Shown: positions 1-64,000 of the stretch, one piece after another | Position numbering within the stretch: the first letter of the stretch is position 1 | Layout: each line of letters begins with the position of its first letter | Source: Candidatus Saccharimonadota bacterium | Lineage (GTDB): Bacteria > Patescibacteriota > Saccharimonadia > Saccharimonadales > Saccharimonadaceae | NCBI GenBank assembly: GCA_017404335.1 | Contig: JAFRCN010000002.1 | Location: 101,821 to 165,820 of the forward strand | Direction of reading: 5' to 3' | Length of the DNA stretch: 64,000 nt | The notes under the pieces: model-generated | Seen by the model: the letters and a program-made list of their open reading frames with translations, nothing else | What the model was told of the DNA's origin: nothing | Database searches by the model: none | Made by a program: the position numbers and the translations under genes

Positions 1-1
1 G

Positions 2-370
2 GAAGTTTTGATTGACGACCAGATGCGGATGATTCGTGAAGATATCGAGCGAAATGCGGCATCGCAGGGAATGAGCTTTGAGGATTTTCTCAAGCGAAAT
101 AATGAAACGACGGAAAGCTGGGAAAAGGAAGCCCGCAAAATCGCCGAAAAGCGCGTTAAGGCTTCGCTCGCTTTGCAAACTTTGGCAGTAGAGCAAAAAA
201 TTACCGTTTCGGATGAGTTAGTGAATGCTAAACTCGCTGAGCTTCGCGACGTTTATAAGAAATCGCCAGAGGCTCTGAAAAATCTTAAAAATCCAAACGT
301 CAAGATGGATATCAAGAATCGATTGATTATTGAAGAAACCCTAAACTACCTAGTTAATATTAACAAGTAG
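2..370 (+). CDS. tig: trigger factor, C-terminal fragment (open at the window edge)
   Basis: The frame is open from base 2. The translated tail (KRVKASLALQTLAVEQKITVSDELV...) resembles the C-terminal chaperone arm of trigger factor. A long hairpin follows. Confidence 0.55.
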   Translation, partial: EVLIDDQMRMIREDIERNAASQGMSFEDFLKRNNETTESWEKEARKIAEKRVKASLALQTLAVEQKITVSDELVNAKLAELRDVYKKSPEALKNLKNPNVKMDIKNRLIIEETLNYLVNINK

Positions 371-452
371 GCAACAAAAACTACTTCTCGGACACACTCA
401 AGGGCGTTCGCCCAAGCTTATGGTCCTCGAAGTAGTTTTTTGTTGCCTTTTT
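370..452 (+). terminator. long hairpin terminator after tig
   Basis: Arms of about 18 bp, GGCAACAAAAACTACTTC (370-387) and GAAGTAGTTTTTTGTTGCC (429-447), flank a GC-richer ~40-nt core. A T-run follows. Confidence 0.5.
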
Positions 453-460
453 ATTATGTC

Positions 461-631
461 TGTGGTATAATCAAGTGAAGAGTTTCAGTCTAATTCTATT
501 GCTGTACCGAATTAGACAAATCATAGACGCTAGATATGGTGTTTTGAGGTGGTTTTTAGCCCGTGAAACGCTATATATAGCGTAGGTGAAATCACTATAT
601 ATAATATATAAGGTAAAAAAGGAAATTTTAG
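461..631 (+). promoter_or_regulatory. rpsL promoter (extended -10) plus structured ~160-nt leader
   Basis: TGTGGTATAAT lies at 461-471. The leader contains a 9-bp hairpin, GTCTAATTC (488-496) with GAATTAGAC (509-517). It also contains the 16-nt palindrome ACGCTATATATAGCGT (568-583). Confidence 0.45.
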
Positions 632-1045
632 ATGCCAACTATTAATCAGTTGATTCGTAAGCCTAGGAAAAAGGCGGCGAAAAAATCGAAATCCCCGGCG
701 CTTGGTTCTATCGTGAATACTTTGAAGACGAAGCGCTATGAAAAGGCGGCGCCTTTGAAGCGTGGGGTATGTATTAAAGTAACGACTAAGACTCCGAAGA
801 AACCGAACTCGGCGATGCGTAAGGTTGCGCGTGTGCGTTTGACCAACGGTCAGGAAGTTTGGGCTTATATCGGCGGCGAAGGTCATAACCTTCAGGAACA
901 CGCGGTCGTATTAGTCCGTGGCGGTCGTGTGCCGGATCTTCCGGGTGTGCGTTATCACATCGTGCGCGGGACGCTCGATTTACAAGGCGTTCAAGGTCGC
1001 AAGCAAGGTCGCTCCAAGTATGGCGCGAAAAAGGAGGGTAAGTAA
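632..1045 (+). CDS. rpsL: 30S ribosomal protein S12
   Basis: [10 protein letters not shown]...[18 protein letters not shown]... is a classic S12 sequence. Confidence 0.97.
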
Positions 1046-1047
1046 TT

Positions 1048-1524
1048 ATGCCGCGTAAAACTACTAAATCTTTAGTGCGAAAAGTTAGCCCGGATCGCAG
1101 ATATCAGTCGATTTTGGTACAACGTTTAATTAATAAGTCGATGCTCGACGGGAAAAAGCAGGTTGCTGAACGAGCGGTTTATTCCGCTATCGAAGGTGCC
1201 GCGAAGAAGCTTAAGTCCGAAAACCCGGTCGAGGTACTCGAAAAAGCTATCGCGAATATTTCGCCGGATTTCGAAGTTAAGTCGCGCCGAGTCGGCGGGG
1301 CAAACTACCAAATCCCGTTCCCGATTGCTGGGCACCGCCAACTTCACTTTGCTTTCTCTTGGCTCGTCCAAGCTTCGAGAGCGCGGAGCGGAATGCCTTA
1401 CGCGAAAAGGCTAGAAGCTGAAATCGTTGACGCTTATAACGGCACCGGGGCAGCCTTCAAGAAGAAAGAAGATTGCCACCGTATGGCCGAAGCGAACCGA
1501 GCTTTTGCTCATTTCGCGCGCTAA
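1048..1524 (+). CDS. rpsG: 30S ribosomal protein S7
   Basis: Starts 3 nt after the rpsL stop. RRVGGANYQIP and the ANRAFAHF tail are typical of S7. Confidence 0.96.
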   Translation: MPRKTTKSLVRKVSPDRRYQSILVQRLINKSMLDGKKQVAERAVYSAIEGAAKKLKSENPVEVLEKAIANISPDFEVKSRRVGGANYQIPFPIAGHRQLHFAFSWLVQASRARSGMPYAKRLEAEIVDAYNGTGAAFKKKEDCHRMAEANRAFAHFAR

Positions 1525-1547
1525 CGCTTCAGACTTTCTTCAAAAAT

Positions 1548-1583
1548 AAATATACTTATGTTATAATTAACATAAGTATATTT
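1548..1583. repeat. 36-bp perfect palindrome acting as rpsG terminator and gap promoter
   Basis: AAATATACTTATGTTA-TAAT-TAACATAAGTATATTT. The centre carries TGTTATAAT (extended -10). A T-run and an AGGAGG RBS follow before gap. Confidence 0.6.
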
Positions 1584-1599
1584 TTATTAGGAGGTAAAA

Positions 1600-2604
1600 A
1601 TGGTAAAGGTGGCGATAAATGGATTCGGAAGAATCGGACGAAACGCCCTAAAGATATTATTAGAACGACGTGACGCGCAGGTTGTAGCGATTAACGATAT
1701 TACGGATGCAAAAACTCTGGCGCATCTATTAAAGCACGATTCGACTTACGGAACTTATGATAAAAAAGTTTCGGCGGGAGAGAATTCGATTTTGATTAAC
1801 TCGCGGGAAATTCCGGTCTTTGCGGAAAAAGACCCGGCGAATTTGCCTTGGGCGAAGCTCGGCGTCGACGTCGTAATTGAGTCGACCGGATTCTTTACGA
1901 AACCAGAAGACGCAAGGGCGCACATTAAAGCGGGGGCGAAAAAAGTCGTAATCTCAGCGCCAGCAAAAGGTGAGGGGGCGAAGACGGTCGTTCTTGGCGT
2001 GAACGAAGAAGCAGTCGAGGTGACAGACGAGATTATTTCTAACGCGTCTTGTACGACTAACTGTATTGCGCCGGTCATGAAGGTACTCGAAGATGAATTC
2101 GGTATCGACAAGGCGATGATGACGACGGTCCATTCGTATACTGGTTCGCAGAGAATCCTTGATGCACCGGCGAAAGATTTACGAGAGGCGAGAAGCGCGG
2201 CGGAAAACATTGTCCCGACGACGACCGGCGCCTCGAAGGCAGCTGCTTTAACTATCCCGAGCTTACAAGGTCGCTTTAACGGGCTTTCGGTCCGGGTGCC
2301 GACGCCGGTAGTTTCGCTTTCGGATATTACCGCGATACTAAAACGCGACACAACGAAGGAAGAACTCGCGGAGGTGTTTAGGCGCGCCGCGAAGGAGCCC
2401 TACTACGAGGGTATTCTCGGTGTAACGGAAGAAGAGTTAGTATCATCCGACTTTATCGGTGACCCGAGATCGTCGATTGTAGATTTGCCGCTTCTCGACG
2501 TAGTTGGAGGCAACATGGTAAAAGTCGTGGCTTGGTATGATAACGAATGGGGTTATTCGAATCGGTTAGTCGAATTAACCGTAGATTTCGGAAGGGAAAA
2601 GTAA
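1600..2604 (+). CDS. gap: glyceraldehyde-3-phosphate dehydrogenase
   Basis: INGFGRIGR N-terminus, SNASCTTNC active-site motif, WYDNEWGYS C-terminal motif, and an AGGAGG RBS. Confidence 0.96.
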   Translation: MVKVAINGFGRIGRNALKILLERRDAQVVAINDITDAKTLAHLLKHDSTYGTYDKKVSAGENSILINSREIPVFAEKDPANLPWAKLGVDVVIESTGFFTKPEDARAHIKAGAKKVVISAPAKGEGAKTVVLGVNEEAVEVTDEIISNASCTTNCIAPVMKVLEDEFGIDKAMMTTVHSYTGSQRILDAPAKDLREARSAAENIVPTTTGASKAAALTIPSLQGRFNGLSVRVPTPVVSLSDITAILKRDTTKEELAEVFRRAAKEPYYEGILGVTEEELVSSDFIGDPRSSIVDLPLLDVVGGNMVKVVAWYDNEWGYSNRLVELTVDFGREK

Positions 2605-3053
2605 TGACGGTTTTCGTCGGAGCAGATTATCGAGGGTTTGAACGAAAGAAGTCGCTACTACCGTTTTTAACCGAAAAAGGCTACTCGGTTTCGGACAAAG
2701 GCGCTTACGAATATACCGAAGGAGACGATTTTAACGACCCGGCGGTTGCTGTAGCAAAAGAAGTGCGGGAGAATCCAGGTTCTTTCGGAATTTTGATTTG
2801 CGACTCGGCGCACGGAGTGACGGCGCAGGCTAATCGTTTTAAGGGAATTCGAGCGGCGCATTGTTCTAGCGCCGAATCGGCGAAACTTGCAAGAGAACAC
2901 GACGATGCGAATGTGCTCTGCCTTTCGGCGCACTTTCTAAGCGATGGAGAAATCCAAGAGATCGCCACGACCTTTTTGGGAACAGATTTTTTGAACTTAG
3001 AACGCCGAGTAAGGCGCATTAATCGTTTAGACGAAAGAGAGGATTATGATTAG
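2604..3053 (+). CDS. rpiB: ribose-5-phosphate isomerase B
   Basis: The ATG overlaps the gap stop (TAATG). This is M20 of the tracked ORF. The sequence is LacAB/RpiB-like (ICDSAHGVTAQANR, RAAHC). Confidence 0.8.
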   Translation: MTVFVGADYRGFERKKSLLPFLTEKGYSVSDKGAYEYTEGDDFNDPAVAVAKEVRENPGSFGILICDSAHGVTAQANRFKGIRAAHCSSAESAKLAREHDDANVLCLSAHFLSDGEIQEIATTFLGTDFLNLERRVRRINRLDEREDYD

Positions 3054-3702
3054 ACAAGTATCAATCGTACCGGCAATTTTATCCGACGATAAGCAAGATT
3101 ATCGGACGCAAGCGGAAAGAATCAATTATTTTACTAGGCGAGTACAGATTGATGTCAGCGACGGGACGTTTGCGCCAACCAAGACGCTCGATATCACTAA
3201 TATTTGGTGGCCGAAGAACTGGGAAACGGATTTACATATTATGTCGGCTAGACCCAGCGAAATGATGGATACGGTTTTAAAATTATCTCCCTCACTCTGC
3301 ATCTTGCACGCTGAAGCAAATGAAGATCTGATGCCAACTTTTGCGCTACTTAAGGAAAAGGGGATTAAGGCTGGAGTAGCCTTACTTCAGTCAACCTATC
3401 CCGGAAACGTCGAGCATTATATTAAAGCTGCGGACCACGTTTTAATCTTCGCGGGGCAACTCGGCGCGCAAGGTGGTGCGGCGGATTTAATGCAGATGGA
3501 GAAGATTCCTTTGATTCGTAATATGAAACCCGAGGTCGAGATTGGTTGGGATGGCGGAGCAAACATGTCGAATATTCGCGCAATTGCGCATGCGGACATC
3601 GACGTAATTAACGTCGGCTCGGCAATCTCAAAATCAGAAAATCCGGCGCAGATGTTCGAGGAATTAGTCGCGGAAATTGATAAAAATGGAGTAGTACTGT
3701 AA
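3046..3702 (+). CDS. rpe: ribulose-phosphate 3-epimerase family protein (divergent)
   Basis: Colinear with Rpe landmarks: IVPAILSDD, IDVSDGTFAP, DLHIM, LHAEA, WDGG, VGSAI. Overlaps rpiB by 8 nt. Confidence 0.7.
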   Translation: MIRQVSIVPAILSDDKQDYRTQAERINYFTRRVQIDVSDGTFAPTKTLDITNIWWPKNWETDLHIMSARPSEMMDTVLKLSPSLCILHAEANEDLMPTFALLKEKGIKAGVALLQSTYPGNVEHYIKAADHVLIFAGQLGAQGGAADLMQMEKIPLIRNMKPEVEIGWDGGANMSNIRAIAHADIDVINVGSAISKSENPAQMFEELVAEIDKNGVVL

Positions 3703-4664
3703 TGGCTAGAATCGTTTCGCTCGGAAGCGCCTTGCAAGATATCTACCTTGTCGACCATGACGATTTAAAGGCTACCGAGATTGGTGGGTCGGCGATTTTT
3801 GGTAAAGTTTTAGTCGGGTCGAAAGTTGATATTGATAAAATCTACTACGAGGTCGGCGGGGGCGGAGTTAACTCGACAATCACCTTCTCGAGGCACGGGC
3901 ACGAAGCGATTTTTATCGGTAATATTTCGCGCGACCCGGCGGGGGCGGCAATCATGCGAGCTCTGAGCAAAGAGGGGGTGGATTCTAGCTATGTTAATTA
4001 TATGGAGCGAAAATCGACCGGGACTTCAGTCATACTCCTTGATTCAAAAAGTGGCGAAAGGACGATTCTAACCCACCGGGGCGCGAGCGAGAATTTCGGC
4101 AATTTCTCGGAAACAGATTTAGACTTGGCGCAACCGGATTGGCTTTACGTCACGACTCTACGCGGAGATTTAGATACGCTCGAAAGATTTTTTAAGAAGG
4201 CTAAAGCTTTAAATATCAAGATTATGTTTAACCCGGGCGTGAAAGAACTCGATCAGGTTCGAGAGTTGACAGGACTACTAAAATATGTTGATATATTAAA
4301 TGTTAATAAGTCCGAGGCGTCGCGAATTGTACCGGGCGTGGTTTTGACCGAGCTACTATACCATTTAAATAATTATGTCGAAACTACGATTATTACCGAC
4401 GGAGCGATGGGCGGAATTGCTGGGAACGGAAAAGAGGTCTACCGGTTTGGGATTTACGAGGATGTCAAAATAAAGGATACGACTGGGGCGGGCGACGCTT
4501 TTGGATCGGGTTTTCTCGCGCATATTGCGGCGGGTAGATCGTTTAAGAGCTCCTTAATTTTCGCATCGGCAAATTCAACGGCGGTAGTTTCAAAGCTAGG
4601 AGCCAATAAAGGAATATTATCTGGCGACGAAGCACTTCATTTAATGCCAATTCAAAAATTGTAA
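3702..4664 (+). CDS. PfkB-family carbohydrate (ribo)kinase
   Basis: DTTGAGDAFGSGFLA is the PfkB signature. The start overlaps the upstream stop (TAATG). Confidence 0.8.
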   Translation: MARIVSLGSALQDIYLVDHDDLKATEIGGSAIFGKVLVGSKVDIDKIYYEVGGGGVNSTITFSRHGHEAIFIGNISRDPAGAAIMRALSKEGVDSSYVNYMERKSTGTSVILLDSKSGERTILTHRGASENFGNFSETDLDLAQPDWLYVTTLRGDLDTLERFFKKAKALNIKIMFNPGVKELDQVRELTGLLKYVDILNVNKSEASRIVPGVVLTELLYHLNNYVETTIITDGAMGGIAGNGKEVYRFGIYEDVKIKDTTGAGDAFGSGFLAHIAAGRSFKSSLIFASANSTAVVSKLGANKGILSGDEALHLMPIQKL

Positions 4665-4681
4665 ATTAAAAAAGGAAAAGC

Positions 4682-6688
<2,007 letters not shown>

Positions 6689-6711
6689 TTATTAATATTA
6701 AGGAATTTTTT

Positions 6712-8175
6712 ATGAATGAAGAAAATTTCGGGGGGAATGCCGGAGCGGCACCAGGGATGACGCCAAACCCGCTAAATCCTACACCAAATGAAATCAGTCA
6801 GCCTGAGTCAACGCTCGAAAAGACTGAAGAAATCCAGACCGAGCCGACTGCCGAGAAAGCTGAAGTCATCCAGACGGAGCCGAGTGGTGCGCCAAAAACT
6901 GAAGTGATTGCCGATACGGCTAGCCCAGTAGATAAACCGATGGTTAGCACACTAGAAATCGAGGCGGCAGAAGCAGCAGCTAAAGTTGAAGAGAATAAAA
7001 AGAAAAAATCCAAAAAAGGTTTGATTATCGGTCTGGTCGTTGGATTTATAGTTTTAGCCGGTGGTGTAATTGGGGCGATGTTTGCGCTCGGAGTATTTAA
7101 GCCGGCCGACCCGGTAGTTCTCGCGGTGTCGAAATTATTTGAAGGTCCGAAACCGGACAATGTGCATTTAAACGGGACGATTAAAATTACGCCAAAAGAC
7201 ACCACATTTATCAAAAGCGCAACTATAACGCTCGACTCGGCCGTAAAAACTGGTTCAATGATCAACGCTACTAAGGCTGAGCTTAAGGCTACAACTTCAG
7301 CCGGTGATCTTAATATCGGAGTCGAAGAAGTCTATGCTAATGCTGGCGAAATCTTCCTAAAACTTGAAGGGATAGAAAGCGTTAGCGAATTGATTATGCA
7401 AAGCACAAGGGAAGAATCGTTACTGAATGAATCCTCTAACGATTCAGAGTTAGATGCGCCTTTGGATGAGACTCTTGACGAGACCTTGGATGAGGTTAAT
7501 TCGCCTAATATACCCATAAATGATTGCGTCGATTCGGAAGATGAACTCTCGACCAACTGTGTTTCAGAATCAGCTTCGCAATCTTCGATGGGCGGACTTG
7601 CGATGCTCTATATATTACAAATGTTTGATTCAGTCGATGGAGAGTGGATTAGGATCTCTTTGAACGAAGTGGAGTCTAGCGGAATTGGTTTCACTTTTGA
7701 CACTCAATGTCTAACGGACGCCTATAAAAGTATTACGAATAAGGGGAATCTGATTTCAGAGATTTACAAAAAGAATAGCTTCGTTTCCTCGACCAATGAA
7801 AACTTGAGGGTTTCGAAGAAAATAAATCCAATTTATAAATTGGTATTTGATGCGGAAAAAATTACTTCGTTTTCGAACGAGATTGAAAAAAACAATATCG
7901 TTCCAACGAATTGCGTAGGCAACGAGGAGAACACTTCGGCAGATGAGATTCAAAAAACCCTAAAGAACCTTCCGGCGATCTACGTCGAGATTGATGGGAA
8001 TCACAACTTTACGCGCTTCTATACGAGTATTTCAACAGACGACGGTTCGACTCTTGAGGTTGATTTGGATTTGTCCTACCCGTCGACGATTGATGTAGCT
8101 GAACCGATTGAATACACCGATTTGGAGTCGATTATTCAAGATCAAATGATGAATATGATGAATGTATCAGAGTAA
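6712..8175 (+). CDS. hypothetical membrane-anchored protein with an acidic low-complexity N-terminus
   Basis: One TM segment (GLIIGLVVGFIVLAGGVIGAMFALGV). Imperfect tandem EKxEEIQTEP repeats. No family recognised. Confidence 0.6.
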   Translation: MNEENFGGNAGAAPGMTPNPLNPTPNEISQPESTLEKTEEIQTEPTAEKAEVIQTEPSGAPKTEVIADTASPVDKPMVSTLEIEAAEAAAKVEENKKKKSKKGLIIGLVVGFIVLAGGVIGAMFALGVFKPADPVVLAVSKLFEGPKPDNVHLNGTIKITPKDTTFIKSATITLDSAVKTGSMINATKAELKATTSAGDLNIGVEEVYANAGEIFLKLEGIESVSELIMQSTREESLLNESSNDSELDAPLDETLDETLDEVNSPNIPINDCVDSEDELSTNCVSESASQSSMGGLAMLYILQMFDSVDGEWIRISLNEVESSGIGFTFDTQCLTDAYKSITNKGNLISEIYKKNSFVSSTNENLRVSKKINPIYKLVFDAEKITSFSNEIEKNNIVPTNCVGNEENTSADEIQKTLKNLPAIYVEIDGNHNFTRFYTSISTDDGSTLEVDLDLSYPSTIDVAEPIEYTDLESIIQDQMMNMMNVSE

Positions 8176-8178
8176 AAC

Positions 8179-8207
8179 TTGACTTTTTAGCGTAAGTGTG
8201 ATATAAT
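8179..8207 (+). promoter_or_regulatory. near-consensus sigma70-type promoter; leaderless uvrC
   Basis: TTGACT (8179-8184), 17-nt spacer, TGaTATAAT (-10 at 8202-8207). The ATG at 8214 is 6 nt downstream and there is no SD. Confidence 0.6.
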
Positions 8208-8213
8208 GAAGAA

Positions 8214-9473
8214 ATGGACGAGGTTTTAAAACAAAAACTATCTAAACTCCCGGCCGTGCCGGGGGTTTATTTTCATAAAAACGCTTCCGGTGAAGTAATC
8301 TACGTCGGAAAAGCGGCGGTTCTAAAAAACCGGGTAAGGCAGTACTTTCAGAAGTCGCGAAAGGATGTGAAGACCGAGGCTTTAGTTAAAGAGATTGCGG
8401 ATACGGATTGGATTGTGGTCGATACGGAGATGGACGCGCTGTTTCTTGAGTCAGAGATGATTAAGAGGTATATGCCGAAGTGGAATATCCTACTTCGCGA
8501 CGATAAGACAGTTAGTTTTGTGCGGGTGACAATGAACGAGGAGGTACCATATATTTCGCTTACGAGAAATCCGGTCGATGATAAGTCGACCTATATCGGC
8601 CCGTTTTATGGGAAATTGGCGGTCGAAAAGGCGGTGCGAATTTTAAGGCACGTTTTTCCGTATTATGTGAAACCGTACGATGGGAAAAAGACTTTGGATA
8701 CGGATTTAGGTCTGACGCCGGGGATAGAAATCGGGCGAACGACTCCGAAAGACTATAGGCGAAACCTAAGGAAACTAATTCGATATTTAGAGGGAGACAG
8801 GGATAAATTATTGAAGGAGCTCGAGAAAACGATGCATGACGAGGCGAGTAAGGGCAATTTCGAGCTAGCAGCGGAGGCGAGAGACCAGCTGTTTGGGCTG
8901 AAAGAATTAAAGAAGAAAATTGTTTTTTCGGATAAAGAATTTTTGGATATTTCTTCGGATCAAGCCTTAAAGCAACTCCAGGATTTACTTGGACTACAAA
9001 ATCCGCCAAAAAGGATTGAGGGCTACGATATTTCGCACCAGTCGGGCGAAAACACGGTCGGAAGTATGGTGGTTTTTATTAACGGAGCTTCGGCGAGAAA
9101 TGAATATCGAAAGTTTAAGGTTCAGACTTCAAAAAACGATGATTTGAAGAGTCTTGTTGAAGTAGTTTCGCGAAGGCTGAAGCATGAGGAATGGGATTTT
9201 CCGGATTTAATTATTTTAGATGGAGGAGTGGGGCAAGTAAATGCAATTTTGCCGCTCGTAGAGCCGTACGGAATTCCGATAATCGGGCGCGATAAGTCAG
9301 GGAATCATGCGAAAAGCGCAGGAGTTGCGCTGGTAATTCCAAACAAGTCGGAATATCTGGAATTACCAAGCGGTTCGCACATCTCTCGCTTGATTGCCCG
9401 GATTGACGAAGAGGCGCATCGGTTCGCGATCACGTATCATTCTTTACTGAAAAGAAAAAATATGCTAAAGTAG
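8214..9473 (+). CDS. uvrC: excinuclease ABC subunit C, short form lacking the C-terminal (HhH)2 domain
   Basis: GIY-YIG N-terminus (GVYFHKN..VIYVGKA), UVR motif (FELAAEARDQLFGL), and endonuclease-domain motifs (YDISH, EEAHRFAITYH). The ORF ends at 419 aa. Confidence 0.85.
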   Translation: MDEVLKQKLSKLPAVPGVYFHKNASGEVIYVGKAAVLKNRVRQYFQKSRKDVKTEALVKEIADTDWIVVDTEMDALFLESEMIKRYMPKWNILLRDDKTVSFVRVTMNEEVPYISLTRNPVDDKSTYIGPFYGKLAVEKAVRILRHVFPYYVKPYDGKKTLDTDLGLTPGIEIGRTTPKDYRRNLRKLIRYLEGDRDKLLKELEKTMHDEASKGNFELAAEARDQLFGLKELKKKIVFSDKEFLDISSDQALKQLQDLLGLQNPPKRIEGYDISHQSGENTVGSMVVFINGASARNEYRKFKVQTSKNDDLKSLVEVVSRRLKHEEWDFPDLIILDGGVGQVNAILPLVEPYGIPIIGRDKSGNHAKSAGVALVIPNKSEYLELPSGSHISRLIARIDEEAHRFAITYHSLLKRKNMLK

Positions 9474-9487
9474 AGGTAGGAGTTATT

Positions 9488-9715
9488 ATGGAAATAGGAA
9501 ATTTTTTAGAAATTGTCGTATTTGTTTCAGCGATTTTAACGATTCTACTAATTCTTTTGCAGCAACGTGGAGCCTCGCTTGGCTCAGGCTCGGGTAGCTC
9601 TAGTGAACTATACACGAAGAGGCGCGGTCTTGAAAAGTCAATGTTTATCGCGACACTCGTGTGCGTAGTCGCTTTCGTTGGCTCGATTCTAGGATTATTA
9701 TTAATACCAGCATAG
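9488..9715 (+). CDS. secG: preprotein translocase subunit SecG
   Basis: 75 aa with two TM segments and LLQQRGASLGSGSGSS, which is typical of SecG. Confidence 0.8.
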   Translation: MEIGNFLEIVVFVSAILTILLILLQQRGASLGSGSGSSSELYTKRRGLEKSMFIATLVCVVAFVGSILGLLLIPA

Positions 9716-9716
9716 T

Positions 9717-11459
9717 ATGAAAAAAACTTTAAGAAAGAGTGGGCAAAAATTTATTCGGAAATTCTCGCGAGTTTCTTTAAAAGTTGGTGAGGAAGGAAAA
9801 GAACACTTAAAGCGCAACTTTTTTGGTAAACTGCGAAACTTTGCCGATATTAGGCTTTTGATACTAGAATGGGGGCTTTTGGTACTAGCTTTAATCATGC
9901 TTGCGAGCACGCAGGCGTTTTGGTTTGGGGAATCGTATGCGGGCGATGCTTTTGTAGGAGGCGGGACATACATTGAGGGTACGGTAGGGAAGGTCTCATC
10001 TTTAAACCCATTGTTTGCTACGACGAATAGTGAAAAAGTTTTAAGCCGGTTAATGTTCGAGACTTTGACCACCGTCGATTACTCAGGGAATATCGGTATG
10101 GGTCTAGCAAAATCGATTGCACCGAGCGAGAAAGGTAAAGTCTGGACGCTGGAGCTTAAAGAGGGACTAAAATGGTCGGATGGGGAGGAGTTGTCTGTGG
10201 ATGATGTAATGTTTACGATTGGCCTAATCAAGAATTCGGCGGTGAATTCAGTCTACACTGCAACTCTGGCGGGAGTAAAAGCTGAGAAAAACGAAGAAGG
10301 GAAGATTATTTTTACGCTTCCGGCAGCTTATGCCGATTTTCCTAGCACACTTAATATCCCGATAGTCCCGAAACACGAGCTAGAAAAAACTGACCCGAGA
10401 ACTTTAATTGAAGATGATTTTTCGAACGCGCCAATTACTTCTGGGGCTTTCTCATTCAACGCCATCCAATCGGCATCAAAAGAGGAGCGAGTTTTCTACC
10501 TAACGCCGAACCCAAACTATCGAAAGCGGGGAGTGATGGTTACAAATTTCGCGGTCCATACATACAATACGGTTGATGACGTGATCCAAGCACTAAATAC
10601 TAATGAGATTACGGCGACAGCGGAGATAAGCGGCAAGAAGGCCGATGGTCTAAAAATCGGTCAGTTCTACCGCAAGAATTCGAGCATTAATTCAGGAGTG
10701 TTCATATTCTTTAATACTAGTAGTGGAGTTTTTAAAAACCGAAATTTAAGGTTAGCAGTTCGTCAAGGCATTGATTTGGAAAAACTTCGAGAAAAAGCTC
10801 CGGAAACTAGTGAGTTGGATTACCCGATTTTGAGGACTTCGCTTGAACTTTCAAACTACCCGGAAATTTCAGTACAAGACTTCGATTCCGCTAAGGCTAT
10901 GGTTCAGGAGAACTATGATAACACCCCTATTAGAGTCGCAACAATAAACTCCGGTTACTTTTCCGAGGTTGCGGAAGAGCTAAATGGTCAACTTCAAGCC
11001 TTAGGGTTTAAGACAGATTTCTCTGTATCAGAGGAGGCACAGGAGTTTATCACTAATATCGTTTCGCGACGAAATTACGATATTTTGGTTTATGAAATCG
11101 AGCTAGGAGCCGATCCGGACCCGCTAGCTTATTATCATTCTTCGCAGGTAGCCTCGAGTGATGGTCTGAGTGCCGGTTTAAACCTGGCCAATTACAGAAA
11201 TGCCTTGGTGGATGATTTATTGATTGGGGCGAGAGAAACCCTTGATGCAAGCTTAAGGATTGCGAAATATGAGAAATTTCTGAAATATTTAGCCGAAGAC
11301 GTCCCGACAATTGGACTTTACCAGACAAATTTAACTTATTTTTACAACAAAAATACTCGTGCGTTTGGTGATAATGTGCGGCTAGTGACCGCGTTGGACC
11401 GTTTTTCAGACATATCGAATTATGCCGTGATGAAAGAATTAAAAAATAAGACTCCTTAA
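9717..11459 (+). CDS. ABC transporter substrate-binding protein, family 5 (peptide/nickel type), N-terminally anchored
   Basis: N-terminal TM segment. WSDGEELSVDDVMFT and the overall length are typical of SBP_bac_5. Confidence 0.65.
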   Translation: MKKTLRKSGQKFIRKFSRVSLKVGEEGKEHLKRNFFGKLRNFADIRLLILEWGLLVLALIMLASTQAFWFGESYAGDAFVGGGTYIEGTVGKVSSLNPLFATTNSEKVLSRLMFETLTTVDYSGNIGMGLAKSIAPSEKGKVWTLELKEGLKWSDGEELSVDDVMFTIGLIKNSAVNSVYTATLAGVKAEKNEEGKIIFTLPAAYADFPSTLNIPIVPKHELEKTDPRTLIEDDFSNAPITSGAFSFNAIQSASKEERVFYLTPNPNYRKRGVMVTNFAVHTYNTVDDVIQALNTNEITATAEISGKKADGLKIGQFYRKNSSINSGVFIFFNTSSGVFKNRNLRLAVRQGIDLEKLREKAPETSELDYPILRTSLELSNYPEISVQDFDSAKAMVQENYDNTPIRVATINSGYFSEVAEELNGQLQALGFKTDFSVSEEAQEFITNIVSRRNYDILVYEIELGADPDPLAYYHSSQVASSDGLSAGLNLANYRNALVDDLLIGARETLDASLRIAKYEKFLKYLAEDVPTIGLYQTNLTYFYNKNTRAFGDNVRLVTALDRFSDISNYAVMKELKNKTP

Positions 11460-11502
11460 AGGCATTGTTTTCGCAAAAAATGAAAAAAGTCCAAAAAAGT
11501 CC

Positions 11503-11531
11503 TTGCTTTTTTAAAAATGCCTTGCTATAAT
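11503..11531 (+). promoter_or_regulatory. promoter of the candidate sRNA
   Basis: TTGCTT (11503-11508), 17-nt spacer, TGCTATAAT (-10 at 11526-11531). The predicted TSS coincides with the first base of the hairpin at about 11538. Confidence 0.5.
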
Positions 11532-11537
11532 TATATT

Positions 11538-11673
11538 GCTATACCAAATGATTACACAACCGAAGTTCTTTTAAGTATAGTCAGCAGTCAGCAATGGCGC
11601 CGTAAGGCATCGTGATTGTTGACGGAACTTTGGTTGATGATTATGGTATAGCACCCTTGCGGTGCCATTTTTG
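11538..11673 (+). ncRNA. candidate ~135-nt structured sRNA (rod-like hairpin plus terminator), class unknown
   Basis: The 31-nt arm 11538-11568 pairs with 11625-11652 (includes GU pairs). The inner stem is capped by a GUAA loop (GCC-GUAA-GGC). Terminator: GCACC-CTTGC-GGTGC followed by a T-run. No ORF. Confidence 0.45.
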
Positions 11674-11892
11674 TATGACCTTTAGACAAACCCCCACCGC
11701 GAGGGCTTAGAACGAAAAAATACGAAAAGCATGCGTATTTTTTTTATTACTTCGTCAGGTTGTGGTTTTTGGTGTAGTAAAACTGCTGGCAATAAGTTTG
11801 AGAAGAATAACCGGTCATTCTTCGCCTGACGGTGAGAGAAGTTACTTTCGTTGGCCTGGAAAGGAGCAACTTGCCAACATGTATGGCAAGAT

Positions 11893-11963
11893 GTGGTATA
11901 ATGTTAGAGAGATATTGGAGCTAGAATGCTCCAATAATTAACTAAAAGATCCCAGGAGAAAAT
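11893..11963 (+). promoter_or_regulatory. ileS promoter (TGGTATAAT) and SD-containing leader with hairpin
   Basis: The -10 box is at 11897-11902. Leader hairpin: ATTGGAGC-tagaat-GCTCCAAT. AGGAG lies 5 nt before the GTG start. Confidence 0.45.
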
Positions 11964-14918
11964 GTGAAATATAAAACTAAAAGTAGACGAAATACCATAG
12001 AATATGAGAAAGCTCTTGCCGATTGGTGGAAGAAGAATCATGTTTTTGAGAAGTCCGTTGATGAACGGCCCGTTAACGACTCATATGTGTTTTATGATGG
12101 GCCACCGTTCTTAACCGGTTTACCCCATCATGGACATTTGTTAGGATCTACCATTAAGGACGCTGTCGGTCGGTATTGGACGATGAGAGGGAAACGCGTA
12201 GAGCGTGTTTGGGGATGGGATTGCCATGGGTTACCTGCTGAAAACTATGTCGAAAAGCAACTTGGGATTAAAGACAGAAGAGAGATTGGAACGAAATGGT
12301 CTCTCGAAGACTATATATTGACTGCAAAAAAATCAATGGAAGAGATTAGTGATGAATGGGAGCATACGATTACTCGCATCGGACGTTGGGTCGAATTCAA
12401 GGGTGCTTACCGCACGATGGACAAGGACTTCATGGAGTCAGTTTGGTGGGCGTTTAAAAAACTATATGATGCAGGAAAGATCTATGAAGGCCGTAAAGTT
12501 TTGATGTATGACACAAAGTTTGCAACGCCGGTCTCAAAAGCGGAAGTCACGATGGACAATGATGCTTATCAAGTAGTGACCGACCCTAGCGCGTATGTTA
12601 AGTTTAAAATGCGCGGTGAAGATAAATGTTATTTTTTGGCCTGGACTACAACCCCATGGACTCTGCCTGCGAATATGTGTCTCGCTATCAATCCTGAGTT
12701 GACATATGGATTTTATGATGTCAAGGGGGATACTTTAATTTTGGCAACGGATCGCGCAAAAGTATTATTCAAAGATTTAAAACCGACCAGGACAGTAAAA
12801 GGATCCGCTATAGTTGGAAAACAATATGAACCAATTATTGATGTGATGAATGGGCCGTTTAGTCTGGGACTGCGTGGCGACAAGGGTGCCGTTGTGCGTA
12901 AGGATACATACACGGTTTTACCTGCAGATTTTGTGTCGGCGGAAGATGGCACCGGCATAGTTCACTGTGCTCCAGCTTATGGTGAGGATGATTACGCCCT
13001 GTGCCAAAAACACGATGTTAACTTTGTAGACTGTCTAGATGAAAACGGTTATTATTTACCAGAAATATCCGACAAGCTTCATGAGCTTGGAGTCAAAGAT
13101 ACCGACGAGACCGGAATTCAGGTATGGGCGGGTAATAAATATATTGCGAAAGCGTTGGAAAATAAAGGTGTAATCTATATGATTGAATATATCCAGCACG
13201 AGTACCCATTTAACCCACGTTCGAAGGAACGAATCATTTATCGCGCATTTCCGTCTTGGTTTTTTGATGTGGATGGCTCAAAAGCTTTAATGATAGAAGA
13301 AAATGAAAATATTAATTGGTTCCCAGGATATTTGAAATATGGTCGTTTTAAGAAGAATATCGAAGCGGCACCAGATTGGAACTTGTCACGCGATAGATTC
13401 TGGGCGACCGCTATGCCAGTTTGGAAGGGGAACAATGGGACGGTAAAAGTGATAGGATCATACGATGAGTTGTATGAACTGTCTGGCGTGAAACTCGATG
13501 ATTATCATAGACCGTGGGTAGATAAGATTGAGTTTGATATTAATGGCGAGCATTTTAAAAGAATAGAAAAGGTATTAGATTGTTGGTTTGAATCTGGGTC
13601 CATGCCATTTGCGCAACACCATTATCCATTCGAGAATAAGGAAAAGTTTGAGGCAAATTACCCAGCTGATTTTATCGTGGAATATGTCGGTCAAGTAAGG
13701 GCGTGGTTCTACTATGTTCATTGTTTAAATACGAGTTTAGCGCAGATTGGGGCGTTCGGCGAAAAGGCAAAGAATGGAGCCAAGAATGCATTTAAGAACG
13801 TAATTACGACCGGTACGATTGCTGGCAATGATAAGCGAAAAATGTCTAAATCGTTGGGGAATTTTACAGATCCAAATATTCTGATGGATCAGTATTCCGC
13901 GGACGCATTACGATTGCTGTTGTTGTCGTCGTCTGTTTGTGCGGGTGAGGATTTTGCACTACTAGATAAGGATGTATCAGACGTAAACCGTAAGCTCGGG
14001 ATGATATGGAATGTATATGATTTCTTTACGATGTATGCGAGCGTAGATGGAATTGATAGCAATAGCCTAAAAGGCTTAGATATTGAGAAATTGAATAATC
14101 CTTTGGACACATGGATCATTTCTAGACTATACCAATTAAGAGGCGATATTACCGGGGGAATGAATATCTATAATATTCCCAAAGCCCTTGATGGCGTATT
14201 GCCATTCGTGGATGATTTATCGAATTGGTTTGTACGGCGTTCGCGACGACGTTTTAAGAAAACCGAAGACGAAGACGATAAAGCTGAAGCGTATGCAACT
14301 TTGTATTTTGTTCTGGTATATTTAAGTAGGATTATTGCTCCGTTTGTACCGTTTATAGCGGAAGAATTGTACAAAAATATGACCGGAGATGATGGCTCGG
14401 TGCATCTTTTAGACTGGCCGGAAGCGGGCATGATAAATAATGAAGTGTTAGAGAAAATGGCCAAGACGCGGGAAATCATTAAAAATGGGCTAGCGTTAAG
14501 AATGCAAAAGTCAGAGACTGAAGAGCAAATTAAAGTGCGTCAGCCGTTAGCAAAACTGACTTATGACGGGGAAAAATTGCCAGAGTTCTACGAACAGATG
14601 ATTGCAGAAGAAGTAAATGTAAAAACGGTTGAAAATGGCAAGAAAATAGCACTAGACAAAACGCTAACGGAGGAATTATTGGAGGAAGGTTTTGCGCGCG
14701 AGATAATAAGGGCCGTACAGGTGGCGCGTAAGAAAGCCGGACTAGATGTAGACGATCATATTCGTTTGTCACTATCCGTAGAGGTTAATGAAAAATGGCG
14801 TGATTCCGTAATGAGTGAATCGTTAGCTACCACTCTTTGTTTGAACGAGAATTATGAATTTGATATGATTGCAAAGGTTAACAATAAGAACATAACAATA
14901 TCGTTGGAAAAAGTATAA
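11964..14918 (+). CDS. ileS: isoleucyl-tRNA synthetase, type 2 (eukaryote-like) form
   Basis: GTG start. FYDGPPFLTGLPHHGH (HIGH region) and KMSKS motifs. 984 aa. The N-terminal layout is typical of IleRS2 rather than bacterial IleRS1. Confidence 0.9.
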   Translation: MKYKTKSRRNTIEYEKALADWWKKNHVFEKSVDERPVNDSYVFYDGPPFLTGLPHHGHLLGSTIKDAVGRYWTMRGKRVERVWGWDCHGLPAENYVEKQLGIKDRREIGTKWSLEDYILTAKKSMEEISDEWEHTITRIGRWVEFKGAYRTMDKDFMESVWWAFKKLYDAGKIYEGRKVLMYDTKFATPVSKAEVTMDNDAYQVVTDPSAYVKFKMRGEDKCYFLAWTTTPWTLPANMCLAINPELTYGFYDVKGDTLILATDRAKVLFKDLKPTRTVKGSAIVGKQYEPIIDVMNGPFSLGLRGDKGAVVRKDTYTVLPADFVSAEDGTGIVHCAPAYGEDDYALCQKHDVNFVDCLDENGYYLPEISDKLHELGVKDTDETGIQVWAGNKYIAKALENKGVIYMIEYIQHEYPFNPRSKERIIYRAFPSWFFDVDGSKALMIEENENINWFPGYLKYGRFKKNIEAAPDWNLSRDRFWATAMPVWKGNNGTVKVIGSYDELYELSGVKLDDYHRPWVDKIEFDINGEHFKRIEKVLDCWFESGSMPFAQHHYPFENKEKFEANYPADFIVEYVGQVRAWFYYVHCLNTSLAQIGAFGEKAKNGAKNAFKNVITTGTIAGNDKRKMSKSLGNFTDPNILMDQYSADALRLLLLSSSVCAGEDFALLDKDVSDVNRKLGMIWNVYDFFTMYASVDGIDSNSLKGLDIEKLNNPLDTWIISRLYQLRGDITGGMNIYNIPKALDGVLPFVDDLSNWFVRRSRRRFKKTEDEDDKAEAYATLYFVLVYLSRIIAPFVPFIAEELYKNMTGDDGSVHLLDWPEAGMINNEVLEKMAKTREIIKNGLALRMQKSETEEQIKVRQPLAKLTYDGEKLPEFYEQMIAEEVNVKTVENGKKIALDKTLTEELLEEGFAREIIRAVQVARKKAGLDVDDHIRLSLSVEVNEKWRDSVMSESLATTLCLNENYEFDMIAKVNNKNITISLEKV

Positions 14919-15021
14919 TCAAAGAATCATTTATATAATGCCGGAACTTAAGGTTTTTGAAAGAATGATACCAAATCAATTAATTCTGCAGACTTTATTC
15001 CAAACTGACGTCCATGGGCGA

Positions 15022-15037
15022 TGCACCTGACTAGACT
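15022..15037. repeat. 16-nt exact copy of the tRNA-Leu 3' end (att-like scar)
   Basis: TGCACCTGACTAGACT occurs at 15022-15037 and again at 15123-15138 inside the tRNA. Confidence 0.7.
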
Positions 15038-15119
15038 AGACTTTTCTTCTTGCGAAGCGCTATTATCTATAGAGCGAGCAAGAAAAAAGGCCGAGATACC
15101 GGCTTTTAACTTGAATTAA

Positions 15120-15206
15120 TGGTGCACCTGACTAGACTCGAACTAGCACAGCCTTACGGCCACTACCACCTCAAGGTAGCGTGTATACCAATTTCACCAC
15201 AGGTGC
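15120..15206 (-). tRNA. tRNA-Leu(GAG), class II, CCA encoded
   Basis: The reverse complement folds as a cloverleaf. Acceptor: GCACCTG with CAGGTGC. D stem: 3 bp. Anticodon arm: CTACC-TTGAGGT-GGTAG. Long variable arm. T arm: GCTAG-TTCGAGT-CTAGT. Ends in ACCA. Confidence 0.92.
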
Positions 15207-15297
15207 ATATTATTATTATATCATATTTTTAGAATTTATGGTCATTTTTCAAAAATCCAGCATAAGTATGTTATAATTAGGAAAACAAAGGAGGTAG

Positions 15298-16383
15298 ATG
15301 GAGAAACTTTCAAATAAACTTGCGATTTTTGGAGCTATTTTACTCGCCTTGATGGCTGGAACCTACGCGGTTGGGCTAACAAAAACTGCTCGAGCAGAAG
15401 AACCTGCTGAAAAGGCCGAGGCGACGTCGGGCCAAGAAGGAAACGATACGAATGCCGTCGGAGGTATGAACATCAGCATTTCTCCGGTTAGTAAGATTCT
15501 TCAAATGGATAATAACTCCACCTATGAAGATAGTTTTAAGGTAACAAACGGCGGGAGCGAACCGATTGAGTTTGAAACCTATGCGGCACCATATTCATAT
15601 ATATATTCAGAAGAAACCGATTCATATTCTTTGGCGTTTAGCCACGAAAACAATTACACACAAATTACCCGCTGGGTGACTTTTAAGGATAGTGCAGGGA
15701 ACTGGGTGAAAAATCCGCGCTTTTCGGTTGGCGGTGGCGAGACTAAGGAAATCAGTTATAGAATTGTGACCCCGGGTGATTTGCCAGCTGGCGGTCAATA
15801 TGCAGTTTTGTTTGCTCATACGATTTCTAGCGCTAAAGCTGAGGGTGGGATAAAGACTGAAGCTAGCCCAGGGTTAGTGGTTTATGGTCGGACGAATGGC
15901 GAAACCAACGTTTCGAGCGAAATTAGAGATTTAGCGATAATGCAGACCATCAAGAAGGATAGTTTGGAGGAAGACACTGAAGGGAATCAGACCGTGGTTG
16001 CTAAGGAACTAGGCCACATTAATGCTCGCGCAAAAGTAAAAAATACTGGCAATATCGACTTTAACGCTGTTGGCAAGTTAACGGTTAGCGGATTGTTTGG
16101 CGGAACAGTTTACGAAACCCCGGCGAACCGAGGTAGAACCTCAATTATTCCGGAAACTGAATTAGTAGTTTCGGATGAATGGGAAGAGACGCCTCCGTTT
16201 GGCATTTTTAAAGTAACTTGGGAGGTTACGGCCGGTGAAAATACCGAAATTATTACCTCAATTATCGCAATCAATATCGCACCTCTGATAATTTTTATCA
16301 TAATCGTCTTGACAATTATGATTGTTGGGTTTATAATGGGGGTTAAGAAGCGCAAAGAGCGTAGGTCTAGATTCGCGGTCTAG
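15298..16383 (+). CDS. cell-surface protein with signal peptide and C-terminal TM anchor (DUF916/DUF3324-like architecture)
   Basis: N-terminal signal/TM segment, beta-rich body, and C-terminal TM plus KKRKERRSR tail. The family assignment is from memory only. Confidence 0.6.
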   Translation: MEKLSNKLAIFGAILLALMAGTYAVGLTKTARAEEPAEKAEATSGQEGNDTNAVGGMNISISPVSKILQMDNNSTYEDSFKVTNGGSEPIEFETYAAPYSYIYSEETDSYSLAFSHENNYTQITRWVTFKDSAGNWVKNPRFSVGGGETKEISYRIVTPGDLPAGGQYAVLFAHTISSAKAEGGIKTEASPGLVVYGRTNGETNVSSEIRDLAIMQTIKKDSLEEDTEGNQTVVAKELGHINARAKVKNTGNIDFNAVGKLTVSGLFGGTVYETPANRGRTSIIPETELVVSDEWEETPPFGIFKVTWEVTAGENTEIITSIIAINIAPLIIFIIIVLTIMIVGFIMGVKKRKERRSRFAV

Positions 16384-16443
16384 ACTCTGCGAGACGCCCG
16401 TAGCGATTCAAACAAACATTAAACATAAACAAGAGTGTAGAGT

Positions 16444-17367
16444 ATGAAAAAAACACAAAAGAGAATCTTTGGATTTTTCGGATTAGTGTTGGTCGTCGCG
16501 ACAACGTTTCTTGCGGCGAGTTTGCCTAGTTCGGAGACGTCCGCAATATCAACCGTAACTGATACGTTGACCGTAAGGGTGGTCAGTAGCGCAGCAGACG
16601 TTAATATAACAAGCCCAGAGTCGGGAATGGTAACGGCGGGCGCGGAGCAGACGTTTAAGTTAAATTATGCAAACGTAAATACGGTCACACTATTTTTAAC
16701 AAAAACAGATTTGGATGGGACAACACACACGTTTACTTTGGCGGTCTATAATACCGATTACGGAACGGGAGAGAAAGTATACAATATTAATCTGCAAGAT
16801 GCAGAGTACGGATATGGCGAATATGTAATTAGACTGCAAGGGGAAGGAACGACGGGGCTTGCAGACGAAGATTCGGTCGCATTCTCGTATTATCCTATAG
16901 TTGCAGAGGCGACGGAAGATGAGAGTACAGGAGAGACGGTTTTAAGCTTGGATTATGAGGCCTATGACCCTTCGAATCCAGACGGAACTGGAGAGGTGGC
17001 CGAGATCGAGATTAACGTGTACGATGAAAATGGGAATTTAGTCGAAGAGTTATCACCAATAAAGGTGACCCCGCCGGAAACTAATGTCGTAATTCCATTC
17101 AATGACTACGATTTACCAAACGGAACATACACAATTAAAACTATTGCTTTCGACAAAGACGGAGACGAATTATATAAGTCTTACGTTAATCATGTCATTC
17201 GGAAAAGAGAAGATATACCAGTGCCTAATACTGGCGGATTATTCGGAGCATTGAATATTTCCAGAGCAGATTATCTTATTACTGGTATAATAGTGTTCTT
17301 GCTAACTGGAATTTTCGGAGCAGTCTTTATCGCGAAAAGACAGAAGAAATCCAGCCGACGACGTTAA
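16444..17367 (+). CDS. secreted protein with a sortase-type sorting signal (VPNTG)
   Basis: Signal peptide. The C-terminus carries VPNTGG, a hydrophobic segment and a KRQKKSSRRR tail. Confidence 0.65.
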   Translation: MKKTQKRIFGFFGLVLVVATTFLAASLPSSETSAISTVTDTLTVRVVSSAADVNITSPESGMVTAGAEQTFKLNYANVNTVTLFLTKTDLDGTTHTFTLAVYNTDYGTGEKVYNINLQDAEYGYGEYVIRLQGEGTTGLADEDSVAFSYYPIVAEATEDESTGETVLSLDYEAYDPSNPDGTGEVAEIEINVYDENGNLVEELSPIKVTPPETNVVIPFNDYDLPNGTYTIKTIAFDKDGDELYKSYVNHVIRKREDIPVPNTGGLFGALNISRADYLITGIIVFLLTGIFGAVFIAKRQKKSSRRR

Positions 17368-17381
17368 TACTCTACTAAACA

Positions 17382-17418
17382 AAAATCGGGCGCACCTACT
17401 GCGAGGGCGCCCGATTTT
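17382..17418. terminator. bidirectional terminator between convergent genes
   Basis: AAAATCGGGCGC ... GCGCCCGATTTT, with A/T runs on both sides. Confidence 0.7.
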
Positions 17419-17427
17419 AGTTTAGCC

Positions 17428-17769
17428 TTAAGCTTCTTTAGGTTCTTTGGCTTCGGCCTTTTTTCCGGCTTCTTTAGCAGCTTTTTTTGCCTTATTTTCT
17501 AAAGCAGCTTTCATCTTAGCGGCTTTAGCGGCGCGAGCCTTGAAGCGATCGACGCGACCTTCAGTATCGATAATCTTTTCTTCGCCAGTAAAGAAAGGGT
17601 GGCTCTTAGAAGAGATTTGTACCTTTACTAAAGGATATTCGTTGCCGTCTTCCCATTTTATGGTTTCTTCGCTTTTCGCCGTAGATTTAGTTAAAAACGA
17701 AAAGCCCGCAGCTTCGTCCATAAAAACGACTGTGCGATAATCTTTAGGATGTAACTCTGTTTTACTCAT
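17428..17769 (-). CDS. rpmE: 50S ribosomal protein L31, type B (no Cys), with Lys/Ala-rich tail
   Basis: The start is taken at MSKTELHP (M8 of the tracked ORF). [20 protein letters not shown] is the L31 core. SSKSH replaces CxxC. Confidence 0.85.
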
Positions 17770-17793
17770 AATTATGGTTAATTTTAGCACATA

Positions 17794-17822
17794 TTGACTT
17801 TTTTGTAAAGGTGTGGTATGAT
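17794..17822 (+). promoter_or_regulatory. rpsB promoter
   Basis: TTGACT, 17-nt spacer, TGGTATGAT. The ~80-nt leader carries an ATCTCG...CGAGAT hairpin. Confidence 0.5.
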
Positions 17823-17905
17823 GAGGTTATATACTAAATTTAACGAAACAATCTCGGGAGGATTTCCTGATTAAAGGGTCTCGAGATGAAGAGAAAGGAA
17901 ATCAT

Positions 17906-18592
17906 ATGACGGTAAAAGTCGATATGAAAGAACTGCTCGAAGCGGGAGCGCATTTTGGGCACAAAACTAGTCGGTGGCACCCAAAAATGGCGCCGTACAT
18001 CCATTCGAAGCGCCAAGAAGCGCATATTATAAACCTAGAAAAGACGGTCGAAGGGCTAGAAACCGCGCTTCCGAAGATTACCGAAATCTCTAAAAGCGGC
18101 AAAAAGATTCTATTCGTCGGAACGAAAAAACAGCTTAAAGATACTGTACGCGAAATCGCCGAGTCGGTCGAAATGCCGTACGTAACGGTACGTTGGGTCG
18201 GCGGGACTTTGACCAACGTTGAGACAGTTAATCGCCAGATTAAGAAACTAAAAGACTTAGAGAGAAGAATGGCTTCGGGTGAGCTCGAAAATCGCTATTC
18301 GAAGCTCGAGGTTCAGAGATTCCAGGAAGAAATTGATTTATTGAACGAACGTTACGGTGGGATCAAAGAAATGAGCGAGCAGCCGGCAGCGATTATCGTG
18401 GCAGACGCGATGGAAGATAAGAACGCGATCAAAGAAGCGAACGGGCTAAATATTCCGGTATTTGCGATTACCGATACAAATGTTGACCCGACCCCGATTG
18501 ATTACGTTATTCCGGGTAACGACGATTCGATTAAGGCGGTTAAGCTGATTCTCGGTTACTTTGCCGAAGCGATCAAAGAAGGTAAGAAATAA
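17906..18592 (+). CDS. rpsB: 30S ribosomal protein S2
   Basis: LLEAGAHFGHKTSRWHPKM is the S2 signature. Confidence 0.95.
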   Translation: MTVKVDMKELLEAGAHFGHKTSRWHPKMAPYIHSKRQEAHIINLEKTVEGLETALPKITEISKSGKKILFVGTKKQLKDTVREIAESVEMPYVTVRWVGGTLTNVETVNRQIKKLKDLERRMASGELENRYSKLEVQRFQEEIDLLNERYGGIKEMSEQPAAIIVADAMEDKNAIKEANGLNIPVFAITDTNVDPTPIDYVIPGNDDSIKAVKLILGYFAEAIKEGKK

Positions 18593-18628
18593 ATTGAATA
18601 AACTTTTAAAAATAAGGAGGCAAAAACT

Positions 18629-19219
18629 ATGGCTGAAATTTCAGTTGAACAAATTAAAAAATTAAAAGAGCTTTCGGGTGCGGGACTCACGGATGCGAAA
18701 AAGGCTCTAGTTGAGGCGGACGGAGATTTCGACAAGGCGCTCGAAGCAATGAGAAAAAAAGGTTTAACTAAAGCCGAGAAGCGAGGCGACCGCGAGACGC
18801 GCGAGGGCTTAATTGAAGCTTATATTCACGATGGTAGACTCGGCGCAATTGTCGAAGTTAACTGCGAAACTTCTTTCGTCGCGAAAACCGACGAGTTTAA
18901 GACTTTAGCACACCAAATTGCGATGCAAATCGCGTCGATGGCGCCGCTTTATGTTTCGGAAGACGACATTCCGGCTGAGGTTCGCGAGGCTAAGATTAAG
19001 GAGCTCGAGGCTAACTTTAAGGGTCCGGAAAATATGAAAGAGAAAATTCTTGACGGACAAGTTAAGAAGGCTTTCTCGGATAAGGTCCTGATGAATCAGC
19101 CTTATATTCTTGACGATACAAAGACGGTTGAGCAATTTATTAAGGAAGCAATTGCGAAAACTGGCGAAAATATTACCGTTCGCCAATTTAAACGCATTGA
19201 ACTTGGCGTGACTGAATAA
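18629..19219 (+). CDS. tsf: elongation factor Ts (short form)
   Basis: IKKLKELSGAGLTDAKKALVEADGDFDKA is a UBA-like N-terminus. VEVNCETSFVAKT motif. Confidence 0.93.
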   Translation: MAEISVEQIKKLKELSGAGLTDAKKALVEADGDFDKALEAMRKKGLTKAEKRGDRETREGLIEAYIHDGRLGAIVEVNCETSFVAKTDEFKTLAHQIAMQIASMAPLYVSEDDIPAEVREAKIKELEANFKGPENMKEKILDGQVKKAFSDKVLMNQPYILDDTKTVEQFIKEAIAKTGENITVRQFKRIELGVTE

Positions 19220-19220
19220 A

Positions 19221-19246
19221 AAAAATAGCCCTGCGGGGCTATTTTT
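19221..19246 (+). terminator. rho-independent terminator after tsf
   Basis: ATAGCCC-tgc-GGGGCTAT followed by TTTTT. Confidence 0.7.
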
Positions 19247-19277
19247 GATATAATAAAAATATAAAGTAAGGAGTTTT

Positions 19278-19823
19278 ATGTTCGATACGAAAGAAGACCG
19301 CAAAAAAATGGAGGGGGTGGTAGAGAGATTCAAGGAAGAAATGAAGAAAGTTCGGACGGGGCGAGCGCATCCGGATATGCTTTCGGGGATTAAAGTCGAG
19401 GTTTACGGGCAGTTCATGCCGTTAAACCAAGTTTCTAACGTCACCGCAGCCGATGCGACGCTTCTAGTTGTCACACCATTCGACCCTTCGACGATTCAGG
19501 CAATCGCCTCGGCGATTCGGGCCGATCAGGCTTTAGGATTAAATCCGGCAGATGATGGGCGAGTAATCCGAGTACCGATTCCGGCTCTAACTGAGGAGCG
19601 CCGAAAAGAAATCGTCAAGACCGCTTCGGCAAAAGTCGAGGAGGCGAAGGTCGCGCTTCGAAACGTCCGCGAAGACGCAAGAAAAGCGATTAAGGTAGCC
19701 GAAGAAATGAGCGAAGACATTAAAAAGCGTGCTGAGAAAGAAATCGACGAGATTACGAAGGAGTTTTCAGACAAAGTCGAGGCCGAATTCAAAACCAAAT
19801 CCGACGAGATAATGAAAATATGA
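19278..19823 (+). CDS. frr: ribosome recycling factor
   Basis: Typical Frr sequence (VRTGRAHPDMLSGIKVEVYG). No pyrH lies between tsf and frr. Confidence 0.93.
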   Translation: MFDTKEDRKKMEGVVERFKEEMKKVRTGRAHPDMLSGIKVEVYGQFMPLNQVSNVTAADATLLVVTPFDPSTIQAIASAIRADQALGLNPADDGRVIRVPIPALTEERRKEIVKTASAKVEEAKVALRNVREDARKAIKVAEEMSEDIKKRAEKEIDEITKEFSDKVEAEFKTKSDEIMKI

Positions 19824-20491
19824 GTTTAAAACATTTAGGCATTATTGCCGACGGAAATCGACGTTGGGCGAAAGCCCAGGGGCTTCCGACGATTGAGGGC
19901 CATAAAAAAGGCCTCGATGTGATTCAAGAGCTAGTCGAAGCGGCGAGTAAAACCGAGATAGAATATTTGACTTTTTACGTTTTTTCGACGGAGAACTGGG
20001 GAAGGAGCGCGGATGAAGTCGGATATATCATGAAGCTCGCAGAGACCCGGATATTAAAATATGCTGAAAAATTAAAAAAACACAATGCGAAGTTGATTAT
20101 CCTAGGGTCGAAAGAGCGAATCTCACCGACACTGGCTAGTATTATCGAGAAGGCTGAAAAACTGACCGAGGATTGTACGGGGCTTACAGTATGTTTTTGT
20201 TTTAATTACGGCGGAGAGCAGGAGATTGCCGACGCGGCAAATATCGCCCTCAAAGCTGAAGGCGAAATTACGCCGGAAACGATCCGGAAGCACTTATACC
20301 ATCCCGAAGTACCGGATGTTGATATGGTGGTCCGGACCTCGGGAGAAGAGAGAATCTCGGGCTTCATGCTTTGGCGGGCTTCGTATGCGGAGTTTATGTT
20401 TTTGAAAAAATATTTCCCGGAGATGGATGCGGGCGATATTGAAAAGATTCTGAAAGAATTTGAATCTCGTTCGCGTAGATTCGGAAAATAA
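19820..20491 (+). CDS. uppS: undecaprenyl diphosphate synthase
   Basis: IIADGNRRWA and FSTENWGRS motifs. Overlaps frr by 4 nt. Confidence 0.92.
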   Translation: MSLKHLGIIADGNRRWAKAQGLPTIEGHKKGLDVIQELVEAASKTEIEYLTFYVFSTENWGRSADEVGYIMKLAETRILKYAEKLKKHNAKLIILGSKERISPTLASIIEKAEKLTEDCTGLTVCFCFNYGGEQEIADAANIALKAEGEITPETIRKHLYHPEVPDVDMVVRTSGEERISGFMLWRASYAEFMFLKKYFPEMDAGDIEKILKEFESRSRRFGK

Positions 20492-20506
20492 TGGTATAAT
20501 AAGTTT

Positions 20507-21772
20507 ATGGATATATTTGTTGGGGTAATTGTTGGATTATTAGTTTTAATGGCGCTCGTAACAGCACACGAGTTCGGGCATTTTATTGCTGCGAGACGAA
20601 ACGGCGTAAGGGTTTTAGAGTTCGGGATTTGCTTCCCGCCGCGATTGGTCGCCTGGGTAAAAGATCCGAAGACTAAAAAATGGAAAAAACTACCTAAGGA
20701 AGATTGGAAGAAACCGCAAGAGGGATTAATATTTAGCTTAAACCTTTTACCGATTGGGGGGTTTTGCCAGATGGATGGCGAATCGGCTGAGGACTCTCGT
20801 AAGGGAACGTTCGGTGCGGCGAGTTTTTGGGCAAAAACGAAGATTCTATTCGCCGGCGTGACAATGAACTGGCTAATCGCGTTTATCATCTTTACGATTC
20901 TCGCTTGGACGGGAATGCCGGAGTTTCTAGATGGCCAGTTTAAAATCAAAGAAGATTCGCGAATTGAGGGCGGGACGGTTTCAGTCGTAGAAGTCGTCGA
21001 GGGCTCGCCGGCGGAGAAAGCCGGGTTTAAAGCGGGAGACGAGATTGTCGCGGTCGACGGAAATGAAGTATATTATGCGTCGGACGTTACGGAGCTAAAC
21101 CGAGAGCGAGCTGGCGAGGAAGTAGTCTATACGATTCGGAGGCTTGAAACCGGTTGCGTTAATCAGCCGGATTGTTACATAGAGCCTTGTCCTTGTTTAG
21201 AAGAGGGGGAGGTAGAAGTCGAGAAGAAGATTAGCGCAGTTTTGAACGAAGCTGAGTCCGAATATTTGCTCGGCGTGGCGATGAGCTCAACCCAAACTTT
21301 AGCCTATTCAACTTGGTCGGCGCCACTAGTCGGAGCGGGACTAACTTTACAACTGACTGGAGAGACCTTTAAAGGTGTCGGGATTATGGTCGGGAATTTG
21401 GTTTCGGGAACGGCGAGATTATTTAGCTTTAATTCGGAAGTTCGCGAAGAAGGTCAAGAAGCTTTGTCGGAAGTAAAAGATTCAGTTTCGGGGCCGGTCG
21501 GGATTATCGGCGTATTATTTCCAGCGTTTACTGCTGCAGGGCCGACAAACCTCGCGTTTCTCGCGGCATTGATTAGCGTCTCGCTCGCCTGTATGAATGT
21601 CTTGCCGATTCCGGCGCTCGATGGTGGACGGTGGCTCTTGATGGCGATTTTTAAGGTCCGGAGGAAGAAATTGACTAAAGAAACCGAAGAGAAAATCGTT
21701 TCCCGGGCATTTATGGTGCTTCTTGCGATTATCTTTATCGTGACAATCTTAGATATAGCGAGGTTGTTTTAG
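20507..21772 (+). CDS. rseP: site-2 (M50) intramembrane zinc protease with PDZ domain
   Basis: HEFGHFIAARRNGV (HExxH) and NVLPIPALDGG motifs. Leaderless layout: TGGTATAAT lies 6 nt before the ATG. Confidence 0.88.
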   Translation: MDIFVGVIVGLLVLMALVTAHEFGHFIAARRNGVRVLEFGICFPPRLVAWVKDPKTKKWKKLPKEDWKKPQEGLIFSLNLLPIGGFCQMDGESAEDSRKGTFGAASFWAKTKILFAGVTMNWLIAFIIFTILAWTGMPEFLDGQFKIKEDSRIEGGTVSVVEVVEGSPAEKAGFKAGDEIVAVDGNEVYYASDVTELNRERAGEEVVYTIRRLETGCVNQPDCYIEPCPCLEEGEVEVEKKISAVLNEAESEYLLGVAMSSTQTLAYSTWSAPLVGAGLTLQLTGETFKGVGIMVGNLVSGTARLFSFNSEVREEGQEALSEVKDSVSGPVGIIGVLFPAFTAAGPTNLAFLAALISVSLACMNVLPIPALDGGRWLLMAIFKVRRKKLTKETEEKIVSRAFMVLLAIIFIVTILDIARLF

Positions 21773-22618
21773 ATGAAAGAAGAAAAAACGGTCCTAACTA
21801 AGAAGAAGTCGAACGACAAAGGTAAGAGCGAAAAGAATAAGAAAAGCGTTACCACCAAGAAATCGCTTCTTAAAACTTTTTGTTTAATAATTATGCTTTT
21901 GATTTTTGTCGGCGCGACGACGATTGCTTCGCAACTTTTAGTCGGATACGCGATGATTTTTATTTTGGGACCGACAAATTTCGCTAGGACTATTCCGATG
22001 GCGATTTATTCGGCGTTATCTTATATTCTCGCGACGGTTTTCGTCGTTGTTGTCCCGAGAAAAATCTATCGCCGGTGGGTACTGAAAGACACTTCCGCGC
22101 GAGGTAAGGGAGAGTTAAAGAGAGAGATTGGATTGACCGATCTTCCGACCTGGACAGACCTTGGGCTCGCGCCAATTGCGTTTATTTTATCGCTGCTTTT
22201 GGCGGCGGGGCTAGTTTGGTTCTTTAGCCTATTCCCATGGTTTAATGCCGAGGAAGTGCAGTCGGTCGGGTTTAATACTTACGCACCGGGATTAGATAGG
22301 ATAATCGCTTTTATAGTTCTCGTAGTAGTTGCGCCGATTTTTGAGGAAATCATCTTTCGTGGCTGGCTCTACGGGAGAATTAGAAAAATGCTTTCAGACA
22401 AAATGGCGGAAATTGCCGGGATAGTTCTAGCCAACTTTTTAGTTTCGCTTCTATTCGGAATTGTGCATTTGCAATGGAACGTCGGGATAAATGTTTTTGC
22501 GCTGTCGGTCGTATTGTGCGCCCTGCGCGAAATCACCGGGACGATTCATGCTGGAATCATTACGCACATGATTAAAAACGGCGTGGCGTTTTATCTCCTG
22601 TACGTTCTCGGTATGTGA
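21773..22618 (+). CDS. CPBP-family intramembrane glutamic endopeptidase
   Basis: EEIIFRGWLY and FGIVHL motifs in a multi-TM protein. The ATG directly follows the rseP stop. Confidence 0.8.
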   Translation: MKEEKTVLTKKKSNDKGKSEKNKKSVTTKKSLLKTFCLIIMLLIFVGATTIASQLLVGYAMIFILGPTNFARTIPMAIYSALSYILATVFVVVVPRKIYRRWVLKDTSARGKGELKREIGLTDLPTWTDLGLAPIAFILSLLLAAGLVWFFSLFPWFNAEEVQSVGFNTYAPGLDRIIAFIVLVVVAPIFEEIIFRGWLYGRIRKMLSDKMAEIAGIVLANFLVSLLFGIVHLQWNVGINVFALSVVLCALREITGTIHAGIITHMIKNGVAFYLLYVLGM

Positions 22619-22630
22619 TATAATACATCT

Positions 22631-23869
22631 ATGAGATTATCGAAAACTTTTGTGAAAACTTTGCGGGAGGCGCCGAAGGATGAGACGGCAAGAAATGGGG
22701 CGCTCTTAGTCAGGGCGGGGTATGTGCATAAGGAAATGGCTGGAGTCTATGATTATTTACCACTCGGAATGCGCGTAATTGAAAAAATCAAGAACATTAT
22801 TCGCGAGGAGTTGAATAAGATTGGTTGTCAGGAAGTTCTGCTTTCGACTTTACAGAATCCGGAACCTTGGGAAAAGACGGGGAGATTTGACGACCAAGAA
22901 GTTGATATTTGGTTTAAGACAGAGCTGGCTTCCGGCGGTATTTTAGGGCTCGCGCCGACGCATGAAGAGCCGATGACAAATCTTCTAAAGACATATATTT
23001 CTAGTTATAAAGATTTACCGCTTTACGTTTATCAATTCCAGACGAAGTTTAGAAATGAACTACGGGCGAAGTCGGGGATTTTGCGCGGACGCGAATTTTT
23101 AATGAAAGATTTATACAGTTTTCATACTTCGGAAGAGGATTTGGACAAATTTTATGAGGAAGTAGAGAAGGCTTACGACCGAATCTATGCGCGAGTTGGC
23201 TTAGGGGACTGCACTTTTAAGACTTTTGCGTCCGGCGGAATATTCTCGAAGTACTCGCATGAATACCAGACTATTCTACCGGTAGGCGAGGATACAATAT
23301 ATTATAATAGTGATAAATCTTTAGTCTTTAATAAGGAAGTGTTTAACGACGAAGTACTAAAAGAATTCGGCGTTTCGAAAGAGGATTTCGAGGAGACTAC
23401 CGCGGCGGAGGTTGGGAATATCTTTAAGTTGAAATTTAAGTACTCCGAGCCTTTAGGGCTAAGGTATATCGACGAGGAGAATAAGCCCCAAACGGTTTAC
23501 ATGGGTTGCTACGGAATCGGGGTTTCGAGATTGATGGGGGTGATCGCGGAGAAGTTTGCCGACGATAAGGGATTATGTTTGCCAGAGTCGGTGGCACCCT
23601 ACAAAATTTGCTTGGTCGGGATTGGCGAAAATGGCGTTAAAAAAGCAGAAGAAATTTATCAAGGGAATGAAGAGACGATTCTGTTCGACGACCGAGACAA
23701 GAGGCCGGGCGAGAAGTTCGCCGATAGTGAGCTAATTGGGCTTCCTTTTAGAGTGGTGGTATCAGATAAGACTTTAGATGAGGACGCGGTGGAAATTACC
23801 GAAAGAAAGACCGGTGAGACGAGAAAAATTAGTTTTGAGGAGCTTTCTAGAATAGTTGAGGGGCGATGA
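22631..23869 (+). CDS. proS: prolyl-tRNA synthetase, short form without the INS editing domain
   Basis: Class II motifs and a bacterial ProRS N-terminus (LRAGYVHKEMAGVYDYLPLG), but only 412 aa. Confidence 0.85.
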   Translation: MRLSKTFVKTLREAPKDETARNGALLVRAGYVHKEMAGVYDYLPLGMRVIEKIKNIIREELNKIGCQEVLLSTLQNPEPWEKTGRFDDQEVDIWFKTELASGGILGLAPTHEEPMTNLLKTYISSYKDLPLYVYQFQTKFRNELRAKSGILRGREFLMKDLYSFHTSEEDLDKFYEEVEKAYDRIYARVGLGDCTFKTFASGGIFSKYSHEYQTILPVGEDTIYYNSDKSLVFNKEVFNDEVLKEFGVSKEDFEETTAAEVGNIFKLKFKYSEPLGLRYIDEENKPQTVYMGCYGIGVSRLMGVIAEKFADDKGLCLPESVAPYKICLVGIGENGVKKAEEIYQGNEETILFDDRDKRPGEKFADSELIGLPFRVVVSDKTLDEDAVEITERKTGETRKISFEELSRIVEGR

Positions 23870-24999
23870 GCCGACGGCTAACTTATCTCGATTACGCGGC
23901 GACCGTACCGCTGATTTCTGAAGTAAGGGAAGCGATGCACGAAGCGGAAGAAAAATTTTTCGCGAACGCTTCGGCACTTCATACGCCGGGGCATCTCGCG
24001 ATGAATGAAATCGAAGAGTGTCGCGAGATTTTGGCGGGGTTAATCGGAGCCTCGTCGGAGGAAATTATTTTTACATCTGGCGCTTCGGAGTCGAATAATA
24101 CGGTAATACGGACTTTCGAAGGTCACCAAATCGAAACTTCGGATTTGGAACACCATTCGATCATAGAAACCGCGCAGGTCTATCGGGGCGATAAACTACC
24201 AAAACTATATTCTTATATGCTAGTTAATAACGAAATCGGGGAAATTTTAAAACTTCCGAAAGTTTCAGGCGAAAAATTTACGGATTGGGATTTGTTTAAA
24301 AAGAAAACTGAGTGGGGCAAACTAGTTTTTACGGAGCAAAAAAAGGAGTATCTCCATTCAGATTTGACGCAGGCTTTAGGTAAAATACCAATAGATGTCA
24401 AGGAGCTGGGGCTAGACTATGCGACATTTTCTGCGCATAAAATCGGCGGGCCGATCGGAGTCGGGGCGCTGTATGTCCGAAAGGGCGTGCCCTTAAAACC
24501 TTTAATTATCGGCGGGAACCAGGAAGGGAAGCGTCGAGGAGGAACTTATAATACAGTAGGAATTATTGGATTTAAGACAGCGTTAAAAAAGGTTATCGAA
24601 GAGAGGAGTTGGAAAAAATTCGACACTTCAGTTCGAGGGTTAAGGGATTTACTTGCCAAGAGGATCCTAGAAGAAATCCCGGGAAGTTCCCTAAACACTG
24701 ACCTTCGACGCGGAAAAAGTTTACCAAATATTTTAAATGTGTCTTTTCGGGCGGCGGAGGGGGAGTCGATTCAGCTCTATCTCGATACTGAGGGAATTAT
24801 CGTTTCGACGGGGTCGGCTTGTGCGGCGGGCGACATTAAGCCTTCACACGTGTTAATGGCGAAAACCGGCGACGCGGAAGTAGCGCATTCGTCGATACGA
24901 TTCTCATTTGGACTAGAGAACACTATGGAAGACGTCGAGCGGGTAATGGAAGTTTTACCTGACGTGATTCGTAGATTACAAGGGATAAGCACATTGTAG
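23866..24999 (+). CDS. cysteine desulfurase (NifS/IscS class V aminotransferase)
   Basis: SAHKIGGP (PLP lysine) and STGSACAAG (catalytic Cys). ATGA overlap with proS. Confidence 0.88.
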   Translation: MSRRLTYLDYAATVPLISEVREAMHEAEEKFFANASALHTPGHLAMNEIEECREILAGLIGASSEEIIFTSGASESNNTVIRTFEGHQIETSDLEHHSIIETAQVYRGDKLPKLYSYMLVNNEIGEILKLPKVSGEKFTDWDLFKKKTEWGKLVFTEQKKEYLHSDLTQALGKIPIDVKELGLDYATFSAHKIGGPIGVGALYVRKGVPLKPLIIGGNQEGKRRGGTYNTVGIIGFKTALKKVIEERSWKKFDTSVRGLRDLLAKRILEEIPGSSLNTDLRRGKSLPNILNVSFRAAEGESIQLYLDTEGIIVSTGSACAAGDIKPSHVLMAKTGDAEVAHSSIRFSFGLENTMEDVERVMEVLPDVIRRLQGISTL

Positions 25000-25002
25000 A
25001 TA

Positions 25003-25031
25003 TTGACTATTTAGCAATAATGTGCTATAAT
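25003..25031 (+). promoter_or_regulatory. consensus promoter of the orphan gene, overlapped by an inverted repeat
   Basis: TTGACT, 17-nt spacer, TGCTATAAT. TGTGCTAT (25021-25028) and ATAGCACA (25037-25044) form 8-bp inverted arms spanning the -10 box. Confidence 0.55.
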
Positions 25032-25067
25032 TATAGATAGCACAGTTTTTGTGACTATTTATAGGGG

Positions 25068-25568
25068 GTGGCACATTTAGATGCTAAGTACATTAAGAAC
25101 CTGAAACGAAACGACGTTGTTGTTCTCTACGTTCCGGTGTGTGATGAGTCTTATATTGGGCTCATGCATGGCAAGTTCGTCAGATGCAAGGCCTGTGCTC
25201 CGTATATTGATTCGGACGGTCACGCTACGACGACTCTCGTATTCTCTCGGAAGATTCAGACCGAACCGGGAGATTTCTTTTCCTCAATCCCGACCAACAT
25301 GATGGGCTGCGACCTGATGTCACCGCTCGTATTCGCAGAGGAAGAGTTCGCAAATCTCCGCGCCGACGAGGCCCTGCGCAACGAGTTCTTTAGGACTTAC
25401 CCGCCGAGACCTGGAGACGCCTATGGGGTTTCCGAAAGTGAGTACTGGTGTTGGTGGCAGACGAGAGGTGAGCTAAAGCGCATGCTTAGGCTCAAAAAGC
25501 CGCCGATGCTGGACTTCTCCAACGTAACAGTACTCCCTCCTAAGGAGGAATCCGAGGAAGAGGACTAA
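25068..25568 (+). CDS. hypothetical protein (orphan), Cys/Trp-containing with an acidic tail
   Basis: GTG start after an AGGGGG RBS. Has its own promoter and terminator. Codons strongly favour C-ending triplets, unlike the neighbouring genes. Confidence 0.55.
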   Translation: MAHLDAKYIKNLKRNDVVVLYVPVCDESYIGLMHGKFVRCKACAPYIDSDGHATTTLVFSRKIQTEPGDFFSSIPTNMMGCDLMSPLVFAEEEFANLRADEALRNEFFRTYPPRPGDAYGVSESEYWCWWQTRGELKRMLRLKKPPMLDFSNVTVLPPKEESEEED

Positions 25569-25593
25569 AGCGTCTTCAGGCAAATTACTACCT

Positions 25594-25619
25594 AGCCCGC
25601 TCTCCCGAGCGGGCTTTTT
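25594..25619 (+). terminator. rho-independent terminator
   Basis: GCCCGCTC-tccc-GAGCGGGC followed by TTTTT. Confidence 0.75.
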
Positions 25620-25636
25620 CGTGATATAATACAGTT

Positions 25637-26044
25637 ATGAAGGAAGGGCAGGATTGGATTTATACGGATATTGTGAAGGACCACTTTTTGAATCCGCGGA
25701 ACTTTCTGATGGGCGACGAGTCGAAATTTAAATACGATGCGGTGGGGTTAGTCGGGAATCCAATTTGTGGCGACCAGATGAAGATGTTTATTAAAGTTAA
25801 TGATGACAAAATTATCGATTTGAGATGGAAAACTTACGGATGTGCGTCGGCGATTGCTTCGACCTCGGCTTTGTCGGAGCTAGCGAAGGGGAAATCCCTA
25901 GACGAAGCCTTGAAGATCTCCGCGAAGGATATCGACGATTATCTCGGGAATTTACCAAAACATAAATTCCACTGCTCAGTTTTAGGACACGAAGCCTTAG
26001 CGGACGCGATAAAAAACTACCGCGAAGCCAAGAAAAAGGCTTGA
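25637..26044 (+). CDS. Fe-S cluster scaffold, NifU/IscU N-terminal type
   Basis: Three conserved Cys contexts (NPICGD, YGCASA, HCSVL). Leaderless layout. Confidence 0.85.
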   Translation: MKEGQDWIYTDIVKDHFLNPRNFLMGDESKFKYDAVGLVGNPICGDQMKMFIKVNDDKIIDLRWKTYGCASAIASTSALSELAKGKSLDEALKISAKDIDDYLGNLPKHKFHCSVLGHEALADAIKNYREAKKKA

Positions 26045-26096
26045 CGTTTACGTTATTTTCGGGTAAACTAGAGATTGTTAAAGTTGGAGTTACGAA

Positions 26097-26543
26097 ATGA
26101 TTAAGAAAACTGTCAGTTTGACTGCTGAAGGAAAAAAAGATTTAGAAAAAGAACTAGATGAATTAATTAAAAGTCGCCCGGCGATTGCGGAACGAATCGC
26201 GACGGCGAGGGCTTTTGGTGATCTTTCTGAGAATGAAGAATATTCTTCGGCGAGGAATGAGCAAAAGATGGCTGAAGGACGAATTTTGGAAATTCAGGAA
26301 ATCCTAAAGAACGCTAAAATAATTCGAGGCGGAAAAAAGAGCAAAGTCGACCTCGGAGCAACGGTAGTGCTCGACATGGGTGGAAGGGAAGTGACTTACA
26401 CTTTAGTCGGTCCGACTGAGGCAAATCCGCTCGAAGGAAAGATTTCAAACGAATCGCCGATTGGCAAAGCACTTCTGGGGCGAAAGGCGGAGGAAAGTTT
26501 TGATTTTAACGGAAAAAATGTTATAATCAAATCATGTTATTAG
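26097..26543 (+). CDS. greA: transcription elongation factor GreA
   Basis: GDLSENEEYSSARNEQ motif. 148 aa. Confidence 0.9.
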   Translation: MIKKTVSLTAEGKKDLEKELDELIKSRPAIAERIATARAFGDLSENEEYSSARNEQKMAEGRILEIQEILKNAKIIRGGKKSKVDLGATVVLDMGGREVTYTLVGPTEANPLEGKISNESPIGKALLGRKAEESFDFNGKNVIIKSCY

Positions 26544-28012
26544 AGGATTATCGAAACGAGAGACTTCGAAAACTAGAGGAGATTCGGGCGAAGGGAATTG
26601 ACCCGTTTCCAGCGAAGTCAAATCGAAATACAAAAATTTTTGATGTAGTAAATCATTTCGAGGAGAAAAAGGGGCAAGAAGTCTGTATAGCCGGGCGCAT
26701 CGTCGCGATTCGCTCGTTTGGGAAACTAGTTTTTATAAAACTGCGTGATTATTCGGGTGAAGTACAGATTTTTATGAAGGCAGTGGCGGACGAAACTCCA
26801 GCTGGGATGTTTGGCGCAAAAGAAGTAAAGCTACTTGATATGGGCGATTTTATTGAGGCTAGAGGAATTGTAGATAAATCTCAAACGGGCGAGATTTCAG
26901 TATTTACAGATTACGTTAGGCTTTTAACTAAGAGTTTAAGACCTTTGCCGGAAAAGTTCACCAATAAAGAAGAGCGCTACCGAAGGCGTTATGTCGACAT
27001 GAACGTCAACCCAGAAGTACGCGAGAGGCTAGTCCGACGGTCGAAGTTTTGGCAGGCAACGCGTGATTTTATGAATAAGCACGGGTTTATCGAGATTAAT
27101 GTCCCGATATTAGAGCATACGACGGGCGGAGCGGACGCAACGCCATTTACGACGCACATGAACGCCCTAGACGAAGATTTTTATCTACGAATTTCGCACG
27201 AATTACCTTTAAAGCGGTTGCTGGGGGGCGGGTTTGAGAAGGTCTATGATATCGGGCCGAGGTTTAGAAACGAAGGCGTGGATGATGAGCATTTGCCGGA
27301 GCATATTGCGTTTGAGGCGTATGCAGCGTATGAAAACTACGAAGACGGAATGAAATTCTACGAAGAGATGATGAAATATGTTTGCATGGAAACCTGGGGT
27401 ACTTTGAAATTCAAAGTCGGCGGATTCGAGATTGATTTAGACCAAGAATGGCCGAGATATAAATATGCAGATTTATTACGTGAGAAGTATAATGTTGATG
27501 TATTTAATCCGGACCGTGAACAGTTGATTCAGATTTTGTTGGATAATTGGAAGACTGAAGATTTGAAACGAGAAGAATTTAAGAAGAAACTCGAGAATAC
27601 CACTACACCGCACTTAATCGATGACGTTTGGAAGCTAATTCGTAAAACTTCGGCGGGGCCGTATTGGGTCGTAGAAGAACCCCTTAGTTTGTCGCCACTT
27701 GCGAAAAAGTCAACCGAAAACCCGCTGGTGACCGAAAGATTCCATCCGGTGATCGCTGGGACGGAAATGGGAAATGGCTTTTCGGAGCTAAACGACCCGC
27801 TCGACCAGCTCGAGAGATTCAAAGAACAGCAAGCCGCGCGCGACGCAGGCGACGAAGAGGCACAAATGCTCGACCAAGATTTCGTCGAAATGCTAGAGTA
27901 CGGTATGCCACCGGCCTGTGGCTGGGGTAACTCAGAGCGGAATTTCTGGCTGCTCGAGGGTGTTTCGGGACGCGAAGCGGTGCCGTTCCCAACCATGAAG
28001 AAGCTTGATTAA
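26534..28012 (+). CDS. lysS: lysyl-tRNA synthetase, class II
   Basis: OB-fold N-terminus, RRRYVDMN, FRNEG, and GMPPACGWG near the C-terminus. Confidence 0.93.
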   Translation: MLLEDYRNERLRKLEEIRAKGIDPFPAKSNRNTKIFDVVNHFEEKKGQEVCIAGRIVAIRSFGKLVFIKLRDYSGEVQIFMKAVADETPAGMFGAKEVKLLDMGDFIEARGIVDKSQTGEISVFTDYVRLLTKSLRPLPEKFTNKEERYRRRYVDMNVNPEVRERLVRRSKFWQATRDFMNKHGFIEINVPILEHTTGGADATPFTTHMNALDEDFYLRISHELPLKRLLGGGFEKVYDIGPRFRNEGVDDEHLPEHIAFEAYAAYENYEDGMKFYEEMMKYVCMETWGTLKFKVGGFEIDLDQEWPRYKYADLLREKYNVDVFNPDREQLIQILLDNWKTEDLKREEFKKKLENTTTPHLIDDVWKLIRKTSAGPYWVVEEPLSLSPLAKKSTENPLVTERFHPVIAGTEMGNGFSELNDPLDQLERFKEQQAARDAGDEEAQMLDQDFVEMLEYGMPPACGWGNSERNFWLLEGVSGREAVPFPTMKKLD

Positions 28013-29349
28013 AACCAAATTGCCATAGCCTTTACATCTATCTTGATGGGGTGGTTTCCGCTTAGGGAAGTTGAGAAATGATTTGTTCGGCTTATTTTAT
28101 CCAATACTTGCCCTTCGTCGAATAGATGGTAGTAATATGATTCATAGAGCCAACTTTCAAACGCCAGTCCTTGTTGTGCTACGTAGGTAGGCTCTAGATA
28201 GGTCCCGTTAATTGTGGTCAAATTACGACAGTTCGTAAGTGCTTCGTAAGATAGTTCATTATCGGATTCATCCAAAGGCGTAATAGTTAAGTAGGCACCG
28301 TAGTCGTAATTGCTTATTACGTTCTCCGTATTTTCAGCAAATAATTCAATGTGAATTCTGTCAGTATCAAAAATGTAAATTTCTTCGCCTGAGAGGTTGT
28401 TTTCTACCGAGTATATGTCGTCATAATTATTGTCATCTATATAAAGATAAACACCGCCCGTCCCTGCGGTATAACCATAGTTTACTACAATCTTGATTTT
28501 GCTGGCGCCATGAAAAACAAAATTTTCTATAATTTCTTCGTCCGTATAAGATCCCAACTGGACGCCACTGTTGTCTATGTTTGACGTTCTCATTATTTCA
28601 AATTGCTTCGTTTCGGTTTCGCAGGTCGCTGAATAGGTCACGACATTTTGATTCTGAGTTTTTTCTTCATCAAAGAAAAGATTTTGGTTGTTCCCGTAAG
28701 TTAGCTCAAAATCCCTCGTGACTTCTGGTTTTGGAGCGGGATGTATAGCTGGATGCACGAGAATATATTTAACTTTGCCGACATAGGTCCCGGCTGGTTG
28801 GGTAGCAGAAATGTAGGCTTGATAGGTGGTGGTAAGGGTTGTACCTTCGGCGTTTATCCCGACATCTGTAGAGGCTTCACGTTTGGCAACCATCATGCTC
28901 GCGCTTGGCACGGTATGAAAATTATCGAAATCGTTTTGAATCGTAATTGGATATGTTGCGCCCGAGGTAGCTTCTAGTTTCATTGCCCACTGGGAGTTAC
29001 CAGTCAAGGCAGTACCGGTTTGAATATCATGAGTTGAGCCTAAGGAAGAACTGGTCAACACATTCTTACCAAATTCGTCACCAGTAAAACCGACAGCGTA
29101 AATGGCGAAGCCTTCATTGTCGTTGCAAAAAGCCTTTAAAGTGGTGGAGCCAATATTAGAATTAGAAGCGCCATTTAATATCGTAGCTGTGTGGTTGTTT
29201 GTGCCAAGACTTGACAACGAACATGAAACTGGAACCGTAATTGACGCTTCACTGACAATGCTATCGGCTTTAGTGTCGTTTAAGATAAGAATAGCTATAA
29301 ATATGCTAAGTATTATAACTAAAATACAGATGTGTGTTTTGCTCTGCAT
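28009..29349 (-). CDS. secreted/anchored hypothetical protein, beta-rich
   Basis: N-terminal signal-anchor. AAGGAGG RBS and a TGCTATAAT promoter on the minus strand. Low CpG by eye. The stop overlaps the lysS stop by 4 nt. Confidence 0.6.
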   Translation of the reverse strand: MQSKTHICILVIILSIFIAILILNDTKADSIVSEASITVPVSCSLSSLGTNNHTATILNGASNSNIGSTTLKAFCNDNEGFAIYAVGFTGDEFGKNVLTSSSLGSTHDIQTGTALTGNSQWAMKLEATSGATYPITIQNDFDNFHTVPSASMMVAKREASTDVGINAEGTTLTTTYQAYISATQPAGTYVGKVKYILVHPAIHPAPKPEVTRDFELTYGNNQNLFFDEEKTQNQNVVTYSATCETETKQFEIMRTSNIDNSGVQLGSYTDEEIIENFVFHGASKIKIVVNYGYTAGTGGVYLYIDDNNYDDIYSVENNLSGEEIYIFDTDRIHIELFAENTENVISNYDYGAYLTITPLDESDNELSYEALTNCRNLTTINGTYLEPTYVAQQGLAFESWLYESYYYHLFDEGQVLDKISRTNHFSTSLSGNHPIKIDVKAMAIWF

Positions 29350-29464
29350 TACTAAGACGCCTCCTTAGAGTTAGCAATATGGCGTCGTAAGTAGTTATAT
29401 TATAGCATAAGTTTTATTGTTTTGCATAGGGTTTTTAATGACTTTGCATGTTATAATGATAGAT

Positions 29465-31444
29465 ATGGCTAAATTTAAGCTTGTTTCGAAATTCCGACCG
29501 ACTGGAGACCAACCCGAGGCGATTCGCCGGCTAACCGACGGGATTAATCGGGGTATCCACGAACAAACTTTGCTCGGGGTGACTGGGTCGGGAAAGACTT
29601 TTACGATGGCGAATATTATCCAAAACGTCCAGCGACCAACTTTAATTTTGGCCCATAATAAGACCCTTGCGGCTCAGCTTTATTCTGAGTTTCGTGATTT
29701 CTTTCCGGAGAATGAAGTGCATTATTTCGTCTCGTACTTTGATTATTATCAGCCGGAAGCTTATATTGCTTCGACCGACACCTATATCGAAAAGGATTCG
29801 GCAATTAACGATGAGATTGACCGGCTACGACACGGAGCCACCGAAGCTTTACTTACTCGACGCGATGTAATTGTAGTCTCATCCGTATCGTGCATTTACG
29901 GCATTGGGTCGCCCGAGAATTATTTGGAAATGTCTTTTGAGATTACAAAAAATGACGGAATATCACAATTGGAGTTCATCAGAAAGCTAGTAAATATTCA
30001 ATACCACCGGAATGACTTGGCGTTTGAACGGGGGAATTTTCGGGTGATGGGGGATACAATCGATTTATTTCCGGCGAACGGAGAATATGCGTATCGGTTT
30101 GAATTTGGATTTGATACTTTAGAAGAAGTGAAGATTGTTGACCCTTTGACTTTTGAGGTTCGCGAGAAACCGGAGCACATTCATATTTTTCCAAACACCC
30201 ATTATGCGACACCGATGGACCAGCTTGAGAAGGCGCTTATCACAATTCGGGCAGAGTACGAGGATAGGTTAAAATATTTTGAGAAGCATCAAAAATACCT
30301 CGAGGCGCAAAGGCTTTCGCAACGCACGAAATACGACTTAGAGATGTTGAAAGAGACAGGGTTTGTTAAAGGGATTGAAAATTATTCTAGACACTTAGAT
30401 GGCCGCGCGCCGGGACAGCCACCTTCGACTTTGCTCGATTTCTTTCCGAAAGATTGGCTGCTCATCGTCGATGAGTCGCACATGACTTTACCGCAGGTGC
30501 GCGGAATGTATAATGGCGACCATGCGAGGAAGTTGGCGCTTGTCGATTACGGTTTTCGACTACCGTCAGCTCTGGATAACCGACCTTTAACCTACGGCGA
30601 GTTTCAAAAGAAGATTAATCAGGCTATCTATGTATCGGCGACTCCAGGAGAATATGAATTGGAAGTTTCACCAGAGCCGGCGGAGCAGGTAATTCGCCCA
30701 ACTGGGCTGCTCGACCCGGAGATTGAAGTTAGGTCGTCGGACGGACAAATCGACGATTTGATGGAAGAAATCGACCAGCGGATCGCGAAGGGCCAGAGGA
30801 CTTTAATCACGACGTTAACGAAGCGGATGGCGGAGGACTTGACCGACCATCTAAAAGAGCGCGGCGTAAAGACGGCCTATATTCACTCGGATATCGATAC
30901 ATTGGAGCGCGGAGACATATTACGAGATTTACGGGCGGGAGTTTACGACGTTTTGGTCGGAATTAATCTTTTGCGCGAGGGGCTAGATTTGCCGGAAGTA
31001 TCGCTCGTTGCGATCTTGGATGCGGATAAGGAAGGATTTTTACGGTCAGAGTCGGCACTAATCCAGACGATAGGTCGCGCGGCGAGACATGAAGAGGGGA
31101 AGGTGATCATGTATGCGAATTTTATTACCGAGAGTATGGAGAAGGCGATTTCCGAGACAAATCGGCGACGCGAGATACAGAAAGAATATAATGCAAAGCA
31201 TCATATTACGCCGCATTCGATTCAGAAGGAAGTCGGAGCGGGGCTTCGGGCGATTATCCCGGAAAAGGAGAAAGAGAATAAACTCGATATTAAACGGATT
31301 CCGAAGGATGAATTGCCGACCCTGATTAAATCTTTGCAGTCCGAGATGCAACTCGCCGCGGCGAACCTTGAGTTTGAAAAAGCGGCGGGACTACGCGACG
31401 AAATTGAGAGAATTAAGGATTTTATCGAGGGTAAAAAATCATAG
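29465..31444 (+). CDS. uvrB: excinuclease ABC subunit B
   Basis: The start is taken at MAKFKL (M17 of the tracked ORF), 7 nt after [21 protein letters not shown] and a UVR C-terminus. Confidence 0.94.
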
Positions 31445-31539
31445 TTTCGGTTTCAAAAAACATAAATGCCGTTTTAACAGAGGAGCAAAAAATTATAAGG
31501 TTAAGTTTTTAAAACATAATGTTATGATATAATTAAAGC

Positions 31540-32535
31540 ATGAGCATGGTGGGCACAGATATTATTGACCAAGTAAAGCACCGTATCCGAGCGACAGATT
31601 ATCTTTCGGTAGCACAAATTTATCTAAAAGACAACTTCTTATTGACGAGGAAGCTGAGGACAGACGACATTAAACCGAGGTTGCTTGGGCATTGGGGGAC
31701 TTGTCACGGGATCAATGTGGCTTATGCCAATTTAAAAAGCTTTTACGGTGGGAATCCGAATTTTTCGTTTGTACTCGGACCAGGGCATGGGTTCCCGGCA
31801 CTTAATGCAAATCTTTTTCTTGACGGAGAATTATTTAAGGTCGATAAAAAAGCCAGTCTAAACTACGCCGGGCTAAAATATCTTTGCCAAGGTTTTTCTT
31901 GGCCGGACGGATTTCCGAGCCATGCGAGTCCTTTGACGCCGGGAGTGATTACCGAGGGAGGAGAACTTGGCTATGCGCTTGCGAATGCTTATGGAGTGGC
32001 TTTGGGACACCCCGAAAAGATCCTCGCGGTCCTAATCGGGGACGGTGAACTTGAAACGGCGACAGCTCTAGCTTCTTTACATCTTCGAAATCTACTTTCT
32101 GGTTCGAAAAACGGGCGAGTTCTGCCGATTCTACATTTAAACGGTTACAAAATTTCGGCACCATCGATTTACGCGCGAAAATCAGAAAGAGAATTAAACG
32201 AACTAATTCGTGGATTCGGATTTTCGCCTATTATGATTGACGGGGACGACCCGGAAGTTTTTCAAGAAGCCTTAAAAAACGGAGATGGGAATGAGGCGCC
32301 GTTCTATGTTCTAAAGACCGAGAAGGGAAAGGGCGGGCCGAACCGTTACCATTTTGCACATCAAGTGCCTTTAAAGAATCCAAAGACCGACCCAAATGAG
32401 TTAGAGCAACTTGAAGAATGGCTGGCGAATTACCGACCTGGAGAAGTTTTAGCGGAATTTAAGGAAAAGAATGTGTTTAGTAGTTCTGAAGATAAACTTC
32501 AAGAAGCGATAGAAGGGAGAAGAGATGATAGATAG
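31540..32535 (+). CDS. xfp: phosphoketolase, N-terminal (TPP-binding) part
   Basis: LGHWGT, GPGHG, EGGELGYAL, GDGELET and PILHLNGYKI are colinear with Xfp residues ~1-400. Confidence 0.85.
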   Translation: MSMVGTDIIDQVKHRIRATDYLSVAQIYLKDNFLLTRKLRTDDIKPRLLGHWGTCHGINVAYANLKSFYGGNPNFSFVLGPGHGFPALNANLFLDGELFKVDKKASLNYAGLKYLCQGFSWPDGFPSHASPLTPGVITEGGELGYALANAYGVALGHPEKILAVLIGDGELETATALASLHLRNLLSGSKNGRVLPILHLNGYKISAPSIYARKSERELNELIRGFGFSPIMIDGDDPEVFQEALKNGDGNEAPFYVLKTEKGKGGPNRYHFAHQVPLKNPKTDPNELEQLEEWLANYRPGEVLAEFKEKNVFSSSEDKLQEAIEGRRDDR

Positions 32536-33694
32536 GGTAGACAATCCGGGAACGGAAAAGTTCTCCTCAGCGGAGCGAATCGGAGAATTGCTACTCCAAG
32601 AATTTCGTGAAAATCCGTTATTTTATTTCTTTTCGCCGGACGAAACGACATCCAATCGGTTCGATATAATTTTTAAGGAAGAGAAACGAGCGTGGGGGCT
32701 ACCGGCGGAGACTTGGGACCTACCGGAAAGCGAAAACGGCAGGATTGTCGAAATGTTGTCGGAGAATGTTTTATTTAGCGTCATGACCGGACATCTGATG
32801 AATGGCGAGAAGGCGATGATGGGAAGCTACGAAGCGTTTTTTCCGATTATTACTTCGCAAGTTTTACAACAAATCAAGTTTATTAAGCAATCTCTAAATG
32901 TCGCCTGGCGAAAACCGTTGCCGGCGGTTAACTTGCTTTCAACTTCGACTTGTTGGCGACAAGACCATAACGGTTTTACACATCAGTCACCGGCCTTGAT
33001 CTCAACCTTACTTTCTAGTCCGTCGAATCTTTCGAACTGCATTTTCCCAGTGGACGACGTAGCGGCAGAAGAAGCGTTTCGGTTTATGCTAGATTCGATG
33101 AATGTTGTAAACCTTACAACATTTAATAAGAATCCTTTACCAAGATATATTGATTCGCACCACGCGAACTTTCAGTTCTTTAACGGCGGAGCTTCGATTT
33201 ACGAGTTTATTTCGGATGAGGATCCGGACTTCGTCTTCACTGCAGCAGGAGATATCGTTACGCACGAGACAATCGAGGCGATAAAAATCTTAAAGGAAGA
33301 TTTGCCCAACACGCGGATTCGATTCATTGGAGTTAATGCTTTGTCGTACCGCGCGATTGGAACAACGGAGAATAAACTGTCGAAAGAAAAGTTCATGGAG
33401 CTGTTCACTAAAGATAAACCGATCGTCGCAAATTTTCATGGCTACCCAGAGACTTTTGAAAATATTCTGGAAAATTATACCGAGAGAGGAAGACTTCGCG
33501 TGCATGGGTTCAACGAAGAGGGTTCGACAACTACGCCGTTTGAGATGCTTAGAAGAAATGCAGCTTCGCGATACGATTTAGCAAAAGACGTGGCGAAGGT
33601 TTTGATGCGCGAAGATTTGGTTCAAAAATACGAACAGATGCTAGAGGACAACCATGCTCATGCTATTAGATACGGCAAAGATGTGATACAATAA
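32525..33694 (+). CDS. xfp: phosphoketolase, C-terminal part
   Basis: SPDETTSNR, WRQDHNGFTHQ and HGFNEEGSTTTPFEM are colinear with the rest of Xfp. It has its own ATG with GGGAG 5 nt upstream and overlaps the N-terminal part by 11 nt in the +1 frame. Confidence 0.85.
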   Translation: MIDRVDNPGTEKFSSAERIGELLLQEFRENPLFYFFSPDETTSNRFDIIFKEEKRAWGLPAETWDLPESENGRIVEMLSENVLFSVMTGHLMNGEKAMMGSYEAFFPIITSQVLQQIKFIKQSLNVAWRKPLPAVNLLSTSTCWRQDHNGFTHQSPALISTLLSSPSNLSNCIFPVDDVAAEEAFRFMLDSMNVVNLTTFNKNPLPRYIDSHHANFQFFNGGASIYEFISDEDPDFVFTAAGDIVTHETIEAIKILKEDLPNTRIRFIGVNALSYRAIGTTENKLSKEKFMELFTKDKPIVANFHGYPETFENILENYTERGRLRVHGFNEEGSTTTPFEMLRRNAASRYDLAKDVAKVLMREDLVQKYEQMLEDNHAHAIRYGKDVIQ

Positions 33695-33699
33695 GATTT

Positions 33700-34386
33700 A
33701 TGAGTATCCTTATTTTTCTGATAGTTTTCGGTATTTTTATCGAAACGACTATGCTGTTGATTAGAAAACACGATTTTTTTTCGAGCGGAAGAAGGAAAAT
33801 TTTCGTAGATACGTCGGTATTGATCGACGGAAGAATTTTGAGTGTCGCAAAGACTGGTTTTATTGATGGTGAATTGGTGATACTGAGAAGTGTATTACGA
33901 GAGTTACAACTTCTTGCGGATGGAAAGGATTCCGAAAAGCGAACGCGCGCGAGAGCTGGACTCGAAATCGTGTCGGAGCTTGAAAGAGTTGTAAATATCA
34001 ACACGGAGATTGTCGACGATGGAGAGGGTAGAAAAAAGGTTGACGAAGAGCTACTCCGCTACGCTAAAGCCAACAAAGGCTCAATCTTAACGATTGATTA
34101 TAATTTAATAAAGGTTGCTGAAGCTGAAAAAATCGAAGCCCTAAACTTAAACGATTTGGCCCTAGCGGTACGAACTGAATTCTTACCGGGCGAAAAAATG
34201 ACAATAAAAATTACCGAAAAAGGCTCGAATCGTGGTCAAGGCGTCGGACATTTACCGGACGGAACGATGGTCGTGGTCGACAAAGCCTCCAACAGAATTG
34301 GCAGAGAAGTCAACGTTGAGTTTGAGAGATTTCACGAAACTTCGGCTGGAAAAATCGTGTTTGCAAAAATTAGAAAACACCCCTAA
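33700..34386 (+). CDS. PIN and TRAM domain membrane protein (YacL-like)
   Basis: N-terminal TM segment, PIN motif (IFVDTSVLIDGR), and a TRAM-like C-terminus. Confidence 0.75.
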   Translation: MSILIFLIVFGIFIETTMLLIRKHDFFSSGRRKIFVDTSVLIDGRILSVAKTGFIDGELVILRSVLRELQLLADGKDSEKRTRARAGLEIVSELERVVNINTEIVDDGEGRKKVDEELLRYAKANKGSILTIDYNLIKVAEAEKIEALNLNDLALAVRTEFLPGEKMTIKITEKGSNRGQGVGHLPDGTMVVVDKASNRIGREVNVEFERFHETSAGKIVFAKIRKHP

Positions 34387-34446
34387 AGGAGTACCATTAA
34401 AACGCCCCGACTATGAGGCGTATTAATATAAGCACTTTGGAGGAAT

Positions 34447-37155
34447 TTAAGGAGTATCGTTGCTATCTAAGCTCATGTTTCCCGTGGCGACGTATCCGGC
34501 GCTATCTGAGACAACGAAGCGAATGGTCTTTTCAGACCCATCTAAAGTATAACCAGAAATCACACCATCATCTCCTAGCGAGATACCGCTTTTTTCTGCA
34601 TCATTTACATATAAAGTATAGCCAGCAATATCGTAAGAACCCTTTTTAATTATCGCTATAATACTATTGCCGCTTCTTTTCAATGCGACTGTCGGGGGAG
34701 TATAGTCACAGGTATCGTTAACTTCGTTATTATATGGCTCCGGTACATTGTAATTCTCTTTTTTTGTCATCGGATCGGTTATTTTAGTCACTTCAACGTC
34801 AATTTTATAGCTCTCGGCAGTACATTCAGTCGCTAAAAGATGGTTATATCTATTGAACGTCAAAGTATCTTTAGCGATGCCGGAATTTTTGGCTGGGTCA
34901 AACCAGCTTGGCCAAATATCAGTCTTGCCATTAACGGTCAAAGTTTTAATACCGGCTGGTTTGACTGGCTGATCGCCGTAGTGCCACTTACCATCAGGCT
35001 CATAGACTTCTTTGTGAACACGTTCCATATATGTTCCCACTACCGTACGGGGGACCAAGTTAGAGTTAGAAGAAAGACCAGCTCCGTCATGGTTGCCATT
35101 CCAGACAAAAGTTGAAAGAGCAGTCGAATAGCTTTCGATTAGAGAGTCCTTAGTGACGGCTGAGTTAGAGGTGGTCGTGGTGCCAGTTTTTGTGGCTGTC
35201 CATACACCCGGAACAACATAACCAAAGCTCTGCGAACCGCCAGCAGCATAAATACCGAAACGAGCGCTGCCATCACTTAAAATATTTGAAATCATATAAG
35301 CAACTTGCTCGTCGACTACGCGAGTTCCAGGTGTATCGGTCCAGGACTCAACTACATCGCCGGAAGAATTTTTGACTTCAAGCACATAAGCTAAGTCTTT
35401 ATACGTACCGCCGCGGGCGAGAGAGGCATAGGCGTTCGCGTGCTCGACCATGCGGACACCGCAACCTGAACCAATTGCGATAGAGAGGCCGTAATTATCA
35501 CGATTTTCGCAATAGGATTTATCGCCGAGTGCACGAGCGACCTCGAGCGAATTCTCGATCCCATTAATATATAGAGCTTTTACTGCGGCGATGTTTAGGG
35601 AGTGACCAAGCGAGAATCTTATTGTTACGTTGCCATAAAAGGTATTGGTCGCATTAGACATACCACAACGGCCGGAATAGCCAGCGCAGTAAATCTTATC
35701 AATATTCTCATCTTTTAGAACTGTGCCGGGGCCATAGTTAATTCCTTCGCGTTGCATAAAAAGTGGAGCATAGTCTAGAATCGGCTTGATTGATGAGCCT
35801 GGCTCGATTAAAGAGCTAGTTGTCGCATTAACTTCGCCGTAACCAGTTTTAAAGAAATCGATGGAGCCAACCATTGCGACAACTTGTGAAGTTTCTACGT
35901 CAATAGAGACCAATGCAATGTCGTCGCTATTGTTTGCATAGGTTCTTTCGGCGCCTGCTGCGACAGCGTCTTCGGCAATTTTTTGCGCACGATAATCAAG
36001 GGTAGTTTTAATTGTCCATCCGCCGGCGCGCATGGTCGAGATACCGTATTTTTCTTCTAGCTGAGATTTAACCTCGAGAACAAAGTGCGGAGCTTTCATG
36101 TCGGCGTATTGACTAGACTCAGGTTGGATACGATCGAGGATGGCAATTTCTTTTGCGGCAGCAGCTTCTTCCTCAGTAATGTATTCTTTAATTACCATAT
36201 CGTCAAGAACTTTGTGCTGGCGCTCAACTAAGAGTTCGTTGCCATATATATTATATGGGTCTAAAACGGCTGGATTGTTTGGAATAGCGGCAAGAAGTGC
36301 CGACTCAGCGAGGTCGAGATCTTTGGCAGACTTGCCAAAATAGGTTCGTGCAGCAGATTCGACGCCATTACGACGTCCACCATATGGAGACTGATTGAGA
36401 TACATTGTCAAAATCTGCTCCTTAGAATACATCCGCTCAAGTTCGATAGCCAGAATGAGCTCTTTGATCTTTCGCGTCAAACCGCCACGGTTTTCGCTGG
36501 TCGCCTCGTCGGAAAAGTAAACTTGCTTAATTAATTGTTGAGTCAAAGTCGAACCACCTTGAACGCCTTTGCCGGTTAGAGTTGAAAAGGTAGCTCGAAT
36601 CAAACCGACAAAGTCGACGCCGATGTGATTATAGAAGTTCTTGTCTTCGACCGCAATAGTAGCTTCGCGCATATATTCCGAAATTTCATCGCCATTGACT
36701 ACAAGGCGATAATCTTCGTTACCGGTATCGCGCCACAGTACTTCACCGTTACGATCTAGATAGGTATTTACCGTTTCGGAGATAGTCATTTCGTCGAGAC
36801 GAATTTGGTCGAGATCTTTTTTGTAATAAAGGAAAAGCCCGCCGATAAAAATAATACCAATTAGAATACAGGCTGCGAAAAATTTCAAAATCGCTTTTTG
36901 ACCACGCCAAGAAAACCACCATTTGAAAACTCGTTTCGGATGGAGCCTAGCAAAAAATCTCTTTACTGGGTCTTTCGGTAGAGTCGCAAGCTCCTCGGCC
37001 CGACGCCTCGCATTCGCTTCTTTTTTTGCTTTTCGTTTATAACTTAAACTTGAATAAAGACTCATGTTCTTTTTCGAAGTTTTCGCAGTTTTTTTAGACT
37101 TCACCACCTTTTTTTCGCTTGACGGCAAAATCACTTCTGATTTCTTTTTAGCCAT
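34447..37155 (-). CDS. class A penicillin-binding protein (glycosyltransferase plus transpeptidase) with a long C-terminal extension
   Basis: The start is taken at MAKKKSE (M23 of the tracked ORF). EDKNFYNHIGVD and GGSTLTQQL (GT51 domain) plus SSIKP (SxxK of the transpeptidase domain). Confidence 0.9.
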   Translation of the reverse strand: MAKKKSEVILPSSEKKVVKSKKTAKTSKKNMSLYSSLSYKRKAKKEANARRRAEELATLPKDPVKRFFARLHPKRVFKWWFSWRGQKAILKFFAACILIGIIFIGGLFLYYKKDLDQIRLDEMTISETVNTYLDRNGEVLWRDTGNEDYRLVVNGDEISEYMREATIAVEDKNFYNHIGVDFVGLIRATFSTLTGKGVQGGSTLTQQLIKQVYFSDEATSENRGGLTRKIKELILAIELERMYSKEQILTMYLNQSPYGGRRNGVESAARTYFGKSAKDLDLAESALLAAIPNNPAVLDPYNIYGNELLVERQHKVLDDMVIKEYITEEEAAAAKEIAILDRIQPESSQYADMKAPHFVLEVKSQLEEKYGISTMRAGGWTIKTTLDYRAQKIAEDAVAAGAERTYANNSDDIALVSIDVETSQVVAMVGSIDFFKTGYGEVNATTSSLIEPGSSIKPILDYAPLFMQREGINYGPGTVLKDENIDKIYCAGYSGRCGMSNATNTFYGNVTIRFSLGHSLNIAAVKALYINGIENSLEVARALGDKSYCENRDNYGLSIAIGSGCGVRMVEHANAYASLARGGTYKDLAYVLEVKNSSGDVVESWTDTPGTRVVDEQVAYMISNILSDGSARFGIYAAGGSQSFGYVVPGVWTATKTGTTTTSNSAVTKDSLIESYSTALSTFVWNGNHDGAGLSSNSNLVPRTVVGTYMERVHKEVYEPDGKWHYGDQPVKPAGIKTLTVNGKTDIWPSWFDPAKNSGIAKDTLTFNRYNHLLATECTAESYKIDVEVTKITDPMTKKENYNVPEPYNNEVNDTCDYTPPTVALKRSGNSIIAIIKKGSYDIAGYTLYVNDAEKSGISLGDDGVISGYTLDGSEKTIRFVVSDSAGYVATGNMSLDSNDTP

Positions 37156-37161
37156 GTAATC

Positions 37162-37181
37162 ATTATAACACGTGATATAAT
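37162..37181. promoter_or_regulatory. two back-to-back -10 boxes driving divergent leaderless genes
   Basis: Minus strand: TGTTATAAT with the -10 at 37162-37167, 6 nt before the PBP ATG at 37155. Plus strand: TGATATAAT with the -10 at 37176-37181, 7 nt before the murJ ATG at 37189. Confidence 0.55.
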
Positions 37182-37188
37182 AATATAT

Positions 37189-38829
37189 ATGAAAAAATTT
37201 CGTTTTAAATCGGTAGTGCAACTTGCCAATATGAAACTTTCGATTAAAACGGCAGCAATTGTGCTCGCAAGTTCGACGCTCCTCTCAGCTTTACTTGGAC
37301 TTTTTCGGGATAGACTTTTGAACTCTTATTATCTTGGGACTTATCCGACCGGAATCGACGCTTATACGGCGGCTTTCACGATTCCAGATTTTATGTTTTT
37401 TATTTTAACTTCGGGAGCACTTGCGGTTTCGTTTATTCCGGTATTCAATCAACGTTTAATGGCTGGAAATAAGAAGTCGGCATGGGAGCTTACTTCAAGT
37501 TTATTAAATCTCTTGGCAATTTTGACATTAATAACATCAGTTCTAATTATGATTTTTGCCGATCCTCTGATTCGCTACATCGTTAGTCCAGGACTCGATG
37601 AGTCGGGAATGATTTTAGCTGTAAACATGACGAGGGTAATTGCGATTAATCCGTTTTTGTTTTCGATCGCAACTGTCCTAACTTCGGTCCAGCAAGCAGT
37701 TGGGCGGTTCATTTTTCACGCTTTTGCACCCGCTATATATAATATAGGAATTATTATCGGGATTACTTGTTTTACGGGAGGGATTAATATTTTTGGAGTG
37801 CAAGTATTCGAGGGGGGGATTATGGGGGTCGCGATTGGCGTAATTTTCGGAGCAATTTTACAATTAATTACGTCCCTGATTGGTTTATTCGGGCTTGGGA
37901 TGGATTATACGTTTAAAATCTATTGGCGGAATCAAGGTTTTCGAGCAATCCTCAAACTACTCCCAGCACGTTCTCTGGACCAGGGGATTGACTATATCAA
38001 CGCAATCGTGAGTATGAATCTGTCTTCAAGAATGGGGGCCGGCGCAGTTCGGGCCTATGATCAAGCGACGACACTACACACTGTGCCGGTAAACTTAATC
38101 GGAGTTGCAATTTCGACTGCCTTTTTCCCGAAGCTAACCGAAGAGTTGGGCGGCGGAGACCAGCACGAATTCTATAATACTTTTAGAAAAGCGCTTCGGA
38201 TGATTGTTTGGATTTCGCTTCCGGTGGCGATTATTGCGTTTTTTGCGCGAGGTTACGTAGTTTCGTTCATTTCAAATATTGGAAATAATGACAGTAACGG
38301 AATGATAGTTTCGATTCTCGGCATGCTTTGTGTCGCGATTTTTGCGAAGTCGGTTTTTCATATTGCTTCGCGCGGTTTTTACGCTAATCAAGACACTAAA
38401 ACGCCATTCATTGTCTCGATTATAGCAGTTGGGTTAACTATGATTATGTCGGTGGTTTTTTATAAAATTGGTTTAGGAGTAGAGGGGCTAGGCTTAGCGC
38501 AGTCAATTGGTGCAGTTTTGGAGATTGTCATACTACTTGGATTATTACAACATAAATCTAAGGGAGAACTTCTAAATCGCAGTTTTTTTAAGGCTTTTTC
38601 TAAGATGCTGATTGCAACTTTAATTACGGGTTGCGTAACCTTTTCGCTCGTAAAGTTTATCCCGCTTCGGATCACCGACGTTTCGCTCGTAATTACCGCT
38701 CCAAAGTTCTTATTAATTACGGCACTTTCGTTAATTGTTTATATTATTGCGAGTTATTTCTTGGATTTGGATGAAGTTAAGCCGGTACTCGCAAAAATTC
38801 GAAAAATCCTGTTCCGAAACATAAAATAG
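37189..38829 (+). CDS. murJ: lipid II flippase MurJ (MviN family)
   Basis: Protein with about 14 TM segments and LGLFRDRLL near the N-terminus. An alternative start exists at M15 (37231). Confidence 0.85.
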   Translation: MKKFRFKSVVQLANMKLSIKTAAIVLASSTLLSALLGLFRDRLLNSYYLGTYPTGIDAYTAAFTIPDFMFFILTSGALAVSFIPVFNQRLMAGNKKSAWELTSSLLNLLAILTLITSVLIMIFADPLIRYIVSPGLDESGMILAVNMTRVIAINPFLFSIATVLTSVQQAVGRFIFHAFAPAIYNIGIIIGITCFTGGINIFGVQVFEGGIMGVAIGVIFGAILQLITSLIGLFGLGMDYTFKIYWRNQGFRAILKLLPARSLDQGIDYINAIVSMNLSSRMGAGAVRAYDQATTLHTVPVNLIGVAISTAFFPKLTEELGGGDQHEFYNTFRKALRMIVWISLPVAIIAFFARGYVVSFISNIGNNDSNGMIVSILGMLCVAIFAKSVFHIASRGFYANQDTKTPFIVSIIAVGLTMIMSVVFYKIGLGVEGLGLAQSIGAVLEIVILLGLLQHKSKGELLNRSFFKAFSKMLIATLITGCVTFSLVKFIPLRITDVSLVITAPKFLLITALSLIVYIIASYFLDLDEVKPVLAKIRKILFRNIK

Positions 38830-38846
38830 GTGGTATAATTTAAGAT

Positions 38847-39134
38847 ATGGACATAAAACGCGAGGATATTTTGCATTTGGCTAGTTTGTCGAATTTCAAT
38901 CTGACTAATACTGAAATCGAAAGCTTAGGAAGGGATTTGCAGGGAATTATTAAATACATTTCGCAACTTGACGAACTCGATACCGATGGGGTTGAACCGA
39001 CGTATCAAGCTTTTGAGATGGAGAACGTTTGGCGAGAAGATGAAATTCTAGAACAAGAAGCTTCGCGCGAAGATTTGCTCGCGCTAACTAAAAATGAAAA
39101 AGATAATCAAATAAAGGTGCCAAAAGTATTATGA
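38847..39134 (+). CDS. gatC: Asp/Glu-tRNA amidotransferase subunit C
   Basis: 95 aa. HLASLSNFNLT...GVEPT is typical of GatC. Leaderless layout. Confidence 0.88.
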   Translation: MDIKREDILHLASLSNFNLTNTEIESLGRDLQGIIKYISQLDELDTDGVEPTYQAFEMENVWREDEILEQEASREDLLALTKNEKDNQIKVPKVL

Positions 39135-40585
39135 AAACTGCGAATAAAAAAGTTACCGCCGAGAGATTAGTGAGAGATGCTTTAGAAAAAGCGAAACATT
39201 TTTCTGATTATAATATTTTTACGTTTATAAATGAAGAAGGCGCGATTTTACGCGCGCGTGAAATCGACGCGAAGATTGCTAACGGTGAGAAAGTCGGGCG
39301 ACTCGCGGGAGTACCGTATGCCCTTAAAGATAATTTTCTTTCGCCTGATGGCGAAACGACGGCTTCGGCACATATTTTAGGTGGGTTTACCTCGCCGGTT
39401 ACGGCGACGGCGGTTGAGAAGTTAGAAGCTGAGGGAGCGATTATGATCGGGCGAACCAATTTGGACGCTTTTGCGCACGGATCGTCGACTGAGAATTCTT
39501 ACTATGGACCGACTTTGAACGCGTTTGACCGCAAGCGAGTGGCCGGAGGGTCGTCGGGTGGATCGGCGGTAGCGGTAGCGCTTGATATTGTTGAATTTAC
39601 GACTGGGACGGACACCGGTGGATCGATTCGTCAGCCGGCGTCGTTTAATGGAATTTATGGGTTTAAGCCGACTTATGGGACGATTAGTCGGTACGGCGTG
39701 GTCGCGATGGCGTCGTCGCTTGATTGTATCGGGTTCTTTACGAAAACGCCGGAAGATATGGATCTTCTTATGGAGATTACTGCCGGACGAGACCCGAAAG
39801 ATTTGACGACATTGCCCGATTACTACAATTCTATCGATAGGGATTCGCTAGGCGCGGCGTGTCCTTCGGACACGCTCCGGGCCGCTCTGGCCAAGTCTTC
39901 ATGTTCCGCAGAACACATCGCGCCTAGCGAATCCCATCGAATTGGAATTATCAAGGATTTCGATAATGAGTCGGTCGATAAGGAGATTCGAGATGCGCTC
40001 TTGAAGAAGTGTGAGATGCTGAAAGAGAAGGGATGTGAAATTGTTGAGCTTGAGATGCTGAGCCTCAAATATGCTTTGCCGGCGTATTACATTATTCAGC
40101 CGGCGGAGGTGGCGTCGAATTTATCGCGATACGACGGAGTGCGCTACGGATTTCGTTCGGAAAAGTCGGCGGATTTAGATTCTCTATATAATAATACGCG
40201 GAATGAAGGCTTTATGCCGGAAAACAAACGCCGGATTATGATTGGAAATTTCGTGTTGTCGTCTGGGTTTTACGATGCATATTTCTTAAAGGCGGCAAAA
40301 GCGCGGACTTTAATTATTCGTGAATATGAAAAGGCTTTTTCTAAATGTGATTTTATTCTAACGCCGGTTTCACCGAGCCCGGCTTTCCGACTCGGCGAAA
40401 AAGTTAACGACCCGGTCGCAATGTATCTTGAAGACGTCATGAGCGTGTCTCTAAATCTAGCTGGAATACCAGGACTTACAATCCCAGCGGGAAAGACTAC
40501 CGAAGGATTGCCGATTGGGTTGCAGCTAGTTGGTCCGAGGCGTAGCGATAAAAACCTAATAAAATTCAGTAAGGAGCTAATCTAA
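39131..40585 (+). CDS. gatA: Asp/Glu-tRNA amidotransferase subunit A, carrying a 32-aa in-frame insertion
   Basis: Amidase signature GGSSGGSAVAVA and TDTGGSIRQPA. The insertion is described separately. Confidence 0.93.
   Translation: MKTANKKVTAERLVRDALEKAKHFSDYNIFTFINEEGAILRAREIDAKIANGEKVGRLAGVPYALKDNFLSPDGETTASAHILGGFTSPVTATAVEKLEAEGAIMIGRTNLDAFAHGSSTENSYYGPTLNAFDRKRVAGGSSGGSAVAVALDIVEFTTGTDTGGSIRQPASFNGIYGFKPTYGTISRYGVVAMASSLDCIGFFTKTPEDMDLLMEITAGRDPKDLTTLPDYYNSIDRDSLGAACPSDTLRAALAKSSCSAEHIAPSESHRIGIIKDFDNESVDKEIRDALLKKCEMLKEKGCEIVELEMLSLKYALPAYYIIQPAEVASNLSRYDGVRYGFRSEKSADLDSLYNNTRNEGFMPENKRRIMIGNFVLSSGFYDAYFLKAAKARTLIIREYEKAFSKCDFILTPVSPSPAFRLGEKVNDPVAMYLEDVMSVSLNLAGIPGLTIPAGKTTEGLPIGLQLVGPRRSDKNLIKFSKELI
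39835..39939. repeat. GC-rich palindromic element inserted in frame in gatA
   Basis: 17-nt perfect inverted repeat: GGGATTCGCTAGGCGCG (39840-39856) with CGCGCCTAGCGAATCCC (39919-39935). Inner hairpin GCGTGTCC-TTCG-GGACACGC. Confidence 0.8.
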
Positions 40586-41004
40586 TGGATGGTGGAGTAG
40601 TAACTTTTATCTTTGCGATTTTAATCGTTGCGGTGTTGGTATTTGTGGCGATTTTACTAACCGGAAAGCGGGGATACCATTTTAACGTTGAAGCTTATCA
40701 ATCACGCTTTTTAGCGATTGAAAACAGATTAAAGCAAGATAATCCGGCGAGTTTTGTGACGACAATTATCGAAGGGGATAAATTACTTGATAAGGCGATG
40801 GTTGAGATGGGGATTTCCGGAAAGACAATGGGTGATAGATTAAAAAAGGCGAGTGGTCGGTTTACGAATTTAAATGCAGTTTGGCGCGCACATAAACTTC
40901 GTAATATGATTGCGCACGAGTCGGACGTCGAAATTAGCTACAAACAAGCGTTTAATGCGCTCGCGGTTTATAAACAAGCTTTGAAGGATTTAGGAGCAAT
41001 ATGA
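40585..41004 (+). CDS. membrane-anchored hypothetical protein with an HEPN-like RNxxxH motif
   Basis: TAATG overlap with gatA and ATGA overlap with gatB. N-terminal TM segment. AHKLRNMIAHE motif. Confidence 0.65.
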   Translation: MDGGVVTFIFAILIVAVLVFVAILLTGKRGYHFNVEAYQSRFLAIENRLKQDNPASFVTTIIEGDKLLDKAMVEMGISGKTMGDRLKKASGRFTNLNAVWRAHKLRNMIAHESDVEISYKQAFNALAVYKQALKDLGAI

Positions 41005-42413
41005 AATATACGCCAACGATTGGAATTGAATGCCATGTTCAACTTTGTACGAAAACGAAGTTGTTTTCGGAAGTCGATAACGACGCGAGGAGGAAGGAAC
41101 CAAATTCTTGCGTTTCGCCGGTCGACTATGCTTTGCCGGGGATGTTACCGAGGCTAAACGGTGAGGCGGTCCGCTTCGCGATTCGGGCGGGTCGAGCAAT
41201 GAACTGCGAAATTAATGCGTATTCACGATTTGACCGGAAACATTATTTCTACCCGGATTCGCCGAAGGGTTATCAGATTACGCAGTTTTACCACCCAATT
41301 ATTGGCGCGGGATACGTAGAGCTACCGTCGGGTACCAAAATTCGGATTGAGCACGCGCATCTCGAAGGAGACGCGGGGAAGTTGACGCATTTTTCGGATT
41401 ACTCGCTGGTTGATCTAAACCGAGTCGATACGCCTTTGATTGAGATTGTCTCAATGCCAGATATCCATAGCGCTAAAGACGCTCACGATTACTGTAAAGA
41501 GCTTTGGCGGTTGATGTGCTTCGCGGAAGTGACCTACGGAGATCTATATAACGGAAATATGCGGTTCGATGTCAACGTTTCGTTGGCGCCGGAAGGTTCC
41601 GATAAATTGGGAACGCGAGCGGAAGTGAAGAATCTGAATTCGTTTAAGAGCGTTGAGCGGGCGGTCGAATATGAAATTTCAAGGCAGAAGAAAATTCTCG
41701 AAGCTGGTGAAAAGGTTATCCAGGAAACGCGTGGGTGGAATGATGCGACCGGGAAAACGACCGGACAACGTTCAAAGGAAGAGGCGAAAGATTATCGTTA
41801 TATGCCGGAGCCGGATTTGCCACCGATTAATCTGTCGGAAGAGTTTATTGAGACCGAGTCGAAGAAGTTGCCGCTAATGCCGAAAGATTACCGCGAGAAA
41901 TTCGCTGGAATTATTCCAAATGATATTCTAGAAATTTTATTAGATTATCATGAATTAATGAAAAAACTAAATGAAATTGATAATAAATATGTAAAGATTA
42001 TTTCTAACTTATTCGCTTCGGTGCTGCTCGCGGAAGAGAAGTCGGCGGAGTACTTAAATGACTTACCGAGCGCGAAGGACTTAATTGAACTTGCGGAGAT
42101 GAATGAGAAAAAGGAGCTGTCTTCGACGGCGACGAAAGAAGTGTTTTTGCGATTATTTGACCCGCAAATGAAAGGACGAGGGGCGAAGACGATCGCGAAG
42201 GAACTCGGTTTAATTCAGGAAAATGACCTAGGGGCGCTCGAAGCGATAGTCGACGCCGTTTTAGCAAAACCGGAAACGAAAAAGGCTCAGGAAGACTTCA
42301 AGGCAGGCCAGGAAAAAGTGATTGGGTTTTTGGTCGGACAAGTAATGAAAGAGTCAAGAGGCAAAGCCAACCCGTCTGCAGTGCAAGAAATTTTGCGAAA
42401 AAAACTTGCTTAA
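41001..42413 (+). CDS. gatB: Asp/Glu-tRNA amidotransferase subunit B
   Basis: IGIECHVQL, HLEGDAGK, and a GatB/YqeY C-terminus. Confidence 0.94.
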   Translation: MKYTPTIGIECHVQLCTKTKLFSEVDNDARRKEPNSCVSPVDYALPGMLPRLNGEAVRFAIRAGRAMNCEINAYSRFDRKHYFYPDSPKGYQITQFYHPIIGAGYVELPSGTKIRIEHAHLEGDAGKLTHFSDYSLVDLNRVDTPLIEIVSMPDIHSAKDAHDYCKELWRLMCFAEVTYGDLYNGNMRFDVNVSLAPEGSDKLGTRAEVKNLNSFKSVERAVEYEISRQKKILEAGEKVIQETRGWNDATGKTTGQRSKEEAKDYRYMPEPDLPPINLSEEFIETESKKLPLMPKDYREKFAGIIPNDILEILLDYHELMKKLNEIDNKYVKIISNLFASVLLAEEKSAEYLNDLPSAKDLIELAEMNEKKELSSTATKEVFLRLFDPQMKGRGAKTIAKELGLIQENDLGALEAIVDAVLAKPETKKAQEDFKAGQEKVIGFLVGQVMKESRGKANPSAVQEILRKKLA

Positions 42414-42427
42414 GCTTGCATTTTTGG

Positions 42428-42925
42428 AACGAAAGGAGTAATATATAATTCACGCGGGTAAAGTTTTTGACTAACCCGACGTAATTTAAGAGGAAAGGAG
42501 ATGGCTTTCGTGCGGGATGAGTTCCTGCGGCAAACGCTTTGTCCAGCGTATGTGTCGTTTGTTCTCTATCTCGGGAAAAAGGCGGAGCATTCTGATCGAC
42601 CGGGTAGGTTAATCCTCACGGACGGTTCGACCCGCCAGTTTTTCCCATGGCACCCCAAGCGACGGCGGGGGTACCTACGGTCCAGTCTGTATGTCGAAAC
42701 CCGGCCTACATGACTAGGAAGATACTAGGTACCCCCGCTAGTTATTTCGCCCTTCGGGCAAAGGGCAAGCAGAAAGCATATCGGGAGCACACAACGAATA
42801 CTGGCGGTCGGAGAGCCCAAAATGAGTGGCGGCCGACTTGAGGGTAGACCGCTAGGGCGGCTCCTCACCATCATTCGCGACGCAGACAAAACCATCGTTT
42901 CCAGTACTTTTCTACCATTCCCATG
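42428..42925 (+). ncRNA. rnpB: probable RNase P RNA (bacterial type), unusually long; ends approximate
   Basis: Four elements occur in the expected order. GAGGAAAG lies at 42489-42496 (CR-I-like). GGGCAAAGGGCAAGC lies near 42755. GGAGAGCCCAAAAUGAG lies near 42809. GCAGACAAAACCAUCGUUU lies at 42881-42899 (CR-V-like) and can pair with AAAGGAGAUGG as P4. Overlapping ORFs look non-coding. Confidence 0.55.
42664..42737. repeat. 74-nt hairpin with a 13-bp perfect stem inside the RNase P RNA region
   Basis: GCGGGGGTACCTA (42664-42676) pairs with TAGGTACCCCCGC (42725-42737). Confidence 0.75.
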
Positions 42926-42938
42926 GGTCAAAGACCCG

Positions 42939-42963
42939 GCCCCGGCCAAGTGCCGGGGTTTTT
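42939..42963 (+). terminator. rho-independent terminator
   Basis: CCCCGGC-caagt-GCCGGGG followed by TTTTT. Confidence 0.75.
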
Positions 42964-43067
42964 CTTTAAAATCTTTCGAAAAAAGAAAAAGTATGATAAA
43001 ATGGAGAAAATGCGTCTTTTTGAGTGTGGAACTCTTGGACAAAAATAATTAAGTAATAAAGGAGCAT

Positions 43068-45164
43068 ATGGCTGAAGTTAAGGATTTGGCTAAGCTGCGA
43101 AATATCGGGATTATCGCCCATATCGACGCAGGAAAAACTACAACCTCGGAAGCGATTCTTTACCGCACGGGGTTAAAACATAAAATCGACCTAGTAAAAG
43201 GCGGGACCGGTGGTGCGGATACCGACTGGATGGAACAGGAAAAGGAACGCGGAATTACGATTACTTCGGCCGCGGTGACGGTTTATTGGAAAAATCATCA
43301 AATCAACATTATCGATACCCCGGGTCACATCGACTTTACGGCGGAAGTCGAGCGATCTTTGCGGGTTCTCGACGGTGCAGTTGTAGTGTTCGATGGTAAA
43401 ATGGGGGTCGAGGCGCAGTCTGAGACGGTCTGGCGCCAAGCGACTAAATACGGGATTCCACGCATTTGCTTCGTAAATAAGATTAACCAAATCGGTGGCG
43501 ATTTCTATAAGTCGCTTGACTCGATTCATAAGCGTTTGTCGAAAAATGCCGTCGCAATTCATCTCCCGATTGGTTTCGAGAAAGATATTTGTGGCGTCGT
43601 AGATTTAATTGATATGAAGGCTTATACCTATAAAGATTATGCGGACCACGAGCTCACCGTCGGCGAGATTCCGGCCGATATGGTCGAAAAGGCAAAAAAT
43701 GCGCGCTCGATGTTGGTCGAGGAAGCGGTCCAAGCCGACGAAGCTTTAATGGAAAAATACTTCAACCAAGGTGAAGAAGCAATTTCGGAAGTCGAGCTAA
43801 AGGCGGCTCTAAGAAAGCGCGTGCTTGATGGCGATTTCTTCCTAGTCACCGGTGGGGACGGACGAGGCGTAATCGTCGAGAAGGTGCTTGATCTCATGAC
43901 GGATTATCTCCCGTCGCCGCTTGATCGCGACCAGGGTCAAACCGTTGGGACCGACCCGAAGTCTGGCGAACAAATTGTAAGAAAAGCTGACGACAACGAA
44001 CCTTTAACGGCTCTCGCGTTTAAGATTGCAACTGATCCGTTCGTTGGTAAGTTGATCTTTATTCGGGTTTACGCGGGTAAATTAAAGTCCGGAGATACGG
44101 TATTAAACGCTTCGACTGGCGATAAGGAAAGAATTGGACGGTTAGTCCGAATGCACGCGAACGACCGAAAGGAGATTTCCGAAATCGGAGCGGGCGATAT
44201 CGCGGCGGTAGTCGGGCTTAAGAACTGTACAACCGGTACGACAATTTGTAACCCAGCGCATCCGATTTTGCTCGAGTCGATTGAATTCCCGGATCCTCCG
44301 GTATCGATTGCGGTCGAACCAAAAACTAAGGCCGACCAAGAGAAAATGGGCATCGGTCTATCGAAACTTGCTGAGGAAGATCCGACTTTCCGCGTCCACA
44401 CTGATGAGGAAACTGGCCAGACGATTATTTCGGGGATGGGCGAGCTACACCTAGAGATTATTATTGACCGTTTGAAGCGCGAACACAACGTCGAAGCCAA
44501 CACTGGCGCACCGCAAGTGGCCTACCGTGAAACGATTCGAGGTACGGCTGAAGCGCAAGGTAAGCACATTAAACAGTCTGGTGGTCGTGGTCAGTATGGT
44601 GACGTTTGGATTAAGTTTGAGCCGAACGAACCGGGTAAAGGCTTCGAGTTTATCGACCAGATTAAAGGTGGCGTGGTTCCGCAGGAATACCGCAAGCCGG
44701 TTCAGAAGGGTATCGAGGATACACTCGCGGGTGGTGTTATTGCTGGCTACCCGGTAGTAGACGTCAAGGCGACCTTGTACGACGGTTCATATCACGATGT
44801 TGACTCTTCGGAGCTAGCCTTCACGCTCGCTGGTGCTTTAGCTACACGCGAAGGCATCAAGAAGGCAAATCCGGTCTTACTTGAACCGGTGATGAAGATG
44901 GAGATTACGACGCCGGAAGAATTCATGGGTGACGTTATTGGCGACATTAACTCCAGGCGCGGTCGAATCGACGAAATGGAAGATTTGAACGGCGGTGCGA
45001 AGTTAATCAAGGCGTTTTGTCCTCTCGCTAACCTATTCGGTTATACTGGCGACCTTCGCGGTATGACCCAAGGTCGAGCGGCTTCTTCGATGGAGCTCTT
45101 CGCCTACGAGGAAGTACCGCCGAACGTAGCGCAAGAAATTATCGAATCGAGAAACTCGAAATAA
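43068..45164 (+). CDS. fusA: elongation factor G
   Basis: AHIDAGKTT, DTPGHIDF, and the full five-domain length (698 aa). Confidence 0.96.
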   Translation: MAEVKDLAKLRNIGIIAHIDAGKTTTSEAILYRTGLKHKIDLVKGGTGGADTDWMEQEKERGITITSAAVTVYWKNHQINIIDTPGHIDFTAEVERSLRVLDGAVVVFDGKMGVEAQSETVWRQATKYGIPRICFVNKINQIGGDFYKSLDSIHKRLSKNAVAIHLPIGFEKDICGVVDLIDMKAYTYKDYADHELTVGEIPADMVEKAKNARSMLVEEAVQADEALMEKYFNQGEEAISEVELKAALRKRVLDGDFFLVTGGDGRGVIVEKVLDLMTDYLPSPLDRDQGQTVGTDPKSGEQIVRKADDNEPLTALAFKIATDPFVGKLIFIRVYAGKLKSGDTVLNASTGDKERIGRLVRMHANDRKEISEIGAGDIAAVVGLKNCTTGTTICNPAHPILLESIEFPDPPVSIAVEPKTKADQEKMGIGLSKLAEEDPTFRVHTDEETGQTIISGMGELHLEIIIDRLKREHNVEANTGAPQVAYRETIRGTAEAQGKHIKQSGGRGQYGDVWIKFEPNEPGKGFEFIDQIKGGVVPQEYRKPVQKGIEDTLAGGVIAGYPVVDVKATLYDGSYHDVDSSELAFTLAGALATREGIKKANPVLLEPVMKMEITTPEEFMGDVIGDINSRRGRIDEMEDLNGGAKLIKAFCPLANLFGYTGDLRGMTQGRAASSMELFAYEEVPPNVAQEIIESRNSK

Positions 45165-45167
45165 AAA

Positions 45168-45195
45168 GAGGACCGGGAAACCGGTCTATCTTTTT
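45168..45195 (+). terminator. terminator after fusA
   Basis: GACCGG-gaaa-CCGGTC followed by a T-rich tract. Confidence 0.6.
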
Positions 45196-45240
45196 ATTAT
45201 AGCATACTTCGCTATAAAAGTCAAGTTTTCAGAAAACCCC

Positions 45241-45269
45241 TTTACAAGTTGGAGAAAATAAGCTAGAAT
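45241..45269 (+). promoter_or_regulatory. tuf promoter
   Basis: TTTACA, 17-nt spacer, TAGAAT. The leader carries a TTGGAGC...GCTCCAA hairpin and an AAGGAG RBS. Confidence 0.45.
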
Positions 45270-45336
45270 AATAAGGTAGAGTTTTGGAGCTGGTTTTTAT
45301 TAGCGCTCCAAACATAATAATAAAAAAGGAGATTGA

Positions 45337-46521
45337 ATGGCAAATTTTGACCGTTCCAAGCCGCACATCAACGTCGGCACCATGGGTCACGTCGACCATG
45401 GTAAAACCACTTTAACCGCTGCTATTACGACTGTCCTTTCGAAGAGATTGCCTTCGGAAGTCAACAAGCCGGTAGCTTACGACCAAATCGATAACGCGCC
45501 TGAAGAGAAGGCTCGTGGTATTACTATCGCGACTTCGCACCAGGAATACGAATCTGAGAAGCGCCACTATGCGCACGTCGATATGCCGGGGCACGCAGAT
45601 TACATTAAGAACATGATTACCGGGGCCGCGCAGGTCGATGGGGCAATCCTCGTCGTAGCTGCGAACGATGGACCGCTTCCGCAGACTCGCGAGCACGTCC
45701 TTCTCGCTCACCAGGTAAACGTTCCGAAAATCATCGTATTTTTGAACAAGATGGACCTCGCGGATCCAGAACTCGTCGAACTCGTCGAGATGGATGTTCG
45801 CGAACTTCTCAACAAATACGGTTTCGATGGCGACAACGCGCCGATTATCAAGGGCTCTGCTACTAAGGCTCTTGAGGGCGACAAAGAAAACGAAGACGCT
45901 ATCATGGAACTCGTTCACGCGATGGATGAATACTTTGATATCCCTGAACACGATCTTGATAAACCGTTCCTCATGCCGATCGAGGATGTCTTCTCGATTA
46001 AGGGTCGTGGTACGGTTGCCACTGGTCGTATCGAGCAGGGTGTTGTTAAATTGAATGACGAAGTTGAAATCGTCGGTCTACGCGACACTCAGAAGTCGGT
46101 TGTGACCGGTATCGAGGCCTTCCACAAGACTCTCGATCAGGGTCAAGCTGGCGATAACGCTGGGCTTCTTCTCCGTGGTATCGAGCGCGATCAAATCGAG
46201 CGTGGTCAAGTTATTGCGAAGCCGGGTTCGATTACTCCGCATACTGAATTTGAGGCGCAAGTTTATATCCTTAAGAAAGAGGAAGGTGGACGCCACACTC
46301 CGTTCTCCAAGGGTTACAAGCCGCAATTCTACTTCCGTACTACGGATGTTACCGGTGAGGTTGAGCTCCCGGCTGACAAGGAAATTGTCATGCCTGGCGA
46401 TCAGGTAACATTTAACGTTAAGCTTCTCGCGCCGGTCGCGATGAACAACAATGACCGCTTCGCTATCCGCGAAGGTGGCAAGACCGTTGGGTCTGGTGTG
46501 ATCACCAAGGTTATCAAATAG
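45337..46521 (+). CDS. tuf: elongation factor Tu
   Basis: [23 protein letters not shown] and NKMD motifs. 394 aa. Confidence 0.98.
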
Positions 46522-46536
46522 TTAGCCTTAGCTAGA

Positions 46537-46566
46537 AAATCTCCCCTTTACTGGGGAGATTTTTTG
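46537..46566 (+). terminator. terminator after tuf, overlapping the rpsJ promoter
   Basis: ATCTCCCC-tttact-GGGGAGAT followed by TTTTT, running into TGTGGTATAAT. Confidence 0.7.
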
Positions 46567-46652
46567 TGGTATAATAGGGGAGTAGCAATATTAATTATCA
46601 AGCTCGAAAAACTCGTGTCTTTGGAGGTTATCGAGCAAAGAAAGGATACACT

Positions 46653-46979
46653 ATGGCAGATGCCAAAAAAGATGAAGGATTAAAGATCCGGATTCGTCTA
46701 AAAGCGTATGATCACCGCGTAATTGATCAGAGTGCGCGCCAAATTGTCGATACGGCAATTCGAACGGGCGCGAGCGTATCGGGTCCAATCCCGCTACCAA
46801 CCAAGCGTTCGACCTTTACCGTCGTAAAGTCGCCGCACGTCTATAAGACTGGCGGGGAAGCGTTCGAAATGAAAGTTCACAAGCGCTTAATCGACATCCT
46901 CAACGCGACACCGAAGACGATTGAGAGCCTACAGAATCTCGCATTGCCAGCAGGCGTAGATGCCGAAATCAAAATGTAA
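46653..46979 (+). CDS. rpsJ: 30S ribosomal protein S10
   Basis: [17 protein letters not shown]... is classic S10. A terminator follows rather than rplC. Confidence 0.96.
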
Positions 46980-46993
46980 ATTCTTAAGAATTG

Positions 46994-47023
46994 AAAAAAC
47001 TCCCGAGGAATCGGGAGTTTTTA
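46994..47023. terminator. bidirectional terminator
   Basis: AAAAACTCCCGA-ggaa-TCGGGAGTTTTT. Confidence 0.75.
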
Positions 47024-47049
47024 AGGTGCGTTCTAAGGGTTTTAGCGTC

Positions 47050-48249
47050 TTAACGGCGCTTCTGTTGGGAAACGACGGCGACGAGGCGCCCGTCGGGCTC
47101 CTTCGTGACGTAAGTCGCGTAGTTCTCGACGCCGACAAAGCCGGCAATCAGGTCGTCGGAAATGTTGGAGCAGAGCACGGTGTTATTCCTGGCGCCAAAG
47201 CTGAAATCTTCCGAAAGAAAATCGTCGTGTTTGAGAAAATCTTCGGCAAGAGTTTTGACATGCTGGCTTTCATCTAAACGGGCTACAATGATCGCCGGAC
47301 GATCTTTAATAATCGTAAAGATGATTGCGTCATCTCTAGCTCCAGCTACACGAAGCTCCATTCCTGGTTCGGCGTAGAGCAGGCTGCGACGGCAATCGAT
47401 ACGCTCGAACGTGCCACCGCCGAGACTGGCATTCTTGTGGTTGGGGGACTTTTTCGAGATTTCGTAGAAACTCTTTAAAGTTCCGCAGTCGTGCCAGGGG
47501 AATCTGCCGACGGCAACTTTCAAACCAATTAGCTTCTTCATTAAAGCATCAGTTGCGAGGCCGTTTCGCCCGATTCTCTTGCTATTTAGCTCATCCGCCA
47601 TGTAATCCGCGCGCCAAACTAGAATGCCGGTGTTGCAGACAGAGTTATCGCTACGCATAAGACGATCAGCGTGATCTCTTGAGGGTTTCTCGATGAAACC
47701 CGAAACGGGAAAGCATCCGTCTTGGTCTGGCCTAGAATTGTCATAGGTTGCGTGCCCGCACCCCATGGCGGTCACGAGGTCGCCAATTTTAACTCCAAGC
47801 AAGGCAGCACCGTTATGTTCAGCGACGGATACCGCGTTATTAATTGATTCCTTGAAGCTCTCGTTGGCTACGATGTACTGGTCGCTAGGAGTGTTGATGA
47901 TGGTAGCATCCTTGTCGATCGCACGAATCATCTCCTTGGCTTTCACCATTGAGCCGGCATAGTCCAAGTGTGGGCTAAACTCTAAAATGTTTTGAGATAG
48001 CACCCCCATAGGGACGGTCTGTTCGCGAGCGAGTTCTGATTGCGTCTGGTTTGTCGTTACAATCATGATACGATTCGGTTCAACTTCTAAGTCATTCAAA
48101 CGAGAAACCGTCGCCTGGATGAAAGTATCCTTGTCATTCAGACGGCAGAATTGCTTCGGTCGGTCTGGAGTGCTAATGCCAAACAGGCGATAACCGCTTC
48201 CACCGGCAATAATAACTCCGCGACGCTTCTTGTGTCGTGACTGGTCCAA
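47050..48249 (-). CDS. sugar-phosphate nucleotidyltransferase (mannose-1-phosphate guanylyltransferase-like)
   Basis: TTG start 6 nt after AAGGAGGG. The N-terminus GVIIAGGSGYRL...RPKQF is typical of the family. Confidence 0.7.
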   Translation of the reverse strand: MDQSRHKKRRGVIIAGGSGYRLFGISTPDRPKQFCRLNDKDTFIQATVSRLNDLEVEPNRIMIVTTNQTQSELAREQTVPMGVLSQNILEFSPHLDYAGSMVKAKEMIRAIDKDATIINTPSDQYIVANESFKESINNAVSVAEHNGAALLGVKIGDLVTAMGCGHATYDNSRPDQDGCFPVSGFIEKPSRDHADRLMRSDNSVCNTGILVWRADYMADELNSKRIGRNGLATDALMKKLIGLKVAVGRFPWHDCGTLKSFYEISKKSPNHKNASLGGGTFERIDCRRSLLYAEPGMELRVAGARDDAIIFTIIKDRPAIIVARLDESQHVKTLAEDFLKHDDFLSEDFSFGARNNTVLCSNISDDLIAGFVGVENYATYVTKEPDGRLVAVVSQQKRR

Positions 48250-48314
48250 ATTAATCCCTCCTTAGAAAATCTGTAAAAGTGCAAAATGGGCCCGAAAATA
48301 GGTCCATCTTTATA

Positions 48315-48343
48315 ATTATAGCACAGATTATGTTTTTTGTCAA
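48315..48343 (-). promoter_or_regulatory. consensus promoter for the nucleotidyltransferase gene
   Basis: On the minus strand: TTGACA (48338-48343), 17-nt spacer, TGTGCTATAAT (-10 at 48315-48320). Confidence 0.55.
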
Positions 48344-48364
48344 CTTATGCTATAATAGAACGGT

Positions 48365-49633
48365 ATGTATAATAAGTTTAAAAAGCGGTTTTACTTTGCA
48401 TTTGCGGGGTATTTTCGGTTCTTTGCGAATCGGGTTTATAAGAGGTGGAACCCGCGAGTGATTGCGATTACGGGGTCGGCTGGCAAGACGACAATGTTGA
48501 ATTTAGTCGAACATGAGATGGGAAAGCGGGCGCACTATTCGCACGATGCGAATTCGGCGTTCGGAGTACCGTTTGATATTTTGGGGTTAAAAGGGATTCG
48601 AGGGTCGAAGTTGAAGTGGGCGTGGCTGTTTATTGCGGCGCCGTTTAAATCGATTTTTAAGAGACACAAGGAGAAATATTATGTAGTCGAGATTGACGGG
48701 GAAAGGCCGCACGAGGCGGAGTTTCTCGCGGAGTGGCTGAAGCCGGAAGTGACGGTCTGGGTGTCGATTGGGCGATCGCATGCGGTACAGTTCGAGAGAG
48801 AAGTAGCGGAGGGGAACTTTGACGATTTGGACGAAGCGATTACGGCGGAGTTCGCGAATCTACCGAAAAACACTTTAAAACGAGTCTATATCGACGCGGA
48901 TTCTAAGGTAATGGCGAAGGCGACCACGGGGATTCGGGCAAAAGTAATTTTGATAAAGAAAAAAGAAGTGAAAAAATACGTAGTTTATCCGAATTCGACG
49001 GATTTTACCTACGGAGATACGACTTTTCATTTTGATCACCCAGAGCCTAAGGAAATCGCCTTTCATCTTTTGGTGCTGCAGGATTTGATGAAATATCTAA
49101 AGCTACCTTTTGTGAACGATTTTTCGGATATCAAGATGGCGCCGGGGAGGAGTTCGTATTTTAAAGGCATAAAAGGGATCAATATCGTTGATAGTAGCTA
49201 TAATGCGCACATGATTTCGGTAGCGTCGATTCTCGATATGGTGAAGAGGATGCATGCGGAGAAAAAGTGGCTCGTGATTGGCGATATTGTCGACCAGGGG
49301 TCTTTGACTGAGGAAGAGCACCGGAAGTTAGCAGGACTAATCGCCGAGGCGAAGCCGGAGAGAGTGATTCTCGTTGGGCGGAGGACAAAGGAGTTTACCG
49401 CGCCGGAGCTCAAGAAGCTGGGTGTCTCGGCGGTGGCGACAACTGATCCCCGGAAGGCTCTGGAATATATTGAGAAGAAAATCCGGGGGAATGAGACTTT
49501 GATATTTAAGGGAAGTCAATATCTAGAGTGGGTGATCGAGAAGTTACTCGAGAACCCAGAGGATGCGAAAAAATTATGCCGGCGCGAGAAGGCGGCGGTC
49601 GCACGGCGCAAAAGTTGGGGGCTGGACTCGTGA
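48365..49633 (+). CDS. Mur ligase family protein (MurF-like core, no N-terminal domain)
   Basis: ITGSAGKTT P-loop and Mur ligase middle and C-terminal layout. Leaderless layout. Confidence 0.7.
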   Translation: MYNKFKKRFYFAFAGYFRFFANRVYKRWNPRVIAITGSAGKTTMLNLVEHEMGKRAHYSHDANSAFGVPFDILGLKGIRGSKLKWAWLFIAAPFKSIFKRHKEKYYVVEIDGERPHEAEFLAEWLKPEVTVWVSIGRSHAVQFEREVAEGNFDDLDEAITAEFANLPKNTLKRVYIDADSKVMAKATTGIRAKVILIKKKEVKKYVVYPNSTDFTYGDTTFHFDHPEPKEIAFHLLVLQDLMKYLKLPFVNDFSDIKMAPGRSSYFKGIKGINIVDSSYNAHMISVASILDMVKRMHAEKKWLVIGDIVDQGSLTEEEHRKLAGLIAEAKPERVILVGRRTKEFTAPELKKLGVSAVATTDPRKALEYIEKKIRGNETLIFKGSQYLEWVIEKLLENPEDAKKLCRREKAAVARRKSWGLDS

Positions 49634-49647
49634 GGAGGAGGTTTTAG

Positions 49648-50325
49648 GTGGCGGATTTATATGTTATACATGGGTGGACCTACACGGTGGAGCCTTGGAA
49701 GACGACAATAAAGCTACTCCGCGAAAACGGAATTAGCGTAAAGATGTTAAACGTGCCAGGACTGACGGAGCCATCAAACAAGGAATTTACGATTGCGGAT
49801 TATGTAAAATGGGCCGATAAGGAGATCCCGGACGGAGCGATTGCGCTCGGACATTCGAACGGGGGGAGAATTTTAATGAATCTTTGTACGCTTAAGCCTG
49901 AGAAATTAAAATATTTGATTTTGCTCGATTCGGCGGGAGTATATGAGCCGACGGCGAAGAAGAAATTGATCGAAAAAATGGCGAAAATTGGTAAACCGCT
50001 CAAGAAGATACCGCTAGTCGATAAAGCTTTTCACCGAATTACCGGAACGACGGATTATTCGAAGGCGCCGGAGAATATGAAAAAGACGCTGGCGAATATG
50101 CTGGCGTCGGATAAGGATTTAGATTTTTCGAAGGTGACAACGAAGACGTTTATTCTTTGGGGGAAGAAAGACACAACCACTCCACCGAGGCATGCGACAA
50201 AGATTTATGAAGGATTACCGAATGCGGAGCTGAAGTTTTATGCGAATTGGACGCATGCGCCGTACATTTCGAGTCCGGAGGAGCTGGCGCGGGCGCTAGT
50301 GACGCTCATGGGGAGGATTAAGTGA
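49648..50325 (+). CDS. alpha/beta hydrolase
   Basis: GTG start, GHSNGG nucleophile elbow, 225 aa. Confidence 0.7.
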   Translation: MADLYVIHGWTYTVEPWKTTIKLLRENGISVKMLNVPGLTEPSNKEFTIADYVKWADKEIPDGAIALGHSNGGRILMNLCTLKPEKLKYLILLDSAGVYEPTAKKKLIEKMAKIGKPLKKIPLVDKAFHRITGTTDYSKAPENMKKTLANMLASDKDLDFSKVTTKTFILWGKKDTTTPPRHATKIYEGLPNAELKFYANWTHAPYISSPEELARALVTLMGRIK

Positions 50326-51608
50326 AGCATTATTTTCTTGGGATGGCGGCGAATTACTCGGGCGGTAAGTGGCTCCGGCATCTTTTTGCGGTGGGGCGAA
50401 AGAGGGATTATGATGAACTAGCGGAGTTTTTAGGAAAGAAATATGACGGGGAAGCGGTTTTGTGTAAAAACGGAAGGTCGGCTTTAGCTTTAGCTTTAAA
50501 GACCTATTTTCGGCCGGGAGATGAGGTTTTGGTTAACGGGTTTACATGCTATGCGGTTTATGAGGCCGTTAAGGCGGCTAAACTGAAGCCAGTTTTTGTC
50601 GACATAAACAAGCAGGATTTAAATTTTGATATTAAGACGCTCAGGAACGCTAGGTCCGGTCGATTCGAGGTCATTCGCGACAACGGGAGCGAGATAGCGA
50701 GCGAGCCCCGTAACGACGGGCGCGAGCGAAGCGGACCGAGAAGCGACTGGACTAGCGTTCAGGGGATTATTATTCAAAATACACTTGGAAATCCGGTGGA
50801 TATTAAAGCGATTGAGAGGTTTGCGAAGGAAAATGATCTTTTGATTATCGAAGACTTGGCGCACTCGGCGGGAATTAGATATCCGGATGGGAGAGAGGCC
50901 GGAACGGTCGGAGTGGCGACCGTCTTATCATTCGGAAAAGACAAGTCGGTTGATACAATTTCGGGAGGCGCGGTAGTGTTCAGGGGTGAACTTTTGTCAA
51001 ACTTTGGGGCGCGTCCGGCCGGCCCGTTGCCACGGGCGGCCGGCGCTACTCCTCGCGCTGCCGCGCTCCGGACCCCCTCAGTTTTGACAAAAGCTTCACC
51101 CAGTAAACTCCCAAGACTCCGAGATCATCTCAGAGCGAGGTTTTATCCGATGTTTGGGGCGCTGTGTCGGACGCTGTCCTATGTTCATTTAGGTGGAGTC
51201 TTGATGCGACTACTAGTTAAAATCCATTTGGTCGAAAAATCGGCGGATAATAAGCTCGATTTAGAGCGCAGAATGAGTAAATTCGAAGCAAAATTAGCGT
51301 TAGAACAAATCAAAAAATTGAAGAATAAACCGCTTAGGAAGTTTTATCTAGTAGACGACCGAGAGAAAGTTTTGAAAGAATTACGAAAAGCGGGATACTT
51401 TTTCGACGGGTTTTGGTACGAAAAGCCGGTCTCACCGGAGAGGTATTACAAAAAGGTGCATTTTCCGGAGGAGGAGTGCCCGAACGCGGTGTTTGTTTCG
51501 AAGCGTATTATTAATTTCCCGAATATTTATTCTAGGGAGGAGCTAGCGACGGCGCGTAAAATCATTGAGAAATATCTCATCAAGGAGGGTGCGGATGGAA
51601 AAAAGTAA
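50322..51608 (+). CDS. DegT/DnrJ/EryC1-type aminotransferase with two 39-aa in-frame insertions
   Basis: Family-like blocks (VNGFTCYAVYEAV..KPVFVD, IIEDLAHSAG, SFGKDK). The two inserts are described separately. Confidence 0.75.
   Translation: MKHYFLGMAANYSGGKWLRHLFAVGRKRDYDELAEFLGKKYDGEAVLCKNGRSALALALKTYFRPGDEVLVNGFTCYAVYEAVKAAKLKPVFVDINKQDLNFDIKTLRNARSGRFEVIRDNGSEIASEPRNDGRERSGPRSDWTSVQGIIIQNTLGNPVDIKAIERFAKENDLLIIEDLAHSAGIRYPDGREAGTVGVATVLSFGKDKSVDTISGGAVVFRGELLSNFGARPAGPLPRAAGATPRAAALRTPSVLTKASPSKLPRLRDHLRARFYPMFGALCRTLSYVHLGGVLMRLLVKIHLVEKSADNKLDLERRMSKFEAKLALEQIKKLKNKPLRKFYLVDDREKVLKELRKAGYFFDGFWYEKPVSPERYYKKVHFPEEECPNAVFVSKRIINFPNIYSREELATARKIIEKYLIKEGADGKK
50645..50760. repeat. GC-rich palindromic element A, in frame in the DegT-like gene
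   Basis: GAACGCTAGGTCCGGTCG (50645-50662) is an imperfect inverted repeat of CGACTGGACTAGCGTTC (50744-50760). The core contains CCCGT-aacg-ACGGG. Confidence 0.7.
50985..51100. repeat. GC-rich palindromic element B, in frame in the DegT-like gene
   Basis: GGTGAACTTTTGTCAAACTTTGGGG (50985-51009) is an imperfect inverted repeat of CCCCCTCAGTTTTGACAAAAGCTTCACC (51073-51100). The core is very GC-rich and self-complementary. Confidence 0.75.
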
Positions 51609-52665
51609 TCTAGAATGGGCGGAAATCGTCAAAAAGTTCCCGGAGGCGAATTTCTTACAGTCGCCGGCTTATGCGGAGATGAATAGGCTAATTGGCGAGA
51701 AAGTAATAATCGAGGATTTTGACGGGAAGGGGCGAGCGCTGATGGTTGTAAGAGAGGCAAAACGAGGAAAGTATCTCGAGATTCCGTGCGGACCGCTGAT
51801 CGACTGGAAGGATACAAGGCTGGTAAAGCGCGTCTTGAAGCGAATTAACGAAATCGCGAAGGCGGAAAAGTGTGTCTTCGTGAGGATTAGACCACAACTT
51901 TATAAAACTCCTGAGAATATGAAGATTTTGGAGCGGGCGGGGCTAAAAAAATCGCCGATGCATCTCGCGGCGGAACATACGGTGGTAATCGATTTAAGTA
52001 AAAGTGAGGATGAGCTACTAGCTAAAATGCGAAGACAAACCCGCTATGATGTCCGGCGGGCGGAAAAACTCGGAATTGAAGTACTAAAAAGTAATTCAGA
52101 GGAGCTATTCAAGGAATTTCATGGGGTGCAGGCGGAAACAGCAAAAAGACAAAAGTTTATTCCGCCGAGTTTAGAGACTTTGCTGGCTGAGAGAGCGGCT
52201 TTTGGCGATAACATCGCAATTTATGTAGCGACAATCGACTGGACGGGTCCTGCCGTCGCATCTTCCCCTGCGCGCGCTGGCGCGGGGGACCCCCAAGCGA
52301 CGTCACCCGTCCATGAACCACTATCTAAACCAATTGCTTATGGTCTCGTGATTAAGGACGGAAAGGAAGGGGATTATTACGAAGCGGCGTCGACGGATTT
52401 GAATCGGAAACTACCGGGAGCACATGCAATTCTATGGCGGGCGATGCGAGATTTGAAGGCTGAGGGCTATGAGCGATTTAACCTTTGGGGGATTGCGCCG
52501 GCGGGGCAACCGCACCACCGGTACGCCGGAGTGACAACATTCAAGACCGGCTTCGGTGGAGAGATTGTCGAATACGTCCCGGCGCATGACATGATTATTT
52601 CGCAGGTGCGATATTTAAAAAACTGGATAGTTGAAACGGCGCGAAGAAAAAGGAGACATTTATGA
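51595..52665 (+). CDS. FemAB-family peptidoglycan peptide-bridge transferase (paralog 1, with insertion)
   Basis: The start is taken at MEKSNLEW, 6 nt after AAGGAGGG. FemAB-like blocks include RRQTRYDVRRAEKLG. Confidence 0.75.
   Translation: MEKSNLEWAEIVKKFPEANFLQSPAYAEMNRLIGEKVIIEDFDGKGRALMVVREAKRGKYLEIPCGPLIDWKDTRLVKRVLKRINEIAKAEKCVFVRIRPQLYKTPENMKILERAGLKKSPMHLAAEHTVVIDLSKSEDELLAKMRRQTRYDVRRAEKLGIEVLKSNSEELFKEFHGVQAETAKRQKFIPPSLETLLAERAAFGDNIAIYVATIDWTGPAVASSPARAGAGDPQATSPVHEPLSKPIAYGLVIKDGKEGDYYEAASTDLNRKLPGAHAILWRAMRDLKAEGYERFNLWGIAPAGQPHHRYAGVTTFKTGFGGEIVEYVPAHDMIISQVRYLKNWIVETARRKRRHL
52240..52313. repeat. GC-rich palindromic element, in frame in FemAB paralog 1
   Basis: TGGACGGGT (52240-52248) pairs with ACCCGTCCA (52305-52313), plus GCCGTCGC with GCGACGTC. 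Inner hairpin CCCCTGCGC...GCGCGGGGG. The element is absent from paralog 2. Confidence 0.75.
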
Positions 52666-53687
52666 AAGAATTAAAAGTTGTCGACGCGGGTAGCCGAGAC
52701 GAGTGGGACGGTTTTATCAAGTCGCACCCGGAGTCGAATTTCTTGCAATCGTGGGATTTTTATGAATTTCACATTGCGCGCGGGAAAAAAGTCGTCAGGA
52801 GACTGTTTTTTAGCGGGGAAGAGATTGTCGCGGCGTATGCGGGCGTGGTCGAAACGGCGAAGCGGGGCAGATACATGGCGATTGCGGGTGGGCCGATTAT
52901 GGACTTTAAAGATTCTAATGTCGTAAAGTCGGTATTTTGCGACATTAAAGAGCAAGGGGAGTCTACTGGATGTGTTTTTGTAAGAGTTAGACCACAGGAA
53001 GAGCTTTCGGAAAAATCGCTTGCGCTAATGAAAGAGCATGGGCTGAAAAAGGCGCCGATGTATCTATCGGTAGAACACGCGGGGATTTTGGATCTTAGGA
53101 AGTCCGAGGAGGAAATTCTTGCGGGGGCGTCGCAAGGATTTCGGCGAAAACTGCGTAAAGCTGAGAAGTTGGACCTCGAAATTACGGCTAAAGCAAGCGC
53201 GTCCGAAATTGCCGATTTTTGCCGACTAGAGAAGCTCCACGCTAAACGTCAACAGTATGTCGCGTTTTCGGAAGAGTTTTTAACGAAACAGTTTGAGGCT
53301 TTCTCGAAAAACGATGAGGTGTTAATCTACACGGCGAGACTCGGCGACGAAATTTTGGCGATGAATTTTATGATTTTTTATGGTGCGGAGGCGAGCTATC
53401 ATTACGGAGTGTCGTCGGAGCTCGGGACTAAGTATTCGGCGGCGCCACTACTTCACCTTCGGGCGATGGAAGAGGCTCGGAAAAGAGGTTGTGTTCGATA
53501 TAATCTTTGGGGGATTGTCGGGCGCGAGGAGACTTCACATCGGTTTTACGGAGTGTCGGAATTTAAGCGGTCGTTTGGTTGCGAGGAGTTGAAATATACG
53601 CCAGCGCACGATTTGGTTTTGAAGCCGGTGGCATATCTTAAGAATTTAACGGTAGAAAAGGTGCGGAAAAAAATCCGGCACGTTTAA
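52662..53687 (+). CDS. FemAB-family peptidoglycan peptide-bridge transferase (paralog 2)
   Basis: ATGA overlap with paralog 1 and colinear with it (GFRRKLRKAEKLD). Confidence 0.75.
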   Translation: MKELKVVDAGSRDEWDGFIKSHPESNFLQSWDFYEFHIARGKKVVRRLFFSGEEIVAAYAGVVETAKRGRYMAIAGGPIMDFKDSNVVKSVFCDIKEQGESTGCVFVRVRPQEELSEKSLALMKEHGLKKAPMYLSVEHAGILDLRKSEEEILAGASQGFRRKLRKAEKLDLEITAKASASEIADFCRLEKLHAKRQQYVAFSEEFLTKQFEAFSKNDEVLIYTARLGDEILAMNFMIFYGAEASYHYGVSSELGTKYSAAPLLHLRAMEEARKRGCVRYNLWGIVGREETSHRFYGVSEFKRSFGCEELKYTPAHDLVLKPVAYLKNLTVEKVRKKIRHV

Positions 53688-53700
53688 AGGTTTAGATGGG

Positions 53701-54294
53701 ATGGCGAGTAGGAATCATTTATTGTCGCAACATTTCTTACGGAGTCCGAAGTTGGCGCTAATTTTGATTGGGCATTCGAATTTGAAAAAGCGAGATTTAG
53801 TAGTAGAGATTGGGGCGGGGAGCGGAGTGGTCACTTCGGCGTTGTCGCGAAGAGTGGCGCGAGTAATTGCGGTGGAGCCGGATGGGGAGGCAGTGGCGAA
53901 ATTGCGAGGCCATTTGTCGAAGCAAGGGTGTGAAAATGTTGAAGTAGTGGAGAAGGATTTTATGGATTTTGAATTGCCTTCCGAACCATATAAGATTTTT
54001 GCGAATCCGCCGTTTCATTTATCGTCGGCGATTTTACATAAGTTGATTGAGAACCCGAACCCGCCGGAAGCGATTTATTTGATTTTGCAGAAACAGTTTG
54101 CGCTAAAACTTTTGAATAATACTAGGCATTACACTTCTCAGCTGGGATTTACTTTAACGCGTGACTATGCGACAAAAATTCGACTGCCTTTAAAATCGTC
54201 CGATTTTACGCCGCCACCGGCGGTGCCGACGGTGCTGTTTGAAGCGAAGAGGATTGATTCTTTAGGCGCTGGTTTAAGCGCTAGCGATAAATAA
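53701..54294 (+). CDS. rRNA adenine methyltransferase family protein (Erm/KsgA-like), short
   Basis: SQHFL, EIGAGSG and NPPF motifs. 197 aa, so the usual C-terminal domain is missing. Confidence 0.6.
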   Translation: MASRNHLLSQHFLRSPKLALILIGHSNLKKRDLVVEIGAGSGVVTSALSRRVARVIAVEPDGEAVAKLRGHLSKQGCENVEVVEKDFMDFELPSEPYKIFANPPFHLSSAILHKLIENPNPPEAIYLILQKQFALKLLNNTRHYTSQLGFTLTRDYATKIRLPLKSSDFTPPPAVPTVLFEAKRIDSLGAGLSASDK

Positions 54295-54549
54295 AATAAG
54301 CATAGGCTCAATGTAGGGGTTGAAATTTTTGTTGCGATGTAGTAGAGTGGCGCTGGGTTGGCTTTGGGGTTTAGTGGAGAAATTGGCGTGCCAACGGCAG
54401 GAGCTTCGGCTCGTGCGGGTGTGGAGCTTCATGAAACGGCGAGTCTAGGGAAGCTAGAAGCTCGGAAAGGATTTTGAAGATGGCGATACGTTTTTCATTT
54501 TGGAAAATTAAGATTACCGTAACTCTATCTATAAAGAGAAAAGCCAAAG

Positions 54550-54618
54550 AAAAAAGATAAGCCGCTAAAACGGCTTACCTAAACAACCCTGAGTCTAGTC
54601 CTAGAGCTAGGCTCTTAT
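54550..54618 (-). ncRNA. candidate ~70-nt sRNA
   Basis: On the minus strand: TTGACA (54648-54653), 17-nt spacer, TACAAT (54625-54630). Terminator: TAAGCCG-ttttag-CGGCTTA followed by TTTTTT, ending near 54550. Confidence 0.3.
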
Positions 54619-54775
54619 GTTTTTATTGTAATACTAAAGTTTAGGCTTGTCAAGGGGTAAAACATTAAAGGATAGCGATAAATAAAAAAACGCTCATAAA
54701 AGCGTTATATTTCCGTTATAGCACAGATTGTAGAATTTGTCAAGTTTTAAGGGTTTGTGGTGGTATAATGATAAG

Positions 54776-56125
54776 ATGGGGAAAAGTTTTATCGCGATAG
54801 ATTTAAAGTCGTTTTATGCGTCAGTCGAGTGCGTCGAACGGGGGCTGGACCCTTTAAAAGCGAAGCTCGTGGTCGCGGATGAGTCGCGGACGGATAAGAC
54901 AATTTGCCTCGCGGTGTCGCCGGCCCTTAAGGCGCTCGGGATTCCGGGGCGGGCGAGGCTATACGAGGTGAAGCAAAAGGCGAAGGACTTTATCATCGCG
55001 GTGCCGCGGATGGCGTTTTATATCAGCTATAGCACGCGTATCTATAATATCTATCTTCGTTACATCGCGGAGGAAGATATGCACGTTTATTCGATTGATG
55101 AAGTATTTATCGACGCAACGCCGTATCTAAAAAACTATGGCTTGCCGGCAAAGGAGCTGGCGCAAAAGATTTTAAAAGAGATTTATGAGGAAACCGGGAT
55201 TACGGCGACGGCGGGGATTGGGACGAATTTGTATCTTGCGAAAGTGGCGATGGATATTTTGGCAAAGCACGAGGAGCCGGACGAAAACGGAGCGCGGATT
55301 GCAGAGCTAGACGAGATGGGCTATCGGCGGAGACTGTGGAATCACCGACCGCTGACGAATTTTTGGCGAGTCGGAAGGGGATACGCGAAAAGGCTCGAGG
55401 CGGCGGGGTTATATACGATGGGGGACGTCGCGCTCTGTTCGGAAAAGGATGAGGATTATCTTTATAAAATGTTCGGGGTGAATGCGGAGCTTTTGATTGA
55501 CCATGCTTGGGGATGGGAGCCCTGCGAGATTTCTGAGATTAAAGCATATCGACCAAGTGTTAATTCATTTTCCTCGGGCCAAGTTTTGAAGGAGCCGTAT
55601 AGTTTCGAAAGGGCGCAGGTGATCGCGCTCGAGATGGCGGAGGAGGTTAGCCTCGGTCTTCTATCTAAGAAGCTGACGACGGACCAGGTGATTTTAACGG
55701 TGGGGTACGACGTAACGAGCTTACCGGGATACACCGGCGAGACGAAAGCGGATTTTTACGGGCGGACAGTGCCGAAGCCGGCGCACGGGACCTATAATCT
55801 CGCGCGAGCTACGTCTTCGGCGCATTTAATCTCCGAGGCGGTAGTGAAGTTGTTTGATGAGAAAGTGGACCGAGAGTTAAAAATTCGACGACTAACGATA
55901 GACGTAAATCACGTAAAACGAGAAGGGGAGACGGAGCTAAGGCAACTAGGGCTATTCGATGAGAGAATCGACGAGAGTGAATTAAAGAAAGAAAAGCGAG
56001 CCGAGGAGGCGATGCTTAAAATCAAGAAGAAGTACGGAAAAAATGCAATTTTGAAGGGGATTAATTTCGAAGAGGGGGCGACGGGGAGGGAGCGAAATGT
56101 ACAGATCGGAGGCCACCGAAAATGA
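54776..56125 (+). CDS. Y-family DNA polymerase (UmuC/DinB/UvrX-like)
   Basis: The start is taken at MGKSFIAIDLKSFYASVEC, 6 nt after TGGTATAAT. The tracked TTG start at 54737 is rejected. Confidence 0.88.
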   Translation: MGKSFIAIDLKSFYASVECVERGLDPLKAKLVVADESRTDKTICLAVSPALKALGIPGRARLYEVKQKAKDFIIAVPRMAFYISYSTRIYNIYLRYIAEEDMHVYSIDEVFIDATPYLKNYGLPAKELAQKILKEIYEETGITATAGIGTNLYLAKVAMDILAKHEEPDENGARIAELDEMGYRRRLWNHRPLTNFWRVGRGYAKRLEAAGLYTMGDVALCSEKDEDYLYKMFGVNAELLIDHAWGWEPCEISEIKAYRPSVNSFSSGQVLKEPYSFERAQVIALEMAEEVSLGLLSKKLTTDQVILTVGYDVTSLPGYTGETKADFYGRTVPKPAHGTYNLARATSSAHLISEAVVKLFDEKVDRELKIRRLTIDVNHVKREGETELRQLGLFDERIDESELKKEKRAEEAMLKIKKKYGKNAILKGINFEEGATGRERNVQIGGHRK

Positions 56126-56340
56126 GCGAGGTGGATGTGAAATACGCCGAGATCATCGACCATCCGCATTACGAGCCGAAGAGGCATCCTAGGATGGCGC
56201 GGGAGATGCGGGCGGCGCAGTTCGCGCCTTACGCGGCACTCTCGGGGCACACTGGAGCGATACGACGGACGGCGAAATTCGCGGAGCTGAGGAGCCAAAG
56301 AAAAATAGAATATGACGAAGGCGCAGAAAGTATGGTATAA
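56122..56340 (+). CDS. YolD-like protein (partner of Y-family polymerases)
   Basis: ATGA overlap with the polymerase gene. 72 aa. AAQFAPYAALSGH resembles the YolD-like family (from memory). Confidence 0.5.
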   Translation: MSEVDVKYAEIIDHPHYEPKRHPRMAREMRAAQFAPYAALSGHTGAIRRTAKFAELRSQRKIEYDEGAESMV

Positions 56341-56366
56341 TAAACATAAGTAAGATAAGGATTTTT

Positions 56367-56966
56367 ATGGCGAAAATAAACCGAAAATATATCGACAAAC
56401 ACTGGCTAGTGTTTTTGTTCCGCGGGGCGCTCGCGACAATTTTTAGCTGTTTTATGTTGTTTAGTGGAATAACCGAAATCGGAAATATTATTACTATCGT
56501 AAGTGTTTTTCTTCTCTTTATGGGGATTGTCGACACGGTCGGGGCGCTGTATAGTTCAACCAAAAAGCACGGTTGGCTTAACGCGGTGATCGATGCGCTG
56601 GTCGACGTTATAGCGGCGCTTGTCTTGCTCCTCTTTACGAAAGATAATCTAATTTATAGTCTAATTGTTGTCGCAATTTATGTCATCGTTTCGGGCCTGA
56701 TTGATATTTTCCACGGATTTCTTTCGACGGTCGACCCGACGGACCGCTTTATTCGAGTTTTGACTGGCGTGGCGGGATGTATAATTGGCGCAGTAATTAT
56801 TAATTCGGGCGACTTTGAGATGACGACCTTTATCCGATTCTTCGGAGCATATATGCTACTAGTCGGAGCGAGTAGCTTAATTTATGGCGTACATAACAGA
56901 GCACAAAATATTGAAGATAAAGTTGCCCGAAAAGAAGCTCGTAAGCACGCAAAAAGGAAAAAATAA
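56367..56966 (+). CDS. HdeD/DUF308-family membrane protein
   Basis: Six TM segments and a WLVFLFRGALATIF N-terminus. Confidence 0.6.
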   Translation: MAKINRKYIDKHWLVFLFRGALATIFSCFMLFSGITEIGNIITIVSVFLLFMGIVDTVGALYSSTKKHGWLNAVIDALVDVIAALVLLLFTKDNLIYSLIVVAIYVIVSGLIDIFHGFLSTVDPTDRFIRVLTGVAGCIIGAVIINSGDFEMTTFIRFFGAYMLLVGASSLIYGVHNRAQNIEDKVARKEARKHAKRKK

Positions 56967-57008
56967 CTTTTTCCTCTTTATATGTTATAATCTTCTTAAG
57001 GAGATTTT

Positions 57009-57872
57009 ATGAAAGCGATTATTACGGATGCGGGGTTTGCGAGCCGCTATCTACCGATAACAAAAACTATTCCGAAGGCAATGATTCCGATTGGAGCGAA
57101 GCCGGTCATGCAGCTTTGCGTTGAGGAATGCGCCGAAGCGGGAATCGACGAGATAATTATCGTTGCGACGCCAAATACAATGTCGAAGCAGATTTACGAC
57201 GATTATTTTCATAGCCAGTCGGAAAATGTCAAGGCTTTGCTCGAAAAGCAGGGTAAAATGGACCGCTTCGCGCCGGTCGAGAAGATTTTGAACTTTCCGA
57301 AGATTACGGTGATTGAGCAGGATTCGACTTTGCCTTACGGCAACGGGTCGCCGATTGTTTCGGCGCGAAAGTTTGTCGAAAACGACGAAGCGTTTGTGGT
57401 ATTATATAGCGACGACTTGATTTTGGGAGAAGGCGATGTAAAAACCTTGATTGAAACCTACCGCGAGAATCCAGGGGCCAAGGCGGTAATCGCCGCACAA
57501 GAAATGCCGGAGGAGGTTTGGAACCGATACGGGATGATAGCGCTAAAAGAAAACGGAACTTTAAGCCACATCGTCGAAAAGCCGAAGACGCCAGATTTAT
57601 CACCAAGTAATTTAACATCGTACGGACGATATTTGCTAACACCGGAAGTGTTTGACTATCTGATTCCTTCAAATACCGGTCTAGACGGAGAACTTTGGAC
57701 GGTGGATGCGATTACGAAGCTAGCCGAGAATGGAGACGTGATTATTGCGCGAAGTAAAGGACGTTGGATTACGACGGGCGACCCGAAAAATTACTTTATG
57801 GCGCACCTTGAATACGTTTTATCGGAAAGCGACTACGGCGACGACGTGCGGAATTTTATTCAGAATCATTAG
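57009..57872 (+). CDS. galU: UTP-glucose-1-phosphate uridylyltransferase family
   Basis: KAIITDAGFASRYLPITKTIPKAMIPI...AGIDEIIIV is a GalU-like N-terminus. Confidence 0.8.
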   Translation: MKAIITDAGFASRYLPITKTIPKAMIPIGAKPVMQLCVEECAEAGIDEIIIVATPNTMSKQIYDDYFHSQSENVKALLEKQGKMDRFAPVEKILNFPKITVIEQDSTLPYGNGSPIVSARKFVENDEAFVVLYSDDLILGEGDVKTLIETYRENPGAKAVIAAQEMPEEVWNRYGMIALKENGTLSHIVEKPKTPDLSPSNLTSYGRYLLTPEVFDYLIPSNTGLDGELWTVDAITKLAENGDVIIARSKGRWITTGDPKNYFMAHLEYVLSESDYGDDVRNFIQNH

Positions 57873-57901
57873 GTGTGATATAATAAAAGAAAAGGAGAAA
57901 A

Positions 57902-58207
57902 ATGAACGTAGCAGAATGGGTTTTAGTAGTAATACTTAGCGTCACACTTTTGGTGTTTTTGATCCTCGGTATCGTTTTAGTAGTCGGATTAATCGGCGTG
58001 ACGAAAGAAGCGAAAAAAGTAATCGTAAAGAGCCAAGACATCGCGGACAATGCAAACGGAATCGTCTCGAACGTTAAAGGGATGACTTCGATTGGTGGAG
58101 TCGTGCAGACGTTTGTCGACAAATACGTCGAGCCAAAGGTTAAAGAAAAAGTCAAAGAAGCCAACAAAACTAAAAAGAAAGGAGAGGCAGATGGCGGAGG
58201 AAAATAA
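57902..58207 (+). CDS. small membrane protein, DUF948-like
   Basis: AAGGAG RBS, a single N-terminal TM segment, and a coiled basic tail. Confidence 0.5.
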   Translation: MNVAEWVLVVILSVTLLVFLILGIVLVVGLIGVTKEAKKVIVKSQDIADNANGIVSNVKGMTSIGGVVQTFVDKYVEPKVKEKVKEANKTKKKGEADGGGK

Positions 58208-58448
58208 GAAAAAGAGTGGGTTTGGTAAATTTGCGCTCGGAGCGCTGATTGGGGCGGCAGCTGGTGCAGTAGCCGGAAAGGTTATTAGCAAAAAACTAAA
58301 AGATAAAAAGGGTTGCAAGTGTGGCGACGGATGCGACTGCGATGATTGTGATTGCGACGGAGACTGCGATTGCGGCGAAAACGACGAAGCTCCTCGCAAA
58401 AAATCTACCAAAAAAGAAGTCGAAGACGAAGACGAAGAAGATTTGTAA
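58191..58448 (+). CDS. YtxH-like small protein with a Cys/Asp repeat tail
   Basis: The start is taken at MAEENKKK after AAAGGAGAG. GALIGAAAGAVAG glycine zipper, then CKCGDGCDCDDCDCDGDCDCG. Confidence 0.55.
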   Translation: MAEENKKKSGFGKFALGALIGAAAGAVAGKVISKKLKDKKGCKCGDGCDCDDCDCDGDCDCGENDEAPRKKSTKKEVEDEDEEDL

Positions 58449-61400
58449 ATGAAGCTTAGCCCAAGTGATTTTGTGCATCTGCATAACCATACGCACTATT
58501 CGCTTCTAGACGGGCTGACAAAAGTTCCAGAGTTAGTCAAATTCGTAAAAGATGAGGGGATGGAGGCGGTTGCGGTAACGGACCACGGCACGATGTCGGG
58601 GTTGGTTGAGCTATATAAAGAATGCAATGATGCCGGGATTAAGCCACTTCTCGGATTGGAGGCCTATGTTGCGGCGCGGAAGATGACCGACCGCGACCCC
58701 GCGCACGATAAGCAGCGGTTTCATATTACGCTGATTGCGATGAACAACAAGGGGTTTGAAAACCTCTGTCGGATTATGAGTAACGCCGAAGAACACGGTA
58801 AATATTATAAACCGCGCACCGACCATGAGGAGCTAGAGAAATACAACGAAGGGATAATCTGTCTTTCTGGCTGTATGGGCTCGGAAATTTCGGAGGCGAT
58901 TCGAGCGGGCGATGACGAAAGGGCGTTCGAGCTAATCGATTGGTATCGAAATGTGTTTAAGGATCGGTTCTACCTCGAAATGCAAGACCACGGACACCCG
59001 AAGTCGACGACGCATTCGGAAGAACAGAAGAAGGTCAACGACTGGCATATGGCGCACGCGAAAGAGTTGGGACTACCCCTCGTGGTAACCTGCGACGCGC
59101 ATTATCTAAAGAAAGAAGATCAGGATGCGCACGAAGTTTTACTCTGCATCGGTACAGCGGCGAATCTGTCGGACACGAATCGGATGACTTTAAAGGATTA
59201 TGATTTGCATGTGATTCCGGCGGAGGAAATTATTTCACACTGGGAGGATACTTGCCCGGAGGCGATTTTAAATACGAAGCGGATTGCGGATAGATGTAAT
59301 GTCGACCTACAACTCGGGCGGATTTTGATCCCGAAGTTTCCGGTGCCGGACGGGGAAGACGAGAAAACTTACCTCGATAAATTGGTTTTTCAGGGATTGG
59401 TTTATCGATATGGCGGGAAAAAGCTCGAGGAGACATTGGATTTAAGCGTTGAAGATTGTCGGAAAATTCTGGAAGAGGTCGACAAAGAGCGCGACGAGGC
59501 GCATAAAGTTTTGCCGAGAATCGATTACGAGCTCTCAGTCGTCGATAAAATGGGTTATAATGGCTACTTTTTGATTGTGCAAGACTTTATTAACTGGGGA
59601 AAATCACAAAGGATTGTTTACGGACCGGGGCGAGGCTCGGCGGCCGGGTCGATTCTGGCGTATGCCTTAAGAATTACTGAGTTAGACCCTTTGAAATATG
59701 ACTTGCTTTTCGAAAGGTTTTTGAATCCGGATAGAATTTCGATGCCGGATATTGATACAGATATTCAGGATACTAGGCGTGACGAGGTGATTGAATATTG
59801 CTCGCATAAATACGGGTTCGACCGAGTGTCGAATATTGCGACGTTTGGTAAGATGATGGCGAAAAACGCGGTGAGAGACGTCGCGCGGGTACTCGAAGTG
59901 CCTTACGCGGAAGCAGACCGACTGGCCAAGATGGTACCAGATCCGGTGCAGGGGCATCACGTCAAGCTTGCCGATGCGATAAAAAACGTGCCGGACTTAA
60001 AGCAAGAATACGAGACTAACCCGACCTCGAAGGAGGTGATTGATTTTGCGTCGAGACTTGAAGGCACGATTCGTAACCACGGGGTGCACGCCTGTGGGGT
60101 GATTATCGCGCCGGATGATTTAGTAAAATTCTTGCCACTTGAAGTCTCGGCCAAGGGGCCGATTGCAGCGCAATTTCCGATGGGTCAGGTTGAAGAACTC
60201 GGGCTGCTTAAGATGGACTTCTTGGGATTATCTAATTTGTCGGTAATTAACAACGCGCTTCGAATGATTCGGAAAGTGTATCATGATGATATTGATATGT
60301 ATTCGGTGCCGCTGGATGATGCTAAGACTTATGAACTATTACAACGAGCGGAGACGACCGGCGTCTTCCAGCTAGAATCGGCGGGAATGAAGCGGTATCT
60401 ACGCGACCTGAAGGCGTCGTCGTTTGAGGATATTATCGCGATGGTGGCTTTGTATCGCCCGGGCCCGATGCAGTTTATTGATTCGTTTATTAAAAGAAAG
60501 CACGGTGAAGAGCCGATTACCTATCTGCATCCCGGGTTAGAGAATTCGCTTAAGAATACCTACGGAATCATGATTTATCAAGAGCAATTCATGCAGATTA
60601 GTAAGGAATGGTGCGGGTTTACCGGTGGGCAAGCGGATACTCTGCGTAAGGCGGTAGGGAAGAAAAAGATTGATCTAATGAAAAAGGTGAAACCGGAGTT
60701 CATCAAGGGGGCGGTGGAAATTGGCGGAGCAACGGAAGAAATCGCAGAGACTTTTTGGTCACAGCTTTTGGATTTTGCAAACTACTGCTTTAATAAGTCG
60801 CACGCCGCGTGCTACGCTCTGATTGCGTATTGGACGGCGTATTTAAAGGCGCATTATCCCGACGCTTTCATGGCGGCTTTAATGACGGCGGATATGCGAT
60901 GGACGGACCGGCTGGCGATTGAGATGGCGGAATGTAAGAAAATGGGGATTAAGGTACTTGGTCCGGATATTAACCAATCGTACGGCGATTTCGGTATCGT
61001 CGGCGGAGAAAATACGATCCGCTTCGGGCTTTCGGGGATTAAAAGTATGGGGAAGGCGCTGGTAGAAGAATATGTTATACCAGAACGCGATAAAAATGGT
61101 CCGTTTAAATCGGTTTGCGACTTCGCGAAGCGAGTTGATTCGACAAAGTTCAACAAAAAATCTTGGGAAGCGGCGATCAAGACGGGGGCGTTCGACCGCT
61201 TCGGCGCTTCACGGTCGGATTTACTGTTTAACCTAGAAGCGATTCAGGCGTATGGTTCAAAAATCCAAAAAGACGTCGGTTCGGGACAGACGGATTTATT
61301 CGGGATGATGGGTGAAGCTGGGGCGGTGCCGGAAGTAGAAATCAAGCCGGCACCAGTGCAACATCCAGACAAAGAACAGCTACTATGGGAACGGGATTTA

Positions 61401-62186
61401 ATGGGGCTTTATCTTTCGGCACATCCTTTAGATAAATATGATACGTATTTCGAGGAACAGACGCACCCGATGACACTGATCTCGACGGAAAACGACAATA
61501 AAATGATTACCATCGGAGGGATTATTACGGCGGTTCGGACGATTTTAACCAAAAAAGGCGATAAAATGGCGTTTGTCAAAATTGAGAACAAAACTGACGA
61601 GGCGGAGTTTATTGTTTTTCCGACGGTTTTTGCCGAACACGGAGCGAAGTTGGTCGTAGATAATGTAGTAAGAGTAAAAGGAAAGGTCAATGCGACAGAT
61701 AAAGATGGGAATACTACTTCTGATGTTAAGCTTCTGGCTGAGGTTATTGAGGTAGTTTCGGATGAGATTTTGAGTTCTTATCAGTCGACCGGGACGAAGT
61801 TAGCGGCGCCTACTTTAGCGCCACCAAATGGACGCGGAAGGCGAGGACGTTCTTCGGCGGAGAGGGTCTATAACGGGGGTGGAGGTGGAATGGGGGCGCG
61901 GCCAGAATTGCCGGTAATCGACGCGCCACGCGTCTTAAAGGAGCCACCAAAAGACCCGCGGAAAGAAAGGTTGTATCTTTTGATTGAGAACCCGAATGAC
62001 GCCGAGACTTTAACTGCAATAAGGCGGCTAGCGGATTTAAATCTAGGGTTTCAGGATGTTGTTTTGGTTCTAAAAGAGGGGGAAACTAAGCGTCCCTTAA
62101 AGATGCCGTTTAGAGTGGATGCGAATGAAGATTTATTGGCTAAACTAAAGGAGCTTTTGGGGGAAGAAGCGGTAAAGGTTTGCTAG
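58449..62186 (+). CDS. dnaE: DNA polymerase III alpha subunit with a C-terminal extension
   Basis: PHP N-terminus (HLHNHTHYSLLDG) and polymerase core motifs. 1245 aa. The ATG directly follows the upstream stop. Confidence 0.95.
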   Translation: MKLSPSDFVHLHNHTHYSLLDGLTKVPELVKFVKDEGMEAVAVTDHGTMSGLVELYKECNDAGIKPLLGLEAYVAARKMTDRDPAHDKQRFHITLIAMNNKGFENLCRIMSNAEEHGKYYKPRTDHEELEKYNEGIICLSGCMGSEISEAIRAGDDERAFELIDWYRNVFKDRFYLEMQDHGHPKSTTHSEEQKKVNDWHMAHAKELGLPLVVTCDAHYLKKEDQDAHEVLLCIGTAANLSDTNRMTLKDYDLHVIPAEEIISHWEDTCPEAILNTKRIADRCNVDLQLGRILIPKFPVPDGEDEKTYLDKLVFQGLVYRYGGKKLEETLDLSVEDCRKILEEVDKERDEAHKVLPRIDYELSVVDKMGYNGYFLIVQDFINWGKSQRIVYGPGRGSAAGSILAYALRITELDPLKYDLLFERFLNPDRISMPDIDTDIQDTRRDEVIEYCSHKYGFDRVSNIATFGKMMAKNAVRDVARVLEVPYAEADRLAKMVPDPVQGHHVKLADAIKNVPDLKQEYETNPTSKEVIDFASRLEGTIRNHGVHACGVIIAPDDLVKFLPLEVSAKGPIAAQFPMGQVEELGLLKMDFLGLSNLSVINNALRMIRKVYHDDIDMYSVPLDDAKTYELLQRAETTGVFQLESAGMKRYLRDLKASSFEDIIAMVALYRPGPMQFIDSFIKRKHGEEPITYLHPGLENSLKNTYGIMIYQEQFMQISKEWCGFTGGQADTLRKAVGKKKIDLMKKVKPEFIKGAVEIGGATEEIAETFWSQLLDFANYCFNKSHAACYALIAYWTAYLKAHYPDAFMAALMTADMRWTDRLAIEMAECKKMGIKVLGPDINQSYGDFGIVGGENTIRFGLSGIKSMGKALVEEYVIPERDKNGPFKSVCDFAKRVDSTKFNKKSWEAAIKTGAFDRFGASRSDLLFNLEAIQAYGSKIQKDVGSGQTDLFGMMGEAGAVPEVEIKPAPVQHPDKEQLLWERDLMGLYLSAHPLDKYDTYFEEQTHPMTLISTENDNKMITIGGIITAVRTILTKKGDKMAFVKIENKTDEAEFIVFPTVFAEHGAKLVVDNVVRVKGKVNATDKDGNTTSDVKLLAEVIEVVSDEILSSYQSTGTKLAAPTLAPPNGRGRRGRSSAERVYNGGGGGMGARPELPVIDAPRVLKEPPKDPRKERLYLLIENPNDAETLTAIRRLADLNLGFQDVVLVLKEGETKRPLKMPFRVDANEDLLAKLKELLGEEAVKVC

Positions 62187-62231
62187 TATTAGTCGGAGTT
62201 ACTAGCGGGCGACTTGTGCTATAATTAAGGT

Positions 62232-62648
62232 ATGAAAAAACGGAAGGTGGCGGATTCGGTGACGATTAATCGAAAGGCAAGGTTCGATTATGTTTTGGGC
62301 GACGAATTAACCGTTGGAATGGTCCTAAATGGGCCCGAAGTTCGCTCGATTCGCGACCATCACGTCCAGCTGAAAGGCTCTTTCGTGACAATTCGAGGTT
62401 CGGAGTTATGGCTGAACAACTTAACTCTCGGCGCAGAGACGGCGAGAAACATTAAACTGCTCGCGACGAGAAGGCAAATCGAAGCCTTAGAACGTGAAAA
62501 AGTAGCCGGATCGACTATTGTGCCGGTTAAGCTACTCGGTGGGTCGAGACATATTAAGCTCGTAATCGCCGTCGGGAAAGGGAAGAAGAAATACGATAAG
62601 CGCGAGACGATTAAAAAACGGGATTTTGAGAGAGGGAAATATAGCTAG
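62232..62648 (+). CDS. smpB: SsrA-binding protein
   Basis: NRKARFDY..., LKGSFV and the KKRD tail are typical of SmpB. Leaderless layout. Confidence 0.9.
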   Translation: MKKRKVADSVTINRKARFDYVLGDELTVGMVLNGPEVRSIRDHHVQLKGSFVTIRGSELWLNNLTLGAETARNIKLLATRRQIEALEREKVAGSTIVPVKLLGGSRHIKLVIAVGKGKKKYDKRETIKKRDFERGKYS

Positions 62649-62700
62649 GTGTCGCAATTAAATGAACCTCTAGTCCAATCATAGGATTTGATGCGCATGG

Positions 62701-62729
62701 AAAATCCGCTCCTCCTGGGAGCGGATTTT
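62701..62729. terminator. bidirectional terminator
   Basis: AAAATCCGCTCC-tcct-GGGAGCGGATTTT. Confidence 0.75.
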
Positions 62730-62737
62730 GGTATTAA

Positions 62738-62965
62738 TTAGTCCTGGATTGGTTTTCTACCGATGAGCTCATCGACTGAAACATTGAAGAAGTCGGCCAA
62801 AAGCACTGCGTTTCTGAGGCTAGGTTCCATATACCCGTTCAGCCATTTACTGAGTGAGGTTCTCTGCACGTCAGCCTCTCTCGCAATCTGCGATATCGAC
62901 AGGCTGGTTCTTTTGATTAACTTCCTCAAGTTACACGGATCAAACTTATACATACTCGCCATCAT
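62738..62965 (-). CDS. XRE-family helix-turn-helix regulator
   Basis: SLSISQIAREADVQRTSLSKWLNG is a Cro/C1-type HTH. Classical SD (AAAGGGGGA). The flanks are AT-rich. Confidence 0.8.
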   Translation of the reverse strand: MMASMYKFDPCNLRKLIKRTSLSISQIAREADVQRTSLSKWLNGYMEPSLRNAVLLADFFNVSVDELIGRKPIQD

Positions 62966-63129
62966 GCTATCCCCCTTTCATCCAAAACTAACTCATAAAA
63001 GAACTACAAGTATACCTGATACTCGTTATTATAATAATATCATAATTCTAGAATTAGTCAACTTTTTACGTGTAGTCTTGGTAAGAGAACAGAGGAACAA
63101 TAATAACGGTAATAATAAAATTGGATGAA

Positions 63130-63480
63130 TTAACTGTTCTTTTTGAGTTGGCCAATCATAGCAAAACCATCATAGTAGCGTTGCATCTTTATGGGGTCAG
63201 TATGCCAAGAATTATGGCCAAAAAAGTAATCGCAAAATTCTTCTCTTGCTACAAGGATTTCATGAAGACGGGCGGGACTATTCTGGTTTGCTTTGATGGT
63301 AAAATCAAAGAGTTCCAGAGCGCGATTGATAGCCAAACTCGCCCGCTCGTGCTTGCCTTTACTAGACCATTTCAGAGAACGGGATACTTCACTACCGATA
63401 TTGCCCATTTGATAAGTAATAGGCCGATTCAACCAATCTTGGCGAGCTTCGTCGCTATGGATATATTTCATTTCAACCAT
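63130..63480 (-). CDS. hypothetical protein (helical), second gene of a two-gene operon
   Basis: 116 aa. Overlaps the upstream gene by 13 nt. No family recognised. Confidence 0.55.
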   Translation of the reverse strand: MVEMKYIHSDEARQDWLNRPITYQMGNIGSEVSRSLKWSSKGKHERASLAINRALELFDFTIKANQNSPARLHEILVAREEFCDYFFGHNSWHTDPIKMQRYYDGFAMIGQLKKNS

Positions 63481-63812
63481 TTCGCGACTACTGCTTTAAT
63501 CTTGGCCTGCGTGTCCAAATCTTCAACACTGCGACTGCGATTATTCTGTGTAGGGCGGATATTAATCATAGAATCAAATTCTACCATTTCATTTATATTG
63601 TCTTCGTCCAAATATAAATTAATACCCCAAATATCATACTGGTCTGAGCCGTTTTCGAGAAGAAGTTGCTCGCATTCATAATGCATCGGAGCATCTACCG
63701 CTATGAGCTCGCGGTTAATATCCACCGCGGCCTTAATAGTGTCCTGGTCGATAAAATTCTCGGAAGCCTCGATTAATTCTTGTTTGGTGATAGGCGTTTT
63801 TAGAATTCTCAT
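63468..63812 (-). CDS. small conserved protein, DUF5674-like (assignment from memory)
   Basis: The start is taken at MRILKTPITKQEL, 6 nt after TACAAT. LWGINLY...FDSMINIRP..NRSR pattern. Confidence 0.55.
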   Translation of the reverse strand: MRILKTPITKQELIEASENFIDQDTIKAAVDINRELIAVDAPMHYECEQLLLENGSDQYDIWGINLYLDEDNINEMVEFDSMINIRPTQNNRSRSVEDLDTQAKIKAVVAKWLK

Positions 63813-63936
63813 AGTCCTATTGTAACATAGTTTGCCGACTGCGTGGATTTGCTTATTTCCTCTTTCTTTTTTCATTATGGCATAGGTATAAACAACACGC
63901 CAAAAACCAAAATTGGCGCTATGATATAATAATACT

Positions 63937-64000
63937 ATGAAAATATACTCGTGGAATGTAAATGGACTTCGTGCCGTGATTAACAAAGGGGCATTGCAAG
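63937..64000 (+). CDS. xth: exodeoxyribonuclease III, N-terminal fragment (runs off the window)
   Basis: MKIYSWNVNGLRAVINKG is the canonical Xth/ExoIII N-terminus. The ATG lies 6 nt after TGATATAAT. Confidence 0.7.
   Translation, partial: MKIYSWNVNGLRAVINKGALQ

Follow-up and report, generated by a model that had tools for sequence, protein, structure and literature searches.

The Rickettsia palindromic elements (RPE-1 to RPE-10) comprise several families of palindromic repeats of about 100-150 bp, many of which lie in frame in unrelated housekeeping genes and encode a peptide conserved within each family, and some of which are intergenic; no dedicated transposase is known for them, and their host is an obligate symbiont or parasite with a reduced genome (Ogata et al. 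2000, summarised in PMC10969869 and PMC3733652). REP sequences are built on a unit of 20-40 bp with 8-9-bp stems and a GTAG or CGTC tag and reach hundreds of copies; together with REPINs they form GC-rich stem-loops mostly just 3' of genes, some of them in replication or repair genes, the CGTC-type REPs have no dedicated transposase, and they are believed to act as folded single-stranded DNA (PMC3733652, PMC3116915). REPs have also been named as targets of insertion sequences (PMC3733652). Bacterial MITEs (Correia/NEMIS, ERIC, RUP, BOX, Nezha) have two defining features, terminal inverted repeats that are conserved and a target-site duplication of fixed length, which match a parent IS; they occasionally form in-frame fusions with host ORFs (PMC10969869).

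Here we analyze a 64,000-nt stretch of DNA from a Candidatus Saccharimonadota bacterium (GCA_017404335.1, JAFRCN010000002.1:101821-165820; hereafter the window), in which four GC-rich hairpins, E1-E4, lie inside protein-coding genes. We consider it likely that they belong to at least four families of mobile repeats, small, GC-rich, hairpin-forming and non-coding, which selection has filtered to translatable, tolerated sites, and they are best read as selfish hairpin repeats resembling RPE, REP or MITE sequences. The elements are about 70-120 nt in size and their hosts are Nanosyncoccus-type Saccharibacteria of ruminant guts. We could not find a description of this Rickettsia-like phenomenon for the phylum Saccharibacteria: literature queries on palindromic, MITE or in-frame elements of Saccharibacteria, Patescibacteria or Nanosyncoccus returned nothing relevant, and full-text searches yielded no account from Saccharibacteria or CPR, in agreement with the initial annotation, which knew of no CPR precedent.

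Hairpin elements within the window

Scanning the whole window for GC-rich hairpins returned five, E1-E4 and one intergenic element (Table 1), against a mean of 0.23 expected from locally shuffled sequence. The initial annotation had reported four GC-rich palindromic segments that stay in frame and free of stops in gatA, a DegT-like gene (twice) and a FemAB paralog, and all four are found there: their GC content of 0.62-0.71 exceeds the window's 0.454, none contains a stop in the host frame, and E1-E3 are stop-free in just one frame per strand. Folding against shuffled controls, which it had proposed, gave RNA minimum free energies of -59.3, -59.3, -69.8 and -46.2 kcal/mol for E1, E2, E3 and E4, respectively (z = -9.0, -5.6, -5.9 and -5.1), with none of 200 dinucleotide shuffles folding as well. 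Its statement that the segment lengths are multiples of three fails for the hairpin spans, of which only the 96 nt of E1 are divisible by three, and stands for the net insertions, namely 84 nt for E1 (relative to 456-aa GatA orthologs), exactly 90 nt for E3 and 84 nt for E4 (both relative to the near-identical locus L004). The CGCTAGG that it had seen at the termini of E1 and E2 is real and confined to this pair, the arms being different in the rest of both families.

The E1 arms (31 nt, 87% complementary) include an inner 17-bp perfect stretch (GGGATTCGCTAGGCGCG / CGCGCCTAGCGAATCCC), its 62-nt core reads GCGTGTCC-TTC-GGACACGC...GGCC..GGCC...GTTC..GAAC, and the encoded peptide is RDSLGAACPSDTLRAALAKSSCSAEHIAPSES. 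E2 has perfect 9-nt termini (GAACGCTAG/CTAGCGTTC), occupies a loop of the DegT-like protein flanked by NFDIKTL and GIIIQN, and encodes NARSGRFEVIRDNGSEIASEPRNDGRERSGPRSDWTSV. The 18-nt arms of E3 (GGGTGAACTTTTGTCAAA / TTTGACAAAAGCTTCACCC) accompany a GC-rich core that encodes GARPAGPLPRAAGATPRAAALRTP, and E4, again with perfect 9-nt termini, encodes WTGPAVASSPARAGAGDPQATSPVH and has CGGGTCCTGCCG ... CGTCACCCG as its motif. The fifth hairpin, F6, is located directly 3' of the window's first gene and upstream of rpsL. Sequence alignment to solved PDB structures places the inserts in the GatA inter-lobe linker and in a DegT loop; it was used for these positions, an AlphaFold2 prediction of GatA from a 41-sequence alignment having reached an unusable mean pLDDT of 44.

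Table 1. Hairpin elements and associated sites, in window coordinates
Feature	Position	Strand	Description
E1	39840..39935	+	96-nt hairpin element inside gatA (gene 39131-40585)
gatA flanking inverted repeat	39818..39952	+	imperfect, 17 nt, 76% complementary; codons DYYN.. and ..IGII around E1
E2	50645..50760	+	116-nt hairpin element inside DegT-like aminotransferase (gene 50322-51608)
E3	50984..51101	+	118-nt hairpin element, second in DegT-like gene 50322-51608, after GGAVVFR motif
E3 core	50998..51087	+	90 nt; missing in near-identical relative L004
E4	52240..52313	+	74-nt hairpin element inside FemAB paralog 1 (ORF 51565-52665)
F6 (fifth element)	368..449	+	intergenic terminator-like hairpin, then T-run; z=-7.4
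Unoccupied E1 site	12606..12634	-	window's IleRS gene, KFKMRGEDKCYFLAW; E1 in orthologs L017, L041

Dispersed families at occupied and empty sites

Further copies, which the initial annotation had suggested looking for, are found both in conserved housekeeping genes and in short spacers between genes, where they often form terminator-like hairpins. The E1 core 20-mer has 47 exact matches at 45 loci of GTDB genomes, all of them Candidatus Saccharibacteria or Nanosyncoccus MAGs, with up to at least seven copies per genome (in one MAG). About half of the copies (n = 26) are genic and fall into at least 17 host gene families, with hosts including GatA, DegT, TsaD (two sites), IleRS, LeuRS, a ValRS-like protein, Topo I, TrmD and KsgA, as well as Der, UvrA, SbcB, XseA, GT4, Wzy, DAGK and a P-type ATPase. 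Inside genes, neither orientation is more common than the other; five of the six core frames are free of stops, and all 14 plus-orientation genic copies nevertheless use the frame ACPSDTLRAA.AKSS.SAEH and all 12 minus-orientation copies the frame CSAEHEDLARAARSVSEGH. Intergenic copies are often stopped in all frames and resemble terminators, a hairpin being followed by a T-run. Between copies the arms are 29% identical versus ~80% for the core, a figure inflated by collection through the exact core 20-mer, the other 30-40 nt of the core being conserved too. Arm pairing amounts to 97.6% within a copy versus 42% between copies, and every stem position shows all four Watson-Crick pair types; GTAG beside the core is found in only a few copies.

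These frame statistics suggest that genic copies would be transcribed and translated as hydrophilic loops rich in Ala, Ser, Pro, Gly, Arg, Asp and Glu, and that the in-frame behavior would arise because purifying selection on the host purges insertions that are out of frame, contain stops, are read in a harmful frame or fall outside tolerant linkers. Hairpins this stable (-46 to -70 kcal/mol) within essential mRNAs might instead be excised or skipped before the protein is made, as intron-like segments, by bulge-helix-bulge cleavage and ligation or by byp-like ribosomal bypassing, and mobile GC-rich palindromes (GC-cluster byp elements) are indeed bypassed in yeast mitochondria. If the segments were removed in this way, however, neither frame nor stops would be constrained any longer. 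All 26 genic E1 copies keep the host frame, lack stops and are confined to one frame per orientation, and the net insertions are multiples of three. Furthermore, the Rfam 15 covariance models, at gathering thresholds and at E <= 10, have no match, intron and ribozyme models included, on E1-E4 or on 15 E4-family loci, which leaves E1-E4 outside the self-splicing introns, ribozymes and known structured RNAs, and we regard excision or bypass as highly improbable.

Compared with each other, the four elements are not copies of one MITE family, as the initial annotation had inferred, and each is in addition a member of a multi-copy dispersed family of its own. E2 and E3 types recur in GatA, DegT, Obg, Pol I, Der and IleRS. 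The E2 core is 98.7% identical over 77 nt to the relative L005, and the DegT flanks of E2 have diverged (72% mean column identity in a three-way alignment). E2 peptides are present in GatA as well as in Obg, Pol I and ArgRS-like proteins; a search of 1.8 billion cluster representatives with an E2 peptide gave 13 matches, of which P0242, P0245 and P0249 are unrelated repeat proteins. E3-type peptides or cores are found in GatA orthologs, E3-like copies in IleRS (L041) and a 690-aa ORF (L037), and a composite E3/E2 copy in Der (L036). For E4, a peptide search in four frames gave one weak match, probably through composition filters, and a DNA motif scan recovered the family instead, with at least 126 matches in metagenome contigs, covarying stems, and GatB, TsaD, Topo I, MnmA and Pol I among its hosts. 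The family keeps conserved sub-terminal motifs; E4 has an unpaired CGTC beside the outer stem and CCA at its end, and its internal-loop motif (CGGGUCCUGCCG / CGUCACCCG) is conserved over contigs of 34-74% GC, has no Rfam match and returned nothing relevant in a literature search with the motif string. This motif may represent a new widespread structured element.

Alignment of orthologs, another of the proposed checks, supports lineage-specific insertion, and insert-free orthologs were found for every host gene of E1-E4, DegT orthologs for instance ranging from 364 to 439 aa with insert-free forms among them. In L004, whose EF-Tu and Mur ligase are 100% and 98% identical to those of the window, E4 is missing, an E1-type core occupies the window's E2 position, and the E3 core corresponds to a clean 90-nt gap in an otherwise near-identical alignment, with the arms alone kept (GGTGAACTTTTGT and CAAAAGCTTCACC). 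E4 is likewise missing in L005. At the window's empty IleRS site, L017 and L041 carry an E1 copy in reverse orientation, with a core more conserved between them than the neighboring coding sequence and arms that stay paired through compensatory changes.

Among the 120 closest cluster representatives of GatA, 100 have an insert at one linker and 20 a linker of 10-14 aa, offering abundant data for a natural experiment on hairpin movement. The inserts belong to at least eight families or orientations, some have decayed through internal deletions (P0170, P0205, P0231), and the F6 core lies in frame at the same hot spot in other Saccharibacteria (e.g., orthologs P0139, P0161 and P0177). Because inverted repeats flank both the occupied linker (Table 1) and, in a shorter form (AATGAT / ATCATT), the empty linker of insert-free orthologs (L178, L179), the hot spot could be the loop of a weak hairpin in host codons, which is suggestive only; such extreme site reuse could reflect targeting or selection alone. 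Assembly chimeras or sequencing artefacts at GC-rich hairpins are almost certainly not the source of the segments, as the identical E1-bearing GatA protein is found on six contigs from at least three independent assemblies, same-site insertions recur in dozens of independent MAGs and metagenomes, and the reading frames are intact. Two E2-containing database proteins (P0244, P0250) do look like two-gene fusions joined at the element, and these repeats can therefore mislead assemblers.

It is unlikely that the hairpins are retained for the benefit of the host, whether as RNA or DNA structures (acting in mRNA stabilisation, transcription termination or translational pausing, or as binding sites for nucleoid or uptake proteins) or as added surface loops that diversify the proteins of an epibiotic parasite. 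Such a benefit would be consistent with orthologous copies whose cores exceed the adjacent coding sequence in conservation, with arm pairing preserved over many compensatory changes, with the terminator-like intergenic copies and with the conservation of the E4 internal-loop motif across contigs of such different GC content. Against it, one core occurs in at least 17 unrelated proteins and in both orientations, near-identical genomes are polymorphic for copies, copies decay, and different families replace each other at one site; moreover, quasi-palindrome template switching maintains arm pairing mechanically, so that paired arms can persist by this route. The transcribed strand also lacks a G.U bias: mismatches in the E1 arms comprise 8 wobble (G.U) versus 15 A.C pairs on the sense strand. 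Selection at the mRNA level is unsupported by this comparison, and in view of this and of the equal use of both orientations within genes, the form selected or maintained would rather be a folded single strand or cruciform of DNA.

Core inversion, nesting and possible routes of movement

Cores are flipped between homologous arms in both GatA (L053 versus L054) and TsaD (L039 versus L045), and hairpins are nested within one another. Comparison of L055 with L056 reveals a 75-nt hairpin within the apical E2 loop, its junction marked by a CGAC repeat; the E3 core, set against L004, is a further insertion into a loop, a mini-hairpin lies within loop 2 of E1 in L010, L052 and L057 contain nested copies, and an E4-like copy is nested in the E2 element of another DegT gene. 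No more copies of the 75-nt and 21-nt inserted hairpins were present among the loci collected. Direct repeats of 4 nt were observed at two clean junctions only, this CGAC and the CAAA bordering the E3 core (versus L004), and none is evident around 40 E1 copies; the junction repeat may reflect microhomology instead of target-site duplication.

Palindromes could in principle also arise locally and repeatedly in variable linkers through template switching during replication (by snap-back or quasi-palindrome extension), with no mobile element involved. In line with this, the palindromic arms without core in L004 entail no net length change relative to the ortholog consensus, the net insertion is smaller than the palindrome at several sites (87 versus 104 nt in IleRS, 84 versus 96 nt in GatA), and host codons at the GatA site are weakly palindromic. 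We nonetheless judge it very unlikely, considering that unrelated genes and many genomes contain cores of ~60 nt that are near-identical over the stretch they share, that nearly the whole 106-nt palindrome at TsaD site 2 is new sequence, and that L016 and L040, paralogous E1 copies of a single genome, have their arms as well as their core in common. The arms are probably shaped by template switching, but the families cannot originate in this way. TsaD site 2 also rules out, as a general rule, that E1 arms derive from the target by inverted copying; elsewhere, some of the E1 arm may overwrite host sequence.

For the selfish, selection-filtered repeats that we favor, the best guess is that an element would move by inserting into a hairpin loop or by templated repair there, with ~4 nt of homology left at the junction, while arm-to-arm template switching would preserve arm complementarity; a dedicated enzyme of HUH or other type may also take part. 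A tblastn search of the window and the collected loci (~0.5 Mb) with Y1/RAYT transposase consensus sequences gave nothing below E = 0.3, and in these ~0.5 Mb this weak test found no transposase, reverse transcriptase, HUH enzyme or related autonomous IS. As a more tentative alternative, which we consider possible though doubtful, the elements could form a distinct class of modular hairpins whose integration is specific to the loops of hairpins already present, weak ones in host codons among them. Palindromes would then enlarge through nesting, cores would be swapped or flipped in lasting arms, and a site once hit would become a permanent landing pad; if so, the E4 motif would be the sign of a widespread and so far unrecognised system for structure-specific mobilisation or recognition, common to CPR bacteria and high-GC organisms of unknown taxonomy.

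The conserved cores with variable arms, the core flipping and the loop nesting bear on how hairpin DNA can move without a known transposase. The inserts also inflate and diversify conserved marker proteins (aminoacyl-tRNA synthetases, GatA, TsaD, Topo I), can break or chimerise assemblies, and confound alignments, phylogenies and structure prediction.

Comparison with described palindromic elements

Like MITEs, the elements are small, non-coding, hairpin-forming, dispersed and strain-polymorphic. Unlike MITEs, E1 has no family-wide conserved terminal inverted repeats, its termini being the least conserved part. The ~4 nt of junction homology comes from two events, and no parent IS is known from the ~0.5 Mb covered. 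With REPs they share short GC-rich stem-loops often located 3' of genes and, in E4, the unpaired CGTC and terminal CCA; they differ from the 20-40 bp, GTAG- or CGTC-ended REP/REPIN unit in their 70-120 nt and multi-hairpin cores, in the absence of a consistent terminal tag from E1-E3 and the internal position of the E4 CGTC, in copy numbers apparently in single digits per family per sampled genome (E1 up to at least seven), and in the lack of a RAYT in the DNA sampled.

Mitochondrial GC clusters, double-hairpin and byp elements of fungi, sponges and placozoans are GC-rich palindromic islands in AT-richer compact genomes that enter coding regions and each other, and to our knowledge no transposase is known for them; being organellar, and some of them bypassed or frame-disrupting, they may be likened to E1-E4 by analogy only. 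IS1397 and IS1111-type elements, which insert in REP or palindrome loops, are autonomous and carry transposase genes. Nested insertions in the families described here similarly prefer the loop of an existing palindrome, whereas the loop inserts are 21-90-nt hairpins without a gene.

There is a close likeness to RPE, as the initial annotation had surmised from the in-frame insertions: palindromic families with no known dedicated transposase are dispersed through a reduced genome, between genes as well as in frame in housekeeping genes, and encode a conserved peptide. E1-E4 share the hairpin form (palindromes of about 70-150 nt), multiple dispersed copies at unrelated loci, the same cores recurring in unrelated genes, and stop-free insertion into genes with insert-free orthologs, and E1 the single preferred frame that yields a conserved peptide. 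We claim a likeness of functional class and no membership in RPE-1 to RPE-10, the host being Saccharimonadota. In contrast to RPE, the elements are GC-rich islands in a 45% GC genome, E1 combines a conserved core with copy-specific arms, occurs in both orientations and shows demonstrated core inversion, and the families display extreme hot-spot reuse in GatA and nesting into hairpin loops. They would provide a second, independent case of selfish palindromes inside essential proteins, in a reduced-genome epibiont unrelated to Rickettsia, which points to a general outcome of this lifestyle and not to a peculiarity of Rickettsia.

Hairpin segments of the window and insert-free orthologs

The window has an overall GC content of 45.4% and carries murJ, gatCAB, fusA, tuf, rpsJ, dnaE, a Mur-ligase gene, a hydrolase gene, a DegT-type aminotransferase gene and two FemAB paralogs, and within these coding sequences we confirm the four palindromic segments of the initial annotation, E1-E4, each with complementary termini and a GC content of 0.62-0.71. 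All four fold far better than dinucleotide-shuffled controls (z-scores of -9.0, -5.6, -5.9 and -5.1 for E1 to E4, respectively, with 0 of 200 shuffles folding as well in each case), and a scan of the whole window for GC-rich hairpins recovered only these segments and one intergenic hairpin, against a mean of 0.23 hairpins in locally shuffled sequence. The host frame remains open through all of E1-E4, as had been claimed, with a single open frame per strand in E1-E3. The accompanying claim that each segment is a multiple of three does not hold for all of the hairpin spans but does for the net insertions: 84 nt for E1 relative to 456-aa GatA orthologs, and 90 and 84 nt for E3 and E4, respectively, relative to the syntenic locus L004.

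Comparison with close relatives, all of which are Candidatus Saccharibacteria or Nanosyncoccus where a source name is given, bears out the proposed lineage specificity of the insertions. The length of DegT orthologs varies between 364 and 439 aa; where the inserts are missing, the E2 site is spanned by just 3-8 residues and the E3 site by a 14-residue consensus. L004, whose EF-Tu, EF-G and Mur ligase are 100%, 99.9% and 98% identical to those of the window, lacks both E4 and, with a clean gap, the 90-nt E3 core, and its DegT gene carries an E1-type core at the site occupied by E2 in the window. At least three ENA assemblies encode the identical GatA protein, on six contigs in total, including a 178-kb scaffold.

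Coordinates of the hairpin elements and associated features
Feature	Position	Location	Description
E1	39840-39935	gatA	complementary termini
E1 arm	39840-39856	gatA	contains CGCTAGG
E2	50645-50760	DegT-type aminotransferase gene	complementary termini
E2 arm	50647-50661	DegT-type aminotransferase gene	contains CGCTAGG
E3	50984-51101	DegT-type aminotransferase gene	complementary termini
E4	52240-52313	FemAB paralog	complementary termini
Fifth-family hairpin	368-449	window	terminator-like
GC-rich region	42450-42970	gatB-fusA intergenic	~520 nt; partly conserved in L004:1-730
Hairpin	42665-42738	gatB-fusA intergenic	13-bp perfect arms, z = -6.3
Intrinsic terminator	42938-42968	end of gatB-fusA region	
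E2-like element	L005:5272-5384	FemAB paralog 2	between upstream ATG and likely true start
Exonuclease I (SbcB) gene	L031:499-1938		in-frame E1 copy
Exonuclease VII large-subunit gene	L033:1952-3064		in-frame E1 copy
AT-rich palindrome	L009:1813-1981		
AT-rich palindrome	L017:4892-5083		
AT-rich palindrome	L031:5885-6047		
AT-rich palindrome	L022:3927-4100		
AT-rich palindrome	L028:3566-3742		

Several further features were observed at these loci. GatB is 26 residues longer in L004 than in the window (496 versus 470 aa), an extension that may represent another element, and an E4-family copy is present in the GatB of L064. The position of the E2-like element in L005 inflates the called FemAB protein to 378 aa. 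The gatB-fusA intergenic region shares a 74-nt hairpin with L004 and is approximately 90% identical to it across the final ~160 nt; it contains motifs AGAGGAAAGGAG and GTCGAAACCCGGCCTAC, which we take to resemble the P4 strands of RNase P RNA. Searches of the region returned neither a tmRNA nor any Rfam match, the latter at a threshold as permissive as E ≤ 10. The region may correspond to a divergent RNase P RNA or another noncoding RNA.

Dispersed families and E1 architecture

The four segments, initially annotated as not obviously related to each other, indeed belong to four distinct families, yet each is also a dispersed repeat with copies elsewhere. The E1 core of the window's gatA and that of the L004 DegT gene are near-identical over ~70 nt, with different arms, and an exact 20-mer of the core yields 47 matches at 45 GTDB loci, all in Saccharibacteria MAGs and none in other GTDB genomes. 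Named sources of these MAGs are goat, sheep, roe deer, buffalo and yak, and a single genome can hold at least seven copies. Twenty-six copies lie within long ORFs of at least 17 families, including GatA, DegT, TsaD (two sites), IleRS, LeuRS, another class-I aminoacyl-tRNA synthetase, topoisomerase I, TrmD, KsgA, Der, UvrA, exonucleases I and VII, a GT4 glycosyltransferase, a Wzy-like protein, DAGK and a P-type ATPase; the remainder are intergenic, several of them terminator-like.

Dissection of 46 E1 copies reveals a core of 55-67 nt with three small hairpins, one featuring a UUCG loop, closed by arms of 13-23 bp. Among the 41 copies whose arms are distinct and 13 bp or longer, arm pairing is 97.6% within a copy versus 42% between copies, all four Watson-Crick pair types are seen at each stem position, and between-copy identity is 29% in the arms and ~80% (ungapped) in the part of the core outside the search 20-mer. 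Between the orthologous IleRS copies of L017 and L041, approximately 9 of 20 arm positions have changed, with pairing intact in each, and paralogs in one genome may have arms in common (L016, L040), which together indicate that the arms move along with the element and afterwards accumulate differences without losing complementarity. Arm mismatches are nearly all transitions, with no G.U excess on the transcribed strand (8 wobble versus 15 A.C), and the two orientations are equally frequent among genic copies, so that the constraint or correcting process appears to act on DNA or on both strands rather than on the mRNA. Quasi-palindrome template switching can keep arms complementary without selection, and exonuclease I (SbcB) and exonuclease VII suppress such mutations; the genes for both carry in-frame E1 copies. 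The heptamer CGCTAGG, initially annotated at the E1 and E2 termini, is present in this genome's arms, whereas orthologous copies in other genomes have different arm sequences; its sharing may reflect chance (~1% by our own estimate) or intragenomic exchange between arms.

E2 has further copies at the DegT and GatA sites, where three frame/orientation states are seen, and is also found in Obg, Pol I and ArgRS-like proteins. E3-like copies reside in GatA, IleRS and a 690-aa ORF, with a composite E3/E2 copy in Der. The E4 arms contain CGGGTCCTGCCG ... CGTCACCCG, a pattern with at least 126 matches in metagenome contigs of 34-74% GC; the stems flanking this fixed motif covary on both sides in an alignment of 44 copies, and in contigs of Saccharibacteria-like GC (42-47%) family members interrupt GatB, TsaD, topoisomerase I, MnmA and Pol I without shifting the frame. 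No Rfam family was matched by E4 or by any of the other elements. The terminator-like hairpin of the window represents a fifth family, members of which also lie in frame in GatA of other genomes.

Beyond Saccharibacteria-like GC, most copies of the E4 motif lie between very closely spaced genes and have stems that covary (L058-L177; e.g. L061, L073, L078, L119, L084, L165). The motif has at least two subtypes, with centres CCCCC..GGGGG(A/T)CCCCC and CTCGC..CTCGA. Two database proteins, P0244 and P0250, switch from one gene to another precisely where an E2 copy lies: by visual inspection of sequence motifs, one fusion runs from Tgt into ArgRS and the other from ArgRS into Obg. The repeat has probably given rise to chimeric assemblies here, which shows that such elements are able to mislead metagenome assemblers.

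Reading frame of the genic E1 copies

Stop codons interrupt just one of the six E1 core frames and leave five open, yet genic copies use a single frame per orientation: all 14 plus-orientation copies are in frame to encode ACPSDTLRAA.AKSS.SAEH and all 12 minus-orientation copies to encode CSAEHEDLARAARSVSEGH, while the three open but unused frames would yield peptides with a high content of Arg, Trp, Phe and His. By our own calculation, single-frame use has a chance probability of ~5e-5 for the plus and ~1e-3 for the minus copies, and, as the 26 copies represent approximately 21 independent sites, the bias is far from chance. Excision or bypass of the segments before the protein is made would not give one fixed frame per orientation; judged from the sequences, the bias is the pattern expected if a translated peptide is under selection. 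Alignment to solved structures places the GatA insert in the linker before the second lobe and the E2 insert in a loop that precedes a core strand of the aminotransferase fold. Predicted tryptic peptides across the inserts include ones ending in ...AALAK and SSCSAEHIAPSESHR, with VSEGHAAPSESLS-type peptides for reverse copies.

Site reuse, core inversion and relation to known repeats

The same sites are occupied repeatedly. The single GatA linker is filled in 100 of 120 cluster representatives by at least eight families; TsaD site 1 holds an E4-family copy as well as E1 copies of either orientation, the topoisomerase site holds E1 and E4-family copies, and two genomes leave TsaD site 2 unoccupied while two others have E1 there, with unrelated arms. 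Cores also flip: E2 lies opposite ways round between homologous arms at the GatA site of L053 and L054, and E1 is likewise inverted in TsaD between L039 and L045. Compared with the almost identical L056, L055 has gained a 75-nt hairpin in the E2 apical loop with CGAC at both junctions; the E3 core is central to arms kept by L004, with CAAA at both junctions; L010 has an additional mini-hairpin in E1 loop 2; and L052 and L057 have copies nested in E2 loops, so that all five nesting events fall in loops. The empty GatA site may itself form the loop of a weak hairpin from conserved flanking codons, which is suggestive only. Decay by internal deletion is seen in three proteins (P0170, P0205 and P0231).

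Separate AT-rich palindromes of 160-190 nt with outer arms of 19-26 bp occur in Saccharibacteria loci; three of the five (L009, L017 and L031) have inner arms of the TTTTTACAACGG..CCGTTGTAAAAA type, and one lies at a locus where a relative carries an E1 copy.

The conserved cores or the terminator-like intergenic copies could serve a host-level function. Four observations speak against it: polymorphism between genomes, decay by internal deletion, the independence of orientation and the turnover of families at single sites. By analogy, the data fit selfish hairpin repeats such as the Rickettsia palindromic elements (RPEs) and intragenic REPs (PMC10969869, PMC3733652), in line with the RPE-like in-frame behavior initially proposed, with genic copies persisting only at positions where the encoded loop is tolerable to the host. 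Mobility could rely on a structure-specific enzyme or on hairpin-loop cleavage followed by templated repair, both compatible with the loop preference and short junction repeats; a weak consensus-based search of ~0.5 Mb found no Y1/RAYT-like gene.

In-frame palindromic repeats are already known from Rickettsia and, sporadically, among REPs and MITEs, and our literature search found no report of them for Saccharibacteria or CPR, in agreement with the initial annotation. Relative to the RPE descriptions in the literature consulted, the elements go further in their conserved core with variable arms, demonstrated core flipping, loop nesting, degree of site reuse and the broad E4 motif.

Follow-up and report, generated by a model that had tools for sequence, protein, structure and literature searches.

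The hairpin insert of gatA as one copy of an in-frame palindromic element family in Saccharibacteria

In the 64-kb window (the whole stretch of DNA analysed here), the gene gatA carries in the middle of its reading frame a long, nearly perfect hairpin that encodes 32 residues. The question raised by this locus is what such a hairpin represents: a regulatory structure of the mRNA, a useful peptide, a segment that is removed before GatA is complete, or a piece of mobile DNA tolerated by the gene. The comparison with related genomes showed that it is one copy of an element family, one of several related families of GC-rich palindromes, which is present in Saccharibacteria from the gut and the rumen (Candidatus Nanosyncoccus and its relatives). 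The features of the locus and the further elements of the window are collected in Table 1.

Table 1. Features of the gatA hairpin and further elements in the window
Feature	Positions	Strand	Remarks
gatA, Glu/Asp-tRNA amidotransferase subunit A, 484 aa, host gene	39131..40585	+	ORF intact across the insert
Whole hairpin insert, arms and core	39834..39940		Fills the linker between ...PDYYN and RIGIIKDF
Outer stem extension TCGAT	39834..39838		Pairs with ATCGA 39936-39940; bulged A at 39839
5' arm, perfect 17-nt inverted repeat GGGATTCGCTAGGCGCG	39840..39856		Site- and lineage-specific, outside the conserved core
3' arm, exact reverse complement of the 5' arm	39919..39935		Sequence comparison
Conserved family-A core, 62 nt, repeated unit, read as ACPSDTLRAALAKSSCSAEH	39857..39918	+	Copies of about 90% identity or more elsewhere
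Core mini-hairpin GCGTGTCC-TTC-GGACACGC	39857..39875	+	Fold; helix 2 99% paired in 15 copies
Core central hairpin GGCC-GCTCT-GGCC	39880..39892	+	Fold; helix 3 invariant
Core mini-hairpin TGTTC-CGCA-GAACA, subtype-specific	39902..39915	+	Fold
gatB linker hotspot, empty in this genome	41970..42002	+	Comparison with related genomes
Second element, family H (related to A), intergenic	371..445		Directly after the stop of the trigger-factor ORF
Third element, family X, reverse orientation	50645..50760		In frame in the DegT/DnrJ/EryC1-type aminotransferase ORF 50322-51608
Fourth element, family C	50964..51120		In frame in the aminotransferase ORF 50322-51608
Fifth element, family P	52240..52313		In frame in the FemAB-family ORF 51565-52665

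The hairpin and its host gene

The gatA product has PF01425 proteins as homologs, and its alignment with GatA of P. aeruginosa (4wj3_A, E = 2.7e-118) covers both halves of the protein. Both flanks of the insert align with the solved GatA structures, a gap or break falls at the insert, and the linker is variable in length among relatives. The usual linker is short, as the original prediction had stated: it measures 27-48 nt in 50 of 78 species genomes. The residues R237-S268 (RDSLGAACPSDTLRAALAKSSCSAEHIAPSES) are indeed encoded by the element, whose 96 nt in frame add 32 residues to an otherwise normal GatA. The fold, the ORF, the structures and the alignments of relatives all agree on an extra, hairpin-forming, in-frame segment. 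The insert is of low complexity, with 7 Ser and 7 Ala in 32 residues. An AlphaFold2 model built on a 44-sequence alignment had a mean pLDDT of 45.7, too low for placing the loop, probably because the homologs used were all 78-89% identical; the tolerance of this site to indels in the alignments suggests that the insert may be exposed on the surface. Tryptic digestion is predicted to release peptides from the insert, e.g. DSLGAACPSDTLR and SSCSAEHIAPSESHR.

Concerning the hairpin itself, the RNA fold of positions 39825-39950 reached -70.8 kcal/mol, versus -36.2 +/- 3.7 for 200 shuffles (z = -9.3), and the minus strand of the same region folded at -75.4 kcal/mol (z = -10.8). Only about 8e-4 perfect inverted repeats of at least 17 nt within 220 nt are expected by chance in 64 kb, and the window holds just one further hairpin with perfect arms of at least 14 nt, an AT-rich 16-mer. 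The perfect 17-nt arms that had been predicted are present as GGGATTCGCTAGGCGCG and its exact reverse complement, and no second copy of the arm was found across the window. The pairing also continues past the arms with one bulge, as had been claimed, through TCGAT and ATCGA around a bulged A. The 3' partner of this extension shares sequence with the H-R codons that immediately precede the conserved RIG motif, and in the minimum-energy fold a weak further pairing reaches 39827 and 39949.

Regarding the interior of the element, the GGCC...GGCC pair was found where it was expected, and two other details needed revision. The first inner hairpin does have an 8-bp stem, but its loop is not a UUCG tetraloop: it reads GCGTGTCC-UUC-GGACACGC, with a 3-nt loop and 19 nt in total, and the tetraloop was a misreading because one G had been counted twice. 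The TGTTC-CGCA-GAACA hairpin is present at this site but is not conserved in the sister subtype, and the corresponding helix 4 is only 77% paired across copies. Some known structures and inserts were also considered and rejected. ARAGORN found no tRNA- or tmRNA-like cloverleaf at the site. An intein or mini-intein would require at least about 130 aa, an N-terminal Cys/Ser and a C-terminal His-Asn followed by Cys/Ser/Thr, and the insert has 32 aa and none of these motifs. Rfam models, run at the gathering score on the whole window and in a sensitive scan of 39780-39990, gave sub-threshold matches only, to generic hairpins of the miRNA-precursor type.

A multicopy core in unrelated genes and in hotspot linkers

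A search for an exact 21-mer of the core in metagenome contigs gave 19 pattern matches, 17 of which were true copies of family A, while the other two (L092 and L100) were chance matches with no element around them. The 17 copies lie in both orientations in at least 13 genes and in 3 intergenic sites. The host genes encode RsmA, EngA, XseA, PriA, TrmD, LeuRS, a LepA-like GTPase, IleRS, an FtsJ-like methyltransferase, topoisomerase I (identified by Pfam), a FemAB-like protein, a DegT-like protein and GatA. The core helices are invariant in the 15 copies that were aligned. Furthermore, BLAST queries with the gatA inserts located cores in different genes, both within a genome and across genomes, with four additional sites of the window among them, and the count over 1.5 Mb of related loci came to 64 element copies. 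The sequences used for comparison all come from metagenome assemblies and were sampled around gatA. The window has five elements in all, the gatA copy and four of related families; the arms of the element at 371..445 run into a T-run, so that it resembles a terminator, and intergenic copies in general look seated within terminator-like stems. The conserved unit is only about 45-80 nt long.

The origin of this unit was sought in several ways. No phage or viral source was indicated, since neither BLAST against phage genomes nor two scans of IMG/VR with exact patterns gave a match. Core-end motifs, used to look for an autonomous parent in 1.6 Mb, occurred in short copies only and revealed no longer relative; in the same 1.6 Mb there was no parent IS with matching ends, and no gene that could mobilise the elements, such as a transposase or a nuclease, was identified. 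A full-text literature search retrieved no report of elements of this kind from Saccharibacteria or from the candidate phyla radiation, with thin coverage of subscription journals, which makes this absence no proof.

The comparison of relatives also showed that certain linkers are used repeatedly. GatA, GatB and UvrB have one hotspot linker each, which is filled in about one third of 80 related genomes and lies empty in the others. In 28 of the 78 species genomes the gatA linker is taken up by 63-219 nt of GC-rich DNA that folds strongly, the gatB hotspot is filled by the same element families in about 22-25 of 80 genomes, and the UvrB hotspot carries these families as well. A homologous segment of some 30 residues is thus not general among GatA orthologs, most of which have the site empty, and where the gatA site is filled in relatives the inserts are unrelated in sequence or lie in the other orientation. 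Filled, empty and oppositely oriented alleles are interleaved in the GatA tree, which is poorly resolved.

This repeated use of the same interdomain linkers could reflect a function, e.g. ribosome pausing, rather than permissiveness or targeting. The hairpin might then be a functional mRNA structure under selection, which would pause ribosomes between the two halves of GatA and aid co-translational folding, or would act as a stability or RNase III signal in the gatCAB operon. The very stable fold, the recurrence of elements at interdomain linkers of GatA, GatB and UvrB and the terminator-like intergenic copies are consistent with it. However, the gatA site is empty in about two thirds of the related genomes, the same site is filled by unrelated cores in either orientation, at least 13 unrelated genes carry the core seen in gatA, and no Rfam family matches. 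The arms, treated below, bear on the same alternative.

Reading frame, arms and the putative origin of the palindrome

Nearly all of the copies found by BLAST (60 of 64) lie within long intact ORFs, and the ORF is intact in 28 of 28 filled gatA alleles. All forward copies of family A, in 8 different genes, are in the AACPSD...SAEH frame, and all reverse copies, in 6 genes, are in the CSAEHEDLARAARS frame. Family A has three open frames in the forward and two in the reverse orientation, and only one per orientation is used at these 14 gene sites, with a chance probability of about 1e-5. One subtype has a stop in the favoured reverse frame, and none of its copies lies reversed inside an ORF. In family X two frames are used per orientation. 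Since family A keeps to one frame per orientation, the inserts are most likely translated with the host gene.

The frame also bears on whether the insert is removed from the product. The original prediction had kept removal at the RNA level as a fallback, and this now looks unlikely because essentially all intragenic copies keep the frame and lack stops. More broadly, a stem-guided excision of RNA or a translational bypass could yield GatA without the 32 residues, and the stem does juxtapose both junctions. Either process would relax the constraint on frame and stops, yet the host ORF is kept in all 28 filled gatA alleles and in 60 of the 64 copies, a single frame per orientation is used, and there is no in-frame matched pair of take-off and landing codons at the junctions in the window; removal or skipping is thus very improbable. 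Splicing at the RNA level was rejected on the strict conservation of the frame, and a bypass element of the T4 gene 60 or byp type was rejected on the in-frame, stop-free inserts and the missing codon pair.

The conserved frame, and hence peptide, of the family-A copies would likewise be expected if the 32 residues were an adaptive insertion at the protein level, such as a loop through which GatA of these epibionts gained a new interaction. However, the same peptide is found in unrelated enzymes, it is absent or replaced by unrelated peptides in gatA of close relatives, and 7 Ser plus 7 Ala among 32 residues is a low-complexity composition, all of which leaves an adaptive peptide with hardly any credit.

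The arms behave in a different way from the core. They are 14-24 nt long, specific to each site and completely different between copies, and their base composition tracks the local context. The long perfect stem is therefore a site-specific addition around the core and not part of the repeated unit; at the ends of the core only short imperfect mini-hairpins are conserved between copies. In the 15 aligned family-A copies, each of the 20 arm pairs varies on both sides, the pairing amounts to 86%, versus about 35% when it is slid, and G·U accounts for only 5 of 300 arm cells. In the copies of gatB, the 5' arm codes for the conserved host motif L-x-E-[ILMV]-x and the 3' arm, its complement, takes the place of host residues. 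Moreover, in L030, whose gatB counts as 'empty', host codons form a perfected 14-nt inverted repeat that brackets the hotspot. The flanks are inverted repeats, and many junctions have short tetramers (CGCG, TGCA, GTAC) that are self-complementary and can be read as direct or inverted; a clear direct target-site duplication is not visible.

Complementarity kept through coupled changes would also be expected of a functional mRNA structure. Selection on RNA structure was examined through the asymmetry between G·T and A·C among single mismatches of the stem on the sense strand. G·T was not in excess: there were 14-15 G·T versus 20-21 A·C among about 35 mismatches, some of which come from orthologous, non-independent copies. 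Covarying arms in which G·T is not favoured over A·C point to a palindrome at the DNA level. The same counts, with the lack of an Rfam match at the gathering score, led to the rejection of a structured cis-regulatory or non-coding RNA. With almost no G·U in the arms as well, and with the distribution among genomes and genes described above, a functional mRNA structure is quite unlikely.

The alleles also record how these palindromes change. Two of them (L098 and L082) have near-identical arms and the core in opposite orientation, a coupled change from T-A to C-G separates the window from L081, three (L021, L010 and L054) are deletion remnants, and two (L007 and L026) have nested insertions in an inner loop. 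In L013, the gatA and gatB copies have about 16 nt of inner arm in common and unique outer arms.

A sequence of events that would accommodate these observations can be proposed. The elements may insert into, or persist only in, those linkers of housekeeping genes that tolerate indels, where in-frame copies would be translated as short Ala/Ser/Pro-rich loops and selection would filter the frame and the stop-free sequence. They would have no dedicated cellular function. The DNA flanking the core would be converted into a site-specific inverted repeat, most probably by intrastrand template switching (quasipalindrome 'correction') during replication. This process would also keep the arms perfect, yield coupled changes on both of them, let the core flip between the arms and favour hairpin-mediated deletions, and the extended hairpin could itself be copied to a new site. 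Template switching has been documented as creating and maintaining perfect stems (PMC8794818) and has been proposed for coding palindromes (PMC6649704). Taken as a whole, the data are probably best explained by a selfish in-frame palindromic element with site-specific arms made by template switching.

The arms could instead be made in one step by the insertion mechanism, as the narrow range of their lengths would allow. The insertion reaction would then either produce the arms as an inverted duplication of a target of about 15-20 nt or be aimed at hairpin loops that the DNA already had; this would amount to a transposition or copy mechanism of its own, so far undescribed, and not to a slow growth after insertion. 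Arm lengths clustering at 14-24 nt in independent sites, nested insertions exactly in the inner hairpin loop, intergenic copies within terminator-like stems and the host-only perfect inverted repeat around the gatB hotspot in L030 all fit such a reaction. However, no enzyme was found, part of the arms in L013 travelled with the core and the outer arms look later, and the perfection of the arms varies, e.g. the imperfect arms of the element at 50964-51120 (38 nt at 71%). To our knowledge, no transposition chemistry gives inverted target duplications, which also counts against it. This kind of insertion is therefore unlikely, if somewhat less so than a function in the mRNA.

A bolder version, for which we would give a tentative, minor though appreciable chance, is that these are a new type of mobile hairpin DNA whose spread is coupled to the formation of a palindrome at the target, by inverted duplication of about 15-20 nt of flank or by targeting of hairpin loops, with the stem then carried along in 'onion-like' layers. 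If that were true, new peptide loops would be continuously written into the essential genes of a minimal genome.

If the selfish in-frame element with template-switched arms is the right explanation, streamlined ultra-small episymbionts would still carry dense, active selfish palindromic DNA inside the genes they can least do without, those for the tRNA amidotransferase, aminoacyl-tRNA synthetases, topoisomerase I, PriA and UvrB. A large share of the puzzling variation in length and of the low-complexity loops in proteins of the candidate phyla radiation would be explained, with a bearing on annotation and on alignments of phylogenomic marker genes, and the inserts would provide natural maps of the permissive sites in these enzymes. 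Moreover, self-perfecting site-specific arms would offer a clean natural system for the study of template-switch mutagenesis and palindrome dynamics in bacteria, and for work on the mobility of short hairpins that lack an obvious transposase. It would also be a second, independent phenomenon of the kind described in Rickettsiales, outside that order.

Comparison with known systems

GC-rich hairpins that invade compact, AT-richer genomes, including coding regions, are known from fungal mitochondria as GC clusters, double-hairpin elements and 'byp' inserts. These elements are organellar, and byp is skipped by the ribosome, so that no frame is required, whereas the elements of Saccharibacteria are nearly all in frame.

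Bacterial MITEs found in genes (ERIC, RU-1/2/3, Coxiella QMITE1 and Anabaena MITEs; PMC10969869, PMC2759123) are also small, non-autonomous, hairpin-forming and multicopy, and sometimes give in-frame ORF fusions. Classical MITEs have conserved terminal inverted repeats that match a parent IS and direct target-site duplications, whereas the long inverted repeats described here differ from copy to copy, with variation in all 20 arm columns, and the elements are mostly intragenic. REP/BIME sequences with their RAYT (PMC3733652, PMC2817692) are likewise small, GC-rich, palindromic, multicopy repeats; REPs, however, measure 20-40 nt, are extragenic by definition, bear GTAG/CGTC tags and are linked to RAYT, in contrast to the mostly intragenic 60-220 nt of these elements.

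Long, perfect, locus-specific inverted repeats in coding genes have been described in nematomorph mitochondria, where they are translated, dynamically gained and lost, and actively kept perfect, and where template switching has been proposed (PMC6649704). Those palindromes have no shared mobile core and both of their arms code for conserved protein, whereas the present elements have a multicopy core and arms in unconstrained linkers. Template-switch (quasipalindrome) mutation was reportedly studied in E. coli by Ripley and Lovett. As a process that creates and maintains hairpin stems (PMC8794818), it accounts for arms that are reverse complements of adjacent DNA, for changes of several bases in one event and for the replacement of flanks as in gatB, but it is a mutation mechanism and not an element, and it leaves the arrival of the core in new genes unexplained.

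By analogy, the closest counterpart is the Rickettsia palindromic elements (RPE). According to the account in PMC10969869, RPE-1 to RPE-10 (Ogata et al. 2000, 2002) are short repeated palindromic DNA inserted in frame in unrelated genes. RPE resemble the present elements in occupying a small, host-dependent genome in several families, with many in-frame copies in housekeeping genes read as a conserved peptide, no known mobilising enzyme, and a presumed selfish nature tolerated in loops. The traits of this type found here are many copies at unrelated loci, a stable predicted hairpin, intact in-frame ORFs and a preferred frame. The likeness is one of kind, the phylum being different (Patescibacteria/Saccharibacteria), and membership in RPE-1 to RPE-10 is not claimed. 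The palindromes of RPE, according to the discussion in PMC6649704, are part of the repeat and decay with time, whereas the stem here is site-specific, made partly of host codons, and near-perfect. Also unlike RPE, these elements fill the same hotspot linkers repeatedly, occur in both orientations and have a core that flips between the arms.

The gatA hairpin and the linker that carries it

Two perfect 17-nt inverted repeats in gatA (39840-39856 and 39919-39935) form a stem that continues through TCGAT/ATCGA pairing with one bulged A, and the minimum-energy fold adds weak pairing outward as far as 39827/39949. The first inner hairpin, to which the original prediction had given a UUCG tetraloop, is an 8-bp stem with a 3-nt UUC loop. 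RNA folding of the 126-nt stretch gave -70.8 kcal/mol (shuffles, -36.2 +/- 3.7; z = -9.3), and the opposite strand folds equally well (z = -10.8). By calculation, about 8e-4 perfect inverted repeats of at least 17 nt within 220 nt are expected per 64 kb, and a whole-window scan requiring perfect arms of 14 nt or more returned only this hairpin and one AT-rich 16-mer. The segment is in frame and encodes R237-S268, as originally predicted, and the stem reaches at its 3' end into the codons immediately upstream of the conserved RIG motif.

Concerning the orthologs, both flanks of the insert give strong alignments to solved GatA structures (E = 1e-118 to 1e-94); these alignments are interrupted here by a gap or a break, near residues 243-259 in S. 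aureus GatA (2df4_A). The closest 120 GatA homologs, all of them from Saccharibacteria, are 456-521 aa long, and their length variation is confined to the interval from ...PDYY(N) to (R)IG(I/V)IKDF. The comparison set comprised 80 species-level metagenome-assembled genomes of gut or rumen 'Candidatus Nanosyncoccus'/Saccharibacteria, and in 78 of them both ends of the gatA linker could be placed. Of these linkers, 50 are AT-rich and 27-48 nt long and the other 28 are GC-rich, strongly folding and 63-219 nt long, with the ORF intact in every filled allele (28/28). Orthologs do not generally contain a homologous segment, and a short linker at this place, as the original prediction had it, is the usual state. 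In the GatA tree, which is poorly resolved, filled, empty and opposite-orientation alleles are intermixed. Its sister pairs include an empty and a filled comparison locus (L012 and L001) and two loci carrying family X, one in reverse (L041) and one forward (L026).

Genes of the gatCAB region and further elements in the window
Feature	Position	Strand	Context	Source
gatC	38847-39134	+		ORF
gatA	39131-40585	+		ORF
gatB	41001-42413	+		ORF
element	371-445		intergenic, downstream of trigger-factor ORF	BLAST
element	50645-50760		in frame, DegT-type aminotransferase ORF (50322-51608)	BLAST
element	50964-51120		in frame, DegT-type aminotransferase ORF (50322-51608)	BLAST
element	52240-52313		in frame, FemAB-family ORF	BLAST

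Regarding the surroundings, a 139-aa ORF on the + strand (40585-41004) lies between gatA and gatB, overlapping each by a few bases. It has an N-terminal hydrophobic segment, no Pfam match and the same length in two related loci (L081 and L082), and it appears to belong to the gatCAB operon of this lineage as a conserved, unannotated member. The interval from the gatB stop to fusA (EF-G, 43068) holds about 570 nt (42414-42990) of strongly folding, GC-rich, non-coding DNA, which includes the hairpin GGCGGGGGTACCTA...TAGGTACCCCCGC at about 42664-42740. This stretch was found in this genome alone among about 100 related loci, with conservation limited to the final 80 nt or so ahead of fusA; it matches no Rfam family and may represent either a decayed gene or a non-coding RNA specific to the lineage. 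A long imperfect hairpin at 11536-11655 (-54 kcal/mol) is intergenic, between ORFs 9717-11459 and 11964-14918, and is AT-richer than the elements of the gatA-insert families.

Repeated cores and site-specific arms

The element is a multicopy, in-frame palindromic repeat with gain and loss, and its diverse insert peptides reduce, at the DNA level, to a few cores in differing frames and orientations. The core TCGCGCCCGTCGTTACGGGGCTC is read as SRPSLRGS or LAPVVTGL, and its complement as EPRNDGRE or SPVTTGAS. BLAST with the gatA inserts as queries found the same cores outside gatA, both in the window and in related genomes. The family-A core (39857-39918), initially known only from gatA, was searched as an exact 21-mer against metagenome contigs, giving 19 matches, 17 of them genuine copies. 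Its intragenic hosts are the genes for RsmA, EngA, XseA, PriA, TrmD, LeuRS, a LepA-like GTPase, IleRS, an FtsJ-like methyltransferase and topoisomerase I (Pfam), besides FemAB-like and DegT-like genes and gatA itself; the three intergenic copies resemble terminators. One family is present in two genes of the same genome, at 93-100% identity, in L013, L045 and L011. Recurrence of the elements across numerous assemblies, made independently from different animals, speaks against an assembly artefact. The comparison DNA is entirely metagenome-assembled and centred on gatA, so that genome-wide densities are extrapolations.

A second hotspot lies in gatB after residue ~330, filled in about 22-25 of 80 genomes and empty in the window, and a third in uvrB after residue ~181. 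The uvrB site is likewise empty in the window (29417-31444), and several relatives have 20-50 extra residues of the same families there (orthologs examined: L021, L024, L030, L045 and L071). The DegT-type gene of the window holds two distinct elements, and its metagenome ortholog L097 has a reversed family-A core at the position of the first; its linker is a further recurrently struck one.

In a core-anchored alignment of 15 family-A copies, the core helices show little or no variation. All 20 arm pairs vary on both sides, yet they remain 86% paired, compared with about 35% when the arms are slid by 1-3 columns, and none of 500 shuffles matched the observed covariation. The arms are 14-24 nt long and unrelated in sequence between sites; therefore, the perfect stem of gatA lies outside the repeated unit. 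In the gatB copies, the 5' arm encodes the conserved host L-x-E-[ILMV]-x and the 3' arm is its reverse complement, displacing host residues of the empty alleles. Arm composition also tracks the surroundings, being AT-rich in intergenic copies and moderate in genic ones. The element comprises a conserved core and covarying, site-specific, partly host-derived arms.

In the empty gatB allele of L030 (12760-12839), the hotspot is flanked by a perfect 14-nt inverted repeat consisting wholly of host codons (ILEILL / LKSISN), with arms 52 nt apart, which resembles a quasipalindrome perfected in the absence of a core. The window gatB has only partial complementarity at the equivalent place (TAGAAAT/ATTTCTA).

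Changes in the two arms are coupled. The window and L081 differ by one coupled T-A to C-G change in the arms, which in the protein turns L into P on one side of the insert and S into G on the other, and the TrmD orthologs L089 and L095 differ by three. L098 and L082 have near-identical arms and opposite core orientations. A second element is nested within the inner CCCGT-NNNN-ACGGG loop in L007 and L026, and deletion remnants occur in L021, L010 and L054. In gatA, the nested short GC-rich piece sits exactly in the family-X apical loop (L007, 10697-10861; L026, 10697-10855), and IleRS of L094 has a similar piece within a family-A core. The gatA (9448-9591) and gatB (11665-11817) copies of L013 are in opposite orientations and about 93% identical over 108 nt including the inner arm; some 16 nt of inner arm are common to both and the outer arms differ. 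This suggests that a stem which arose at one site can accompany the core to the next and then be extended there.

Reading frame and level of maintenance

Of the copies found by BLAST, 60/64 lie within long intact ORFs. Forward family-A copies in eight different genes always give AACPSDTLRAA(Q/L)AKSS(R/C)SAEH, and reverse copies in six genes always read CSAEHEDLARAARSVSEGHAA. Given that three forward and two reverse frames of this core are stop-free, the chance of such a pattern is about 1e-5. No reversed copy within an ORF belongs to the core subtype whose favoured reverse frame contains a TGA; the six such copies are all of the other subtype. The preferred frames give Ala/Ser/Pro-rich peptides and the avoided ones aromatic, Arg-rich peptides, as would be expected of translated inserts filtered at the peptide level. 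From this frame conservation we infer that the insert is translated; it argues against both removal at the RNA level and ribosomal bypass.

If the stems were RNA elements under selection in the mRNA, G·U would be tolerated on the sense strand and A·C would not. Counting single mismatches with Watson-Crick pairs on both sides, A·C exceeded G·T in 89 helices (20 vs 15) and in the enlarged set (21 vs 14), and G·U made up 5 of 300 arm cells. The presence of both orientations, the empty site in most relatives and the core in unrelated genes point the same way, and the element matches no Rfam family. Together, these data speak against an RNA function in gatA expression and indicate a palindrome maintained at the DNA level; with low counts and partly orthologous copies, they support this reading without proving it.

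Proposed mechanism and known systems

The element probably behaves as selfish DNA that survives solely in indel-tolerant linkers and in frames giving innocuous peptides, a limit proposed to account for the hotspots and the frame bias. The insert would be surface-exposed, judging solely by indel tolerance. The GC-rich core hairpin probably triggers intrastrand template switching in replication (quasipalindrome correction), in which the reverse complement of one flank is copied over the other. A single event would then yield perfect arms, changes accumulated in one arm would pass to the other, the core could be inverted and hairpin-mediated deletions would be favoured. Template switching is a documented creator and maintainer of perfect stems (PMC8794818) and has been proposed for coding palindromes of nematomorph mitochondria (PMC6649704). 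No transposase was found, nor any parent element in the 1.6 Mb covered, and no clear direct target duplication was seen. A rival, less likely reading, in which insertion targets hairpin loops or itself makes the arms, would fit the clustered arm lengths, the nesting of elements within loops and the resemblance of intergenic copies to terminators. As judged by eye from its translation, a 462-aa ORF of the window (54737-56125) shows at its N-terminus the motifs of a Y-family (DinB/UmuC-type) DNA polymerase, a candidate that might bear on error-prone or template-switching synthesis.

Classical MITEs do not fit, with terminal repeats unconserved, no clear direct duplication and no parent IS found in the sequence covered, and neither do REP/BIME sequences, the copies here being mostly intragenic and longer. 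Full-text literature of incomplete coverage yielded no account of such elements from Saccharibacteria or the candidate phyla radiation; owing to that coverage, they are rated as varying an already known kind, rather than as categorically new. The coding palindromes of nematomorphs likewise have perfect arms specific to their locus, but no mobile core. Closest in kind are the Rickettsia palindromic elements (PMC10969869): these multicopy palindromes stand in frame within housekeeping genes and encode a conserved peptide, and no enzyme is known to mobilise them. The likeness is one of kind, with no claim of sequence homology: the elements described here belong to another phylum and have a shorter conserved unit, and they differ in their site-specific self-perfecting arms, in the flipping of their cores and in hotspots struck repeatedly by different families.

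Follow-up and report, generated by a model that had tools for sequence, protein, structure and literature searches.

A GC-rich hairpin inserted in frame in a FemAB gene is probably a copy of a dispersed palindromic element common to Saccharibacteria and Actinomycetota

A GC-rich segment inserted in frame in one of two adjacent FemAB genes is probably a copy of a non-autonomous, palindromic mobile DNA element, here called F1, which would be translated as a disordered 25-residue loop of the FemAB protein. The segment (75 nt, positions 52240 to 52314, plus strand; 25 codons; peptide WTGPAVASSPARAGAGDPQATSPVH) lies in FemAB paralog 1, within the 64-kb stretch of DNA that was analyzed (the window). 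Alignments of F1 established that homologous copies occur in many unrelated genes and in both orientations. Paralog 1 (51595 to 52665, plus strand; 356 amino acids from the ATG, in a frame open from a TTG at 51565) is a FemAB-family aminoacyl-tRNA-dependent peptidyltransferase. It matched Pfam PF02388 with an E value of 4.8e-37 and 128 bits (cut-off, 24), the match extending over both halves of the protein. Its orthologues are annotated as FemA/FemB family in Candidatus Saccharibacteria, and its PDB matches were S. aureus FemA (1LRZ) and FemX (6SNR). Paralog 2 (52662 to 53687, plus strand; 341 amino acids), which overlaps paralog 1 by 4 nt, lacks the insertion.

The hairpin proper spans 52240-52313 on the plus strand (74 nt; TGGACGGGTCCTGCCGTCGCATCTTCCCCTGCGCGCGCTGGCGCGGGGGACCCCCAAGCGACGTCACCCGTCCA), and the coding insertion (52240-52314) is one base longer. 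It is a single long imperfect hairpin, and the whole element is an imperfect palindrome with inverted-repeat ends. The first-pass annotation had described a 74-nt GC-rich palindrome at this position, which was borne out both by the letters and by the fold. Three paired stems are present as it stated, although the second is 6 bp long rather than 8 and the third contains one T.G pair. In the outer stem, 52240-52248 (TGGACGGGT) pairs with 52305-52313 (ACCCGTCCA); in the middle stem, CGTCGC (52254-52259) pairs with GCGACG (52297-52302); and in the apical stem-loop (52264-52289), 52264-52273 pairs with 52280-52289 around a loop at 52274-52279 (all plus strand). The apical stem-loop is the variable part across the family, whereas the middle stem and the asymmetric internal loop (CCTGC versus TC) are conserved, although the search pattern partly forced the conservation of these columns. 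The minimum free energy of the RNA was -47 kcal/mol, compared to -31.8 +/- 3.2 kcal/mol for dinucleotide shuffles (z = -4.8; 0 of 200 shuffles equal), and DNA folding gave z = -4.1 and -4.2, one value per strand. The GC content of the segment is 72-77%, compared to 45% for the 64-kb window, and stands 30 points above that of the surrounding gene. A covariance model built from 55 F1 family members (R1) scored the window copy at 74.8 bits (E = 4.5e-11). An example of a predicted peptide spanning the junction in the F1-bearing protein is ...YVATIDWTGPAVASSPAR....

Searches for a known RNA at this site were negative. Rfam covariance models gave zero matches at E <= 10 in the interval 52200-52350, and one high-GC F1 copy gave just generic miRNA-hairpin noise, far under the gathering scores. 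At gathering thresholds, the window and 12 loci yielded only tRNA, SRP RNA, and a c-di-AMP riboswitch, all elsewhere. F1 could thus be assigned to no Rfam RNA family by a covariance-model match, and a suspected resemblance to the twister ribozyme was unsupported by these searches. The hairpin lacks a T-run and received no terminator-like call. Within the 64-kb window, BLASTN, a 3-mismatch pattern, and the unfiltered covariance model all failed to detect a second F1 copy.

Comparison with paralog 2, orthologues, and close relatives agreed on the direction of the change. First, BLASTP aligned the two paralogs at 35% identity (E = 4e-70) with paralog 2 gapped exactly opposite WTGPAVASSPARAGAGDPQATSPVH; the earlier observation that paralog 2 runs across this point without the segment is therefore correct. 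Second, 69 of the 79 orthologous loci of paralog 1 have merely a 6- to 7-residue turn at the site (typically KTAEGEP), like paralog 2. Third, the closest relative (locus L001, protein P0004), with ~95% amino acid identity outside the loop, is without the segment. These alignments together establish the segment in paralog 1 as an insertion, and the first-pass reading of a gain in paralog 1, not a loss in paralog 2, stood. Among close relatives, P0003 to P0005 (94-95% identity outside the loop) are empty and P0002 (88%) is filled. The DNA of locus L002 carries the same 75 nt with a single T to C change, which turns the T.G pair into C-G. With exactly these 75 nt deleted, the window sequence reads TIDEPLSKP, similar to KTAEPEEKP, the 9-residue loop of L062. 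A protein search assigned the window to Candidatus Saccharibacteria, and its genome matches at species level were for the most part Candidatus Nanosyncoccus MAGs from ruminant guts. Neither a target-site duplication nor a clean boundary of F1 is readable in these alleles, the window and L001 differing in flanking codons as well, and the same holds for filled and empty tyrosyl-tRNA synthetase (TyrRS) genes (L088/L133 versus L132), in which flanking codons differ too.

The insertion lies in a patch of the gene whose ancestry appears to differ from that of its surroundings. Between about 52152 and 52391 (plus strand), the window is 90-100% identical to L002 and 51-83% identical to L001, whereas outside this patch (DegT, Fem1, and Fem2) it is 93-100% identical to L001 and 60-88% identical to L002. 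This reversal of identity means that F1 and its flanks moved between lineages, and it identifies, at the level of sequence comparison, an exchange of the Fem copy with ~100 bp of flank per side between diverged Nanosyncoccus lineages via homologous recombination.

Homologues of the Fem hairpin were present at a different place in related genomes. A scan for GC-rich hairpins covered 82 related loci (0.6 Mb), and homologues lie near residue 110 of a DegT-like aminotransferase gene upstream of the Fem genes, in forward orientation in L003 and L006 and reversed in L050. BLASTN of the window F1 against these three copies gave E values of 7e-10 to 1e-6, at a different gene. In the alignment, similarity is confined to the hairpin from end to end, with unrelated sequence on either side. 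The outer stems differ by compensatory changes (TGGACGGGT/ACCCGTCCA versus CGGGCGGGT/ACCCGCCCG).

Public metagenome contigs were then scanned with the pattern GGGTCCTGCCGYCGCA-N35-65-CGTCACCCG, which returned 51 F1 copies on 48 contigs; because the search demanded exact matches, the pattern columns are invariant by construction, and the true family is certainly broader. By chance, at most a few matches are expected, and the matches have further sequence, the hairpin, and the reading frame in common beyond the pattern. The contigs fall into two groups, of 40-49% and 64-72% GC. In the first, the TyrRS of one contig was 98% identical to an NCBI Candidatus Saccharibacteria protein in a protein search; in the second, the OdhA/Kgd fusion of one contig was 92% identical to a protein of a Solirubrobacterales MAG, and the host open reading frames (ORFs) show a coding signature of ~0.7/0.5/0.85-0.9 for GC1/2/3. 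The sources are rumen Saccharibacteria and Solirubrobacterales-like soil bacteria of ~70% GC (Actinomycetota). A tblastn comparison of the low-GC contigs with the window genes was uninformative for taxonomy, and viral contigs scanned with the F1 pattern gave zero matches.

The genes that host F1 are intact housekeeping genes, nearly all copies being inside long ORFs. In Saccharibacteria, they encode topoisomerase I (TopA, at two different sites), PriA, TyrRS, CysRS, aminopeptidase N, QueA, MurB, an exonuclease, and a class-V aminotransferase. On the high-GC contigs, copies are found in OdhA and E2 (in the linker after the lipoyl domain), in the tau linker of DnaX, at the N terminus of ParA, and in an N-terminal extension of uS9; these copies in E2/OdhA, DnaX, ParA, and uS9 occupy natural linkers. 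The element lies on the same strand as the host gene in 23 copies and on the opposite strand in 20. Four loci have copies that are probably intergenic (L083, in tandem, L089, L120, and L122).

Three other in-frame elements were detected in the window, each with homologues at other sites and in either orientation in related genomes. F2 (51000 to 51085, plus strand; 85% GC; peptide NFGARPAGPLPRAAGATPRAAALRTPSVL) is in frame in the DegT-like aminotransferase gene, is flanked by the inverted repeat TTTTGTCAAA/TTTGACAAAA, and folds as DNA with z = -4.3; copies in both orientations were found in L001, L016, L028, L078, L037, L014, L054, L113, and L123. F3 (50669 to 50760, plus strand; peptide EVIRDNGSEIASEPRNDGRERSGPRSDWTSVQ) is a GC-rich in-frame repeat in the same DegT-like gene, and its window copy has a short central hairpin only and no long palindrome (DNA fold z = +1.3). 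F4 (39840 to 39935, plus strand; peptide DSLGAACPSDTLRAALAKSSCSAEHIAPSES) is a 96-nt palindrome that interrupts gatA (amidase) without a frame shift; its terminal inverted repeats are perfect over 17 bp, and its DNA fold is -38.7 kcal/mol (z = -8.9); it recurs at the DegT-like site in L004, L018, L001, and, reversed, L047. Except for some overlap between F2 and F3, there is no mutual similarity among F1 to F4. The first-pass annotation had recognized neither these three elements nor the membership of the Fem hairpin in a dispersed family.

A few permissive sites receive elements repeatedly. A good example of this is TyrRS, with a baseline length of 411 amino acids, in which the single site IERIx|xTVVDN hosts, depending on the species, F1 forward, F1 reverse, F2, F3, or decayed versions. 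In P0244/L131, this site holds a 4-residue remnant (GAGE..AR), consistent with a deletion footprint of an element's interior, and the covariance model picked up decayed F1 copies of 56-63% GC in L054, L063, and L131 to L133. Together, the decayed copies and the remnant reveal a life cycle in which elements arrive and then decay into ordinary loops or get partly deleted.

The insertion was also placed on the predicted structure of FemAB. AlphaFold2, run on paralog 1 with the orthologue alignment, returned a confident fold (mean pLDDT, 84.6) in which insert residues 219-242 are the sole internal low-confidence stretch (pLDDT ~31-33, below 50), between beta-strands 207-214 and 245-255. The F1 peptide is thus predicted to form a disordered loop at a surface beta-turn. 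By sequence alignment, the insertion site falls within the interval ~218-311 of S. aureus FemA (1LRZ), the interval that houses the coiled-coil arm of the staphylococcal FemA/FemB proteins. That position would suit a lineage-specific functional loop evolved in place, for instance for binding of a substrate such as tRNA or lipid II, as would the presence in about nine other species of a different loop of 18-34 amino acids here with the shared motif K[EQ]APSKxPxNR. However, those loops are neither GC-rich nor hairpins (z = -1.9 to +0.9), so that they do not qualify as hairpin remnants; the insert itself is polymorphic between 95%-identical relatives and predicted to be disordered; and the same DNA element is found in unrelated genes in both orientations. 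A functional loop evolved in place is therefore very unlikely.

Base pairing has been maintained across the F1 family. In the 55-copy alignment, 97.3% of pair cells hold standard pairs, compared to 85.4% in column shuffles (0/500) and 37-59% with slid partners, and double-sided changes number 101 versus 31 expected. Hypervariability without loss of complementarity marks the four outermost pairs (for the first pair, CG in 22 copies, UA in 20, and GC in 3), which adjoin the constant CGGGT/ACCCG. Since outer stems differ even between copies at the one TyrRS target site, they are not dictated by the target. Strong RNA structure with covarying pairs is what one would expect of a cis-regulatory hairpin that stabilizes the mRNA, directs its processing by RNase, or makes ribosomes pause between folding units. 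However, the strand that folds better is fixed to the element and not to the host gene. One F1 strand folds ~8.4 kcal/mol better than the other in 52 of the 55 copies, having G.U where the opposite strand has C.A, and this advantage amounts to +8.4 kcal/mol in the 23 copies whose host gene shares that strand and to +8.5 kcal/mol in the 20 whose host gene lies on the opposite one; the window copy has little strand asymmetry (-2.3 kcal/mol). Because the advantage is equal for either host-gene strand, the polarity belongs to the element, not to the mRNA, and it points to a DNA-level, single-strand hairpin signal over a selected mRNA structure. Considering also that both orientations occur in coding regions, that some copies are intergenic, and that nothing resembling a terminator was called, regulation at the RNA level has little chance of being the explanation.

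The reading frame of the copies speaks to whether F1 is translated. The length of the hairpin plus one base was 75, 81, 84, 87, 90, or 93 nt, a multiple of three, in 52 of the 55 copies. Forward copies read xAGPAAA...SPAx and reverse copies read xAGD(A/V)(A/V)(W/G)GT...AAAGPAx. Of the three forward frames, the one in use is open in 53 of the 55 copies; its two alternatives remain open in 41 and 38, which means that the choice of frame was not forced by stop codons. The peptides of the used frames are rich in Ala, Pro, Gly, and Ser, with 4-5% Arg plus Lys and no Cys, whereas those of the unused frames would have 20-26% Arg plus Lys and would contain Cys. About 40 copies in real ORFs keep the host frame, with one specific frame per orientation; an exception is L117, in which an internal 2-nt indel switches the frame inside F1. 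This pattern fits selection on a translated product and argues against splicing or ribosomal bypass, and F1 copies are, going by these frame statistics, apparently translated with their host genes. It also bears on the idea that the hairpin is left untranslated, through intron-like removal from the mRNA or through bypass by the ribosome (compare the "byp" elements and the phage T4 gene 60 gap). A very stable hairpin within a coding region invites that idea, and GC-rich palindromic clusters that the ribosome bypasses are known in the mitochondria of Magnusiomyces. However, lengths divisible by three and a kept host frame, in one frame per orientation where others are often open, are not what a skipped segment calls for, and there is neither a stop codon at the take-off site nor an Rfam match to a ribozyme or intron. 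An untranslated hairpin is hardly probable.

A one-off local inverted duplication, produced by template switching at a quasi-palindrome in replication and not mobile, would account for a near-perfect palindrome and for flanking codons that differ between filled and empty alleles. It is extremely improbable given homologous copies with the same asymmetric arms at many loci and in another phylum, and given the 30-point GC excess over the surrounding gene. Finally, although metagenome-derived data and an anomalous GC content could raise the suspicion of an assembly or sequencing artifact such as a chimeric join, its probability is negligible, since 8 contigs encode the identical protein, the insert recurs with a single substitution in a diverged relative that was assembled independently (L002, SRR19524251), and the reading frame is intact.

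The mobile element reading can be put as a sequence of steps. F1 would have landed in, or recombined into, the surface beta-turn codons of FemAB paralog 1, and it would be translated with the gene as a disordered loop of 25 residues rich in Ala, Pro, Gly, and Ser. The element may be "adapted" to life inside coding sequence in that only in-frame, loop-located copies survive selection, and a benefit to FemAB need not be assumed. F1 may move as a single-stranded DNA hairpin whose invariant inner stem and asymmetric internal loop would be recognized by a trans-acting, structure-specific enzyme, for example, a transposase of the HUH/Y1 type; it is the independence of strand polarity from the host strand that suggests such a mechanism. 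Constraint on its structure, descent from high-GC bacteria, or a combination of the two might explain the high GC content of F1 in a 45% GC genome. No transposase or other mobilizing gene, including RAYT (Y1 transposase), was found among the 37 Pfam-scanned ORFs of the 64-kb window, each of which is housekeeping or without a Pfam match.

In-frame selfish palindromes have hitherto been a textbook curiosity, nearly confined to Rickettsia. If F1 is what it seems, the phenomenon recurs in a second reduced, host-dependent lineage (Saccharibacteria/CPR) with at least four families, and the same permissive sites are repeatedly targeted in essential enzymes such as TyrRS, TopA, GatA, and FemAB. The elements would then explain some of the so far puzzling variation in length, and some of the low-complexity inserts, of CPR proteins, they could mislead gene annotation and structure prediction, and they would serve as natural markers of inter-lineage recombination. 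With the F1 core common to high-GC soil Actinomycetota, cross-phylum transfer would become testable, possibly along the epibiont-host axis, and the conserved asymmetric hairpin would be a concrete bait for finding the mobilizing enzyme. A more speculative proposal, which we put forward tentatively and regard as rather doubtful, is that F1 to F4 constitute a class of hairpin transposons adapted to coding sequence (with lengths in multiples of three, two harmless frames, and movement as single-stranded DNA by a structure-specific enzyme) that colonize essential genes of the ultrasmall, epibiotic Saccharibacteria, F1 being exchanged with Actinomycetota, the phylum of their known hosts. If so, F1 would record, at the molecular level, the passage of DNA between epibiont and host, and it would also be a source of new protein loops.

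Several known systems resemble F1 in part. GC-rich or perfect palindromes in protein-coding genes of low-GC genomes are also found among yeast mitochondrial GC clusters ("byp") and Nematomorpha mitochondrial coding palindromes (PMC6649704). However, a byp breaks the reading frame and is skipped by the ribosome, whereas F1 keeps the frame and uses a specific one, and the former belong to organelles and the latter to bacteria. F1 was rejected as a translational bypass element or intron because intragenic copies keep one continuous ORF and 52 of 55 lengths are multiples of three. Like MITEs, the elements are small, do not code for their own mobility, have inverted-repeat ends (an imperfect palindrome in F1, and the 17-bp perfect repeats in F4), and occur in multiple dispersed copies; they differ in a strong preference for in-frame positions within genes and, for F1, in outermost 4 bp that change from copy to copy.

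A second comparison is with intragenic REPs of the GTAG/CGTC superfamilies, which interrupt tRNA synthetase, uvrA, and recB genes and encode 20-30 residues (PMC3733652). REP units are 20-40 bp long with an unpaired terminal GTAG/CGTC tag and are mostly extragenic, and the CGTC type has no linked transposase (PMC3733652). Both REPs and F1 are GC-rich stem-loops able to sit in coding regions, and RAYT-style, strand-specific recognition of single-stranded DNA hairpins would fit the asymmetry of F1. In contrast to REPs, F1 is a single hairpin of 74-92 nt, mostly intragenic and without a terminal tag, and its CGTC (52301-52304) lies inside the hairpin, with one half paired and the other in a bulge. 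F1 was therefore rejected as a REP/BIME, not being a 20-40 bp stem-loop with an unpaired terminal tag.

The closest likeness is to the Rickettsia palindromic elements (RPE-1 to RPE-10; Ogata et al. 2000, Science 290:347, as summarized in PMC10969869 and PMC3733652), which are in-frame insertions in dozens of genes (PMC10969869). Both RPEs and F1 are short palindromic repeats dispersed in frame in many unrelated, still-functional housekeeping genes. Each adds a peptide to its host protein in a loop or on the surface, apparently through translation in the case of F1; RPEs have no transposase of their own, and none was found for F1 in the 64-kb window; and each is found in a host-dependent bacterium with a reduced genome. 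There are three differences. First, the hosts of F1 are Saccharibacteria/Patescibacteria and Actinomycetota, not Rickettsiales. Second, F1 to F4 are 74-96 nt long with 70-85% GC in a 45% GC genome, whereas RPEs are ~100-150 bp long and AT-rich. Third, F1 is common to two phyla and uses both orientations. Full-text literature searches on Saccharibacteria/CPR and Thermoleophilia turned up no account of elements of this kind. F1 is thus an RPE-like palindromic element tolerated in coding sequence, newly seen in Saccharibacteria and shared with Actinomycetota, and set apart from the RPEs by its features.

The 74-nt copy of F1, a family of GC-rich hairpins, that lies in frame in Fem paralog 1 sits within a mosaic patch. 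The region at 52152-52391, comprising F1 and its flanks, resembles the F1-bearing locus L002, which is otherwise more distant, and the remaining operon resembles L001, the closest relative, which lacks F1 at this site. This mosaic is evidence for homologous recombination between Nanosyncoccus lineages.

The same beta-turn of Fem paralog 1 carries a different loop of 18 to 34 residues in about nine species (carriers include L006, L008, L009, L012, L014, L022, L037, and proteins P0007-P0011). These loops share the motif K[EQ]APSKxPxNR, and they are neither GC-rich nor hairpins; they may be either functional loops or elements that have decayed. In the window, Fem paralogs 1 and 2 overlap by 4 nt. 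At this junction, other loci carry F2/F3-type elements (L014:4034-4151, L030:3979-4081, L054:3987-4165, and L055:3982-4072), which are either intergenic between the paralogs or form an N-terminal extension of paralog 2.

Other families of in-frame elements occur in other genes of the window. The DegT-like aminotransferase gene (50322-51608) contains two GC-rich elements in frame, F3 at 50669-50760 and F2 at 51000-51085; the match of its protein to the Pfam DegT profile ends at residue 225. F4, a 96-nt palindrome at 39840-39935, is in frame in the amidase gene gatA (ORF 39131-40585) and is bounded by perfect 17-bp terminal inverted repeats. Homologues of F4 are found at the DegT-like site in L004, L018, L001, and L047, the last in reversed orientation.

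The Fem pair is followed by a short methyltransferase gene of the rRNA adenine dimethylase family (RrnaAD, Erm/KsgA-like; 53701-54294, 197 aa) and a Y-family polymerase (IMS) gene (54737-56125). The segment at 54896-54975 is GC-rich, hairpin-prone, and conserved in L001. In L002, an ORF with a CdiA_C-type toxin domain (3251-3649) follows the methyltransferase gene, a place occupied by other genes in the window. Elsewhere in the window, phosphoketolase is encoded by two overlapping ORFs in different frames, 31540-32532 (XFP_N) and 32525-33691 (XFP plus XFP_C), an arrangement that could be a true split of the gene or could stem from a frameshift or from an error in sequencing. Five sizeable window ORFs of 186 to 487 aa (6712-8172, 15298-16380, 16444-17364, 28012-29349, and 63121-63678) had no Pfam match at an E value of ≤1e-6.

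Multiple elements occur together on several short contigs from Saccharibacteria. L083 has a tandem pair (2718-2788 and 2820-2890) that is probably intergenic, L088 has two copies on opposite strands, and L125 also has two; in L123, the topoisomerase I gene topA holds members of two families, F1 at 10197-10267 and F2 at 9560-9632. In Solirubrobacterales-like contigs, the residues beside F1 are also alike (..G.G[PA]AGP...SPAG[DE]..) across unrelated host genes, for example, at L108:5727-5809, L114:2763-2836, and L130:1021-1103. Therefore, the element in these contigs may extend past the hairpin, or it may favor Gly/Ala/Pro-rich linkers.
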